Of a stretch of 64,000 bases of DNA, positions 1 to 64,000 are shown one piece after another (positions within the stretch are counted from its first letter, which is position 1; the number at the start of each line of letters is the position of its first letter). The DNA is taken from positions 32,001 through 96,000 of the forward strand of contig CAWFGE010000013.1 of the NCBI GenBank assembly GCA_963815195.1. Direction: 5' to 3'. The notes beneath the pieces were generated by a model. That model worked only from the letters and a program-made list of their open reading frames with translations, was not told where the DNA came from and did no database searches. Source of the DNA: an uncultured Planctomycetaceae bacterium. Its GTDB lineage: Bacteria > Planctomycetota > Planctomycetia > Planctomycetales > Planctomycetaceae. Made by a program: the position numbers and the translations under genes.

Positions 1-146
1 AGTTCATTCCCCTCGCCCAACGCGGTTAGCTCCGCCTTGGTGATGACCACCGTGCTTGGAATCGGCGCGGCAGCTTCCGTGGCGTTGATGACCAGTTTGG
101 GACTGTGGCCGGATCGGTCCACGTCATCGCCCATCGATATGCCCAT
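1..146 (-). CDS. Possible 5' part of a gene running off the left edge (MGISMGDDVDRSGHSPKLVINATEAAAPIPSTVVITKAELTALGEGNE...)
   Basis: ATG at 146-144, preceded by purine-rich AGAAAGAAG; frame open to the window edge; no recognisable motif. Confidence 0.25.
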   Translation of the reverse strand, partial: MGISMGDDVDRSGHSPKLVINATEAAAPIPSTVVITKAELTALGEGNE

Positions 147-588
147 CTTCTTTCTGATGGGCCTTCGTGCGGATCGAGTCGGCCGCGGACGTATAAAGGG
201 TGAGCAGGATGTTCGGGATGGATCCACGACGGTACGCACCGCGGGTTGTCATATTCCAATAGGGCGGTTTGGCCAGCAGCAGATGCAATCCAGCCGGGGC
301 GTATTGGATGACGCTGCGGACGTCTCCTTGCCGGATTTTCCTGTTTCTTGAGCCAAATTCACTTCCAATCTTGCATGGAGAATAGATGAGGGCTGCGCAT
401 TGCAATGGCTGGCATCAATGGCAGGCCGGAAGACTTGCGTTCATTGATCTCCAACCGCTACAGCCTGGGTGGAAGGAGGTTTTGGAGGATTTTCCATGTT
501 GTTGTCTGGCGTTTTTGCGATCTCCCCTGGGGGATGCCTATGGATGGGACTGCTTCTCTGTGTCCTTTTCGCACTCCTCATTTCGTAC

Positions 589-3500
589 ATGAGATTACGT
601 GCTGCGCGAGCCAAGAACAGATTGGCGGCTTCGCCAGTGACGACGCGGATCGGTGGCTTTCTTCGATGTTGGTTTCGCTGCTGGCCCGTTCCTCAAACCG
701 GCCAGGGAACTCGACTGCGTCCCAGCCCCTCTTATGCGGATGAACTTGAAGATCGCACGCTTCTGTCCGCGGGTCCGCTTGAGTTCACGGTCGCGGACGT
801 GAATCAGCCGGCGGATCTTCTTCTGACAGTGGAAGACCTCAATGGCACGGACACGGTTGAAATCCGCGACGGCGCGGTGGTTCTCGCGAGCCAGGCATTG
901 GCGGACACCACGGCCGTCACGATCACCGGATCGAATCAGGATGACCGCTTGACCGTCGATGCCAGTGCGGCGAGGGATCTCATCTGGTCGTTTTTTGGTG
1001 GTCTCGGCGATGACGAATTGGCGATTCATGACCCGGGTCAAGGCCCGCAAGCCTTGACCCATATTCTGAATGGGTCGCAAGGGGGAAGCTTTGCGAGCGC
1101 CGACGGTCGCCTGTTGCAGAACTACACGGGCGTGGAGAACGTTTCGCTCGAGACCGAAGCGGACAGCCGTACGGTCCAACTCCCCAACGATGCCAACTTC
1201 ACCTTGGCTCAGGACGCTGACGGGAATCTCGTTGGGATGATCCAACAGGCCTTCGATGCGAAAACCGATCTCAGCGGATTGGATGGCAGCGACGGCTTCC
1301 AATTGAACGGATCAACGGCCGGGGGTGCGATCGGGACATCGGTCAGTCGAGCCGGGGACGTAAACGGCGACGGGGTGGATGATCTTATTGTCGGGGCACC
1401 GGGATTGGATCGAGCCTATGTGCTCTTCGGCAGCGACCAGGGTTTCCAGGCAACGGTTGATCCGGCCGATCTGGATGGCAGCAACGGCTTTGTGCTGACG
1501 GGCCCGAGCGGCCAAAACGTCGGCTATTCCGTCAGCGGCGGCGGGGATGTGAACGGCGACGGCGTGGACGATGTCTTGATCGGCGCGCCGGGACCGATGG
1601 GAGATTTCGGGGCGGGCGTGAGCTACGTGGTCTTTGGATCGGCGAGCGGCTTCCCGGCCGATTTGGATTTGACGACTCTCGACGGCACCAACGGTTTTGC
1701 CATCACGGGACTTGCGGACGGCGACGCGTCCGGTTTTTCGGTGGCCATCGCGGGGGATGTTAATGGCGACCTTGTTGATGATGTGCTAATTGGCGCGCCC
1801 GGGGCTGATCCCGATGCCGCGACGATCGATGCCGGGCAGGCGTATTTGTTGTTTGGGTCCGATCAGGGCTTTGATGCCTCGGTCAGCCTGAGCACTTTGG
1901 ACGGCAAAACGGGTTTTGCGTTGGACGGTGCCGCGGCGGGCGATGCGGCCGGTTTCGCGGTCGCTTCGGCGGGCGATCTCAACAACGACAGCTTGGCGGA
2001 CGTGCTGATCGGCGCTCCCGGTGCCGATGCCAACGGGGAAAACTCGGGCGCGGCTTATGTCTTTTTTGGGTCGATTGATTTCGCCGTGGCGGAAGGCCTC
2101 TCCGGGATGTTCTACCAGCCTGATCCGAGTGCTTCGATCAGCTCTTTGGCCGATGCGGAATCGGTGATCGCAGGAAACATCCCCGCGGCGACGTTTCTGG
2201 CTTATCAATTGGATTACCCCAACAGCGATGCGGCGGACACGATCGATGCCGAGACCAGCCTCGACGATTTTCTCGGTTTAAACATCGAAGACCTCGTCGG
2301 CGGCGATGACGCAACCATCGACAATTCGGCGTTCACCTTCAATGGCTCTCTCTATGTGGCCGAGCCCGGGGCGTACAACTTCGAAGTCGGATCCGCCGAA
2401 GGATTCCGGCTAACGATTGACGGGGAGACGGTGGCCGAGTTCGACGGGACGCGGGAGTTTGCCCAGACGAGCGGCAGCCATACGTTCGCCGCCCCGGGTT
2501 TCTATGCGATTTCCGTTCTGTATTACACGGACGACGACCCCGGCGGCATCGAGCTGAAAAGCGATCTGGTCACGACGGATGGTTCGCTCGACTTCATTTC
2601 CCGGGAGTACTTCTTCACGGCCCCGGCGATGAATGGGTTCGCGTTGAGCGAACTTGACGGATCGACCGGGTTTGTGATCAATGGCGAAGCGGCCGGCGAT
2701 GTACTGGGCACCGCGGTCGGAACGGCGGGGGATGTGAATGACGATGGAGCAACCGACGCGATTGTCGGTGCGCCAGGCTCCGATGCCGATGGCACAGACA
2801 GCGGCCGGGCCTATGTGGTCTTTGGGGAAAACCTCACGACGATCTACGATGGATTTGCCCCAATCCTCGAGAGCGGCGAGTTGGATGGAACGGCGGGATT
2901 CATTCTCGCCGGGGCCGCGGCGGGTTCGCGTGCCGGAACTTCCGTGGGCTTAGCGGGTGATTTGAACAACGACGGCGTCGATGATGTTGCCATCGGTGTG
3001 CCCGGATCCGATGCCAGCCAGGCCGGAATGGTGCAGGTGGTCTTCGGGGATCTGAGCTTGGGTAGCCCGGGCGTCTTCGACCTGAGCAGTCTCGACGGCG
3101 TTACGGGGTTCACCGCAAGCACGGGTCAGGCAGGGGACGGGTTCGGCGGTGCGGTGTCCGCGCCCGGGGACTTGAACGCCGACGGCATTGACGATTTCGC
3201 CATCGGCTCGCCCACGAGTGCGGGGAGCGGTTTGGAAACGAATGCCGGGGCTGCGTATGTGGTGTTCGGCCGCATTGCCGGCGGGGCCGTCTCCACAATT
3301 CAATACGCGCTGCCCGCTTCGTCCTTCATCATTGATGGAGAAGATGCGGAGGCGAATGTGACGTTGGGGGCTCCCGACGCTGCCCGAACTCTTAGGCGAT
3401 GACATCAACAGTAACGAGATCAACTTCAACGGCGTCGATCTCGAGGTCAAAGGAAAGAGCGTGACGGTCGCGGCGAATGTCGTGATTTCCACCCGGCGGA

Positions 3501-6500
3501 TCGACGGTACGGACTACGCCAACGCCCCCTCGACGGGCGACTCCGGCGACATCACCCTGAGCAGCAGTTTGGACCCGAAAAGTTCCACCTTCCAAGGAGG
3601 GGGAACGATCACCATTGGAACGGGGGCCGCCCTGTATGCGCAGGTGGAGGAAGGCAGCAGTTTCTCCGCCGGCGACATCCAGATCACGGCGGACAAAACC
3701 AATCAGACGAACCCGGTCACGTCGCTAACCGACGAAGGGACGCGGACGGCGACCGTTACCATCGACGAGGGGGCCCAGATTCTGGGCGGTACGATCGACA
3801 TCACCTCGACGGCCGGCATTCTGCCGGCGACGGCGGGAATGAATGCCGCGGCCGCGGGAATTGCCAAGGGCCTCTTCGCGGTGTTGGAACCGGTGACTGG
3901 GCTTTTGACTTTGCCGCTCGCCATTCAGATCTCGCTCGTCGATGCTTCGGTGGAAATTGGAAAAGACGAAGGCGCGGCGGTGACCATCCAGGGATCGGGC
4001 GACGTTACGATCGGAGCCACCGCCACCGCCGTGGCCACCGGCAATGCGATTTATTGGTTCAACACAACGTTCGGGGGGGCGTTCGGACTTTGGATTGCCA
4101 AATCGCAAAGCACGATCACGCTCCACGACAACGTGACCGTCGAGAGCACGGGAGCCGATGTCAAAATCGCCGCCGATTCGACGACCACAGCCGGAGGAGC
4201 GGCTCGCGTCAGTCAAAACCTCGATAGCCAAGTCAACATAAAAGGAGCGACAAAATCGCCCAACAACCCCAATAACATTGCGGTGGCCATCGGCGTCTCT
4301 TCCACAACCACCAATGCGATTGTCTCGGTCGACAAGGGGGGGCGGGTCATTAGCGACGCAGGAAATGTGGCCATTACGTCCGACGGCACGGAAAACGTCA
4401 AGGTCTATCCCGAAACCCGCTCCTATCAGGACGGCCAATACGGGGCGACCTTGGCTTTGGAGTTCGCCACCTCGGATATTCGCACTCTGATTCAGGGCGA
4501 AGTGCAGGCCGCCGGAAGCGAAGTGGGCCGCGCGATTACTTTCGATCCGTTTACCGCGCTCGATACCAAGGCGAACACCATCGATGTCGGAGCGGGACAC
4601 GGATACCAAACGGGCGACAAGGTCGTGTACTCCGCGGAACTGGGCGGCCCCATCGATGGCTTGGAACGCCTGGCCGATTATTACGTGATCCTCGTCGAAG
4701 GCAGTTCCAATCTGATTCAACTCGCGGCGACCGAACAAGACGCCTACGCCGGGATCGCGATCGACTTTCCCGACAACCCGACCCTGACCGGCGGCGGCCG
4801 CTCCCTGCCGTTCAGCCAGGTCGGCGATGTCAGCCACACAATCGACTACGGCTTCGCTCACGGCTTTACGCAAGGCGAACCCGTGGTTTACACGGCGGCC
4901 GAGGGCAAGCGAGTGGGCGGACTCGTCGATGGGCAAACCTATTATGTCGTGCTTGTCGATGGGGATGACACGGGAAGTTTGCTCCAACTTGCCACGGACC
5001 CGACGGGAACCAATCTCGTCGATCTGGATACCAGCCCAATTTTCACGGTCCAATCCACGGGGCGGGAGTTGGTCGTGGCGTCTGTGGAAGAAGGGCCGAG
5101 CACCATTACCTTCACCGAAGACGATGGCCTCTCCGCCGGAGATGCGATCGTGTTCTACCCGGCGCTCGGCTTTCAACTCGTCGACCCCGACACGGAAAAG
5201 CGCTACGCGGATGGCACGGTGTTTTATGCCATCCCCAGCCCTTCGGCGGACGATCCCACGCAACTGGACCCGACACAGATTCGCCTGGCGCTGACCCAGG
5301 CCGATGCCATCAGCAGCAACGGATATACCCATGCCGTGCCGCTTCAGATCGATGGTTCGCTGATGCTCGGGACCGATCATACGCTCTCGCCGACGGTGGC
5401 CGAGGGGATTACCGCCACCGCCACGCTGAGCGCCAGCCATGTGCTGGAAACGAAAGCGAGGATCGGCGGCGATGAAATGCTCGTCAAAAAACTCTCCCGC
5501 CCGGAGTTTTTCGGCAGTTTCCTTAACCAATACCGGACCAAGTTCTACGACCAGGTCAACAACGATCAGCTTGACGATGCGGCGAACAATAATGGACCGG
5601 TAGGCCAAAATGCCGACACGAGCAATAAGAGCTTCGAAGTTGCCGCGTCGATCGGATATTTGCAAGTCCATCGAACGGTCGAGACGGTCATCGGCAGCAC
5701 GGCGGTGCTCAAATCCGGTGCCGACATCAACATCGCCGCCACCGCGACGGAGACCGGCAACGAGATCATCGAGGCCGGAGTCTCCGAGGGTAAAAACAGC
5801 GAGGTGAAAGTCTCCATCGGGGCCTCCATCGCCGTGGCGACCTATGAAGGCATCGTCCGGGCGGTGGTGAATGACGGTGCGGAAGTGGATGCCAGCCGGG
5901 ACCTCATGGTCAATGCTCAAAACACGCGCCGCTTCCCGGCGAACGTCGAATCGGCCGCCGGTTTCTTCGAGAGCCTGCTCACCAATTTTGAATCCGACCC
6001 GGCGACGTTCCTTGGCGATCTCAACAAGAGCTTCCTGTATCCGTTCTTCACAACCGGTTGGGCGTACACAAACGTTGCGCCGAAGAGCACGGAGACGGCG
6101 TTGGCATTCACCGTGCAGGTTTGCGTGGACGATAACACCACCGAAGCCATCATCGCGGCCGGCGCAGATCAATCAGGACGACTCGTTTCAAAGCGACGAG
6201 CAATCGGTTACGGTCAACGCCGAGACGGAAATGCAATTGGTGAATATGGCCGGTGTGTTCCATTTCGGCTTCAATGCCGGGAACATTTTTGGAGGCATCA
6301 AAAACCTCGTTTATAAAGACGCGGAGGCCGGACTGAAGAAGCGGGAGAGCAAGCTGGTCGCGGTGGGGGCCGAGGCGGAAACCACCGCGGTGGGGGCCAG
6401 TTTTCAGTGGATTGACGTGACCAATCGCACGTTGGCTTCGATCGGCGGATCGTCACCGGTCCAAGACGACGGCAATTCGGGATCGGTTCCCTCGAGCGGG

Positions 6501-9500
6501 CAACCGGCGCGGGTTCATTCCGGCGTGGATGGCGGAACCAACGTGACCGCGCGCGATGAACTCTGGCACTTCGGGTTTGTCGATTCCGGGGCCAAGACCG
6601 CCGATGGCAAATTCGCCTTCGCCGGATCGGGGGCCGTGTTCCGTTATAACCCCAAGGACAATGGCCATACCACGGCGGAGGTTGCATCGGGAACGGTGAT
6701 CACCGGCGGTTCGCTCGACGTCCAAGCGACCGATCAAGTGATCCTCGTCAACCAGAACGGCAATTTCGTCACCGGCGATAGCAGCGGCAGCATAGGAGTC
6801 GGCGTATCCTATCAAGAAATTCACCGTCGCGTTCAAGCTTATATCGGAGACTTGAACGGCACATCGACGACCGCCTCGGACATTCAACTGGACCCGGGGG
6901 CCACCATCAACGTCGAAGCAATAAGTTCCGGATTTTCGGTTTCGTTCGTGTTGGCGGGGACGGTTCGCACCGATCCCGCCCCGGCTCAAAATGCCAACGG
7001 GCAAGACAATCCCCCCGCACAGGGCCAGAATAATAACGGCAATGGGGCCAACACCGGCAAGTCCGGCTGGGCCTTTGCCGGAGATGCAAGCGTGGTCGAT
7101 CTCCTCGCGGACCAGGTCTTGGCCTTCATCGATGATGAGGGCGCGATCTCGGCGGATAAAGTCACGGTCAACGCGATCAACGGCAATGGTTATGTCAACC
7201 TCGCCGGCGCGTTCTCGGTCGTCAAGACCGACTATAACTCGAACAGCAATACGGGGTTGGCAGGGTCGTTTAGCGACATTGAACTGCATCGCGGCGAGGC
7301 CGATGCGCTGGGCCGATACGATTCCGACACGCTGGCCTACATTCGTCGGGCGACTCTGGCCGTGGGAGATCAGGGTCTGCACATGACAGCCGATCGCCGC
7401 GGTGTGTATTGGGTCACGTCGGCCGGTGGTTCGGGCGTCTCCCAGGGCGATGGCCTTGAGGTGGCAGGGTCGGCGGCTTTGACCGATCTGGACTATGCCA
7501 CCCGAGTGTTTCTGCAACTCGTGAGCCTGTTTCTTGGCGGAGATTCGGAGATCAACGCGAAAGACGGCGTGGCCACGATCGCCTTTGCGGGCGATGGGGT
7601 CTATGGCGGCAGCTTGGGCTTTGGAACCTCCTGGGCCTGGAACCAGGTGGATCGCCGAGTGCAGGCGAAGATTATGGATTCCACGATCACTCAGTCGGCC
7701 GGCACCTTGAGCGGGGAGGCCGTGTTGTGGGACATTGCGAAGGACAATGGGCAAACGCTGCTTCCCAATTCCTATGCCGTCGCGGCCACTTTGGGACAAG
7801 GCGGTCAGGAAGCGGTATTCAACCTGACCGGTACGGTGGCGGTCAATGAATTCAATACCGGGACGACAGACAACGCCGTCGAAGCCTCGATGACCGGGTC
7901 CACCTACCGGCCACCGGAAAACGGAGCCGACGACGTCACCGGATTGTCATTATCAGCGACCGACAACACGAATGTTCTGGCATTCGCGGGAGCGGTTGAC
8001 CGAGGCTACGACCTGACGGTCGGCGTCGCCGTGGCGGATAATATTGTCAAGGACAATGCGGCGGCGTTCGTGGAAAACTCGACCGTGGAGGTCAACGGCG
8101 GCAATATCGACGTTGTCGCGAATATCAATCCCGAAATGAACGCCTTCGCCGTGGGAGTCGCAGTGGATAGTAACGGCATCCAGGTGGCCGGCTCTGGGGC
8201 GAACAACACCGGGGCCTTGACCGCCGATGCGCATGTTAAAGGTACAATCGCGGCATCGGGTTTAACCGACACGTCCCTCAGCGGCGCGGACGACATCACG
8301 GTTCATGCGGGGATCACCTACACGGATTTTGCCGCCGGTGCCGGGCAATTTGGCATCCAGTCCAACTCCAGTGACAACGGAGCGGCCATCGGGGCGGCGG
8401 TCGCGATTAACGACCTCTCTGATAACCAGATCACCGCTATGGTTCAGGACGCCTCGCTTTCTGCCGCCGGCGATATTGAAGTCTCGGCGGAGACAAAAAT
8501 GGCGGCGGGCGGTTTAATTCTCGGACTGGCGGTCGGAGGAGACGGAGCCGCGGATTTCGCTCTGGGCGGATCGGTTGTCGACAATACGATTGAGTCCACA
8601 ACTCAGGCGAACGTCACGGGGACCGCCGCCACGCTGATGGCGGGCGGAGACATTAAAATCTCCGCTCTCGAAAGCGGCTTGGTCGTGTCCTCCGGCGCGG
8701 GAGTCATCAGCGCGAGCACCAGTAACAAAGGCAAAGCCGCTGTGGGCGCGGCCGTGGCGACCAACACCGTGGATAGCACAGTGGCTGGCACTGTGGAAGA
8801 CGCTGCCTCGATCATTTCGACGGCGGGCACCGTGAGTGTGACGGCGGACCGCGCGGACGCGCAAATCGTCTCGGTGGCACTCGGCGGCGAAGACGCACAG
8901 AAGTTTGCGCGCTAGGCGGGTCGGTGGCCACGAACACGGTGACGCACACCACGGATGCCCATGTTTCCGGCGGTTCAGCGGTGCAGGGTGAGGCCGGCGT
9001 TGTCGTGCAGGCGCGCGAGGAATCTCCAACCATCGTGGCGGCGGCGGGGAATTTTGCGGTCTCGAACAAAGGGGTGGCGATTGGGGCGGCGATTCCCACG
9101 AATACGGTCACTCGTCACCTCTCGGCCTACGTGGGGGACGAAGACGAGGCCGATTTTGACGCCGGGGCGGACGGGGCGAGTTTGACCTCGGCAAACGGTG
9201 CCGTCACGGTCGCCGCCACGCGGCAAAGCAGCCTGGTGTTGGCGATAGGCGTCAGTGGAGTCGGTGCGGAATCGTTTTCCTTAGGCGGGTCTGTGGTGGA
9301 AACGAACATCAAGTCCTCCACCGTCGATGCTCATGTCTGGGGCGGCACGTTGGACGGCAATCAAGGCGTCGCGATCCAGGCCGAAGACACCAAAGCGACC
9401 AACGTCGCCGGGGCGGGGAATCTGGACTTGAGTTTTCTCTTCCAATCCAGCGGCAGCCAGAACGGCAACAACGGGAATGTTCAACAACAACCGCTCGTCG

Positions 9501-12500
9501 AGGATGCGGTGGATGAGGCCGAAGACGATCTGCAGAACGACGATAACATTTCCGAAGCGGAGGACAAAATCGACGAGAACTTGTCGGACCAGGAGGAACT
9601 CGACTCTCAAGAGCAAGCGGCGAATGGCAATATGGTCTGGAATCCCCTGTTGGAGGAGTACCAGGTTAACAGCGATCCGTTTCAAGGTCCCGTCGATGTG
9701 GTTTCCGACGCGTCCTCCGACCCAAATCCCGCGTCCCAGGAGCTTTCGGCCAGCGTTAGCGTCTCGGTCGGCCTGGCCCTGGCAAACAACCTCGCGTCGC
9801 GCGACAATCAGCCGACGGTGCTGGCGTTTGCTTCCGACGCCGTTTTGACATCGGAAACCGGAACGATCGAGGTCACCGCCGATCAAACGATTCTCTTTGT
9901 GACCGTGGCCGGCAGCGGATCGTTGTCGAACAACACCGTCAACGTGGACGGTACGGAAGCCACCACGGTTTTCCGGCCGATCACCAGGGCGTATATCGAT
10001 GCAACCGGCGGGACGCCTTCGATGGTCACGGCCGAAGGCAATGTGATCGTGGCGGCGGATTCCATCGTGCATGCGGTGACCATTGCCGGGAATATCGCCT
10101 TCAACAAAAGCGGCAGCAGCGTGGCCTTGACCTTTGCCACGATGGCCCACGAGAAAGGCACAACGGAAGCCTACATCGACAATGCCGACGTAACGGCGAA
10201 CGGAAACGCGGACGACTCGACCGTCACAACCGGTTCGCAAGGCCAGGCGACGACCAACGATCAGTTTCGCGGGGTTTCGGTCGCCGCGAATTCCAGGCAG
10301 GTCTTCACCACGGTGGCGGCGGGCATCGAAGTCGCCGGTAAGTTTAACGTCGCGGCGTCGGTGAGCATCAATCTCGTCGGGAGTGACGATTCTCTCACCA
10401 CTCGGGCGTACGTCGGCGAGGGGGCCACGATCAACGAGGCAAACAGCGCCGCAAATGACAAGCAATCCCTCAACATCTTTGCTCACAGCGACACCATCGT
10501 CCAAGGCGGCGGCGGGGCGTTTGGTGTTTCCACAGGCAAGAATCTGGGCGTCGGTGCCAGCGCGGATGGGGGCAATATCACAAAGACGACGGAAGCCTAC
10601 CTGTCGGCTAGCGTGGCGAATGTGAAGAACGTCGTTTCGGTGCAAGCTTATTCCGAAGAAGACCTGCTGTCCTTCGCCGGCACATTGGAACTCAGCAGCC
10701 AAAGCTCCGAACTCGCCGGGGCATTTTCCATGTATGTGTTCGACGTGACGACGAATGCCTATATCGGCAGTTCGAGCGGCAATGGCTCGACGAAGTTCGT
10801 GAAGGCCGACGGGAGCGTGCTTGTCGCGGCGAACAATGAGACGACGATCAATTACATCGTCGGAGCCGTCGAAGTGACGGAAGGGAAGGCCAGTGTCGGC
10901 GGGGCGGTCGTTGTGAACGTGCTGACCGGACACACGAATGCTTACATCAGCGGTGATGCCGTGGTCACGGCTTTGGCCGATGTCTCCACAGACACGATTG
11001 CCGCCGCCGCGGGTGGCTATGACATCGCATATGACGATGTCCCCGACGATGGCAGCCAGGTGGGGCCTCCCGGCAGCGTACCGACGGCAACGGGGGGTGA
11101 TGGCGAAGTCTCGGCCGACGACCCGGTCTGGACGAAAACCCGCGAAGCCACGGGAAAATATGCCGATATTCGCGGCGTGGCGGTGACATCGAATGTTTCG
11201 GAAACCCTCAAGGGCGGGGTCGCCGCCGTCGGAATCGGCCAGTCCGTCGCCGTTGACATTGGGGGCTTCGTTCCGATCAGCACCCGGCATACGAGGGCTT
11301 ATATCGCGGGCAATGTGAATCAAAGCCTGGCGGAGGCCGGCAACGAAAACCAGGACGTTGTGGTCACGGCGAGCACGGACTACCACAATCTCACGTTGGT
11401 GATTCCAATCGCCAGCGCCAGCTTTGGGATGGGGATGGCTGCGACCGCGGCGGGGGCGGGTTGGGTCAGTGCAAATCTGACAACCGAAGCCTTCATCGAT
11501 GATAACGCGCGCGTGCTGGCCGGCGGAGATGTGCTGGTCGTGGCCGTCGCGTCCGAACACATTGTCCGCGCGGTGTTCGGCGGAGCGTCCACGGCCGGCA
11601 AGACGAGCGTGTCCGTCGATTTGAACTTGGCGGGACTGTTTCTGACCACCCGAACGGATGCCTCGATCGGCCAAAACGCGATCGTCGTTGGCGGGGGCAA
11701 TGTGCTGGTATCGGCCGCGGACAATACGATCGCAACCGGAGTCGCGGGCGGTGCCGCCGCCGCCTTTTCTCCGGTGGGCGGCGGATTGGGAGCCGGCGTC
11801 GTCTATACCCACATTGGAAAATCGACCTCGGCTTTCATCGACGAGAACGCCCGAGTCGACGCCGGCGGAAACGGAGGTGAAATCAGCGTCATCAACGGCG
11901 AGATTGACGCCGGGAACAATTCGTTCGCCAGCGAAACCATCACGGGGCTCGCCGTCGAGGCCCAATCTTCCGAAAAACTGACGAATCTCGGCGTCTCTCT
12001 CGATGGCGGTGCAAATGCAGGCGTCGCCGGAGGAGTCACCTACACCAACGTCGATTCCGATACCTCCGCCACGATTGCCGCCAGTGCGCTAATCAATCAG
12101 AACGATACCGTTTCTATGTCAGGGTCTCAGTCGGTGAATGTTTCGGCGACGAATCAAGTATCGGTTCTCGATGCCGGGGGTGCGCTTGCCGCCGGGGCGG
12201 GAGTCTTTCGGGTGGTGTGGACGTGGGCATCATCCGCAATACGACGACCGCCTCGATCGCGTCCGGCGCCGAGGTTCATGCGAACAAAGATGTCGCCGTT
12301 TACGCCCTGTCCCTCAAGAACGTGAAAAGCTATGCAGTCAGCGCGGGCATTGGCGGCGTCGGTGTGGGAGCGTCGGTCTCGGTCTGGACCTTGGGCGATG
12401 CCTTCGATGCCGGTTACGACACCGCAGCCACCAGCGGCAACAACAGCCTGGCGATTCAGGATAAGAGCAGCACCAGCGATCCGTCGTATTCGAGCTTCGC

Positions 12501-15500
12501 CGACTACGCCGATGGGCAAACCAATCGCAGTGATGTGACCACCGCCATCGCCGGCTATTCGAATCCCGATGATGATTCCAATCAGGCCACGTTCCTGGGT
12601 ATTCGCGACCAGGTTTCCGGAACGGTGACGGACACTTCCAGCGCGCAAGCCACGACGGCCAGCGATGCGATCAATGCCAGCGACACGGCGAATACCGAAG
12701 GCGTGACCGAAGCGGTGATCGCGGGCACGGTCACGTCGGGCGGAAATGTTAACGTCTTTGCCAAAGAAGACGACACGCTGAAATACGTGGCGGGTGCGGT
12801 CGAGGTGGCCGCGAGTGGCAGCATCGGAGCCGGGATCGGAATCGCCACGATTAACGGTGCGGCTCTGGCCCATATCGATGGGATCGTCACCGCCGGGGGC
12901 GGCGTGACGATCGAAGCCGATCAAGAAGAGAATCTTGACGGAACGGCATTCATCGGCGAGGCGTCGACTCTCCCCGCCGCGGGGGCGGGCGTGGCGATCA
13001 TCAACGATCATAGTGTGCAGGACGCCTCGATCCGGGATGGGGCGCAAATCCTCTCGGCCTCGGCCATCACCGTGACGGCCAATCACGGCGATTCCAAGTT
13101 CGAAACGCTCGCGGTGGAAGCCCAGATCAGCGGCGTGGGGACGATCGGGGCTTCGATTGCACGCTCTGTGGCCGATGGCGAAACGTCCGCGTACATCGGC
13201 AATGCGACGATTGGGGACTTCAGCGCCACCACGCCCACGGTTGGGGATGTCACGATCGAAGCCGACTCCAATATCAGCCCCAAGGCGCGGGCCTATACCG
13301 GATCCGGCGGCGTCGCATTTGCGGGCGACGGCAATAAAGAAGTCGCCCAAGTCACCCCCACAGTGACCGCCTATTTCGCCTCCCAAGGGGGACCGGCGGC
13401 CGATGGAACCGTCTCCGGCGACAGCATCAATCGCGTCTCGGGCGATGTGACGATTGCGGTCAATTCCACGGCCGAACCGCGGGCCATCGGCGTGGGGATT
13501 GCGGTCGCTTCGGGACTGGCGATTCCCGTCACGTTGACCTCGGCGACGGCATCGCCCACTGTGGAAGCCTTTGTCGGGGAGAACACGATCCTCCATGTCG
13601 TCGGCAACGCCAAGACGGATCCGGATTCCGCCACGGGCCGGCTTGAGATTTCGGCAATTGCCGCCGATGACCCCCAAGCCGACGGCACCGCGGCCGGCGG
13701 CGCTGGGTCACCGGCGGCGGCACGGGCGTGTTTGCCACGAACAAGACAACCCTCGACGCTTACATCGCCAACGGCGCGACGGTCACCACCAACGCCGATG
13801 TGGAAATCCACGCGAGCCAGGACTATGTGGGGTATTCCCGCGGCCAGGGGGCCGACTACGGGGGATTCAGCGTGAACATCAACCAGGCCACGCTGGATAT
13901 TGAACCGGCCGTCGATGCCTATGTGGCCTCGGCCAATGTGACGGCGGCAGGAGATGTGACCGTCGAGTCCGAATCCGGCTCACCCGGCACGCTGCCCGAT
14001 CTGTCGTTCGATTCCGGGGTGGGCGTCGATTACGACCAGAACATCATCACCTTCTCCCGGCCGCATGGTTTGGACACGGGAGATTCCATCATCTACCGAA
14101 CAAACGGACATGACCCCATCGGCGGATTGGTGGACGGCGCGACGTACCAGGTGATCCGCGTGAGCGACACCGCGATCCAACTGGGCACGTTCATCTCGGC
14201 CGACCAGGTCGATAACGCGACCGGGGAAATCCAGTTCGATCTTCCCCATACCTTCGAGAACGGGTCCGCTGTGGTCTATGACGCCAACGGCAACCCGTGG
14301 ATCAACGGGCTGCGAAACGGCACGACCTACTTCATCAACGCCCTCGATGCCAGCGCCGTCAAACTGGCGTCCACGGAAGAGATCGCCAGCAACGAGTCGA
14401 TCGCGGCATTCAACGGCAAAAGCGCGGTGAACTATGGCACAAACGAGATCACTATGCCGGTGAGCTATCCTGCGACCGGCCTGCACCAGACATTTGCCGT
14501 CGGGCAAGTGGGCGCGGAGTTTATTACGACGCAGGAAAAAAGCACATCACTCGCGGTGGGGGATGCGGTGATGTACGCCCCGAACGCCAGCGCCCTCACG
14601 GTCGAACCCTTGACTCGCTTTGGGGTGTATTACATCGCCAAGATTCAAAAAAACGGCGGTGGATATGTGCAGATCGCATTGGCGCAGACGCCCACGGACG
14701 CCGCCGCCGGCAACACAATCCATTTAACATCCCAAGGCGCGGGAGAATTGGTCGGCGTAGATGTGGAGCATTGGCAGCTTGCCAGTGCGGGCGTCAATAC
14801 GCCGGCCGCCTTCGTGTTTTCGGGCTACGTGCTTTATGGGACGTCGGCCATTTTTAACCCCGCTGAGCCTTTTCCATTTGTGACCGGAGACCAGGTAAGC
14901 TGGGTGCGGACGGACGGGGATTACGCCGAAGACGTGCGGTTCGGACTCCTGCCATATATTTCGTACTATGTGAGCGTGGACAATGAAGGAGGAGCGGGCA
15001 CGTTGCAGTTGGCGAGTTCACTGGAAGATCTTCAAAACCAGAAATTCATCACTCTCACCGAACCATCAAGCTTTGAGGCGGATCCGGAAAAGAACAACTT
15101 CTTCCTAGCGCTCCAGATTCCAGCCAAGACAGGAGATGCCTTCACGTATCGGGGGCCGCAAGCCATCTCCTTCAGCGGCGACAATATTAATGTGCCGGAG
15201 GTTGAGGATCCTTCGATTGTCCATTCGATCGAGGTGACCGATGGGGATACGCTCAACACCCTGCTTTTGGATGTGCAAAACGCTTCGCTGCAGCCAGGGG
15301 AGCAGCACGGGCTGCTCGGCACCGTGTACCGTGATACCACCGTGTCTGTCAATTCTCTCTCCGTGGCTCAGCAACTCACAAAATTCGATCCGTTTTACGC
15401 CTTCGTCGCCAGCGAAGTGGACTATCCCCGAAGTACTTCCAATATAACCGACCAGACTCCCCTGGCGACGTATTTGAACCCTGACGACGATTCTCTCATC

Positions 15501-18500
15501 GGCAACACCCGGAGTGGAACCGACCCGCTCTGGGACTCGGTCTTTGTGTTCGACGGCTTTCTGAAGGTGGAGAAAGCCGGGACTTACACATTTGAAGTGC
15601 GCTCCGATGATGGATTCGAGTTGAAAATCGACAATCAGATCGTCACGAACTTCACCGGCACGCGCGCCTATGACTCCTCCACCGGCACGTACACGTTTAA
15701 CACAGCGGGGTTCTACCCCATTTCGTTGCTGCATTACGACGACAGCGGGAATTTGGGCATTGAATTCCGCAGCGATCTTACGGCCCCGGCGTCCAACGGG
15801 GATCGGGCGGTTGTTCCCAACAGCTTGCTCTACATGCCCTTGGGTTTGATTTATGAAGTCGTCTCCACGTCCGCGGATGCCGAGGCGGTTGCCCCCTTGG
15901 TCGATGGCAGTGCTTACGGCTTTGTTCCCCTGATTTCCGACAGCGGAACGGCCGACGCGTTTTATTTGCCGCTGCCGAATACCACGCTGGCGCCCAGCGA
16001 CGCGGCGAACGCCACGCAGCATCAGTTGCGAATTCCGGGTAACGATCCCATTCCGGGGTTGACGGACGGGGGACTTTATTACGTGATCGCCGATCCGTCG
16101 CGACCGGGCGTGCTTCAATTGGCGGCCAGCCGGGACGATGCCCGCAACGGCATTGCGATCGACCTGGACCTGACGCCCTCGATTCAATTGTCGCCAGAGG
16201 CCCACAAGACGGACGCCGACAGCGCGGGATTCACGGTCGTGGATTCGCTCGGCGGAAATGTCTCGGTCGCGGCCGCGGGCGACTTCAATGGAGATCGCCT
16301 GAGAGACATGCTGGTGACCGCCTCTTCTGGGACGTACATCGTTTTCGGGCAAGCGGTGGAAACGGGCACGGTCATCGACCTGGCCACGCTGGATCCCGCG
16401 ACCGGCGTCCGTCTGGATCTTGGGGGTAACCAGTTTCAAAGCGCAGGCGACGTGAACGGCGATGGCGTCGAGGACCTGCTCATCGGCGATGCGGCAAACA
16501 ATCGGGTTGACGTGGTGTATGGTTCGGCCAAGATATTTCCCGCGACCATTGCAACGGCCGATGTCGTCATCACGGGCCAGACCGGCGACGCGATTGGAAG
16601 CGCGCTCGCCGCGGCCGACGTCAACGGCGACGGCGTGGATGATTTGATTCTCGGAGCGGCGGATAACCAGCGGAGCTATGTGGTGTTCGGCTCCGCCGGT
16701 TTTGGATTGAGCGGTTCGATCAGCCTGGGCGTGCTCGCGGGAGATGGTGATGGGCTTCAAGGGGCGTTCTATGACACCGGAACCTACCAAACTCTGGATC
16801 AAGCCGAACTGACGGCATCGCGGACGACCCCGGATGTCGTGTTTACGTCCACCGCCCTCAATTACCCCGCGACTGGGGACGCCGTGAGTGATTCGGTCGG
16901 TCTCAAAACTTTTTTGGGCGCGGATGCCCCGGCGAACGCTCCGAGTACCAACCTGACCGGATCGGTATTAACCTACGGGGGCTTTCTCAAAGTGCCTCAA
17001 GCGGGAACATACACTTTTGAAGCCCATGCCGATGACGGGTTCCGCCTGCGGATCGGCAGTCAAATTGTCATTGACGACACATCGGTCGGCGGTTTCGCCA
17101 GCGGGGCCGCCTCGGGAGTCGTCACTTTCGACCGGGCGGGATTGGTTCCGATCGAATTCACGCATTGGGAGTACACGGGAAACACGGGCGTCTTACTGGA
17201 AAGCAACCTCACCGGCACGATGGAGGTCATTCCGCAAGAGTTGCTCTACTCGGTGGGCGGCTATGTGATCCAAGGCGGAACGGGCAATTTCGGAGCCGCC
17301 GTGTCCGATGCCGGCGACGTGAACGGCGACGGCGTTGAGGACATATTGATCGGAGACCCTGCAAACAATGAGGCCTTCCTCGTGTTGGGGACTTCGAACG
17401 ATCGCGGCCTGAGTCTCGATGCAAGCCGACTGGACGGCCGAAACGGTACGGTGCTCGCGGGACCATCCGGCGTCGGGCAGATGTTGGATGCCGCGGGAGA
17501 CGTGAACGGCGACGGCTACGCGGATGTTCTTCTGGGGCTTCCCGATCGAAACGAGGCCTTTGTCGTCTTCGGCTCGGAACGGTTTGCCCCGAGCATCGAC
17601 CTTCAGGACCTCACGGCGGGCGTCGGATTCGAGATCGATGGTCTCAGCAGCGATGTCGAATTGGGGACGGCTGTGACGGGATTGGGCGACATCAACCGCG
17701 ACGGGATCGACGATTTCGCCATCGCCAGTCCAAAGTCCGGAAACAATCTTCACGGCCATCTGTACGTCATCTTCGGTTCGCCGACATTGTCCGAAGCCTC
17801 GAGTTTCGACCTGGCGACCTTGGATGGGATCAACGGCTATCAACGTTCCGGATCGGCCGATAATATCCAGCTCGGCGGATCACTGGCCGGCCCGGGCGAT
17901 GTCAACGGCGACGGCGTGCGGGACGTGCTCGTGGGCGAAAACGGTCAGGCGAGGCTGCTGTTCGGATCGCCGGACGTTTTTGAGTTCAAATCGGTCGATC
18001 CGGAAGCGGAGACCGTGACGTTCACCACCGCGACCGGACTCGAAACCGGTGACGCGTTCATCTACACCGGCGCGGAAGGCGCCCGACGTGGGCGGACTCA
18101 CTTCGAATACCTTGTACTACGCCATCGTTTCGGGAAACAGCGAGGTCCTTCAGTTTGCCCTCTCGGCGGACGACGCGGCGGCTGGGGCGGCGATCGATCT
18201 CGATCTCTCCCCGCGGTTCTTGGTGGACGGGGGCACGGGAACTTTGGCCGACAGCGGACAGATCGTCGGAGCGGGGGCCACGGGCGAAGTGGCGCTGGGC
18301 GATGTGGACGGCGATGGCGATGTGGATGTGCTGGCGACCAAGGTGGCGGGGACCAATCGTTTGTTCCTCAACCAAGGGGGATCTCAAGGCGGAGTGGAAG
18401 GCGTGTTTCTCGATAGCGGCCAATCCATTGGGAGCGACGGCGAGGCCGTGAAGCTCGGAGATATTGACGGCGATGGCGACCTGGATGCGATCATCAGTGG

Positions 18501-21500
18501 GAACGAAACTCGGGTTTACGTGAACCAGGGCGGCATCCAAGGCGGCCAGCCCGGGGTCTTTCTGGACGCGGGCCAAACCTTGGGAAGCAACACGTTCGTG
18601 GAAGGCTTGGGGGACGTGGACGGCGACGGCGATCTGGACGCGTTTCTCGTCGGAGGCGACACCTTCGTGTTCCTCAATCAAGGCGGCGCCCAAGGCGGGC
18701 AAGCCGGCGTCTTCCTCGATAGCGGACAACGGCTCGGCGACGGGGATAGTTTTGCCGTCGGCTTGGGAGATCTGGACAACGACGGCGATCTGGATGCCTT
18801 TGTGGTCAATGCAGATGGCCAAAATCAGGTCTTCCTCAATCAAGGGGGCTTGCAGGGTGGAGAAGCCGGCATCTTTGTCGATAGCGGCCAACTTTTGGGA
18901 CCGGCGACCGGTAGCTCCAGCGTTGCCTTGGGGGATGTGGACGGCGACGGAGATCTGGATGCCGTGCTCGGGGCCGAATCCGGACCGGCCTTGGTGCTCT
19001 TGAACCAGACCAACGCCGGCAACCCGGCCCTTTTCGTGGACAGCGGCCAAACCCTGGGCAATGCGAGCTTTGACGTGTCCCTCGGCGATCTCGATGAAGA
19101 TGGATTCCTCGATCTCATCGTGGCCGGTTCCGGCAGTTCCGGCTTTGTTTCCGTGTTCCTCAATGACGGGGCGAATCAGGCCGGGCAATTCATCGCCACC
19201 GGCCAGACGCTGGGATCGGAGCAAAGCCTCTCGGTGAACTTGTGCGATCTGGATGGAGACGGGCACTTGGACGCCTATGTGGGGACATTGGCGCTCAATC
19301 CAAACAACTCCGGAGATCGTATTCTGCTGGGCCGGCCGAGCGCCTGGACGTCCAATGTGGATGAGGTGGCCGATACGTTTACGTTCGACGACGGCGCACC
19401 GCGGGTGACGGGCGGAGCGCCTGTGACCTATCAGGCCGCTTGGGGAACGCCGCTTATCGGTTTGAAAGATGGCGAAACGTACTTTGCCATCACGTCCGAC
19501 AGCCTCCCCGCCGACACCATTCGCATCAGCCCAACTCAGACGGGGGCTCTCACCAGCGACGGCCAAAGCAATCTGGTCCGATTTCATATCGGCTCGATGA
19601 CGCCGGGGGGGACGCATTATCTGGGGATCGAAGGTCTGGGGATCACGCAGCCGGGATCCGACCTTATCGTGGGGTCGCAAGGAACGTTCGACCCGACGGA
19701 GTTGGACGGCGAAGACGGGTTTTCCGTCAGCGGCGTCGACGACAATGAGCAAGTGGGTTCGATCGTCACCGGCGTTGGCGATCTGGACGGCGACGGTTAC
19801 AACGATTTCGTCGTCGTCGGCCAGACGCCTTATCTTGTCTACGGTTTCGACGATCCGGGAACGGGAGACTATCCCATCAATGATCCAAAGCTCGGCGGCG
19901 TGCCGATTGGGGTCGGCGGCCAGATCGTGGGCCGAGTCGGCGACTTGAACGGCGATGGTTATGACGATCTGGTCATTGGCGATCCGTCGGCCAACTCCGG
20001 GGCCGGGATGGTGTCGATCGTTTTGGGTTCAAGCGAACGCTTCACCGGCTCGATCGATCTGCCCGATAGCGTTGTGTTGGGCGAGAACGAGGGAGATCAA
20101 TTCGGGGCCTCCCTGGTCGGCGCAAATCTCAACAACGACCGCTTTGACGATCTTGTCGTCGGCGCTCCGGGAGCGGAAGGCGGTGACGGCAAAGCCTATG
20201 TCCTCTTCGGCGGTGAAAACCGAATCGGTCACGGCCTGACCGGCGCTTATTTTCATTCGGGATCGCTTCAGGATGCGGATGAGGCGGCTCAATACATCGC
20301 CGATAACGCGCCGGACGCAACCTTTGTTTCTTCTCAACTCAATTATCCACGCACCAGCGATACGCTGAATGACGCCAACAGGCTTTCGACATACCTCGAC
20401 AGCGACGCGAGCACATTGGTGGGCACCGACGCCCGGAGCCTCAATGCCTCGACATTCTCCTATGACGGCTTTTTGGTTGTCGAAACGGCGGGCACGTATC
20501 AGTTCGAACTCGGTGCCGATGATGGAGCGCGGCTGATCATCGACGGCGAAATTGTCGCTGATAAAACGAAAGGCGCCTTCGGCACGACCGCCCACGATTA
20601 CACGTTTGACCAACCCGGCTTATACCCGATCTCCGTCGTGCATTTCGAGGATGGAGGGAACACGGGAGTCGATATCAAAAGCGACCTCGGCGGCAGCCTG
20701 GAGCCTTTAACGACAGAGTTCCTCCGCACGGTCGCCTGGGATCTGAGTGAACTCGACGGCACAACGGGATTCGTGCTTGATGGAGCGGGAACCGATGCGG
20801 CCTTGGGCGCGGCAGTGGGGGCGGCGGGCGATATTAATAGTGATACGATCGCGGACGTGATCGTCGGCGCGCCGGGAACCGCCGCGGCCTATGTGCTCTT
20901 CGGCAGTACCAGCCCTTACACGGAATCGCTCGACGTGGCCACATTCACCGGCAATGGCTCCGGCGTCACGCTCGAGGGCGACTTAAACAGTCAAACGGGC
21001 TTTTCGGTGAATGGTGCGGGCGACATCAACGGCGATGGCCTCGACGATGTCATCATTGGAGCGCCCGCCGCGTCCCCCGACGGCCGCGCGGAAGCGGGGC
21101 AAGCTTTTATCGTTTTCGGGTCGGCAAAGGCCTTCCCGAGCTCGGTCGACTTGACGATGCTCGACGGCACGATCGGGTTCGTGTTGAATGGCGGGGCGGC
21201 GGGCGATCGTGCGGGCACATCGGTCGCCGGCGTCGGCGACATCAATGGGGATAGCATTGACGATGTCCTCATCGGATCCCCCTTTGCCAATTTCGATGGC
21301 CGGGAGAACGTCGGGGTCGCCTATCTTTTGTTTGGCGGCCAGAACATCGGCCAACAGTCGGGCCAGATTCTGACGGCCCTGGGAAGCGCAGCGCTGGCGA
21401 TGACCGGATCAGACGACGATGGCCACTTGGGCATGGCCCTGTCGGCCTTGGGCGATATTAATGGGGACACCGCACCGGATTTGATCGTCGGCGCGCGGGG

Positions 21501-24500
21501 GCTTCCGCGGATCGCGGTCTCGCCTTCGTGACGTTCGGGATCGATCCCAACGCGAAACACATTCTGATTGCCGACTTGACGAAACCGGCATCCACCGGAG
21601 TCCAAGAGTTTCTACAGGACGCGAAGACGCTCTCCCCCACCCCGCTGACTGGGATGCCACACGTTTCCGCTTGGGGATCCTCCGGAGCTTTGATCGGCGG
21701 GGAAGGATCGCATATCTTCGCCACCATCAAACCCACGGTCCGGGCCTTCATCGGTGATCCCGATAATTCGGGAACCGCCACGACGGCAAACGTCACGGCC
21801 GGAGACGAGGTTTATATCCAGTCCGTATCGGCGACGGATGTGAAGGCCGACGTGACCGGGTTTTTGTTTACGGCCATCGGCGGCGGCAACGCGGTCAGTA
21901 CCGTCGATCTTGGCGGGCAATCGAACGCCTACGTCGGCAAGGACGCCCGAGTGTTCGCCCAGGGGGGGGACTTCACCCTGTTGGCCCAGTCGAACGACAC
22001 GGTGGACGCCAGCTCGACCGCGATTTCCGGGGGCGTTGTCGATGTGTTCGAAGCGAAAACGTTCCCCACGCTGGCGAGCACAACCACCGCCTTCGTCGGC
22101 CCGAGTTCGGTAATCACCGCTGAGGGCGATGTGTACGTTGAAGCGACGAAAGCCACGAATCTCTCGGCCACGTCCAGCAGTGTGGCCGGCGGAGTCCTTG
22201 TCACGCCCCAATCCATCGTAGAGGCCAGCGTGGGCAACAGTGGCGATACGATCCTGGCGTTTGTCTCGGGCGGTTCGCAGGTCACAAGCCAGCATGGCAC
22301 GAAGGGCATTGTCGTGACGGCCTCGAATTCCCCGCAAGATGTGCTTGACGTGAAGGCCACGGGCCGGAGTTACGGTTTATTCACAGGACAGAAGGCCAGT
22401 GCCGGCCTCACCCTCAATGAGCAGACCCGCGTCAAGACCGAGGGGACATACAGCGGAAGCGAATTGACCGTGACATCGACGTTGGCGTGGGACAAGGTCT
22501 CTGTCACCTCGGATTCCCGGGCGGAGTGTATTGGGCGTGGCCTATGCCGACTCCACGCTGGACGGAACGATCAACACCGTGGTCGATCAAGACTCCACGG
22601 GGATTTCGAATGTGCATGAAGTGCATTCGACCCAGGACTTGAAGAACGGCACAAATGGAACGCCGGCCACCGTGCAAAAGACGACACAGAACACATTCCT
22701 GTTTATTGGACTGACCAAACCCAAGACCGTCAGCGGGGCAAACAATATCAACGTACTGCCTGCTCCCGCGACAGCGAGTCCGCAGATTCTCGGCGTCGGC
22801 AGCGATGCCACGGAATTGAACCTGGCCGAAGAAGGCGATGTGGTCACGCTCTCGGCCACGTTTACGGATGACCTCACCGAAACGCATACCGCGGTGGTGG
22901 ATTGGGGCGACGGAAGTATTCCCACCCCAGCGATAATCGCGCAGGACGGTGACCATTTTGCCGTCGAGGCCACGCACATCTATCACAACGGAGGCATCTA
23001 TCCCATCACGCTGACGGTGACGGATGAATTTGGATTGGTGGACACCGCATCCACAACCGCGCACGTGACGGGCGTGGGCGTTGTCAACGGCGTGCTGTAT
23101 GTCATTGGCTCGCCAGGCAACGATACCGTGGAGATCACCGACCTCTTCGGCGTGCCCCAGGTCGTGACCAATTTCGCCGACGACTTCCAACCCGCGGTTA
23201 TCGTGAATGACATCTTAGTCGAGTTGTTCGGCGGAGACGATACCGCCTTTGTCTCGAGCGCAATCACGGCCAGAGTCGCGATCGACGGCGGCGACGGGAC
23301 CGACGCGTTTTCCAGCGATGCATCGCTGATCGTCGGATCGGCCGGTCATGTCCGCGTCGCCGGGACGGAGATTGTGGGCACCGGTTTTGAATTCCTCGGC
23401 GGCGTGACGGAGATCGATGGCAGCGACGAAGCCGACACAATCTCTCTCTTCAACGATCGCGTCGTCGTGAACGGCACCACCGTGAATTTGTCCGATGCGT
23501 CTGACCTGACGATCCGCCCCGGCGCAGGCGACGATCAGGTTGACTTCTTCGTGGACGGCGACTCCGCAGCCTCGGCCCCCCGAACGATGACGGTTGTGGA
23601 GACCGACGGCGACGACACCTATGCCTTCAACGCCTCAAACCTGGAGATCGCGATTCAGGACGATGCGGGAGTCGATACGCTCGACTTCTCGCAACTCCCC
23701 TCGGCGATTGAAATTTCGCTGTTGCTCGACGGCGGCGAACCGCAAAACATCGGGTCGGCCAACGTCGGACTGAGCTTGACGGGCACGTTCGAAGAAGTAA
23801 TCGGCACCAGCGCCGACGATGTGATCACCGGCGACGATGCCGATAATATCCTCATCGGTGGCGACGGCGACGACAGGCTTTCGGGCGGGTTCGGCAACGA
23901 TGTTCTCGACGGTGGTGCCGGCGACGACCTGCTGCAAGGCGGCTGGGGCGATGACAAACTCTTTGGCGGGGCGGGCGATGATTTGCTCGAAGGAGAACGC
24001 GGCAACGACATTCTCGTCGGAAACGAAGGCGACGACGTCCTGGAGGGGAGTTTCGGGAGAGATCTCCTTATTGGCGGTCTGGGCGACGACTTTGCCTTCG
24101 GCGGCACAGGCGATGATATTCTCATCGGCGGCTCCACCGCATACGACGAAGAAATTGCCAATCTGATGTTGCTCATTGCGGAGTGGACCTCGCCGAGAAC
24201 GTACATTGAGCGACTGGCCGATCTCCGATACGGCGGCGGGGAATTTCTGGCGGGGACCGGTGTCGCGTTGTCCGCGACGGGCGACTCGCAGACCGTGTTC
24301 GACGACGGCGTCATCGATGAACTCACCGGAAATAGCGGGCAAGACTGGTTCTTTGCCGACAAACTGACCGATCAGATCACGGACCGGGCGAATAATGAAC
24401 TCTTAGATTCGATCTTCCCTGCCGGCGAGGCGGACGTGCAAATCTTCGCTGTCGGAAGCGGGCCGGGGATGGCATCGACCGTCAAGGTGTACCGTTCCCA

Positions 24501-25671
24501 GTCCGGCGAACTGGTCCGCCAGTTTTCGCCCTACGGCGGTTTTCTCGGCGGGGTGCGGGTTGCCACCGCGGACGTTGACGGCGACGGCGTGGCGGACATC
24601 ATCACGGGCGCCGGTCCCGGCGGCGGACCGCACGTCAAAGTCTACGATGGAGTCACGGGCGCGGAAATTCGCAGTTTCATGGCGTTCGACCCGGGTTTCA
24701 CAGGGGGCGTATTCGTCGCCGCCGCGGATCTCGATCGCGATCTAAGGGCGGAGATCGTCGTGGGAGCCGATGCCGGCGGAGGCCCGCATGTTCGCGTTTT
24801 CCTGGGCGTTGACAATTCCGAGTTGTTCAGCTTTTTCGCCTATGATCCCGGTTTCAAGGGAGGCGTCCGCGTCGCGGCGGGCGACATCACGGGCGATGGC
24901 ATACCGGACATCATCACCGCGGCCGGTCCCGGCGGCGGACCCCATGTGCGGGTCTTCGATGGAGCGACTCCCCAACTCGGCGGATTGGGAATCGACATCG
25001 GCGGTCCTCGGGGAAGTTTCTACGCCTATGATCCCGCATTCACCGGCGGCGTGTTCGTCGCGGCGGGCGATGTCAATGGAGATTCCCAGATCGACCTCAT
25101 CACCGGGGCGGGAGCGGGCGGGGGTCCGCATGTCCGCGTGATTGACGGCGGCACGGGTTCGCAACTCGCCGGCCCCATCGGCAGTTTCATGGCCTACGAT
25201 GTCGGCTTCACGGGCGGCGTGCAGGTTGCCTTTGGTGATGTGGACGGCGACGGCCATCCAGAGATTATCACGGCCGCCGGCCCTGGCGGCGGTCCCCATG
25301 TGAAGGTTTTCAACGGGGAGAGCCCCGACACTCAGCCTCGAGAAGTTCGCAGTTTCTTCGCCTTTAATGCCGACTTCACCGGCGGCATATTCGTCGCCGC
25401 CGGCACGATTCAAGAGAGTCCCTTTTCGTCATGGCAAGTCAGCGACAATCTTGATTCGGCTCAGGATGCATTGCCCGCTCCCGGCGAATCGCAGTTGGGG
25501 TTGATCATCCCGGACGAGACAGCGGCCGGCAATGATTCGCTCGTTGACCCCGCTCCAATTGCCGATGACGAACTCGTAAGCATGGAACCCGACCACCCCC
25601 GATTATCCGATCCAAAGATCTTGGATCTGCTTTTTTCCGACGAAGACCTGTTGGAAGCTGTCTTCGCTTAG
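589..25671 (+). CDS. Giant secreted adhesin-like exoprotein (~8,300 aa), split by 8 apparent frameshifts
   Basis: Nine same-strand ORFs abut or overlap with continuous repeat grammar (469-3402, 3461-6316, 5871-8915, 8924-12325, 12217-13875, 13728-18416, 18049-21531, 21528-22619, 22531-25671). Only the first has an N-terminal export motif (ELEDRTLLS, 742-768). Junctions examined fall in simple repeats (G5 at 3366-3370, GCGCGC near 8908). Start codon uncertain; ATG 589 chosen. Confidence 0.85.
742..768 (+). other. Planctomycete extracellular-protein N-terminal motif (LEPR-XLL-like, ELEDRTLLS)
   Basis: Translation ADELEDRTLLS preceded by an Arg-rich leader; known signature of planctomycete giant exoproteins. 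Confidence 0.8.
1270..3280 (+). other. Integrin-alpha/FG-GAP beta-propeller region 1 of the giant protein, with a PA14 domain inserted at ~2095-2620
   Basis: Repeats AGDVNGDGxDDxxIGAPG...YVxFG and LDGxxGF; PA14 motifs GLSGMFY...FTFNGSLYVAEPGAYNFEVGSAEGFRLTIDG. Confidence 0.85.
15309..15833 (+). other. PA14 domain 2 of the giant protein
   Basis: GLLGTVY...FDGFLKVEKAGTYTFEVRSDDGFELKIDNQIV...GFYPISLLHYD. Confidence 0.85.
16240..21500 (+). other. FG-GAP/VCBS propeller regions with PA14 domains 3 (~16752-17250) and 4 (~20233-20730)
   Basis: AGDVNGDG repeats; DSGQxLG..LGDVDGDGDLD repeats (~18230-19330); PA14 motifs GTYTFEAHADDGFRL and GTYQFELGADDGARL. Confidence 0.85.
22790..25410 (+). other. C-terminal PKD domain, RTX Ca-binding nonapeptides and GAGPGGGPHV FG-GAP-type repeats of the giant protein
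   Basis: VDWGDG..HIYHNGGIYPITLTVTD (PKD); GGDGDDRLSGGFGNDVLDGGAGDDLL (RTX, ~23810-24130); repeated GAGPGGGPHVKV...AYDPGFxGGVxVAAGD. Confidence 0.85.
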
Positions 25672-25759
25672 ATCATCCGTTCGGGGGTGCAGCACCTCGT
25701 CCGCCGAGATCCAGCTCCCATTCGGCGATTCTCGATGACGCGACGGGCCGTCAACGGAT

Positions 25760-26837
25760 TCATTCCGCCAGAAGAACTTCGATTTTCTTGCGCATGTATT
25801 TCTCGCCGTCATTGCCGTTCCACTTCAGTTCGCCAGCCCAGTGTTCGCGGAAGTAGCCTTCCTTGTCGATCAGATACACGCTGGGCCACATCGAGTTGCC
25901 CCAGGCGTTCCAGTTGGCCTTCTTGCCGTCGATGAGAATCGGAAAGCCGAACTTCGGCTTCGGCGGCTTTGCGGCGGACGGAAGCGCTGTTCTGTTCGGC
26001 GTTCGTCTCGGGGGTGTGGATGCCGACGATGACCACGTCTTTGTCCTTGAAGCGCTCGCTCCACTCGCGATACCAGGGATAGTTGTGAATGCAGTTGATA
26101 CAGCCGAAGGCGTAGAAGTGGACGACGACCACTTTGCCGCGGAGCTGCTCCAGCGAGAGCGGAGGCGGAATTGATCCACTCACCGGTGCCGACAAAGTCG
26201 GGAGCCCGAAAGTCGCGGCTGACTGATATTCAAGCCGGCGAATGGCTTGCCCATCATTTCGTCAGAGCGGCTCGCTGGGAGGGCCTTAAGACGCCGAGGA
26301 GTTTTTTCTGCTGGTCAGCCAGAAGGTTGTCGTACTCTTTCTGGCCAACTGGCGATCCTTGCCTCCATCATGTACGCTGCTTTGTGGAGAGCCGCGACGG
26401 CATCTCTGGTTTCGTTGTTGATCGTCTCGATCTTCGCCTTCTGCACGTTTGAGTAATCCAGCCGATCGGCGACCTCTTTGTGCAGCAGCGCTTCGCTGCC
26501 CCAGACGCTGCAACACCAGCTCGGAGTAACGCTGCAGCTGTTCCGGTTCGAGCAGATTCTGCAGTTTCTCGCGTGCTTCAGCCGTGATCTTCGTGGCCCC
26601 GGCAACGGCGGCTTCGCGCGATTGGTTTCGCAGCGGAAGGAACCGCAGGTCAAGGTCGTCTCGCATGGCATGAAACGACTTTCCCTGTGCGGGGCTCAAA
26701 TTCAATTCCGCAATCGCGGCAGGCTCGTGTAGAAGAGTCCAGAACGGATCGTTCCAGGGTTCCGTTTCAGCCCCGCGGGCTCCAACAATTCCGAACCCGA
26801 GCAGGCAGAAAGCTGACAAGACCATGACGTAACGCAT
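25760..26837 (-). CDS. Secreted redoxin/thioredoxin-like protein (DipZ-like C-terminal domain), several frameshifts
   Basis: Signal peptide MRYVMVLSAFCLLGFGIVGARG; LRGKVVVVHFYAFGCINCIHNYP (CxxC), IGIHTPE and MWPSVYLIDKEG spread over ORFs 26286-26837, 26315-26671, 25809-26195 and 25760-26179. Confidence 0.8.
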
Positions 26838-26923
26838 ATTTCACCTCTGTGAGAGTTGTAAGTGAAGTCTGCACTCCATATCGGCCCGGGAGACCTAAAT
26901 CACCGTGTGCGATTGTGCGCGGG

Positions 26924-27185
26924 TTGAGGAACGGGCTGATGGAATACTCCGGATCGCGGGGACAAACCAAAGGATGCAAGTGCTCCGGCATGATGGCGTA
27001 GGCCCACAGGTCAAACCGGTGTTTCTCACAAGCACGTTGAAGCCCTCGATCATCCATCCCCGACTTCGATCTTTTGACAGAAAGGGTTGCCCGCGAAAGC
27101 AAGAAAACGTCAAAGCGTGGGCGTGGCCCGGTTCATCAATCCGGTGACAAGTCTTACGATGTTTGCTCCGATTTGCAACGGCCAT
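26924..27185 (-). pseudogene. 3'-truncated copy of the REP-associated tyrosine transposase (RAYT)
   Basis: 26924-~27127 reads identical to the segment starting at 31482 (offset 4558). Encodes HALTFSC and MPEHLH but ends before the catalytic YIHxNP. Confidence 0.9.
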
Positions 27186-27228
27186 CTCAACTCCGCTTGC
27201 CACCACGGCCGTTTTACCATTCGGAGCA

Positions 27229-27260
27229 CATGCTCATGCAAAGCCATGAGCATGCCACCC
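27229..27260 (-). repeat. REP copy 1 (GGGTGGCATGCTCATGGCTTTGCATGAGCATG on minus strand)
   Basis: 32-bp sequence with CATGCTCATG/CATGAGCATG stem and GGTGG foot; five identical copies in the locus. Confidence 0.95.
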
Positions 27261-27319
27261 CGCCGCAGCGCCCATCTCAACTCCCCCAGGTCAACTGGGC
27301 CGTTTCACCATTCGGAGAA

Positions 27320-27356
27320 CATGCTCATGCAAAGCCATGAGCATGCCACCCCGCCG
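27320..27356 (-). repeat. REP copy 2 plus CGCCG extension; left boundary of the AT-rich cassette
   Basis: Exact 37-bp reverse complement of 31115-31151. Confidence 0.95.
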
Positions 27357-28010
27357 GGAAATTAAGGGGGTTGCCTAAAATTCTAGGGTATATCGCTGGT
27401 CGATGAGAACAAGCCCCTGAGCCGGTTGGCTGCTCAGGAGCATCGATTAAAGCAGCACTCTCGTAAAGGTCAATGAAACCTAACCCTAGAGAAGATGCGA
27501 ATGGAAAATCATGTTGCGGCCTTTGATCTCCTCTCTTCGACCATTTCTTCGATCATCTCGATCAACTTTTTCCATTCCACTGCAATCTTGTTTTGCAAGG
27601 CTTGGTGAGCAGCCTCGCAACTGTTGTTGATCTGCTCGTCGGTCATTTCGCTGATCGCCGTCCGAAAGCCAGAACCTTTTCCCCAACGCCCCTCACATCG
27701 ATTCCAAAATGTCTGGTCCTTTTCTAACGTCTTCCGAAAAGCCGTTTGGCTCGAATCCAGCATACTCTTGGCTCCCTTTTCAACGGCCACTTCAACTCTT
27801 GTGTTGACCCTTTCAAGAAAGGGCTTCGCTGGAGCGTTAGCGGCATTAGTCATAAGATTGTGCAGAAGGACTTGGAGTTCACCGATTCTGCTTTTGATTT
27901 GGCTCACTGCTAAGTGTTGGCCTCCTTTAGCCAGATGGTGATAGTAATCCAAATCAGGGTAATTCCCATTTCTCCGAACCGAAGCCCATATTTTGGCAGG
28001 ATACTGTATC

Positions 28011-29478
28011 CACCCCTTTCAACATGTTAGTTTTTTGCTATAAGTCGCTTCTACAGGGATTGTTGTATCAAACCTTATGGAGGCGGCAAGGATGTGGCCC
28101 GACGCTGTGCTTGATCGTTTTGTGGAACAATGTCCAGCGGCAGTGATGGTTCGAGCGACGCTCGAGAATCTTGTGTCGCCGGATCGCCTGGATGAGATTT
28201 TCGCCGACGCTTCGCAGAGACAATACGAGAAAGAATTGCTGTTTTCGCAAGTGGTGGCCCTGATGATGGGCGTGGCGACGCGGACGCACAAGTCGGTCCA
28301 TGCCGGGTACTTGGCGGCCAAGGAGCAACTGGCGGTTTCGCCGGCCGCACTTTATGGCAAGTTGAACCGTCTGGAACCCGGCCTTTCGGCGACGATGATC
28401 CGGGAAACGAGCCAGGACGCGGCTCAAGTCATCGATGCCATGCCGGGAGCATGCCGCGAACTTTTGCCGGGCTATCACGTGCAGTATTTGGACGGGAATC
28501 ATTTGGCGGCGACTGAGCATCGGCTGGCGGAATTGCGCGTCACGCGGGAAGGCCCTTTGCCGGGCCAGACCTTGGCGCTTCTGGATGCGCAGCGGGATCT
28601 GATTTCGGAACTGCTTCCGTGTGAAGACGGCCATGCCCAGGAACGTTCGCTTCTGCCGGAGTTTCTGGAATGGATCCGGGCCGAGACAGTGACAATCGCC
28701 GACCGGAACTTCTGCACGACCAAGTTTCTGTTTGGAATTGTCAAGCAGTCGGCCTACTTTGTCATTCGCCAACACGCTTCGACACTCACCTGGAAACTCG
28801 TCGGTCGCCGGAAACGCATCGGACGCATCGAAACGGGTCTTGTTTTCGAGCAGTCGGCCGAGCCTGTCCCAGGGTGAAGAGACGTTGCGAGTCCGGCGGA
28901 TCACCATCCAATTGGATACGCCCACAGAGAATGGTGACACTGAGATTCACATCCTGACCAACTTGCCTGTCAAAGTCGCCAATGCGCAAAAGTGGCTTTT
29001 CTGTATCGCAAGCGCTGGACGATTGAAGAAGCCTTCCAAACTCTGACCGAGGTGTTGCGCTGCGAAGTGGAGACGCTGGGCTACCCCAAGGCGGCGCTGT
29101 TCGCCTTCGCCACGGCGGTTTTGGCTTATAACACCTATGCCGTGGTGAAAGCGGCGCTGCGATCGGTTCACGGTGAAGAAACGATCGATGAAGAACTGTC
29201 GGACTACCACCTGACGCAGGACGTGACTGCCACGACGGTGGGCATGAACATCGCCGTGGACGCGGAAATCTGGGAGGGCTATCAAATCATGCCACCTCGA
29301 AAACTCGCGATCGAGTTGGTGCGACTCGCGAAACGCATCGACCTGACGCGTTACCCCAAAAAGAAACGCGGGCCGAAAAAACCACAGCCTCGAAAAAAGA
29401 GCGGCAAACGGAATCACCATATCTCCACCGCGCGAACCCTGGCCAAATCCAGGGGTAAGTGACATGTTGAAAGGGGTG
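28011..29478 (+). mobile_element. IS4-family insertion sequence (1468 bp)
   Basis: Perfect 17-bp TIRs CACCCCTTTCAACATGT (28011-28027 and 29462-29478); 11-bp direct repeat GATACTGTATC at 28000-28010 and 29479-29489. Confidence 0.95.
28092..29462 (+). CDS. IS4-family DDE transposase (two apparent frameshifts near 28860 and 28990)
   Basis: YLDGNHL, IADRNFC and LYRKRWTIEEAF (YREK-type motif); RBS GGAGG at 28079-28083; stop overlaps the right TIR. Confidence 0.9.
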
Positions 29479-31114
29479 GATACTGTATCTTATTGATTGC
29501 CTCAACTAGTTCTTTCTGAACTCCCTTGTCGTTCGGTTCGAAGTCCCGATGCTCGTCAATCCAAGTTTTGAGTGTTCCATCGACATGCTTGTAGACAGCC
29601 CGAACCTGTTCGTCCTTTTGATCTTTAATCAGACGATTTACGTCTTCTCCCAATCGAGCAATTTCTTCGACATGAGTTTGCCGGAGATTGTTTATCATGG
29701 TCACGATTTGCTTGCGGATTTTATCGGTGTTCTCCGAAGCAGCGTTATAGAATCCAATGTTGAGCTTGCCGACACCAACATCCTTCAATAAGAGTTCAAT
29801 CTGCTCAGACTTAACCTCATATCCATCTTCATCAGATTCCACCATTTCACCATCGGGCCATCTCGTTACCGATGCTTCTCCAGGCTTTGGAAGCACCAAG
29901 AGCAATGTTGTGGCGTTCAGATTCCTAACTCCCGAAGCAATGGCTCGTTGTAATAATGTCTGCGTAGCAACCGAAGGGGCATCATTGAAGGAACTACACA
30001 AGACAACGATTGTGCAATCGTTGTCAAAATGGCATTCCAGGTCTGCTCGCTCTGCTGTTTGGTCAATTCCCTTCGTGTCGATTATTCGAAGCGATAAGTT
30101 TTCAAGATCCGAAAGCGGATACGGAACGGTGACCTCGATCCGATCAGGCATTGATACGTCAGGTTGTCGTCCATTATTGACCTTGGAAAAGGTATTTTGG
30201 AGCCAGCGCTCAGGAAATTCTGCTTCTTCATCGGGAATCCACAACTCAGCTGTCACTCTACGATCCAAACTCATTCTTCGAAAGATTTCCTCAGCCAACT
30301 CGACTTGATCGGACATTTGTCGAGCGAGTTCTTCAGCCAAATTAACTCTCGTCGTACTTCCGTCTTCATCCGTTCGCTTTTCGGACAAAAGGCCCGTCAT
30401 GTTTCGGATTGCACGAACGATCTCGCCGGAAATTCCCAAACGGTTGGTCCCATCACCAGACGCCGCTCCCTTTGATTCATTTGGGTGCGTCTTCCGAAAA
30501 AGGTACTCAGCATAATCGGCAACGTCTTTCTGAATTGACTCCGCTATTCTTGGCTCAATAAGCAACCCAAATCGATTTCCTTCCGATATTTCGACTTCGC
30601 AAATTGTAATTCCCCCACTCCCCGTTTCTAAAACAACCTGCTTGGTCAGTTGTGGTTCCTCTTCAACGAGGAGGCCAGTCATCTTGCAGATTGCAGTTGA
30701 TTTTCCAACTCCGATATTCCCAATGAAAGCAACTTTATGTTCCCTCGCTCGCAGAAAATAGGCACAACGGCTAAGTTCGTTCTCATAGGCAACAATATGG
30801 CCGAGGAAGACGGGATGAAGCCCCTCCGTAGCTTTCAGCAGGGCCAACTTTTCCAATGACTCTTCGGCGTGCCAGAGTGTTTTCACGTTCGGATGAATCG
30901 GCTCCGGTTGATGAAGGTGTTTCCAAGTCTTGCCATTGAAACTAGCCTGATCGGCGGTCATTTTACTTTCCTTCGTCGTGGGGAGACATTTTATATTTCG
31001 CTACCCAATTGTTTCTGCCTTCTGGTGGATTTAACCAACATATCCGTTTGTTTGAGCAGTTTCCACCGAGTATTGTTACACGAAAATGTCATTTTCCGGA
31101 ATTCTGAATGGTAT

Positions 31115-31151
31115 CGGCGGGGTGGCATGCTCATGGCTTTGCATGAGCATG
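31115..31151 (+). repeat. REP copy 3 (inverted); right boundary of the cassette and 3' flank of RAYT
   Basis: CGGCGGGGTGGCATGCTCATGGCTTTGCATGAGCATG, 5 nt from the RAYT stop codon. Confidence 0.95.
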
Positions 31152-31156
31152 CTGAT

Positions 31157-31743
31157 TCATCCCTCTTTTGCTCGTGGAAAGGAATCTCTATCCATCCTCA
31201 GCAACCCCGTCCCAGGTTCCTGCCATTCGGCGGCGCTGGACCACACCCATTCTTCGGGGCGTTCACAAAATCCGCGTCTCACAGGATTGGCATGAATATA
31301 AGCAACTTCCGCCCAAACGGTAGATGGTTCTGTCAGGTTCCGGTCATAGCCTCCCCCACGTTGCCAGAAACGGTAATGCACATCTCCATTCGGCTGAAGA
31401 TCTTTCATTCGGGGAAGTAAATCGGGAGCCTGCTCTTGAACATACTTCAACGCTTTCTTGGAGACGGACTGTTTGAGCCTCTTGAGGAACGGGCTGATGG
31501 AATACTCCGGATCGCGGGGACAAACCAAAGGATGCAAGTGCTCCGGCATGATGGCGTAGGCCCACAGGTCAAACCGGTGTTTCTCACAAGCACGTTGAAG
31601 CCCTCGATCATCCATCCCCGACTTCGATCTTTTGACAGAAAGGGTTGCCCGCGAAAGCAAGAAAACGTCAAAGCGTGGGCGTGGCCTGGTTCATCAATCC
31701 GGTGGCAAGTCTTACGATGCTTGCTCGAATTCGCAGCGCCCAT
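31157..31743 (-). CDS. REP-associated tyrosine transposase (RAYT/TnpA-REP, HUH Y1 family), one frameshift near 31602
   Basis: HALTFSC, AYAIMPEHLH (HUH), FWQRGGGYDRNL, YIHANPVRRG (catalytic Tyr) and WVWSSA; flanked by inverted REPs. Confidence 0.92.
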
Positions 31744-31787
31744 CTCAACTCCCCCAGGTCAACTGGGCCGTTTTACCATTCGGAGCA

Positions 31788-31872
31788 CATGCTCATGCAA
31801 AGCCATGAGCATGCCACCCATCGTTTCATCATTCGGAAACCATGCTCATGCAAAGCCATGAGCATGCCACCC
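31788..31872 (-). repeat. REP copies 4 and 5 (31788-31819, 31841-31872) upstream of RAYT
   Basis: Two tandem identical 32-bp REPs. Confidence 0.95.
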
Positions 31873-31879
31873 AAACGCG

Positions 31880-33249
31880 CTATACCAACTCGTGCAGCGG
31901 GGCGGGGTTTTCGTTGAGGAGTTTGATCGGGAAGTCGGCGTCGGTGCGGATGAAGCCTTGGGGGTCGATGCCCAGGTTGTGGTACAGCGTGGCCAGGATT
32001 TCCTGGAACTTGACCGGGCGGTCGTCGGGGTGGCCGCCGTCGGCGGTGGTGGAGCCGATGACCTGGCCGGTCCGCAGGCCGCCGCCGGCCAAGAGGCGCA
32101 ACTTGCCGGGGGCCAGTGGTCGCGGCCGGCGTTTTTGTTGATCTTGGGCGTGCGGCCGAACTCGCTGCACACCAGCACGGTCACATCATCGATCAGATCC
32201 CGCTCTTTGAGGTCGGTGATGAGCGCGGACAGGCCGTGGTCCACGATCGGCAATCGCTCGCGCATCTGGCCGAAGTTGTTGCCGTGATAATCCCAGCGGC
32301 CGTAGCCGAGCGTCACGCAGCGGACGCCGATTTCAATCAGCCGCCGGCAGAGGAGGATTTGCTCGTTCCAGATCGGCGGTCCGTCGTCCACGTTTTTGGA
32401 GGAGCCGCCGGTCGCGGGGCTGCCGATGCCGTAGCGTTTGAGGATTTTGGGATCTTCCTGCGTGATGTCGAGGGCGGTGAGGAGTTTGCTGGAGGTCAAC
32501 ACGTCGAAGGCCTGCTCGTAAATCGCCTGGGTGCCTTGGAGCATGGCGTTGTCCACATCCCGCCGGAAGCCGTCGAACGCGGACAGCAGTTTTTGGCGGT
32601 TTTTGAGCTGGTCGAGCGTGATGCCGTCGAGCTGCATGGCTTTGATGTCGTCGCCGTCGGGCCGGACCGGAGCATACGCCCGCCCCAGCTTGCCGGGAAA
32701 GCCGATGTCGGCCCAGGGCTTATGGCCGCAGTCTTTGCTGAGCCCCATAAACGGCGGCACCGCGGGATCGGGGGAACCCAAAGCCCGCGCGATGAAGGAA
32801 CCGACCGAGGGTTGCTCCAGCCGCTGCTGATCGCCCCGGCGATAACCGCTGAGGCATTGGGTGGCGGCGTGGGCTCCGTCGGAATCGGCGATCGAGCGGA
32901 TGATGGCGAACTGGTCCATCATCTGGGCCAACCGGGGCATCAGTTCGCAGATCTCGATGCCGGGCACGTTGGTGGGGATCGGCTGGAACTCCCCGCGAAT
33001 GTCGGTCGGGGCTTCGGGCTTGAGATCCACAAAGTCCTGGTGCGAGACGCCGCCGGCGAGGAAGATCTGGATCACGGCCTTCTTGGAATTGGGATCGCCC
33101 TGTTTGGTGTTCGATCCTTGAGCCTCGGCTTGGAGGATTTGCGCGAGGCTGAGTCCGCCCAATCCGAGGGCGCCGATTTTCAAAAACGAACGCCGATTCG
33201 CGGAATCACAAAATCGCTGCTTCGCACCCGAGATGGTCAACATTGGCAA
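31880..33249 (-). CDS. DUF1501 domain protein (frameshift near 32100)
   Basis: RRSFLKIGALGLGGLSL N-terminus; FLAGGVSHQD, IRGEFQPIPTNVPG, SEFGRTPKIN...GRDHWP, then LAGGGLRTGQVIGST in ORF 31880-32170. Confidence 0.88.
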
Positions 33250-33650
33250 TGTCTCCTTTGGGATTCCGACACCATCACATCAACGGCTTCGAATATATTA
33301 TCGTATCGTCAAGCAAAGCGGCAAGGCTAACCTCGGAAACCGCGCGGGGCGGGGATCGTTATAATCGTTGAACTTGCCGTCATCCGCATCGGAAAATCTC
33401 GGCCGACGCCGGCGACCGGCTGACGGGCCGCCGGCCGAAGTGTATGGTTCTGACGGCCCGTTGCCGGTCGGTTTTCGGGAAGTGGGTTTCATCCCGGAAA
33501 AACACCAATCGGAAACAGCTTCAAAGCCGAACCCGGCGGCGGGGGCACTGGTCAGGGATACCAGACTTGACTAAACTGCTATTTTAGGTGGGGTTCCCTC
33601 CAGACGCCCCCCAACTCTTCACAATTTTGATTGAGATTCGAGGAAGACCC

Positions 33651-35459
33651 GTGGCGACCGCAGCAGACAGCAAACTGACCCAAGAGCAAGACACCGAAAC
33701 CGAACCTCGCACCTTGAACGGAGCGGAGATTCTGGTGGAAGCCCTGGTGCGGCAAGGGACGAAGCTGGTCTTTGCGTACCCCGGCGGGGCCAGCATGCCG
33801 TTGCATCAGGCGCTGCTCAAATATCGGGAGCAACTCCGCACGGTATTGCCCCGGCACGAGCAGGGCGGCGGGTTTGCGGCTCAGGGTCTGGCCCGCACGA
33901 CGGGACAGGTCGGCGTGTGCATGGCCACCAGCGGACCCGGCGCGACGAATCTGGTCACCGCCCTCGCCGACGGCAAGCTCGACAGCGTGCCCATGGTCGC
34001 CATCACGGGACAGGTGGCGCAAGCGGTCATCGGCAGCGACGCCTTCCAGGAAACGCCGATGGTCGAAGTCAGCCGGGCCATCACCAAGCATCATTACATG
34101 ATCACGCGGCTGGAAGATGTCACGCGGATCGTCAAGGAAGCCTATTACCTCGCCAGAACCGGCCGCCCGGGTCCGGTCTTGATCGACTTTCCAAAAGATG
34201 TCCAGCTCGCGAAGACCGATGAAGAACCCGATTGGGATCCGCCGATGAATCTGCCGGGCTATCATCCCGAAGTTCGAACGCCCGCCCCGGAGCAAATTCG
34301 GCAGGTCATCGCAGCCATTCGCAGATCGAAACGGCCCGTACTCTACGTGGGCGGCGGCTGCATTACGTCGGGGGCCGCCGACGAACTCACCAAGTTCGCG
34401 CTGTGGACGAAAATCCCCGTCACCACGACCGTGATGGGCCTGGGGGCGTTTCCGGGCGATCATCCGCAATCGCTGGACATGCTCGGCATGCACGGCACCG
34501 TTTATGCGAATTACGCCGTCAACGAAGCCGACCTTCTGTTGGCGCTGGGCGTGCGGTTTGACGACCGGGTGACCGGGAAGCTCGAAGAGTTCGCCCGGCA
34601 CGGGAAGATCGTGCACGTCGATGTCGATCCTTCCGAAATCCACAAAAACAAGGAAGCCCACATCCCGATCGTGGCGGACCTCAAGCTGGTGCTGCGGGAA
34701 TTGGGCGACATGATGACCGAGGACGACCTGCCGCAGATCGAGGATTGGTCCAAACGCATCGCCGGCTGGAAGCGGGACTATCCGCTCAAGTTTAACGAAT
34801 CGGGCGATCAGATCCTGCAGCAGTATGCGATCCAGGAACTCTGGCGGCAAACCCGCGAGCGGGACACCTTTATCACCGTGGGCGTGGGGCAGCATCAAAT
34901 GTGGGCCGCCCAATTTTACAAGTTCGACAAACCCCGCCGCTGGCTGAGCAGCTCCGGCCTGGGCACGATGGGCTTCGGACTTCCCGCGGCGATGGGCGTG
35001 CAGGCGGCTCATCCCGATTCGCTCGTCGTGGACATCGACGGCGACGGCTCGTTCCAGATGAACATCCAGGAACTCGCCACGCTGTTCTGCGAAAAGCTGC
35101 CCGTGAAGGTTTTGCTCTTGAACAACCAGCACCTGGGCATGGTGGTGCAGTGGGAAGACCGCTTCCATCAGGGGCAGCGAGCCCATACCTATTTGGGGCC
35201 GATCGATCATCCCGAGGCGCTCGGCGAAGGCGACGGCAGCACGTTTTCCGATCAGACCTATCCCGATTTCGTGAAGATCGCCGAGGGCTATGGCATCGCC
35301 GGCCGCCGGGTCCGCCATAAGTCGGAGTATTCCGAAGCGCTCGCGGAAATGCTCGATCACGAAGGGCCATATCTGCTCGATGTCATCTGCCCCTACCAGG
35401 AGCACGTGCTGCCGATGATCCCCAGTGGCAAGACGGTGAACGACATTATTACCGAATAG
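33651..35459 (+). CDS. ilvB: Acetolactate synthase large subunit
   Basis: [37 protein letters not shown] and the GDGSFQMN...NN TPP motif; GTG 33651 after RBS GAGGA. Confidence 0.95.
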
Positions 35460-35485
35460 TCACATTTTCACGTGGAGGAGATGTT

Positions 35486-35971
35486 GTGGCGGATTCCGAA
35501 CAGGCCGAAGTTTCCCGATACAAGACGCCCTTCTCGTGTTACCTCTCCGCCCTCATCTCGTTTCTCGTGGTCCTATTCGGTTTCCCGTTCGTTTTTCTTG
35601 TGTTCGTGTTCTTGGTTCCCGATCAGTACGAGGCCCTTTCTGACAATGCGAAGAGCGTGGTCGGTTGGGGCGTGACGATCGTTGCCCTCATCTCCGCCCT
35701 GGTTTCAGCCCGCGGCGCGTTTTTATTGTCCAAAAAGAAAGCCATCGAACGGAACGAAATCCGAGAAGGAAAAACGGAGGGCCGGAAACGTTGGGGACAG
35801 CGCAGCGGTATCATGCAAGTGTTCGGCGGAGTGCTTGGGCTGGGCATTGGGGCGGTCGCGGGATATTTCTCAACACACGATCATTCGTTCGGCGCAACAC
35901 TGGGGGGATTCTTCGGATTCCTGGGCGGCTTTTTCTTAAGCGCGATTTACTTCTCCCTAAAAAGCAAATAG
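35486..35971 (+). CDS. Hypothetical membrane protein (about 4 TM segments)
   Basis: RBS GGAGGAG; hydrophobic segments; Gly-rich helices. Confidence 0.7.
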   Translation: MADSEQAEVSRYKTPFSCYLSALISFLVVLFGFPFVFLVFVFLVPDQYEALSDNAKSVVGWGVTIVALISALVSARGAFLLSKKKAIERNEIREGKTEGRKRWGQRSGIMQVFGGVLGLGIGAVAGYFSTHDHSFGATLGGFFGFLGGFFLSAIYFSLKSK

Positions 35972-36075
35972 CGTCCTCTCCGTTCTCCGCCGGATTCAGA
36001 CGTTCGTCCCGAATTGCAGAACCCGATCCGTTGAAATGTGTCTCTCAAATCGCAACGATTTGCGTTTTTACAATG

Positions 36076-36130
36076 AGCGCGAAGCGCGAGCGAGGGAAAG
36101 ACAGCGATTGCCTCGCTTGCACTTCGGGCT
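36076..36130. repeat. REP-like inverted doublet (CGAAGCGCGAGCGAGG ... CCTCGCTTGCACTTCG)
   Basis: Imperfect 20-bp inverted arms in an intergenic space. Confidence 0.7.
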
Positions 36131-36171
36131 AAAAGTTCACGTTGGCCGGCCCTTCGGTTTTTGGGAATTTC

Positions 36172-37011
36172 ATGCTCGACAATCTTCCTCTTCACACGCT
36201 CCAATACAAAGCCCTCACGATTGAGGGCTACTCCCGCGCCGCGGTGCAGAGCTATTGGCGGATTCCCGAACTAAAGCTGGGTTTCGACCTCGGCGGCAGC
36301 CCGTGGTCGTTCATGGGCACGCAGACGTTCTTCATCACGCATCCGCACCTGGACCACATGGCCGCTCTCCCCGTCTACGTGGCCCGGCGGCGGATGATGA
36401 AAATGGACCCACCCACAATCTACGTCCCGGCCGCGGTCGTCGAACCCGTCCAAAAGATGCTCCGCAGTTGGCAGCGGCTGGACCGGGGGCGGATGCTCTG
36501 CGACCTCGTCGGCGTAGAGCCGGGCCAGGAGATCCCCCTGTCCCGCGAGCACGTCGTGACGGTGTTCGAGACGGTGCACACGGTGCCTTCCGTGGGCTAT
36601 GTCGTTTGGGACCGGCGGAAGAAGCTCAAAGCGGAGTATCAAGGCCTGCCGCAGGACGAGATCCGCGACATCCGCCTGGCAGGGAACGACGTCAGCGAGG
36701 AAGTCCGCGTGCCGTTGGTGTGTTACACCGGCGACACCGCGCCGGGCGGGTTCGACAATTACCCGCCGGTGATGGAAGCGGAGGTGTTGATTACGGAACT
36801 CACATTTTTCCGCCCGGAGCACCGCAAGGAAAAGATCCACAAGTTCGGCCATACGCATTTGGACGATTTGATCGAACGCGCGGACCGGTTTCGGAACAAC
36901 CTGATCATCCTGGCCCACTTCAGCACCCGCTACCACGAGCGGCAAATCCGCAAAGCCGTCGAACGCCGACTGCCCCCAGAGCTCAAAGATCGCGTGCACT
37001 TGTGGCTTTGA
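36172..37011 (+). CDS. MBL-fold metallo-hydrolase, RNase Z-like
   Basis: THPHLDH (HxHxDH), [13 protein letters not shown] and HFSTRY motifs. Confidence 0.85.
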
Positions 37012-37230
37012 GAAGGGATTTCGTAGCGGCGGCTCCCGGCCGCCGACAGGTTGATTGCGACTCCGAAACCGCATGAGCCCGAACCGCCAGCTTGGGAACG
37101 GGGCGAGGGGTTTTCGTGAGGGCGCTACTTTTCAAGTCGAAAATCGCTGGAGGTTGATTCGCTCTCGGCGTCGTGGTAGAGGTGGTGTGAATCGCACAAC
37201 GCCCCCTCGCCCCGCATGGAGAGAGTCCGC

Positions 37231-38520
37231 ATGAAACATTCCCCCGCCGCCCTTTGTGCCGTTGTTATTTTTTTCGCGGGAATGGCCAACGCCGCGGACC
37301 GGCCGCCGAATGTGGTGCTGATTCTCGCCGACGATGTGGGCTGCGAGCCGCTCGGCTGTTATGGCGGGGAATCCTACAAAACGCCTCATCTCGATCGGCT
37401 GGCCGAGACGGGGATGCGGTTTCGGCACTGTTATGCCATGCCGGTGTGTCATCCCACGCGGACGACCTTGCTAACGGGGCGATACCCGTTCCGTTTGAAC
37501 CACCCGAAGTGGGGCACGTTCCCCAAGGCGGAAGAACAGCATACGCTTGCGCATCTGATGAAAGCCGCGGGTTATCAAACCGCCGTCGCGGGGAAGTGGC
37601 AGCTCACGTTGCTCAAGAACGATCCCGATCATCCGCGGCGGATGGGCTTCGATCCGTCGTGCCTGTTCGGCTGGCACGAAGGGCCCCGCTACTATCAACC
37701 GCTCATCTGGCAGAACGGGGCGATCCGCCAGGGGCTCGAAGACCGCTACGGCCCCGATGTCTATGTCGAGTTTCTCGCCGATTTTATGAAAGCCAACCAG
37801 GACCGGCCGTTTTTCGCTTTCTATTCGATGGCCCTTTGCCATAACGTGACCGACGACCTCAAAGAACCGGTCCCCTACGGCCCCGAGGGGCATTATGACA
37901 CCTATGCCCAGATGATCGAGTCGATGGACCGGCACGTGGGCAGTCTCGTCGCGGCGATCGATCGGCTCGGACTTCGCGAGCGGACCGTGATTCTCTTCAC
38001 GGGCGACAACGGCACCTCGAAGAGTTATATCCATGCCGCCCAGGACGGGAAGTACATTGACCGGCCCGTGGCTTCGAAGGTGAACGGCGAAATGGTCCGC
38101 GGCGGGAAAGGGGAACTCACCAACGCGGGCACCAATGTCCCGTTGATCGCCAATTGGAAAGGCACCATCGCCCCCGGCCAGGTGGTGGACGACCTTGTGG
38201 ACATGAGCGACTTTTTGCCGACGCTCGTGGAACTCGCCGGCTCGCAAGTCCCCAATCAGCCGCGGATCGACGGCGTGAGTTTCGCGGGCCGGCTGTTGGG
38301 AAAGAACACGCCGGGACGGCGCTGGGCGTTCTCGGAGCAACAAGGCAAATCCTGGGTGAGGACGGCTCGATATAAACTCTACGACGACGGCCGACTCTTC
38401 GATGTCGCCAACGACGTCAAGGAGAAAAAACCAATCGCCCAAGGCGGCGAATCGGCCCAAGCCACCCGGAAAGAATTGAGCGAAGCGATAAAGTCGCTCC
38501 AACAAGTTCCCCGCCGTTAA
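37231..38520 (+). CDS. Formylglycine-dependent sulfatase with signal peptide
   Basis: PNVVLILADD, CHPTR (CxPxR) followed by LLTGRY, GKWQL, GDNG. Confidence 0.93.
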   Translation: MKHSPAALCAVVIFFAGMANAADRPPNVVLILADDVGCEPLGCYGGESYKTPHLDRLAETGMRFRHCYAMPVCHPTRTTLLTGRYPFRLNHPKWGTFPKAEEQHTLAHLMKAAGYQTAVAGKWQLTLLKNDPDHPRRMGFDPSCLFGWHEGPRYYQPLIWQNGAIRQGLEDRYGPDVYVEFLADFMKANQDRPFFAFYSMALCHNVTDDLKEPVPYGPEGHYDTYAQMIESMDRHVGSLVAAIDRLGLRERTVILFTGDNGTSKSYIHAAQDGKYIDRPVASKVNGEMVRGGKGELTNAGTNVPLIANWKGTIAPGQVVDDLVDMSDFLPTLVELAGSQVPNQPRIDGVSFAGRLLGKNTPGRRWAFSEQQGKSWVRTARYKLYDDGRLFDVANDVKEKKPIAQGGESAQATRKELSEAIKSLQQVPRR

Positions 38521-39413
38521 CGACCGATCTTGCGGGACAGGCCGATCGCCTGTTCGATCGCGTCTTGGTGGTACTGGGCCCAGATCGCGAGCGTCAGAAT
38601 CGCAACAGCCGCGATGCACCAAATCAGGCTTCGCAGCGGGGTGGTTTGAGACGTCTGTTCTGACCCCTCGGCGTCGGAGCTTGGGATGTCCCCGTAGGCG
38701 GCGATTTTTTCCCGGATTGCGCGGCGGGCCAGGCGCGTGATGTAGATTGTGACAAGGATCGTGGCCAATAAGCCCGTGCCGCGCGCCAGCCACTCTTGCC
38801 AGGTTGTGTGGTCTCTCGTCGCGGCGGCGGAACCGAGGGAGCCTATGTAGATGTACATAAACGTCCCCGGCAGCATGGCGATCCAACTCGTGAGGATGCA
38901 CGGCCAAAAGCGGATGGCCGTCACGCCGTAAAGATAATTCTGCAGACCAAACGGCACCGCCGGCGACAGCCGCAGGAGGGCGACGATCTTCCAGCCTTGC
39001 TCACCGATGGCCTCGTCCACGGCGGCGAGCCGGGCGGACTGTTGCACCCGTTTTTGGACGCGTTCCCGCGCAAGGTGGCGGGCGATCAAAAACGCCATCG
39101 CCGCCCCCAGGGTGGCGGCAAGGGACACGATGATCGTGCCTTCCACCAGGCCGAACACCGCCCCGGCGGCGAGTGTCAACAGCGATCCCGGAATCAGAAA
39201 CACCACGGCCACCGCATAAATCGCCCCGAACCACACCGGCCCCCACACGCCCATCTGGCGGACGGAGGATTGCAGTTCCGCGCTCAACCGCTCGAGCGGG
39301 AACGCCCGCATCAACAGCAAAATCCCGGCGAGTATCAGGCCCATCGACGCCCACTTCGCCCAAACGGCCCACCGGCCATCTGGGGCATTCGCGGTTGATG
39401 AGGAGTCGGCCAT
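38517..39413 (-). CDS. TVP38/TMEM64 (DedA/VTT) family membrane protein
   Basis: IPGSLLTLAAGAVFG, LLRLSPAVPFGLQNYLYG. Confidence 0.9.
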   Translation of the reverse strand: MADSSSTANAPDGRWAVWAKWASMGLILAGILLLMRAFPLERLSAELQSSVRQMGVWGPVWFGAIYAVAVVFLIPGSLLTLAAGAVFGLVEGTIIVSLAATLGAAMAFLIARHLARERVQKRVQQSARLAAVDEAIGEQGWKIVALLRLSPAVPFGLQNYLYGVTAIRFWPCILTSWIAMLPGTFMYIYIGSLGSAAATRDHTTWQEWLARGTGLLATILVTIYITRLARRAIREKIAAYGDIPSSDAEGSEQTSQTTPLRSLIWCIAAVAILTLAIWAQYHQDAIEQAIGLSRKIGR

Positions 39414-39422
39414 GACAGACTG

Positions 39423-39647
39423 CTACGGCAACCGGCAGCAATGGGGACTGCACGGCGGGGCATCGCTGGGCGGGCAGGCGCTCGTCATCGGCAGCCGCCC
39501 GGTGGAGTTCACATGGGCCGCCGTCGCGCTCATCAGCTTCTGAGGCTCCCGGTGTCCGCATTTGGGGCAGGCGACGGCTTCGTCTTTTCGCACCAGTTCC
39601 TCAAACAAATGCTCACAGGCGGAGCAGCGATATTCAAAAATGGGCAT
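39423..39647 (-). CDS. FmdB-family zinc ribbon protein
   Basis: MPIFEYRCSACEHLFE...CPKCG. Confidence 0.88.
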   Translation of the reverse strand: MPIFEYRCSACEHLFEELVRKDEAVACPKCGHREPQKLMSATAAHVNSTGRLPMTSACPPSDAPPCSPHCCRLP

Positions 39648-39697
39648 TGGAAATTTCGCAATTAAGAGGTTCAACAAAAGCTGCGGAGTCTCTTCGC

Positions 39698-40141
39698 TTA
39701 CGCTCCCCGCTCGCCGGTTTTTTCCGATTCGAGGGCGAGCGCGGCGTAACTGCGTATCCGCTGCACCATGCCGTTGAGCCCGTTCTTGCGGGCGGGGCTC
39801 AAATTGCGGCTCAGGCCCAGTTGATCGAAAATGTCCTTCACGTCGAGGGCCAGAATCTCGGCCGGGGTCTTGCCGGAGTAAATGGTGAGCAGCACCGCGA
39901 TCAGGCCTTTGACGATTTTCGCGTCGCTGTCGGCAGCGATCTCCACCACCGGTTCGCCGTTGGTCCGCTTGATCTGGGTCGTCATCCACACGTTGCTCTG
40001 GCAGCCGTGCACGCGGTTGGCTTCGGTCTTGGCTTCGTCCGGCATGTCCCGAAGCTCGAATCCCAGGTCGATCAGGTAATCGCAACGGTCTTCCCAGTCG
40101 CCGAGGAATTCGAACTCCGACAAGAGGTCGTCAATATTCAT
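39698..40141 (-). CDS. sufE: SufE family Fe-S cluster sulfur acceptor
   Basis: DWEDR.DYLIDLG, VHGCQSNVW (active Cys), DSDAKIVKGL, LSPARKNGL. Confidence 0.92.
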   Translation of the reverse strand: MNIDDLLSEFEFLGDWEDRCDYLIDLGFELRDMPDEAKTEANRVHGCQSNVWMTTQIKRTNGEPVVEIAADSDAKIVKGLIAVLLTIYSGKTPAEILALDVKDIFDQLGLSRNLSPARKNGLNGMVQRIRSYAALALESEKTGERGA

Positions 40142-40493
40142 CGATTGCAGCGAACTCAAAGAAACCCCCAATGGTCGGGTGTTGAAAATCACAAGGCGAG
40201 CCCGGTTGGGCCTCTTGTTGCATTCTATACGCCCGGCCCGGCCGATCCAAGAGCCGCCCGCGAAAGGAAAACCGGAACCCGGCCTCAAGGGCGCGGCTCC
40301 CGGATTTCGAGTTTCAAGTTTAATGTTTCAGGTTTCAAGTTTTATCGCGGCGTTGATTCCTTTTGCAATCCGCTACCTTAGCGGAGCGAAGGGCGACTTT
40401 CGCATAGAAATTCAGTAGCTTCAAATTCCGCGTGATTGTGGCAGGGACGTCCCGGCTGGATGAGTCGACAAGACGCCTGCACCAAAAGGATTT

Positions 40494-40724
40494 AGGGCCG
40501 AAGGCCCGGCCCTATGTCAGCCCAGGGCCAGCGCAGCGCCGCCCTGGGTTACGGATGATGAATGAAACGAAAGCCCCAACGGGGCGGCCCTATGTGGCTT
40601 GTGATTTCTCGCTTCGTTAAACGGAATTGGGTTTAGGACCGCCCCGTTGGGGCTTTTGCATTTTGTTCGTTCCCGTGCCCCAGGGCTCCGCCCTAGGCTG
40701 ACATAGGGCCGGACCTTCGGCCCT
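40494..40724. repeat. Nested inverted-repeat element (REPIN/MITE-like)
   Basis: Outer arms 40494-40528 / 40690-40724 and inner arms 40570-40593 / 40634-40656 (AAAGCCCCAACGGGGCGG / CCGCCCCGTTGGGGCTTT). Confidence 0.85.
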
Positions 40725-40810
40725 TTTTCCGTAATTTGGAGCTACTGAAATTCCTTTATCGCGGCGTCGCTCCCTTTTTGGATTTTGGATAGTCCGCTGC
40801 GCCGGGAGGT

Positions 40811-43800
40811 TCAAACCCGCCGGGTAAACCGGAAGGGCGCTTGACTCTCTCCGTCGCTCGTTGATCCCTCCCGCGGTACGTCGCGGCTCGGGGCGCTGCC
40901 TGCTCCGCGTTGGATTCGCGGATTGTCGCGGCCGGGAACCTGCACCGGGTGGCCGTCGTTGCGTTCGATCAGGTTTTGCAGCGTGGTCTTGTCGATGGGA
41001 TCGTTGAGGAATCCGACCGAGCCATCGCCGAAGACCGCGGTAAAACCATCCTTGAACCAGCCGCCCAACTTGGGGGCCGGCTTGGTGCGGTCCTCTTCAT
41101 AAGGGATGTCTTCGGGCTTCGTCCAGGGGATGTCCCGCTTGGCTTCCACGATCATCAGCGTGTTGGACGTGCCATCCACGACGTCCGCGAAGCGCATCGG
41201 CGTTTCCCCATCGCCCATCAGCGTGTTCTTGCCGACGAGTGCGAAGTAACTCGTGGTCGTGGAATCGGGCTTGTCTTTGGGATTGCGGTAAACGCTGGGC
41301 ATCTTGGCCAGCAGTTTCTTGTTGTGCTCACTGTCCCAGGGTTCATCGAAGTGATATTGGTTGTAGAGGTCCGCTTGTTCGATATATGGCAGGATCGCCA
41401 CTCGCCAACTGTGGGGATATTTTCCCGGCTGGCCGTCATTGCCTTTGCCCGCCGCGGCGGGGAAATGCCGGTGGGTGTCGTGGTAGGCGTGCATCGCGAT
41501 GGCGATTTGCTTGAGGTTGTTAAGCGATTGAGCCCGCTGGGCGGCGTCGCGGGCGGAATTGACCGCCGGCACCAGCGAAGCCACGAGCACGCTCGCGGTC
41601 TCCCTGGGGAGTTCCACGTGCACGGTCACGTCCGAATCCTTGCGTTCGACCTTGAGCGTTTTTAGAACCTCCTGCCCCAGCTTGAGAAAGAGCCCGATCA
41701 TCTGCTGTTCCCGCTCAGGAAGCTGGCCGATCATCTGCTGGTTTTGCTCGACCATATTTCGGCCGAGGACCATCATCGCATTCAAAGTGTCTTCGACCTT
41801 GGCGGCGTAGCGCCAACTTCTGCTGATTCTTCTCCCTGTTGTGCTCCTGATTGTGGAGGACGCCTGGCATCTTGGGCACCCTTTGCACGGAAGATAATGT
41901 CCGCCGACATCCCCTGGTCAAATTCCAGACTGCCCACGATGGTATCCACATCGTTCCACAACGGCCCGAACATGGGATTGAGGCCGAAGGAAACGGCCGT
42001 GTTGGCCGGGACAGTCTGCTGAAGACCGCCGAATGCTCCGCGGCCAGCCGCGCTCCAAATCACGGGTCTCCAGTTCCGGCATCGGGCCGGAAAAATCGCC
42101 CATCCCCAGTTCCGTCCGGAGTTGTTTCACATTCACATACTCGGCGGCGATTTTCTTGGAGACCGCGTCCCAACCCGGGATGCGTTTTTCGCGGTTGATG
42201 GAGGTGTTGCGCATCGATGGCTTGCTTCAGCCCTTGTTCGGTGTCGGAGACGATCAGGGTGTTTTCATTGGCCAGCCAAAACGCGGGACCCAACTTGCCG
42301 CCGGCGGGTTTAAGGTAGAGTTGCCCGCCGTAGAACCCGCGTGTCGGATTCCGGCGTCAGATGCTGCTTCAGGCTCTCCAGATCGAGTTTCTTCGACGTG
42401 CGGAACATGCCGGCGATCAGCATGGGGTCGTGGCGAATGGTGTCCCGCGTGCCGAAGCTCCACACGACTTCTTCAATCTGATCGAGCGGAATGCCCATCG
42501 GCTCGACTAAACTTTTCTCCTGCGAAAACACCTTCACCAGCGGCTCGAACATCGGTTTCGCAAGCAAAGCTTTGGGCCGCACGCCGAACACGGCAACCGC
42601 ATCATCGGGCACATAAGTCAGTGGAAATGCGGCCCGCGGTTTGGGCGCGTCTTCGCTCAGCGACGACGGATCGTTTTGCGCCAGGATGGTGGGACCGGCA
42701 TTGGGCGCGTTCGGTTCCTGGGCGTCGGCGGGGTTGGAGCGGCTGCGAAGGCCGACGGCGAACAGCGTCGCCAAGCCGATCAAAGCCAGCGTGCCATACT
42801 GCCGGAGCCGCGATGGGCGGGACGCGTCCAAGGGGTTTTTCTTGAGCATTTCGATTCTCCTCATAAACGTGCGATGGGACGGAAGAAAGGCGCGGGCGGG
42901 CCACGCGGGGCCGCGGGACGAGTCGCTCAACGCCATCTCCGCCAAAATGCAGAGATAGCGCCGCTGCCCGCCGATGTGCCGCGCGGCGACGGCGTCGGCG
43001 GCGAGTTCCTGCTCCAGCCGGAGCCGATTCGCCAGCCAGTGCATGAGCGGATGATAGAAGTGCAGCACCCGCCCGACTTCGGCGAAGAGCGCGGTGATGC
43101 AATCCCGCCGGCGGATGTGATTGAGTTCGTGGGCCAACACCGCCCGCAGTTCCTCGTCGGTCCACTTCTGCCAATGGGCGGGCAGCAAAACGACCGGCCG
43201 AAAAATTCCCGTGGTCGCGGCGGTTTGGAGCTTTGTCGTCACGCGGACTTCAATCACCCGGCTTCGTTTGAGATGCGGGAAGAATCTCGCGGATCGCCTC
43301 GAGTATCCGCTCGTCATCAATCACCCGGCTCCGGTGAACCTCCCGCCGCAATAACACGATGCCCAACACCAGCCGGATGAACCCAAAGCCCACACCCGCC
43401 AGAAATACCGCGGCCGCGATTGAGGGGATCGTAACGGCGAACGTTTCCGGCTCGGCGGCTTTTTCGGACGGGAGGCGGCGGAACGGGGCGGCTCTCGAGT
43501 TCTTCCACAAATGCCGACCACGCCGCCGACCACACCGAAAGCGGCTCGTCCGTTTTCGCCGTTGGCCGCTGCGATTCCGGTCGGGCGTTGGCTTCCGCGG
43601 CCTCCGGTTGAGTCGGCTGATCGGACTCCGCGGCGATGGCGGGCGGTACCGATTTTGTAATCGTGGTGGAATCCTGCTCAAAAAACTCAGGCCACGACGG
43701 CCAGGGGCTGACCGCGAAGGCCGACACCGCCAGCACCGCGAGCAGGCCCGCGAGCACGATGGGGATTCGCGACAACGGAGACGCGGTTTTCATCAACCGC

Positions 43801-43877
43801 AACACGCCCAGGATCGCCAGGAGAATCACGGTGACTTGGATCGCGGCCCAGAACAGGACCAAGCCGAGTGCATGCAT
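40811..43877 (-). CDS. BlaR1-like M56 peptidase fused to a C-terminal DUF1559 domain (multiple frameshifts)
   Basis: VLAHELNHIRRRD (HExxH), FYHPLMHW, LEQELAAD; C-terminal ARDAAQRAQSLNNLKQIAIAMHAYHD, HSWRVAILPY, DGTSNTLM, FGDGSV. Confidence 0.85.
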
Positions 43878-44267
43878 TACGAGTCCTCCCGCAAGATGGA
43901 TTCCAGGACGCTGCCGTTCCCGCTGGGAAAGTTTTTTCTGATCGACGAGCCGGAGCAGCAGTTTTTCCCGCGATCCGCCGAAGACCTTTTCGATCAAGTC
44001 GCCCAGGAGACTCTGCGACACCTCGTCGAAGGTCTTGAGCGGCCGATACAAAAACGGCCGCTCGGCGTTGGTTTGCTCCAAGAAGTCTTTCTCGGCCAGG
44101 ATGCGGACCAGCGTGGCCACCGTGGTGTAAGCCAGGTCCCGGCCCTGCTTGGCCAAGGCGTCGCGCACGTCGGCGACGGTGAGTTCCCCCGCCGCCTCGG
44201 CCGACCAGAAGACGTGCATGATTTCCAATTCCCGCTCGGTGAGTTCTTTGGATCGCGGACGCGCCAT
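43877..44267 (-). CDS. BlaI/MecI/CopY family transcriptional repressor
   Basis: LTERELEIMHVFW, LAYTTVATLVRIL, KVFGGS. The natural end ...LESILREDS-TAA overlaps the downstream ATG (TAATG) after a 1-nt shift. Confidence 0.92.
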
Positions 44268-44370
44268 TACGTGTTCTCCTCCAGGATCGTTCGAGAACTA
44301 GATCCGTTTCCATCAGCCGGAACGCGCTAATGTCCTATGAACCAGGGCTAGGGCCCTGCGGCTAATGATT

Positions 44371-44423
44371 GATTTGGTTTTTTAGATTTGGTTTTATAGT
44401 AACCTGTGGATCGAAGTTGTCAA
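44371..44423 (-). promoter_or_regulatory. Sigma70-type promoter of the blaI-M56 operon with an adjacent direct repeat
   Basis: TTGACA (44423-44418), 16-nt spacer, TACTAT (44401-44396), then AAAACCAAATC twice (44395-44385 and 44381-44371). Confidence 0.65.
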
Positions 44424-44514
44424 CAGAAAAATCCGAAAACCGAATCTCGAATTCCGACTTCGGATTTTCAGCAGATAACGCGCAGAATCGCGTACGCTCA
44501 TTTACAATCTTCCA

Positions 44515-45487
44515 ATGTCTTCTACTTCGTTCCCGCCCTTTTGTCCGCATCCTTTGGTTCGGGGCGGGCATGCGCAGACGTTGGCGGCTTATTGTTGGCC
44601 GGGAAGGGCCGAATACTGCGCGTCCCGGCACCGGGTGATGTTGGCGGATCAGGACGTGGTCGTGCTGCACGACGATTGCCCGCCGGAGTGGTCCGCGGGC
44701 GAGCGGGCGGCATTGTTGATGCCCGGGTTGGCGGGCTGCCATCGGAGCGGTTATCTGGCGCGGACGGCCGGCAAGCTCAACTCGCGCGGCGTGCGGACGT
44801 TTCGCATGGATCAGCGCGGCTGGGGAGCCGGGGCCGGTTTGGCGCGGCATCCCTTTCACGCCGGGCGCAGCGAGGACGTGCTCGCGGCGCTGCGATTCAT
44901 TGCGGAATTGTGCCCCGGTTCGCCGTTGGCCGCGGCTGGGTTTTCGCTCAGCGGGAATGTTGTGTTAAAGCTGTTGGGCGAAGGCTCCGATCGGCTGCCC
45001 GCGGAACTGGACCGCGCGGCCGCGCTCACGCCGCCCGTGGACCTGGCCGCATGCGCCGATTGGATGGAACGCCCGGCCAACCGGCTCTACAACCGCTACC
45101 TGACAGGCTGTTTGCTCAAACATCTGCGGGAGAGTGGCCGCCCGCTGCCTGCGAGGAACGGCGATTCCAAATCGCTTCCGAAAACGCTCCGCGAATTTGA
45201 CGACCGCTACACCGCGCCCGCAGCGGGGTTTGACTCCGCCGAGGATTATTACGCTCAATCCAGACTCCGCACCGCTGATTGAGCGGATTGAGATCCCCAC
45301 ATTGATTGTCGCGGCGGCGGATGATCCGATGATTCCCGCGGCCTCGTTCGGCGGTGTGGCGATGAGCGAAAGCGTGCATCTCCATATTTCCGGGTCCGGC
45401 GGGCATTTGGGATTCATCGCCCGCGGCGGCCCGGATCCCGATCGCCGCTGGCTGGACTGGCGGATCGTGGATTGGTTTACGATGTAA
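44515..45487 (+). CDS. YheT-family alpha/beta hydrolase (frameshift near 45265)
   Basis: GGHAQTL, GFSLSG nucleophile elbow, LREFDD, AADDP, GGHLGF. Confidence 0.88.
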
Positions 45488-45503
45488 GCGGCGGGACGAG
45501 TCC

Positions 45504-45542
45504 AAAAGAAAAACCGGACGGGGCTGGGGGTTCCCGTCCGGT
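45504..45542 (-). terminator. Rho-independent terminator between convergent genes
   Basis: 10-bp stem ACCGGACGGG/CCCGTCCGGT followed on the minus strand by a T-rich tract. Confidence 0.75.
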
Positions 45543-45566
45543 CGATTTGGGAAATTCGCGGAGCCG

Positions 45567-46667
45567 TTATTTTCGCTGTCGGCCGGCGGCGCGGTTCGAA
45601 AGTTCCCGCACCCGCAGCTCGCGAACGATGTAGGAGCCCTGGCCGACTTTGCGAACGTAGAACTGCAGAATCTTGTCGTTGTTGTTTTGGAAGCTGACGA
45701 CCGTGTCGCGCTCCACGCGTTTGGAGTTGACGGGCTTGACCTGGCCCATCAAATCGTGGGCTTCCTTCATGTCGGCCGCGGAGGGGCCTTTTCGCAGTTT
45801 TTCGAGCAATCCCACGGCTTCTTCGGAAATGAGGGAATCGAGACCGTCGGTTTGTCCGTGGGCGACTTTGAGGACCAGGTCCACGGCGGTGTATTCCGGC
45901 GTGCCTTCTTTGACGCCGGGAATATCCGTGGGCTTGGTGACATTTTGTTGGCCGCTGCCCTCGGCACCCGCCCCGCCTTCGCCCGCCGCGCCGTCCATCG
46001 GATTGCCGGCGATCGGGGGCATCGCTCCGTCTGCCATCGGATCTTCGGCCATCGGATCCATCGGCCCGTCTCCGTGACCGCCGCCTTCGGCGGGAGCTTT
46101 GGGTTTCGACTTGTTTCCGCCGCCGAAGAAGTTAAACAGATTCCCGATGGCCGATTTCTTCTTAGGCGGCGTATTGTTGGCCGGTGCATCGCCGTGTCCG
46201 CCGGCGGGGTCGGCTTCCATCGGCGGGGCGTCTCCGTGGGCGGCCCCATCGCCATGCGCGGCCCCATCGCCGGGCGCGGCTCCATCGGGATCTCCCTCAC
46301 CGAAGAATTGGCGATTTCGAGAGCCGGTGCCATCGCCGTGACCGGCATCGGCCACGTCGGCTCCATCGGGCATCATCGGGTCGCCGTGCGCGCCGTCGGG
46401 CATCATCGGGTCACCGGCTTCCTCCATCATGGGATCGCCGTGTCCGCCGCCGTCCATCGGGTCGCCGCCTTCGGCCATCATGGGATCGCCGCCGCCGTCG
46501 TCGCCGTGTCCGCCGCCGCCCATCGCTGGGTCGTCGGCCGGCGTGGCGTTCATATCCGGGGCTTGATCGTTGCTCGCGGTCTGATTGCCGGCCTGGTCGT
46601 CCTTTTTGCCGCACCCGGCGAGAGGCAGCACCAAGAGAGCCAGGGCCAACACAAACAGGTTTCTCAT
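45567..46667 (-). CDS. Lipoprotein with a long acidic Gly/Met/His low-complexity region
   Basis: Lipobox LAGC after a hydrophobic signal; eight HGD and several DPM(M) motifs; globular-looking C-terminal ~120 aa. Confidence 0.8.
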   Translation of the reverse strand: MRNLFVLALALLVLPLAGCGKKDDQAGNQTASNDQAPDMNATPADDPAMGGGGHGDDGGGDPMMAEGGDPMDGGGHGDPMMEEAGDPMMPDGAHGDPMMPDGADVADAGHGDGTGSRNRQFFGEGDPDGAAPGDGAAHGDGAAHGDAPPMEADPAGGHGDAPANNTPPKKKSAIGNLFNFFGGGNKSKPKAPAEGGGHGDGPMDPMAEDPMADGAMPPIAGNPMDGAAGEGGAGAEGSGQQNVTKPTDIPGVKEGTPEYTAVDLVLKVAHGQTDGLDSLISEEAVGLLEKLRKGPSAADMKEAHDLMGQVKPVNSKRVERDTVVSFQNNNDKILQFYVRKVGQGSYIVRELRVRELSNRAAGRQRK

Positions 46668-46950
46668 TTTCGATCCCTTCCTCAAATAGAAGGCGTGCGC
46701 ATCCAACCCGCGAAGGTCGGCTTGGAAGAGGATGAAGTTGTTTGAGGGCTTCTCCTCCAGAGACTGCCCGCTATCATACTGGCAACCGCCCCGAAAATTC
46801 AATCATAGATCGGTTGTTCAGGCAATTCGCGCGGCCTACTGCAAACCCTGGCGTGTCTAGCCTTCGGCCGCTACGATGCGCTCGAAGACGCTGTTTCGAC
46901 GCATGAATCCACCACACAAGGGATCGGGAAGAAGAGGAAAGAGACACATC

Positions 46951-47745
46951 ATGGCCGCGCCGAGGGTCTGCGTGCTGCGGGCACCGGGAACCAATTGCGA
47001 TCTGGAAACCGCCTTTGCCTTTGAAAATTGCGGAGGCCGGGCCGACCGCGTGCACTTGATGCGGCTGTTCGAGTCACCCGGTTTGCTCGCCGACTATCAA
47101 GTGCTCTGCGTGCCCGGCGGGTTCAGTTACGGCGACGACATCGGCGCGGGCGTGATCTTTTCGCGGAAGCTCAGCGGGCAACTCGAAGCGATGCTGGGCG
47201 AATTTCTCAGTCGGGACACCTTGATCCTCGGCATCTGCAACGGGTTTCAGGTGCTGTTGAAAGCCGGCATCCTCCCCGACGGCACCACGAACTGGCCGCC
47301 CCAGGGCCCGGCCCCGGCGACGCTCACCTGGAACGACAACGGCAAATACACTGCGATTTGGGTCAGGCTGAAAGTTGCCGCGGAGCAAAACGTCTTTCTG
47401 CGGGGTCTGGACGAATTGTCATTGCCCATCGCCCACGGGGAGGGCAAGTTCGTCGCGCGGGAGGAATCCTTGATCGCCGACTGGCAGCGAAATTCCCAGA
47501 TCGCCCTCCGCTACGCCGACGGCGAACACTTGGGCGGGGACTTCCTGCCTTACCCGCACAATCCCAACGGTTCGATGGGGAACATTGCGGGATTAAGCGA
47601 CCGGACGGGCCGGGTGTTGGGCCTGATGCCGCACCCCGAGCGGTTCCTGCACCGCACCCAGCACCCGCAATGGACCCGCCGCGAGTTGGAACCCGAAGGC
47701 ACGGGCCAAAAACTCTTCCGCAACGCGGTGGAGTATTTTCAGTAA
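46951..47745 (+). CDS. purQ: Phosphoribosylformylglycinamidine synthase glutaminase subunit
   Basis: PGTNCD, PGGFSYGD, GICNGFQ, AHGEG, GLMPHPER. Confidence 0.95.
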   Translation: MAAPRVCVLRAPGTNCDLETAFAFENCGGRADRVHLMRLFESPGLLADYQVLCVPGGFSYGDDIGAGVIFSRKLSGQLEAMLGEFLSRDTLILGICNGFQVLLKAGILPDGTTNWPPQGPAPATLTWNDNGKYTAIWVRLKVAAEQNVFLRGLDELSLPIAHGEGKFVAREESLIADWQRNSQIALRYADGEHLGGDFLPYPHNPNGSMGNIAGLSDRTGRVLGLMPHPERFLHRTQHPQWTRRELEPEGTGQKLFRNAVEYFQ

Positions 47746-47761
47746 TTGCTCGTCTCCAAAA

Positions 47762-47851
47762 GTGAGCGGCTAGCGCCGGGCCGCTCACAAAGCCGGCGGC
47801 TAGCGCCGGGCCGCTCACAAAGCCGGCGGCTAGCGCCGGGCCGCTCACAAA
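47762..47851. repeat. Three tandem 30-bp REP-like units between convergent purQ and permease genes
   Basis: GCGGCTAGCGCCGGGCCGCTCACAAAGCCG at 47766, 47796 and 47826 (last partial), with no unique spacers. Confidence 0.9.
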
Positions 47852-47852
47852 A

Positions 47853-49430
47853 TCAAAAGGCTTGGGGCAGGACTTGCGAGAGCAGGACGGTGACGGCGAA
47901 GCTCACGAGGCCCATCAGGACCAGCATCGGCGTCCAGCTTTTGAGGGCTTCGGTTTCCGTGAGGCCGCCCATCTTGGCGAAGATCCAAAACCCGCTGTCG
48001 TTCATCCAGGACCCGACCAGCGAGCCGGCTCCGATGGCGGTCGCGAGATAGACGGGATGGAACGGCGGCGGGCTGCCTTGGATCATCGTGGCGAGCATGC
48101 CCGATCCGACGATCATCGCCGCGGTGCTCGAGCCTTGGGCGATCTTGAGCAGCACGGCGATCCCGAAGCCCAGCAGCAACAGCATCAGCCCTTCGCCGGA
48201 GGAGTCGCCGAACAGATCTTGAATGGCGGGGCCGATATTGGCGACTTTGAGCATCGCCCCGAAGGCGGTCCCGGCGGCTGTGATCAGAATAATCACGCCG
48301 GCGCTCATCAAGGCGAGTTCGACGGTTTTGGAGAGCTCGACCAGACTGGGCCGGCGTTGTTTGATCAGGAGCACGAGGGCAATCGCCGTGGAAAGCAGCA
48401 AGGCGAAATTCGCATTGCCGAGCATCGCAGTATAGCGGGTGGCCTGCGCCCAAAAGCCGGCCTTGGCCCTCAATTGACTTTCGGTTTGATCGAGCTTGGC
48501 TTTCGCGGCCTTCAATTCAATTTCGACCGTTTTCCGCTTCGCCTGCAGCGGGACTTTGTCGCTGGCGAGACCGATCTGCTTGTCGAGCGCCGCCAGCTGC
48601 AGTTTCAAGCCGGCATCTTCTTCCGTCAGGCCCGCCAGTTCGCTTTTGAGCGTGGGGGCCGCGTTTTTCTCCATCGTATCCGCAACCGTGTGGCAGGCGA
48701 TCAAGATCACCGGCAACAGCACCGGCAACAAGGAAACAACGAGCCCCGGTAGTTCTTCATCACTGAGCGGCTCGCGGTCTTCTTCTTCGGAAACCGTGCG
48801 GAGCGGGATATTCATCCGCCGGTCGAGGATGCGCGCGAAGGTGATGCCCGCCACCGCCGCCGGCAGCGCCACCAGCGCCCCGATGACAATCATCACGCCC
48901 AAGTCCACGCCGAGTTGAGCGGCCATCACCAAGGGGCCCGGCGTGGGCGGCACGAGGGTGTGCGTGATCGCCCCGCCCGCCGCGATCGCCAGAATGCACA
49001 AGAGATAGTTTTTGCCCGTCCGCTTGTAGAACGAACGGGCCAACGGCACGAGCAGATAGAACACCGTATCGAAGAACACCGGCACCGCCAGGACGTAACC
49101 GCTGCCCATCAGCGCCCAAGGCGATCGCTCTTCGCCCAGGACATTCAGGAAGGACCGCACGATGCGGTCGGCGGCTCCGCTGTCCATCATGCATTGGCCG
49201 ATGATCGCCGCCAGCGCGATGACGATCCCGATGCTCGTCGCCCCGCCGCCGAAGGCCTCGGCCACGCGGTTGATGGAGTTGGGCAGATCGTCCGGCTTGT
49301 TGACGCACGCCAGCAAGCTCACCACAACCGCCGCCGTGATGAGCGCCAAAAACGCGTTGATCTTGAACCGGATAATCATTCCCAGCACGATGGCGATGCC
49401 GATCGCCAGAATGAGGAGCGGATGAATCAT
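47853..49430 (-). CDS. GntP-family permease with a coiled-coil insertion
   Basis: [35 protein letters not shown]. Confidence 0.92.
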
Positions 49431-49643
49431 ACGAAAAATCTCCGGGCGGACTCTCGATGGAATGCGGCAATGCGGGAAAATCAAGGGGAGTTTGCGAGCA
49501 TCGCATAAGCGGCGGCCCATCGCAAGCGCAGCCCGCGGGAAACGGATACCCGCACCCAAATCGTCCGCCGAAGAGCATCTTTTTCTGGAAAATCCTGCTA
49601 TGCTGAAGGGCAACCGCGAACTTCTAAAACCCCGAGAAAGCCA

Positions 49644-49892
49644 ATGACCAATCCTTCCTACGATTCGATCACCTGGGTGTTTTGGTCGATTGAATACGAG
49701 CTTCCCAACCTCAGCTTGAGGCTCACGTGCGCGATCGATGCGTCCGATGCGGTGACCGAGGAAGAGGCTGTCGCGAATTTCCGCAAGCGGCGGCCACACG
49801 GGCGGATCAAAAAAATCAACGGCCGGCCGGTGAACGACAACGGCGTGGACGTCACGCCGCTCGAGGACGGGGACACCGAATCGGATTCGTGA
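49644..49892 (+). CDS. Small hypothetical protein
   Basis: 82-aa ORF filling the gap before ndh; no recognised motif. Confidence 0.55.
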
Positions 49893-49933
49893 TGTCGCCG
49901 GCGCGGTTCGTCGAGTTTGGGTTTTTCCGAATG

Positions 49934-49961
49934 ACCAGGAGGCTGACGCCTCCCGCTCGCC
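49934..49961. repeat. REP-like palindrome of the CGCTCGCC-ended family (also 39696-39715, 53092-53117, 60012-60039)
   Basis: ACCAGGAGGCTGACGCCTCCCGCTCGCC versus ACCAGGGGGCTTACGCCCCCCGCTCGCC, with compensatory stem changes. Confidence 0.8.
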
Positions 49962-50058
49962 TGGTTCTGGATTTGTCATCGGATTGGCTTGACTGGTCTT
50001 TTTTGGGCGGGGGAATTGATTAGGATGAAAAGACCAGTGCAAAAAGGAAGCAACCGTT

Positions 50059-51393
50059 ATGGGCAGAAACGTTTTGATCGTGGGCGGCGGGTTCGCCGGG
50101 CTGAATGCCGCCAAGGTTCTGGGCAGCAAGCGGGACGTGGATGTCACGCTGGTGGACCGGCAGAACCATCATCTGTTCCAGCCGCTGTTGTACCAGGTGG
50201 CGACCGCGGGGCTGAGTCCGGCCGACATCGCCGCGCCCATTCGCAGCATCTTGTCGCCTTTCAAAAACATCCGCGTGCTGCAGGGGACGGCCCTGCGGAT
50301 TCATCTCGAGCGGTCCGTCGTCCGGTTCGACATCGGGGAAATGGCGTATGACGATTTGATCGTCGCCTGCGGCTCGGCCCACAGTTATTTCGGACACGAG
50401 GAATGGGAAGAATACGCCCCCGGTCTCAAGACGGTCGCCCAAGCGACCGAGATCCGCCGGCGGGTGCTCTCGGCATTTGAACGCGCGGAGCGGGCCGACA
50501 GCATCGACGAGCAGAAAAGTTGCCTGTCGTTCGTGATCGTGGGCGGCGGTCCGACGGGCGTGGAACTGGCGGGGGCGATCGGCGAAATGAGCCGGTTTAC
50601 GCTCGCCAAGGATTTCCGGCGAATCAACCCCCGGCTGACGCGGGTGATCCTGGTCGAAGCCGGTCCGCGGATCTTGCCGATGTTTTCGGAAAAACTCGCC
50701 AATCATGCCGTCCGCGATTTGGAAAAGCTGGGCGTGCAGATTTGGACATCTTCCGTAGTGACGCACGTGGATGCCCACGGCGTCGAGTTGGGGGATGAGC
50801 GATTGCATGCCGCCACCGTGCTCTGGGCCGCGGGAAATGAAGCCTCCGAGCTCGGCCCCCTAAGCGACATCCAAACGGACAACCGCGGGCGGATGGTCGT
50901 CGAGAAGGATCTGAGCCTGCCGGACTATCCCCACGTGTTCGTCGCCGGCGACCAGGCGATCTTCACCCACCAGACGGGCCGGCCGCTGCCCGGCACCGCG
51001 CCGGTGGCGATTCAGCAGGGGCGGTTCATCGGCAAGACGATCCTCCGCGATCTCCAAGGCCAGCCCCGCGAGGAATTTCACTTCGTGGACAAAGGCCAAA
51101 TGGCGACCATCGGCCGCAGCCGGGCGATTGCGGAGCGGGGACGGTTTCGCTTCACCGGCTGGCTGGCGTGGTTCACCTGGCTCGTGGTCCACATCTATTA
51201 CTTGACGGGCTTTCGGAACCGCGTGTTCGTCGTGATGCAGTGGGCCTTCTCTTACCTGAGCTTCCGCCGCGGCGCCCGGTTGATCGTCGAAAAAGAATGG
51301 AAGAAAGAGCACCTCGCCCCCACCGAGGAAACCCCCGGCGCCCCGGCGGTGGAAGTCGCGGCGGTGGAAGTCGCGGCGGACAAGAAGGATTGA
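50059..51393 (+). CDS. ndh: Type II NADH dehydrogenase
   Basis: [44 protein letters not shown]. Confidence 0.93.
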
Positions 51394-51419
51394 GAAGCGG
51401 AGAGCCGGAACGCGATGAG

Positions 51420-51617
51420 CTACGAGGCTTCAAAGAATCGCCGGGTGCTGCCGCCTTCTGGGACGACGTCCACGCGGACCTGTTTTGCACAGCGGGGGCA
51501 CCAGCCGACATAGGCGTTTTTGCTGGCGTTCAGATACAGCCGGGTGTAAACATTGCAGCAGCGCATATGCACGCCCAAAAATGGGCGTCCGCCGGAACCG
51601 GCAGGCGATACGGACAT
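51420..51617 (-). CDS. Small putative zinc-binding protein
   Basis: RPFLGVHMRCCNVY...CPRC...RFF; RBS GAGGA upstream. Confidence 0.75.
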   Translation of the reverse strand: MSVSPAGSGGRPFLGVHMRCCNVYTRLYLNASKNAYVGWCPRCAKQVRVDVVPEGGSTRRFFEAS

Positions 51618-51652
51618 GGATCGATCCTCGTGACCGAAAATTGCAACAACCG

Positions 51653-51744
51653 AATTATGGAGCACAAAATCATGTCCGGCGATCGGGGCGGCGGCTTTGT
51701 CAGAAGACGGCTTCAGATTTCAAATGATTCTGTGCCCCATGATT
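51653..51744. repeat. Intergenic inverted repeat
   Basis: AATTATGGAGCACAAAATCAT (51653-51673) versus the reverse complement of 51724-51744; 18 of 21 match. Confidence 0.7.
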
Positions 51745-51827
51745 TTGTAATGATTGCCAATGCCGTTTTTTCTTCGTGCCTTCGTGGTTTTCCCTCTGGG
51801 AGGTTGTACGCCACATTCGCGTTTTCA

Positions 51828-52184
51828 TCAATCGGAATCCGCGACGAACGGCCGGCGGAGGTTTAGGCATTCCGGGCCGGCGAGTTCGTAATCCCGGCAG
51901 ACCACCGGCCGCCATTCGTAATGCTGGCAGGACTGCGTGTCCGGATCGTACCACAGGCAGCGGTCTTGCGGTTCCTGTCCGCGAAACAGCCCCGCGAAAT
52001 GCCGATCGATTTCCTCGATCAACGGGGCGGGCAATCCCTCCGGGCGGAAGGGATGCGCGTCCTCCCAAGCCGGCCGCGATTGATACAACAGCACCGGCGA
52101 GCCGATGCCCTGGCAGCACAGCCCGCACCCGGCACAGGATTCCGGCGTGAGTTGATCGAACGCTTCCGCGGGCGATGCCGCCAT
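51828..52184 (-). CDS. YkgJ-family cysteine cluster protein
   Basis: CAGCGLCC...CLWYD...CQHYEWRPVVCRDY. Confidence 0.88.
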   Translation of the reverse strand: MAASPAEAFDQLTPESCAGCGLCCQGIGSPVLLYQSRPAWEDAHPFRPEGLPAPLIEEIDRHFAGLFRGQEPQDRCLWYDPDTQSCQHYEWRPVVCRDYELAGPECLNLRRPFVADSD

Positions 52185-52188
52185 CGGT

Positions 52189-53007
52189 TCAGCCTCCCAA
52201 GTCCCGCCTGAGATCCTCGAAAGCGGCTTGCATTTCGCTCAATTCCATCTGCACGCTTTCCAAGAGTTCCCGCAACTCGCGGTTTTCCGTCCGCAGATCT
52301 TCCAAGGCCGTTTCCACATCCGTAATCCGCGAGAGCGCGGCCGCTTCCAAATCGGGCTGATGCGCGGCGTGTCTGGGAGCGGCATGCGGCGCGGGGGCTT
52401 CGCCGCCCTCGGGCACGGCGTCTTTTTGCAGCGTCATGTTTTCCTTGGGCCGATACAGATTGTGATCGACCTCGGTGCCCCGGCGTTCCAGGTCGCCCGT
52501 GGTCTGGAGCAGATTCCTTTCCATCAGGCCTTCGAGTTCCGCGCGAAGCTGTTCCAGGGAATCGATCGGAACCATTCGGCTCGCGCGGGTCCGCAGTTCG
52601 CCCAAGCGCTGCCGGCCGCGAAGCATCAATTCGGTGAGGATCGCGAGTTGGGGTTCCGTCAGCGTGAAGCGGTGCCGCATGTAATGGCGAAACCGCGAAG
52701 TCCGGCCGGAATCGGTGTACACTTCGCCGATCAGCCCGAGATCGCGAAGCTGGTCGAGCGTGTCGAGGATTTGGGTTTCATCGTATTCCACGACGGGCGA
52801 GCGGTTGCTTTTCTGATTGCAGCCGGCCGTAAGGGCTTTGGGGGTCAGGGGATATTGGTCCGGCGTGGTGAAGGCTTTTTCCAACAGCACGCCGAGCACC
52901 CGGCGCTGCTGCCGGCTGAGTTCGGTAATCGGCGGAGCGTTTTCGGGAGGGGGTTCGGTCAACACAAGCGCACCTTTCCAACGCAAAATCGCGGGGACTC
53001 GTTCCAT
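52189..53007 (-). CDS. DUF480 (YceH-like) protein
   Basis: RVLGVLLEK..TTPDQYPLT, CNQKSNR, LMLRG, ELRTRASRM; true start may be ~40 nt downstream. Confidence 0.88.
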   Translation of the reverse strand: MERVPAILRWKGALVLTEPPPENAPPITELSRQQRRVLGVLLEKAFTTPDQYPLTPKALTAGCNQKSNRSPVVEYDETQILDTLDQLRDLGLIGEVYTDSGRTSRFRHYMRHRFTLTEPQLAILTELMLRGRQRLGELRTRASRMVPIDSLEQLRAELEGLMERNLLQTTGDLERRGTEVDHNLYRPKENMTLQKDAVPEGGEAPAPHAAPRHAAHQPDLEAAALSRITDVETALEDLRTENRELRELLESVQMELSEMQAAFEDLRRDLGG

Positions 53008-53193
53008 CCATCTCGGCGTTAGTTTGAAACACCCGAGTTTCGGACGTCAAGTCCCGGCCCGCAATTTCGAGGCGGCGCGCGAAACGAAAACGGCGAGCGG
53101 CCGGCGTCAGCCGGCTGATCACTCCCGAATGCTTGTTGTCGCTTGGGTTTCAGTGCGTGACCTTCATTCCAATGATCACGGGGCTGACGCGTT

Positions 53194-53256
53194 GGGTGGC
53201 ACGCCCTGAGGTACGAAGGGCGTGGTCTTTCGATTCGCCACGCCCTTCGCTCCGCT
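53194..53256. repeat. GGGTGGCAC-family REP doublet (degenerate)
   Basis: GGGTGGCACGCCCTGAGGTACGAAGGGCGTG...CCACGCCCTTCG; near-identical to 58962-59041. Confidence 0.8.
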
Positions 53257-53265
53257 TCTTGAGGC

Positions 53266-53670
53266 TTATGAATCCGAGTCGCCCGTCTTTTTCGCGGGGG
53301 CGTCTTCTTTCTTGGTCGCGGATTTGCCGGTTTTCCGTTTGTCCTCGCGGGCTTTCAGCGCCTGCTTTTGTTCGTCCGTGAGCACGCCATAGATTTCCTC
53401 GGATTCTTTGTCTTTGAGCGCATCCAGTTGCTTCTGGAGTTCTTCGATCTGAACGTGATACTTCTCCTGTATCCCATAAATCATCGTGCGCTGCTGCTGC
53501 GTGAGACCGATTTGTCCATAGCCGTTGGGCAGCCGGCCCCGGAACTTCTTAGTGGTGGTTTTTGCAGTGTCTTTCGGGGTCTTGGTTTGGGTTTGCGCGA
53601 GCATGGTGGTTGTGGCGAACGCCAACACGCAGAAAATCAACCCATAGCGAACGGAAGAGGCACGAAACAT
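53266..53670 (-). CDS. Secreted Lys-rich hypothetical protein
   Basis: Signal peptide; GRLPNGYGQIGLTQQQR...VLTDEQK helical core. Confidence 0.75.
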   Translation of the reverse strand: MFRASSVRYGLIFCVLAFATTTMLAQTQTKTPKDTAKTTTKKFRGRLPNGYGQIGLTQQQRTMIYGIQEKYHVQIEELQKQLDALKDKESEEIYGVLTDEQKQALKAREDKRKTGKSATKKEDAPAKKTGDSDS

Positions 53671-53780
53671 CGGAGCGTTCCTTTTAAGAATTGGCCCAAA
53701 AAACCTCTCTGCCAACCTGTATGCCAGAGCATTAGTATCGTGCGCAAGCCATTCAGAATTTTCAACCCAAATTGCCTATT

Positions 53781-54851
53781 TTATTTTTTCGGCCGATAAC
53801 TCGCCTTGCCCGGGATTTGGGTACGGAGGCTCAAGAGCAGCGTCCCGCAGGTGATGTAGAGGGTTTTCAAATCCGCTCCGCCGAAGGTGCAGTTGGTGAT
53901 CGTGTCCTGGGGCGTGTCGGCGTAGGCCAGCAGCTTGCCTTCCGGCGAGATGACATGAATGCCGGGCTTGGTGTCCAGCGTTTCGCTGGTGCTTCGGCGT
54001 TTGTGAAGGCCGGCGGCGACATACAGGTTGCCGGCTTCATCAATGCACATCCCGTCGCCGCTGCGGCCGGGATAAAAGTCGATCAGCGTCCGGCGGTTGG
54101 AAAGATTGCCGGCGTCATCGAGATCGAAAGCGAGGATGCTGCGGTTGTAGTCGGCGTCAGGGTGGGCCTCGATGAGGGACAGCGTCCTCGAATCCGGCGA
54201 GGTGACGATCCCGTTGGGCATGTGCACGTCGGGCCAATGGAGGAGCTGCGTGAGCGGATACTTGCCGTCGGGACCGGGATCGGGATCGATCCGGTAGACG
54301 GCGTTCACGTTGCCTTTGGCCGGATCGCTGACGCCGGGCCGCGAGGAGAAATAAATCCGCCCCTTGTCGTCCATCGTGAGATCGTTGGGGGCGGCGAGCG
54401 GAAAGCCGTTGTATTTGTCGGCCAGGACCGTAATTTTTCCGGTCTGCCTGTCGGTCCGCGTGACTCGTCCCGCCCCGCCCTCGCACGCCAGAAGATTTCC
54501 GTCCAGATCGAACAAGAGCCCGTTGGTTTGATGGCTGTTTTCGCGAAACAGCGACAGTTCTCTCGCCTGGGGATCCCATTTGAGGATTTTTTCCACAGGC
54601 ACATTGGTGAAATACACGACGCCGTCGCGATCGACCGCCGGGCCTTCCGTGAAGACCTCCTTGTCGTCGATCCGGGTTTCGATGGCGACGATTCCGAGAT
54701 ACTTGCTCGACTGGAGCCCTTGATAACGTTTGCTTTCCGCCGCACGGCCCAATGGCGAACCGCCCAGCATCGCCCCGCTGAAGGCCGCCGCCGAGATCTC
54801 CAAAAACCGCCGGCGATCGAGCGATGTGGCGAAAGGAGAGGAAGGACTCAT
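53781..54851 (-). CDS. SMP-30/gluconolactonase family protein with a Tat signal
   Basis: DRRRFLE; FTEGPA, APNDL, PNGI, GDGMCID, TNCTFGG. Confidence 0.92.
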   Translation of the reverse strand: MSPSSPFATSLDRRRFLEISAAAFSGAMLGGSPLGRAAESKRYQGLQSSKYLGIVAIETRIDDKEVFTEGPAVDRDGVVYFTNVPVEKILKWDPQARELSLFRENSHQTNGLLFDLDGNLLACEGGAGRVTRTDRQTGKITVLADKYNGFPLAAPNDLTMDDKGRIYFSSRPGVSDPAKGNVNAVYRIDPDPGPDGKYPLTQLLHWPDVHMPNGIVTSPDSRTLSLIEAHPDADYNRSILAFDLDDAGNLSNRRTLIDFYPGRSGDGMCIDEAGNLYVAAGLHKRRSTSETLDTKPGIHVISPEGKLLAYADTPQDTITNCTFGGADLKTLYITCGTLLLSLRTQIPGKASYRPKK

Positions 54852-55111
54852 GGAAAACCTCAGAGATAAGGTCTCAAGATTTCGTGGGACCGACATTTTT
54901 GTCTGTCGGCGCGTTCGAGCCGCCCCATCCTAACCCCGGAAACGGCGAAAGTCATTCCTCCGGCGGGTTTTGTTGCCTGGGCGGTCTAATTTCTCCACCT
55001 TCGCATTCCGGGATTCCCCGCAAAGGCGGGTTTGCGTTAGACTGAAAGAAGAGGTCAACGGGCTTCTTTTAGGGGGCGCAGTTGCGCGCCATTCGAGCGA
55101 GACTGTTCAGC

Positions 55112-56881
55112 ATGCCGGGCACCGAGAGCCAAACTTCCGCCGCCGACCCGCCGGAGCAACCGGCTGCGCGGTCCGCGGAACGTTTCCCCACCAGGCGGGG
55201 GGGGCTCTCGCAGGTGCGGCAGTTTATGGAATCCCTGTTGTGCCTGGCGCTGGCGGTGATCGTGTTTCGCACCTTCGAGGTCGAGGGCTATATGATCTCC
55301 ACCGGCTCCATGGCTCCCTCGCTGTTGGGGTTCCAAAAGCGCGTCGTCTGCCCGACGTGCAAATATCCGTTTGCCTTCGGCGTGTCTTATCAATCAGACG
55401 ACGGCGGCACGATTGCCGGCGACGGCGAAGAAGCCGACGCCTTAGACGAACCACGCCAGTTTTGCACCTGCCCGAATTGCGGGCAGCGGGCCATCGAGAT
55501 TTCGCGCGTTCCGCGAAACCAAGGCGACCAATTGCTGGTATTTCGAGAAGCCTACTGGTGGCGATTGCCTCGGCGGTGGGAAGTCGTCGTGTTTCGCAAC
55601 CCCTACGAGACCACGCAGGCTTACGTCAAACGCCTCGCGGGTCTGCCGGGCGAGACGATCGAAATTCGAAACGGGGACGTGTACGCCGACGGCCACCTCT
55701 GCCGGAAGGATTACCGCACCCAGAAAGCCGTGCGGATTCCGGTGTACGATCACGATTACGAACCGACGGACGATCCCGAATGGCATTCCCGCTGGCAGCC
55801 CGACCCCGGCTGGAAACGGGACGGGCACGGATTTTTGACGCGGGGGGAAAGCGTCGTCCCCAAACGGGTCGGGGAAATTGACAAAGCGAACTCGGCGCGG
55901 GCTTCAGCCGAAAGTCCTTGGTCCTGGGTGACTTATGGAAACTATTTTCGGTCGGGCGGCGGGCATGTGACTTCGGTGGACGTGCCGATTATCGAAGACG
56001 GCCTCAAGTGGCCCGCCGATTTGTCGCCGGCGCAGTTCGATCTGAAGACCCGGCGGCTATCGGTGACGGGGGTCATGTCGGCGGAATTGCGGGAGCGGTT
56101 GCTGGCGGTGTCGGGCGATCCAGAATTCCAAAACGCCGTGGAGCAGTTGTCCGAGCGGTCGCATTACTCGCCGGTGATGGATGAATACGGCTACAATCGG
56201 CCCTCGACCTTTTCGGGTCAGAACGCGGTGCGGGACGTGATGATTTCAGCCAAACTGGATATCGACGACAACCAACCCGCCGATCCGCCGCATCGGCAAT
56301 TCGCCATCGACATGACGGACGGTTTGAATACGTTTCGGATGTTGTGGGATTTTCGCGAGCGGGAGATCCGCTTGCTGCGGAATCCGGAACGCTCGCCGAA
56401 TGCGCTTCCCGTGCGGACGGCGGTCTTGCGGCCGGAGTGGGACGCCGAGCCGTGCGACGTGGAGATGTCGTTGATCGATCGGCAGGTGACGGCTGCGGTC
56501 AACGGGGAAGAGATTTTCCCGGCGTGGCCGATTGCCGATCCGCCCGATGCCCGCCCGTCGCCGCGGTATCCGGTGCGGTTTGGAGCCCAGGGCGTCGCAG
56601 CGCGGTTGGGGGCTTTGCAACTGTTTCGCGACGTCTATTATACAAGTGAGGAAGACGCCAAGCCGTTTTTCTTGAAGGACGGCGAAATCTATGTTTTGGG
56701 CGACAACAGCCCGGTTTCGCTGGACAGCCGGCGGTGGGACAACGGGGCGGTTCCGTTGAAACTCCTGTTGGGCAAACCGTTTGTGGTGCATTTGCCTTCG
56801 CGGCAGATGGAAATCCGCATCGGCGAAACCATCCGGCACATCCGCGTTCCCGATTTTTCGCGAGTTCGCTATATTCGCTAG
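55112..56881 (+). CDS. lepB: Signal peptidase I (S26) with zinc-ribbon and large insertions, copy 1
   Basis: TGSMAPSL (Ser), YVKRLAGLPGE (Lys), LGDNSPVSLDSR; CPTC...CPNC insert. Confidence 0.9.
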   Translation: MPGTESQTSAADPPEQPAARSAERFPTRRGGLSQVRQFMESLLCLALAVIVFRTFEVEGYMISTGSMAPSLLGFQKRVVCPTCKYPFAFGVSYQSDDGGTIAGDGEEADALDEPRQFCTCPNCGQRAIEISRVPRNQGDQLLVFREAYWWRLPRRWEVVVFRNPYETTQAYVKRLAGLPGETIEIRNGDVYADGHLCRKDYRTQKAVRIPVYDHDYEPTDDPEWHSRWQPDPGWKRDGHGFLTRGESVVPKRVGEIDKANSARASAESPWSWVTYGNYFRSGGGHVTSVDVPIIEDGLKWPADLSPAQFDLKTRRLSVTGVMSAELRERLLAVSGDPEFQNAVEQLSERSHYSPVMDEYGYNRPSTFSGQNAVRDVMISAKLDIDDNQPADPPHRQFAIDMTDGLNTFRMLWDFREREIRLLRNPERSPNALPVRTAVLRPEWDAEPCDVEMSLIDRQVTAAVNGEEIFPAWPIADPPDARPSPRYPVRFGAQGVAARLGALQLFRDVYYTSEEDAKPFFLKDGEIYVLGDNSPVSLDSRRWDNGAVPLKLLLGKPFVVHLPSRQMEIRIGETIRHIRVPDFSRVRYIR

Positions 56882-56919
56882 TTTTCAGAATCAACAACAA
56901 ACGACACGGACAGAGAATC

Positions 56920-58953
56920 ATGACCGAATCGCGAAAGCCTTTGGACCGGGCGAAAGAGTTTTTCCGCAATGTGCGGCCGGGAGGGAAGGCGAGCCCGTCG
57001 GCGAAACCCGCCCCCAGGTCCCGGCGGTCCGTGTCGGACAAAGACGCTCCCAAATCGGAAGATTCCAAGACGAAGAAAAGGCACCGCACGCTCAAGTCCG
57101 AAAGCCGGGAGTCGATGGAAGCGGTGGTGGTCGCGTTCATCTTGGCGTTTCTGTTTCGCACCTTTGAAGCCGAGGCCTTCGTGATTCCCACCGGCTCGAT
57201 GGCCCCCACGCTGTTGGGCCGGAACAAGGAAGCCTATTGCCCGCAATGCGGCGAGCACATCGTGGTGGGGGCCAGCGAAGAGATCGACCAGGAAACGGGC
57301 CGGTTGTCCCAGCAGAACGGGCGCGTGGAATCGGCCTTCTGCCCGAATTGCCGGTACGAGGTGCTCATGTTCGATCAGCCCGTGTTCACCGGCGATCGGA
57401 TTCTGGTGACGAAGTTTCCTTATGAAATGGAAGACCCGGACCGGTTCGATGTGATTGTCTTCAAATATCCGCAGGAGCCGCAGACAAATTACATCAAACG
57501 CCTGGTGGGGTTGCCGGGCGAGGAAATCCAAATCCGCCAAGGCGATTTGTATCGGACCGCCGCGAAAGGCGGGCCGCTCAAGATCCTGCACAAAGACCAT
57601 CCCAACAAGCAGCGCGTGCTGCAACTTTTGGTTTACGACAACGATCACGCCGAACGGGGCCTGCACGAGGCCGGCTGGCCGGAGCGGTGGGCCGCGGTCC
57701 GGCAAACCGGGACGGAGGAAACCCGGCCCGGCGCGGTGATTGCGGGCTGGGAAGACGACCCCGCAGGCTGGGTGCTCGACGAGGAAGCCCGCGCGTTCCT
57801 GCTCAGCGGCGATAAAGCGGGCCGCGACTTCAAATGGCTCAGGTATCGGCATATTGTCCCCGCCCCGGACGATTGGGCCGCTTGGGAAGAAGCCAACCAG
57901 CGAAACGTGATGGCCGAGCTTTCCCCGTGGGAACGGCTGCAAATCGTCACCGATTTCTGCGGCTACAACGCCTACAGCGGGACCGCCGGCTCGCACGATC
58001 ATGGGGCGGGCTATTATTGGGTCGGGGATTTGACGCTGAATTGCCAGGTCCACGTCGAAGAAACCGACCAGGGCCAATTGCTCTTGGAACTCAACGAAGG
58101 CCCGCGCCAATACCGCTGCCGATTCGATCTGACGACCGGCGAGGCGGTGCTGTTTTATCCCGACGCCCGCAGCCGGGCTGAAAACGACGTGATCACATTG
58201 GGCAGCGCCCAAACCCCCGTGACGGGGCCGGGGACTTACGAATTGAGCTTCGCCAATGTGGACAACCGGCTGTGCCTTTGGGTGAATGATGAATTGATCG
58301 ACTTCGGTACCGGCGACCAGGGCCGGCCGAACGGGGAATACCAGCCGTTCGGCGGCATCGGGCTTCGGCAGGCTCCGAACGATCGCGATTTGATCCCCGT
58401 GGGCATCGCCGCGAAGGGCGCGGCCGTCGAGGTTTCGCATTTGAAAATCCAACGGGACATTTACTACCGGGCCGAATACATCACCTACAACCCCGAAGTG
58501 GCGATGAATCATCCCGATTATCAAGGGACGAGCCATAACGAGTACCAAGGCTCGCCCGGGGTGCTTTTGGATTTGGTGTCCCGGCCCGCCGAGTGGTACA
58601 AGGAATATTCCAACAACAGCGAGCCGGCCGTCAGCTTTGAGCGGTTGGGGCCGGACGAGTTCTTTGTGCTGGGCGACAACAGCCCCCGCAGCAAGGACAG
58701 CCGATTGTGGACGCCGGAGCGTCCCGGCACCCGGCTCGAACCCCGCATGGCGCCGCGGAGCCACGCGGTTCCCCGCGATGCCCTCGTCGGCAAGGCGTTC
58801 TACATCTACTGGCCGCACGGCAAACCGTTCCTCAACGGCGGCAAAGGCTTTCCGATTACCTATCACGAAAACGGGAAGGGCGAAACCACCGATTACCCGA
58901 GCTTCCGCTTCCCGTTCTACCCCAATTTCAGCCGCATGAGGCGGATTCGATGA
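56920..58953 (+). CDS. lepB: Signal peptidase I (S26) with zinc-ribbon and large insertions, copy 2
   Basis: TGSMAPTL, YIKRLVGLPGE, LGDNSPRSKDSR; CPQC...CPNC insert. Confidence 0.9.
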   Translation: MTESRKPLDRAKEFFRNVRPGGKASPSAKPAPRSRRSVSDKDAPKSEDSKTKKRHRTLKSESRESMEAVVVAFILAFLFRTFEAEAFVIPTGSMAPTLLGRNKEAYCPQCGEHIVVGASEEIDQETGRLSQQNGRVESAFCPNCRYEVLMFDQPVFTGDRILVTKFPYEMEDPDRFDVIVFKYPQEPQTNYIKRLVGLPGEEIQIRQGDLYRTAAKGGPLKILHKDHPNKQRVLQLLVYDNDHAERGLHEAGWPERWAAVRQTGTEETRPGAVIAGWEDDPAGWVLDEEARAFLLSGDKAGRDFKWLRYRHIVPAPDDWAAWEEANQRNVMAELSPWERLQIVTDFCGYNAYSGTAGSHDHGAGYYWVGDLTLNCQVHVEETDQGQLLLELNEGPRQYRCRFDLTTGEAVLFYPDARSRAENDVITLGSAQTPVTGPGTYELSFANVDNRLCLWVNDELIDFGTGDQGRPNGEYQPFGGIGLRQAPNDRDLIPVGIAAKGAAVEVSHLKIQRDIYYRAEYITYNPEVAMNHPDYQGTSHNEYQGSPGVLLDLVSRPAEWYKEYSNNSEPAVSFERLGPDEFFVLGDNSPRSKDSRLWTPERPGTRLEPRMAPRSHAVPRDALVGKAFYIYWPHGKPFLNGGKGFPITYHENGKGETTDYPSFRFPFYPNFSRMRRIR

Positions 58954-58961
58954 CCTTTGCG

Positions 58962-59041
58962 GGGTGGCACGCCCCTGAGGAACGAAGGGCGTGGCGATCG
59001 CGAAGACCACGCCCTTCGCTTCGCTCAGGGGCGTGCCACCC
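58962..59041. repeat. REPIN-like inverted REP doublet (GGGTGGCAC family)
   Basis: GGGTGGCACGCCCCTGAG...CTCAGGGGCGTGCCACCC; each arm has an internal CACGCCC/GGGCGTG stem. Confidence 0.9.
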
Positions 59042-59090
59042 GGCCGCTGAAAAACCAATAACTGACACCGCGTCAAGGAGGACCTTCGAC

Positions 59091-59894
59091 ATGGCACTTT
59101 TGGAATGCATCGCATTGGTGAAGGATTACCCGGGCAAACGGGCCGTGGACGGGATTGACTTTTACGTCAACGAAGGCGAAATCGTCGGGCTCCTGGGCCC
59201 GAACGGTGCCGGCAAAACGACGAGCTTCCGCATGGCCTGCGGGTTTCTTTCGCCCACCAAGGGCAAAGTGCTCCTCAGCGGGACCGACGTAACGCATTGG
59301 GCGATGTACCGCCGAGCCCGGCACGGCATGGGCTTTCTGCCCCAGGAAGACAGCGTCTTCAAAAAGCTCACCGTCGAGCAAAACCTGTATGCGATTCTCG
59401 AATACCTGAAACTCAACCGCCGGGAGCGGCACGAGGAAGCCGACCGCCTGCTCGAGCAGTTCGGCCTCGAAACCAAACGCCGGCAAACCGCGTCCACTTT
59501 GTCCGGCGGGGAACGCCGGCGGCTGGAAATCGCCCGCTGCCTGGCGAGCAAGCCCTCGCTGATTCTCCTGGATGAACCCTTCACCGGAATCGATCCCGTG
59601 ACGATCAACGCCATCCAAGACATCATCCGCGAGCTGCGGAACGGCGGCATCTCCATTCTGCTCACCGACCACCGCGAACGCGAAACGCTGACAATCACCG
59701 ACCGCAGCTATATCGTCTGTGCCGGCAAAGTCCTCGTCAGCGGCGACGCCCAAACGGTGCTCAACGATCCCGGCGCCCAGCAGATGTATTTCGGAACCCG
59801 CTTCGACGGCGATTCGATCATCAAAGAGAAACAGTCCTTCAGCGTCGACCCCAAATCCCCCAACAAACCCGCCCCCGAACACCGCGCCGCCTGA
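59091..59894 (+). CDS. lptB: LPS export ABC transporter ATP-binding protein
   Basis: GEIVGLLGPNGAGKTT, LSGGERRRLEIARCL, LLDEPFTGIDP; RBS AAGGAGG. Confidence 0.92.
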   Translation: MALLECIALVKDYPGKRAVDGIDFYVNEGEIVGLLGPNGAGKTTSFRMACGFLSPTKGKVLLSGTDVTHWAMYRRARHGMGFLPQEDSVFKKLTVEQNLYAILEYLKLNRRERHEEADRLLEQFGLETKRRQTASTLSGGERRRLEIARCLASKPSLILLDEPFTGIDPVTINAIQDIIRELRNGGISILLTDHRERETLTITDRSYIVCAGKVLVSGDAQTVLNDPGAQQMYFGTRFDGDSIIKEKQSFSVDPKSPNKPAPEHRAA

Positions 59895-60127
59895 CGCCGC
59901 GAGAGTTATGAGCCGCAAAGCGGCTAAAACAGATCAAGATTTTCACCGATCGAATCGTCCCGAATCGAAAGAAGATAATTTTCGTCCCAATCGTCCTTTG
60001 CGTTCCTCGAAACCAGGGGGCTTACGCCCCCCGCTCGCCTTGCCCACTGGAAAGCTTTCTCATCGTGTTCTAAGATCGATAGGCAGGGAAGGGGTTCGAT
60101 TGCTGCTCCAACTTGCGGGAGTGCGTT

Positions 60128-60659
60128 TTGTTTGATGATTACGAACACGAACGGCGGATGCACGATGCCTGGCAGACGGTGCGCATCGAGCGGCCCGTGG
60201 AGTATTCGCTGTTCACGTTCGGCGAAACGGTGATGCCCTATTATCTGGTGCTGGGGGCGAAGCCGCCCGAGGACCTGGTCAAAATCCGCCGGGGCGACGT
60301 GCGGGTCGCGCGGGCCACGATTATCACGCCCGATTCGCTGCAGCCCGAGTTTCGGAACTTCTTTGAAGACGCCGAGTTTGAAAGCCTGATCGATTTCCTC
60401 CTGGCCCGGTCCGCGGCGTTTTCGAACCTGAAAGTCAGCAACAAACACGGCTCCGATCAGATTGTCTCCGACAGCGTCGAAGAGGCGGTCAGCAAGCTGA
60501 ACCGCCAGCTCGACGAGACCGAGGAAGACCGCGTGGCCATCTTCGAGCGCCCCGCCCCACCTCGCGGGCGTCGCGGTGCTGCGTTACACCGCCGAACGCA
60601 TCTGGCAAAGCACGCCCGGCAACGTGCAGGAACTCCGCGAACGCGGCTTTCTGCCGTAG
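60128..60659 (+). CDS. Hypothetical protein (frameshift near 60543)
   Basis: LFTFGETVMPYYLV...DRVAI continues after a shift as SAPPHLAGVAVLRY...ELRERGFLP-stop at 60657-60659. Confidence 0.7.
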
Positions 60660-60680
60660 CGTCCATTTCGAGGGTGGGGC

Positions 60681-61545
60681 ATGTTTGAGCGCGTCAGGCA
60701 ACTTTTGGAACTCATCCGCTTTAGCCATACCGTGTTCGCGCTGCCGTTCGCGCTGTTGTCGGCGGTCTTGGCCTGGCGGGAGGTTCCGTTTCGCGCGGGA
60801 TTTGATTGGCATTTTCCTCTGCATGGTCTGTGCGCGATCGGCGGCGATGGCGTTTAACCGGCTCGTGGACCGCCGGATCGACGCCGAGAACCCCCGCACC
60901 GAAAACCGGCATCTCCCCGCGGGTTCGTTGAGCGCCGGCGCGGTCGCGTTGTTTACGGTGTTGAGTTCGGCCGGGTTCGTGGCTTCCACGTTGCTGTTTT
61001 GGCCCAACCCGTGGCCGCTGCGGTTGTCGCTGCCGGTGTTGGCGTTTTTGTTGGGATACTCCTTCGCCAAACGCTGGACGGTGTGGTGTCACTATTGGCT
61101 CGCGGCGGCACTCATGCTCTCCCCCGTCGCGACCTGGATCGCCCTCGCCGGGACTGTGACCTGGCCGCCGGTGCTGTTGGCGGCGGTGATCTTTTTTTGG
61201 GTGGGCGGGTTCGACATCATCTACGCCTGCCAGGATGCCGAGTTCGATCAACAGCGGGGCCTGTTCAGCGTGCCTGCCCGCTGGGGAATCCCGGCGGCAT
61301 TAAAAATCGCGGCATTCAGTCACTTGTTGACGGTCGCCTGCCTCGTGGGTTTGTGGCTGACGGCGGGTCTCGGCCCGATTTTTCTCGCGGGCATCGCCGG
61401 GGTTTTGGTGCTGCTGGCCTACGAGCACCGCCTCGTCCGCCCCGACGATTTGGGCCGGGTGAACCTCGCGTTCTTTCACGTTAACGCGATCATCAGCGTG
61501 GGCCTGTTTCTCCTGGGCCTCGCCGACGTGCTCCTGCCGCGTTAA
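60681..61545 (+). CDS. UbiA-family prenyltransferase (4-hydroxybenzoate polyprenyltransferase/MqnP-like), frameshift near 60790
   Basis: IRFSHTVFALPFA; ARSAAMAFNRLVDRRIDAENPRT; FDIIYACQDAEFD. Confidence 0.9.
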
Positions 61546-61602
61546 CCAGCGCCAATTCCGTGAAAGTCAACATCAATTGGTGCAAGGCACCGGCGGAGCC
61601 AG

Positions 61603-61833
61603 CTATGTGTCCGGTCGGTCTTCCGACTTCTCGCTCGGCGACTCTCGACGGAGTGCCCATTTGAAGAGCGAGATGGTAATCACCAAGCCCGCAACCGTTA
61701 CGCCGACGCCAGCGAATATCTGAGTCGTGCCGCGCACTCCCTCGTGTGTGCCGAATTCTCGAACGAAGCCCGCGGCGACACCGGCCGTCCAAAGCGCTGC
61801 GACAATCGCGATGATGAGGCGGATGAATTTCAT
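61603..61833 (-). CDS. Small two-TM hypothetical protein
   Basis: MKFIRLIIAIVAALW...; two hydrophobic segments. Confidence 0.55.
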   Translation of the reverse strand: MKFIRLIIAIVAALWTAGVAAGFVREFGTHEGVRGTTQIFAGVGVTVAGLVITISLFKWALRRESPSEKSEDRPDT

Positions 61834-61870
61834 TGGCCCACTCGATTCGGCAGGCACATGCAGGTTGGAG

Positions 61871-64000
61871 CTACGCGGAGGCGACGCGTTGTTGCTCGGG
61901 GTATTTGATGCGGCCGTGGTAGATGCCGATGAGGGATTTGATCAGCGATTCTTCGACGGTGTGGATCTCGCTGAGTTTGAGCGAACACTCGTCGAACTGG
62001 CCGTCCAGGAGTTTTTTCAGCGTGATTTTGTGGACGAGGTTCTCGATGCTCGCGGGGGTCGGTTCGCTGAGCGTCCGGCTGGCGCTTTCCACGGTGTCGG
62101 CGAGCATCAAGACCCCGGCTTCGCGGGTTTGAGGTTTGGGGCCGGGATAGCGGAACAGCGACTCGTCGGCATCGGTGCGGTGATCGGGCTGGCTGTCGGC
62201 CTGCCTTGTGGCGGCGTTGTAGAAATACTCGACGAGCGTGGTGCCGTGGTGCTGCTCGATGAAGTCGATCAACTGCTCGGGCAGGTTGTGCTGCCGGGCC
62301 AGGTCGACGCCGTCTTTCACGTGGCCGATGATAATCAGCGTGCTCATGGCGGGGGCGAGATGCTCGTGCCGGCTCTCGTCGCCTTTCTTGATGTTCTCGA
62401 TGAAATACTGAGGTTTGAGCATCTTGCCGATGTCGTGGAAGTAAGCCCCCACGCGGACCAACAGTCCGTTGGCACCGATGGCGTCCGCCGCGGCTTCGCC
62501 GATGGAGGCCACGGTCATCGAGTGGTTGTAAGTCCCCGGGGCCCGGCGGACGAGTTCCTGGAGGAGCGGGTGCGAGACGTCGCTCATTTCCAGAAGGCTG
62601 ATGTCCGTCACCACGCCGAAGGCGGACTCGATAAACGGCAAACTGCCCGCGACGAGATACCCGGTGACCAGGCACCAGCCCGCGCCGCGGAGGCTCGACA
62701 TGAGCAGCGTCAAATCGCGCCAGGGGTTGGTGTAGGCCTGGTTTTCGATAATTCCCTGGCCGTAGGACACGAGAAAAAAGACCAGGCTGCTCCAGAAGCC
62801 GATCTTGATAATCGTGGACCGCGAGGGAATCTGCGTGAGCGTGAGGATGGACGTGGCGGAGACGCTCATCAAGACGACAAACTGTCCGAGGTCGGCCCGC
62901 GTGGACAGCGTGATCACCAAGCACAATGACAAGGCCATCAGCGTGGCGATAATCTGGTTGTAGGCGATGGCGAAGATCATCGCGACGGCGGTGATCGGAA
63001 TGACCTCGGCCCGCCAGGGATCGAAGGAAATCCAGCGCCCCAAGGCGGTCGCGGCCACAATGACCGCGAGAAACACCGCCAGCCGCCGGACGCTGGAGGC
63101 GATCTGGGGCTGGTTTCGCACGATGTAAAACCCGTTCAAACTCACCAGCACCACGAGCATGGCCGCCACGGTGCCAAACCGCAGGATTCGCTGCCCGGGC
63201 GTGGCCATCGTGCGCATGTGGTCGTATTCGGCCAAGAGCACGCCGAGCCGTTCTTCGTCGATTTGCTTGCCCGGCTCCACGAGCGGGTCTTTTTTGTGGT
63301 ATTCGTCGTATTGCTCCTTGGTGGCTTCGCGGGCCATCCGCTTGGCGAGCCGGGTGCGGTCTTCGTCGTACCGCAGGGTGACCGGCGTTTTCATGAGCAG
63401 CCAGCGCTTGAGGTACTTTTTCAAAGGGGCCAGTTCGGGGAAGTCGCGAAACTCCGTCGCGAGCCGGCCGGTGTCTTTGAGCAGTTCCCCGATCAAAACA
63501 TCTTCCGGATAGGCGACGTTCCAGGAGGCGGGGTCGTCTTTGCGGACAATGGTGATTTTGGTCTCGGACTTGATGCCTTGGTCCACCAGATCCGCCGGGT
63601 CTGCCACGCCGTATGCCCGGAGCGGTTCAATGAACCGCTGAAACTCCTGGACCAGCACATCGATGCGGTTGCCGTCCACGCCGTCTTCTTTGGAGACAAG
63701 CGCTTTGAGCGTATTGAACTGGGTGTGCATGTCCGCTTGCGGGGAATCGCTGGTTTGCGGGCTTTCCGGGACCTGGAGACCGAACACCGCCCGGGTCTGC
63801 GCGGGGACTTCGTCGACCGTTTTGGCCTGGGCGATGTCGGCGAGACTGCTGCGGAGGAGTGGAGCCAGGGCGTCCAGTTCTTTCGGGTCGTTCACGAAGA
63901 TGGGATTGACCATCTTCTCGGCTTCGACCCGGGCCAAATCCGTCTTGAAGCGGTTGGGGTGTTTGAAATCGACTTGGGCGAGGATGCCGTGATCGGCCCG
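61871..64000 (-). CDS. 7TM-HD phosphohydrolase (PgpH-like), 5' end outside the window
   Basis: Extracellular domain, multiple TM helices, APGTYNHS, FHDIGK, QHHGTT, LMLADTVE; frame open to 64000. Confidence 0.9.
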   Translation of the reverse strand, partial: RADHGILAQVDFKHPNRFKTDLARVEAEKMVNPIFVNDPKELDALAPLLRSSLADIAQAKTVDEVPAQTRAVFGLQVPESPQTSDSPQADMHTQFNTLKALVSKEDGVDGNRIDVLVQEFQRFIEPLRAYGVADPADLVDQGIKSETKITIVRKDDPASWNVAYPEDVLIGELLKDTGRLATEFRDFPELAPLKKYLKRWLLMKTPVTLRYDEDRTRLAKRMAREATKEQYDEYHKKDPLVEPGKQIDEERLGVLLAEYDHMRTMATPGQRILRFGTVAAMLVVLVSLNGFYIVRNQPQIASSVRRLAVFLAVIVAATALGRWISFDPWRAEVIPITAVAMIFAIAYNQIIATLMALSLCLVITLSTRADLGQFVVLMSVSATSILTLTQIPSRSTIIKIGFWSSLVFFLVSYGQGIIENQAYTNPWRDLTLLMSSLRGAGWCLVTGYLVAGSLPFIESAFGVVTDISLLEMSDVSHPLLQELVRRAPGTYNHSMTVASIGEAAADAIGANGLLVRVGAYFHDIGKMLKPQYFIENIKKGDESRHEHLAPAMSTLIIIGHVKDGVDLARQHNLPEQLIDFIEQHHGTTLVEYFYNAATRQADSQPDHRTDADESLFRYPGPKPQTREAGVLMLADTVESASRTLSEPTPASIENLVHKITLKKLLDGQFDECSLKLSEIHTVEESLIKSLIGIYHGRIKYPEQQRVASA

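What the first reader, a model, noticed from the sequence alone, without database searches (positions are those of the whole stretch)
26924..31872. RAYT/REP-bounded cargo cassette: candidate gene-capture system
Seen: an AT-richer cassette (27357-31114) is bounded by a perfect 37-bp inverted pair of REPs (27320-27356 and 31115-31151) whose GGTGG feet face the cargo. Hand counts give 26/60 GC at 29761-29820 versus 36/60 in ilvB at 34201-34260. Apart from the IS, the cassette holds one gene with its own RBS. A full-length RAYT lies on one side and a truncated duplicate on the other. The three REPs at apparent rearrangement junctions share a CGCCG extension beyond the foot; the two outer REPs lack it. 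Established: RAYTs are HUH single-strand nucleases that bind REP hairpins, cut and rejoin nearby, and are generally viewed as domesticated enzymes that spread REPs rather than cargo. Inference: here the REP feet may be the insertion boundaries of a foreign gene, making the locus an integron-like capture site or a REP-bounded composite element.
Basis: partly seen in the sequence, partly recalled or inferred. Interest (0 to 1): 0.82.

Follow-up and report, generated by a model that had tools for sequence, protein, structure and literature searches.

The report
REP hairpins that capture foreign genes
In this planctomycete genus, short hairpin repeats and their single-strand transposase appear to splice unrelated genes into the chromosome at a fixed two-letter site next to the hairpin, which would give a gene-collecting job to an enzyme family whose benefit to bacteria is still unexplained.

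Summary
The anatomy is real. A same-genus genome (G001) has the same DUF1501–REP–RAYT–REP block, with an intact RAYT. Its homology to the window stops exactly at base 31115, the REP's CG end, and a different low-GC gene follows.

Genome-wide, where REP-flanking DNA has a REP-free homologue, the join falls on a fixed dinucleotide:
- GTAG-foot REPs: AG, 17 of 20 joins. This is C|T on the other strand, the published RAYT cut site.
- GGTG-foot REPs: CG, 9 of 11 joins.

One two-gene unit is joined to REPs at both ends at these dinucleotides. The RAYT–cargo–RAYT layout recurs twice in G001.

- CGCCG is family consensus, not a junction-only mark.
- The window's RAYT is frameshifted in an error-prone assembly.
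- No empty site can be defined, because the left flank is strain-specific.

Against a true cassette system:
- None of 71 segments recurs bounded by REPs on both sides, and no circle was seen.
- Solitary REPs show no GC bias on the foot side.
- Distant relatives show no arrays.

Verdict: RAYT-made joins are likely (~0.75). An integron-like capture system is plausible (~0.45) and was not found in the papers searched. The scan noted similar, unresolved cases in other genomes.

The parts
26924..27228 (-). Truncated second RAYT copy (5' part, ATG at 27185) with a divergent leader; probably a different allele
   Evidence: 97% to 31482-31752; leader differs from the right copy, and G001 shares some features with each copy; truncation bridged by short-read contig X2
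27229..27265 (-). REP copy 1 (GGTG/GTGG foot, 10-11-bp hairpin) with CG at 27264-27265; probable original left boundary of the cargo
   Evidence: junction shares exactly CG with the RAYT 5' donor
27266..27356 (-). 91-nt inserted unit (RAYT start + leader + REP copy 2, 27320-27356) joined at CG; its CG at 27355-27356 is the present left cargo junction
   Evidence: 98% to 31732-31819; tandem-unit signature
27357..31114 (.). Low-GC cargo between foot-inward REPs
   Evidence: 46.7% GC without the IS vs about 60% genome; no attC-like site
27509..27999 (-). C-terminal piece of the cargo P-loop GTPase gene
   Evidence: aligns to residues ~558-706 of 720-730-aa homologues
28011..29478 (+). IS4-family element with 11-bp target duplications (28000-28010, 29479-29489); a later insertion that breaks the cargo gene; about 15 copies in the genome
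   Evidence: ends confirmed by loose ends
29490..30961 (-). N-terminal piece of the cargo gene: P-loop, dynamin/SrfC-like GTPase lacking the ~65-aa XRE HTH of its homologues; RBS at 30969-30973
   Evidence: Pfam MMR_HSR1 E 2.6e-4; 679 homologues, up to 50% identity; HTH absent; Atlas leads for homologue P0002; not found in 120 family genomes
31115..31151 (+). REP copy 3, downstream of RAYT; CG at 31115-31116 is the variable junction where G000 and G001 diverge
31157..31743 (-). RAYT (TnpA-REP), GGTG-foot clade (WQxGGGYDRN motif); one-base frameshift in this assembly, intact 210 aa in G001
   Evidence: PF01797 E 2e-5; NF047646 65.9 bits for the frameshifted body, 86.4 bits (over cut-off) for the G001 orthologue; HUH and Tyr motifs
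31788..31872 (-). REP copies 4 and 5 upstream of RAYT; 53-nt tandem unit whose join also falls at a CG
   Evidence: the sequence shows a truncated leader starting at CG after copy 4
31880..33249 (-). DUF1501 host gene: conserved anchor; G001 and G003 also have a REP and different low-GC DNA after it

Best explanation
The locus records repeated RAYT-catalysed single-strand joins, and one of them brought in a foreign GTPase gene. Shown by sequence: cargo boundaries sit on a fixed dinucleotide 4-5 nt beyond the REP foot (C|G for the GGTG-foot clade to which this RAYT belongs, C|T for the E. coli-like GTAG clades in the same genome), and arbitrary DNA is attached there. Inferred: the RAYT dimer binds the REP on a single strand and cuts that strand at the dinucleotide just 3' of the inverted REP. 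It then transfers the 3'-OH to a second strand cut at the same dinucleotide. One such event attaches a piece of host, IS, RAYT or foreign DNA to one REP end; two events on opposite strands leave a gene between foot-inward REPs. Two cuts on one strand would release a circle of cargo plus one REPIN, or cargo plus a REP-RAYT-REP unit. Re-joining that circle at another REP end gives REPIN-gene-REPIN arrays and RAYT-cargo-RAYT direct repeats. For the window: a circle of GTPase plus a second RAYT allele joined at 31115. Later came a 91-nt re-insertion at 27265, truncation of the second RAYT at 26924, and the IS4 insertion.
For: (1) The orthologous G001 locus is 91% identical up to exactly 31115, then carries a different low-GC gene that starts 80 nt on. 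(2) Junction test: 17 of 20 GTAG-family joins share AG (chance 0.18, binomial 1e-10); 9 of 11 GGTG-family joins share CG (chance 0.41, p 0.008); family A 6 of 6, five at the fixed -7/-6 position. C|T is the published cut site of GTAG RAYTs (PMC8266576, passages). The two RAYT clades differ at the guide-recognition motif. (3) Two-ended capture: the DUF389 two-gene unit is joined to REP-A at a CG that is native in G001 and to REP-H at an AG that is native in REP-free G003. That site is empty in G002 and holds one REPIN plus another gene in G001. (4) The window's layout recurs in G001 with other RAYT families (L117, L273). A REP-RAYT-REP unit lies in different contexts in three genomes, and identity ends within 4-6 nt of the foot. 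(5) 31 of 54 foot-inward segments are under 55% GC, against mean 3.7 and maximum 12 in 2000 random sets. (6) An 8.5-kb RAYT/REP stretch in G001 occupies a site that is 140 nt in G000.
Against: None of 71 foot-inward segments was found REP-bounded on both sides at a second place (relatives were read only in part). No empty-site joint or circle in four runs, at depth 1-5. For 127 solitary REPs, foot-side and head-side GC do not differ (0.580 vs 0.583, p 0.83), and family F shows no low-GC cargo (3 of 74). In 29 long loci of distant RAYT relatives, GC downstream was lower in 6 and higher in 7; 0 of 93 loci had three or more segments. C|G is not what the published guide rule predicts for GTGG (CC or CA). 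The 31 junction events are not all independent (three lie in one C21 array), and the test favours duplicated DNA. The window's RAYT may be dead.
Confidence: 0.62

Rival explanations
1. By-product without cassettes: RAYT makes one-ended joins, adjacent deletions and duplications at REP ends. Foreign DNA arrives by other routes, and REPs survive mainly in dispensable islands, so the arrays are scars, not a capture system.
For: All 31 scored joins are one-sided or tandem duplications, with 53-988-nt pieces, many of them host, IS or RAYT fragments. No recurring two-sided cassette. No foot-side GC bias at solitary REPs. Synteny in the genus is poor everywhere. Tandem REPIN-plus-flank clusters are known in Pseudomonas (PMC3116915, passages).
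Against: Many segments hold one whole ORF with short margins, co-oriented in the clearest arrays. The DUF389 unit is cut out at both ends at the predicted dinucleotides. Both G000 and G001 have a gene starting 80-153 nt from the same junction.
Confidence: 0.27
2. Ordinary REPIN transposition: REP doublets and REP-RAYT-REP units insert as whole elements into pre-existing islands, so junction precision only marks element ends.
For: 98 of 121 foot-outward pairs are under 200 nt apart, i.e. REPINs. The literature treats REPINs as non-autonomous mobile units.
Against: In none of 31 events does the donor continue directly on the far side of the element, except as the tandem donor itself. At the orthologous RAYT the upstream side is shared and the downstream DNA is unrelated.
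Confidence: 0.07
3. The arrays are integron arrays (IntI/attC) secondarily decorated by REPs, or they are long-read assembly artefacts.
For: IntI genes over the cut-off exist in 3 of 4 genomes of the genus. The assembly has many indel errors.
Against: No attC-like site in the cassette and in only 2 of 54 segments; the G000 intI contig has no REP. The dinucleotide rule holds across genomes, and a short-read contig bridges the 26924 junction.
Confidence: 0.04

Closest known systems
REPtron / REPIN-RAYT (TnpA-REP) systems of E. coli, Pseudomonas, Stenotrophomonas (PMC6006769, PMC8266576, PMC3116915, PMC5581495, 10.1101/2021.07.10.451892)
   Same: Y1 HUH enzyme flanked by inverted REPs with a 5' tetranucleotide foot; dispersed REP doublets; GTAG families join at C|T as in vitro.
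   Different: Genes and gene fragments are attached at REP ends. RAYT units are duplicated and change location. This clade has a (G)GGTG foot, a WQxGGGYDRN motif and a C|G junction. The passages read describe RAYTs as single-copy, vertically inherited and of unknown benefit.
IS200/IS605 family (IS608, ISDra2)
   Same: Single-strand HUH chemistry; a host-derived motif retained at the junction; no target duplication (mechanism from passages of PMC8266576).
   Different: Ends are symmetric REPs, not distinct left and right ends; no TnpB; the moved DNA is variable.
Integrons (IntI, attI, attC cassettes; features recalled)
   Same: Works like one: arrays of short, mostly unknown or immunity-type genes separated by hairpin recombination sites processed as single strands.
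   Different: No IntI or attC at these loci; several REP/RAYT families share one array; cassette circles not shown.
IS26 translocatable units; ISCR/IS91 and Helitron one-ended capture (recalled, not looked up)
   Same: Element-cargo-element direct repeats; capture of adjacent gene fragments with one precise end.
   Different: IS26 is a DDE enzyme and ISCR/Helitrons are Y2 rolling-circle enzymes; here the sites are small dispersed REPs acted on in trans.

Membership tests
RAYT / REPtron | Matches the RAYT profile NF047646 | tested here: met
   G001 orthologue 86.4 bits, over cut-off 80; frameshifted window body 65.9
RAYT / REPtron | HUH motif, WQ motif and single catalytic Tyr (YIxxNP) | tested here: met
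   H69/H71, W127 and Y149 invariant in 5 of 5 aligned RAYTs
RAYT / REPtron | Gene flanked by inverted REP hairpins with a 5' tetranucleotide foot | tested here: met
   48 of 159 related loci have paired REPs, mostly with a GGTG foot
RAYT / REPtron | REP family dispersed in the genome, mostly as doublets | tested here: met
   48 copies in 23 clusters
RAYT / REPtron | Domesticated behaviour: single copy, fixed position | tested here: not met
   Direct duplicates in the window, L117 and L273; RAYT-D unit in different contexts in three genomes
RAYT / REPtron | Cleaves and joins single-stranded REP DNA | not testable with these tools
   Junction dinucleotides are indirect support only
Integron | Integron integrase next to the array | tested here: not met
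   The only G000 IntI over cut-off is on contig C25, which has no REP
Integron | attC sites between genes | tested here: not met
   0 in the cassette, 2 of 54 segments by a simple motif-and-fold scan
Integron | Strain-variable arrays of single-gene units | tested here: met
   C12, C15, C20 and L001 arrays; empty or different sites in congeners
Integron | Circular cassette intermediate | tested here: inconclusive
   No such joint in four low-depth contig sets
Composite transposon | Same bounded unit at more than one site | tested here: not met
   0 of 71 segments; relatives were read only in part
Composite transposon | Target-site duplication / empty site | tested here: inconclusive
   No orthologue of the left flank in G001-G003

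The most novel reading that the evidence does not exclude
An HUH-based analogue of the integron: several RAYT/REP pairs in one planctomycete genome excise gene+REPIN (or gene+REP-RAYT-REP) single-stranded circles and stack them at REP ends. This builds strain-specific arrays of immunity, toxin-tip and unknown genes, and it would be the host benefit that keeps RAYTs. It includes a RAYT clade with a new cut specificity (C|G).
Probability: 0.45. Interest if true: 0.9.

Novelty: new variant of a known kind. Interest (0 to 1): 0.74.

Why it matters
RAYTs occur in about a quarter of bacterial species, and the papers read state that their benefit to the host is unknown. In vitro they cut and join at C|T, but in the papers read natural products beyond REP spread are not documented. 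This genus shows chromosomal joins on that very dinucleotide, with genes attached. That gives an in vivo footprint of the chemistry and a concrete, testable function (gene capture and rearrangement). It also supplies an intact enzyme with its REP (G001) and a predicted new specificity, which could matter for single-strand DNA joining tools.

Tried and rejected
- Empty redoxin-to-DUF1501 site: not definable; window 8000-27000 has only 67-69% paralogue hits in G001 and G002 and none in G003.
- CGCCG as a junction-only mark: rejected.
- Misassembly of the duplicate: rejected by contig X2.
- Whether the RAYT frameshift is real: undecided. No listed contig covers it; IS copies show both random and recurrent indel errors.
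- Loose ends at 27266 (X2) and an 89-nt X4 contig show the REP joined to other DNA, but their loci cannot be assigned; not used as evidence.
- Integron reading: rejected.
- Phylum-wide generality: not supported.
- A promoter in the RAYT/REP driving the cargo: 5 sigma-70-like sites against 3.1 expected, none between RAYT and the cargo start.
- Cargo function: no PADLOC hit, no NCBIfam hit over cut-off, no solved relative. Atlas feature hits for homologue P0002 are unnamed, SrfC-named and Dynamin_N clusters, leads only.
- A control on the far ends of copied pieces was too noisy to score.
- The ribA/REP-D comparison was printed one base out of register and was not counted.
- No structure or complex prediction was run.
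- Literature searches found no report of REP-bounded gene arrays. Subscription journals are not covered and I read no supplements; REP tables in the supplements of PMC3733652 and PMC6006769 may list this REP family.
Full report
OBSERVATION. The window is G000:C13:32001-96000, in an 8.87-Mb, 25-contig genome of about 60% GC. Its RAYT relatives are mostly Planctomycetota; the DUF1501 and FG-GAP genes fit that placement (inference). All structural claims check out. There are five copies of a 32-nt REP; 27320-27356 and 31115-31151 form a perfect 37-nt inverted pair, and 27229-27265 pairs equally well. The cargo without its IS is 46.7% GC. A RAYT lies at 31157-31743, with a 271-nt 97% duplicate at 26924-27194. 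The cargo is one gene of 657 aa when read across an IS4-type element that has an 11-bp target duplication. It is a P-loop GTPase, up to 50% identical to a family of 679 proteins that mostly carry an N-terminal XRE HTH; this copy lacks that domain. It was not found in 120 family genomes.

ASSEMBLY QUALITY. Short-read contigs show that at least nine indels in the redoxin genes and the IS are likely assembly errors. Both RAYT copies lack one base relative to G001, and no listed contig covers that place, so whether the enzyme is intact is open. An intact RAYT of the same clade lies at C11:44466-45077. Contig X2 bridges the truncation at 26924, so the duplicate is real.

THE RELATIVE. The REP occurs in 4 of 61 genomes searched, all of this genus. 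G001 has the orthologous DUF1501-REP-RAYT-REP block (91% identity) with an intact 210-aa RAYT that is over the NF047646 cut-off. Identity ends exactly at 31115, the CG at the 5' end of the REP. Beyond it G001 carries a different low-GC cargo (TM0106 nuclease / IS66-like), closed by a GTAG-foot REP whose foot faces the cargo. About 3 kb of small low-GC ORFs between further REPs follow. G003 has another REP family and other low-GC DNA after its DUF1501 orthologue. The left flank (window 8000-27000) has no orthologue in the three congeners, so no empty site can be defined.

GENOME-WIDE PATTERN. G000 has ten REP families, 391 copies. Most foot-outward pairs are REPIN-sized (98 of 121 under 200 nt). 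Fifty-four foot-inward pairs enclose 200-6000 nt; 31 of these are under 55% GC, against a mean of 3.7 and a maximum of 12 in 2000 length-matched random sets. Arrays at C12, C15 and C20 have one ORF per gap in their clearest parts, and most of that cargo had no match in G001-G003 for the four arrays tested. I picked 78 ORFs (70 of the 111 called, plus 8 from adjacent stretches). Of these, 47 have no Pfam hit; the rest include Imm22, SUKH, Imm26, Imm50, PT-HINT toxin tips, ankyrin, WD40, P450, IS genes and some host genes. Against a simple reading: solitary REPs show no foot-versus-head GC difference (127 copies, p 0.83), and family F has no low-GC cargo.

JUNCTION RULE. For every REP in G000 and in 41 fetched relative loci I searched for a REP-free homologue of the foot-side flank (at least 88% over 45 nt, in register to position -9). 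Thirty-one distinct events passed. In GTAG families 17 of 20 share AG within -8..-4 of the foot (chance 0.18). In GGTG-type families 9 of 11 share CG (chance 0.41), and in the window's family 6 of 6, five at exactly -7/-6 (chance 0.11 each). On the other strand AG is C|T, 4-5 nt 3' of the inverted REP: the cut site reported for E. coli and S. maltophilia TnpA-REP (PMC8266576, passages). The GTAG-associated RAYTs have the E. coli-like WQxxxWEH region, whereas the window's clade has WQxG(G/P)G(Y/F)DRN; that region contacts the guide (PMC6006769 section 12). Caveats: three events lie in one array, one has homology running through the foot, and the test favours duplicated DNA. None of the 31 is a clean two-sided insertion: 20 have no donor continuation within 3 kb, and 11 are tandem or partial duplications, including the window's 91-nt unit at 27266-27356. 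So CGCCG is family consensus (18 of 44 exact, 37 of 44 with the CG), but its CG is the join site.

CAPTURE AND RECURRENCE. A two-gene unit (DUF389 plus neighbour, C15:626886-628388) is joined to REP-A at a CG that is native in G001, and to REP-H at an AG that is native in G003, where no REP was detected. The surrounding 4-kb array is absent from G002 (about 120 nt) and is replaced by one REPIN plus another gene in G001. An 8.5-kb RAYT/REP stretch in G001 sits where G000 has 140 nt; much of it looks like a toxin-immunity tail not separated by REPs. The window's RAYT-cargo-RAYT direct repeat recurs in G001 with two other RAYT families (L117, L273). L273 even has short tandem REP units before the second copy. 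However, none of 71 foot-inward segments recurs REP-bounded on both sides, and no circle or empty joint was seen in four low-depth runs. In distant relatives, 48 of 159 RAYT loci have paired REPs, but GC downstream is not lower (6 lower, 7 higher of 29), and none of 93 long loci has three segments. The strong pattern is therefore, so far, a property of this genus.

MECHANISM. Shown: junction position and dinucleotide, different cargo at an orthologous junction, one two-ended capture, recurrent direct repeats. Inferred: RAYT cuts a single strand at C|G (or C|T) 3' of the inverted REP and transfers it to a second strand cut at the same dinucleotide; two cuts on one strand release cargo plus a REPIN or REP-RAYT-REP unit as a circle that re-joins at another REP end. 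For the window, a circle of GTPase plus a second RAYT allele (divergent leader) joined at 31115; homologous recombination through the RAYT would give the same product. The 91-nt re-insertion, the truncation and the IS came later. The main rival is that these are one-ended scars in dispensable islands without true cassettes. Plain REPIN insertion, integrons and artefact are weak.

KNOWN SYSTEMS AND NOVELTY. The enzyme and repeats belong to the RAYT/REP family but fail its 'single-copy, stationary' trait. The locus works like an integron or an IS26 translocatable unit (both recalled) without being one. I read passages of PMC6006769 (plus section 12), PMC3733652, PMC5581495, PMC8266576, PMC3116915, 10.1101/2021.07.10.451892 and 10.1101/2024.07.17.603846. 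They describe REP spread, tandem REPIN-plus-flank clusters, in vitro joining and an unknown host benefit, not gene cargo. Seven searches found no such report; subscription journals and supplements were not seen. Earlier scan notes on other genomes raised similar arrays and left them unresolved or called them ordinary repeats.

VERDICT. A real feature and a new variant of a known kind. RAYT-made boundaries about 0.75; the full explanation with capture 0.62; a dedicated integron-like system 0.45. Interest 0.74.

Noticed in passing
window 25760-26837: The redoxin-type genes are broken by at least seven indels that short-read contigs lack; the DUF1501 gene also looks frameshifted near 32100. The assembly is error-prone.
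   Followed up: partly
window 8000-27000: At least 19 kb, including two large FG-GAP/VCBS-type surface-protein ORFs (18049-21531, 22531-25671), has no orthologue in three congeners. A 100-nt piece of the 3' end at 25584-25685 occurs at 92% between two RAYT copies in G001 (L117), like a captured fragment.
   Followed up: partly
L115:4768-11550 (G001): Polymorphic-toxin tail (PT-HINT, Tox-HNH-EHHH, Imm26, Imm50) directly downstream of a GTAG-clade RAYT, at a site that is empty in G000.
   Followed up: partly
L001:9677-12491 (G001): TM0106 RecB-like nuclease overlapping an IS66-like transposase, probably one frameshifted fusion, bounded by REP junctions and not by obvious IS66 ends.
   Followed up: no
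G000 C4:69108-73209, C6:145393-147191, C23:42687-44402, C15:624155-626635: Copies of host-gene pieces (ribA, DUF1501, ABC ATPase; 200-460 nt) attached to REP ends. The C15 copy is only 90% identical to the resident gene, suggesting another strain as donor.
   Followed up: partly
window 31880 and G000 C6, C12:602k, C15:628k; L273: REP/RAYT arrays repeatedly sit next to DUF1501 genes; could be a preferred target or just gene abundance.
   Followed up: no
L129:8217-8360 (G002): A family-A REPIN lies about 1.4 kb from an integron integrase gene that has two in-frame TAG stops.
   Followed up: no
L033-L112, L173-L251: This RAYT clade across Planctomycetota is flanked by REPs starting GGGTG(G/C)CATG, a foot better written GGTG than the canonical GT[AG]G.
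   Followed up: partly
L001:9560-9599: In G001 the RAYT reading frame runs through the downstream REP and stops on a TAG that begins exactly at the cargo junction, so the captured DNA supplies the stop codon.
   Followed up: no
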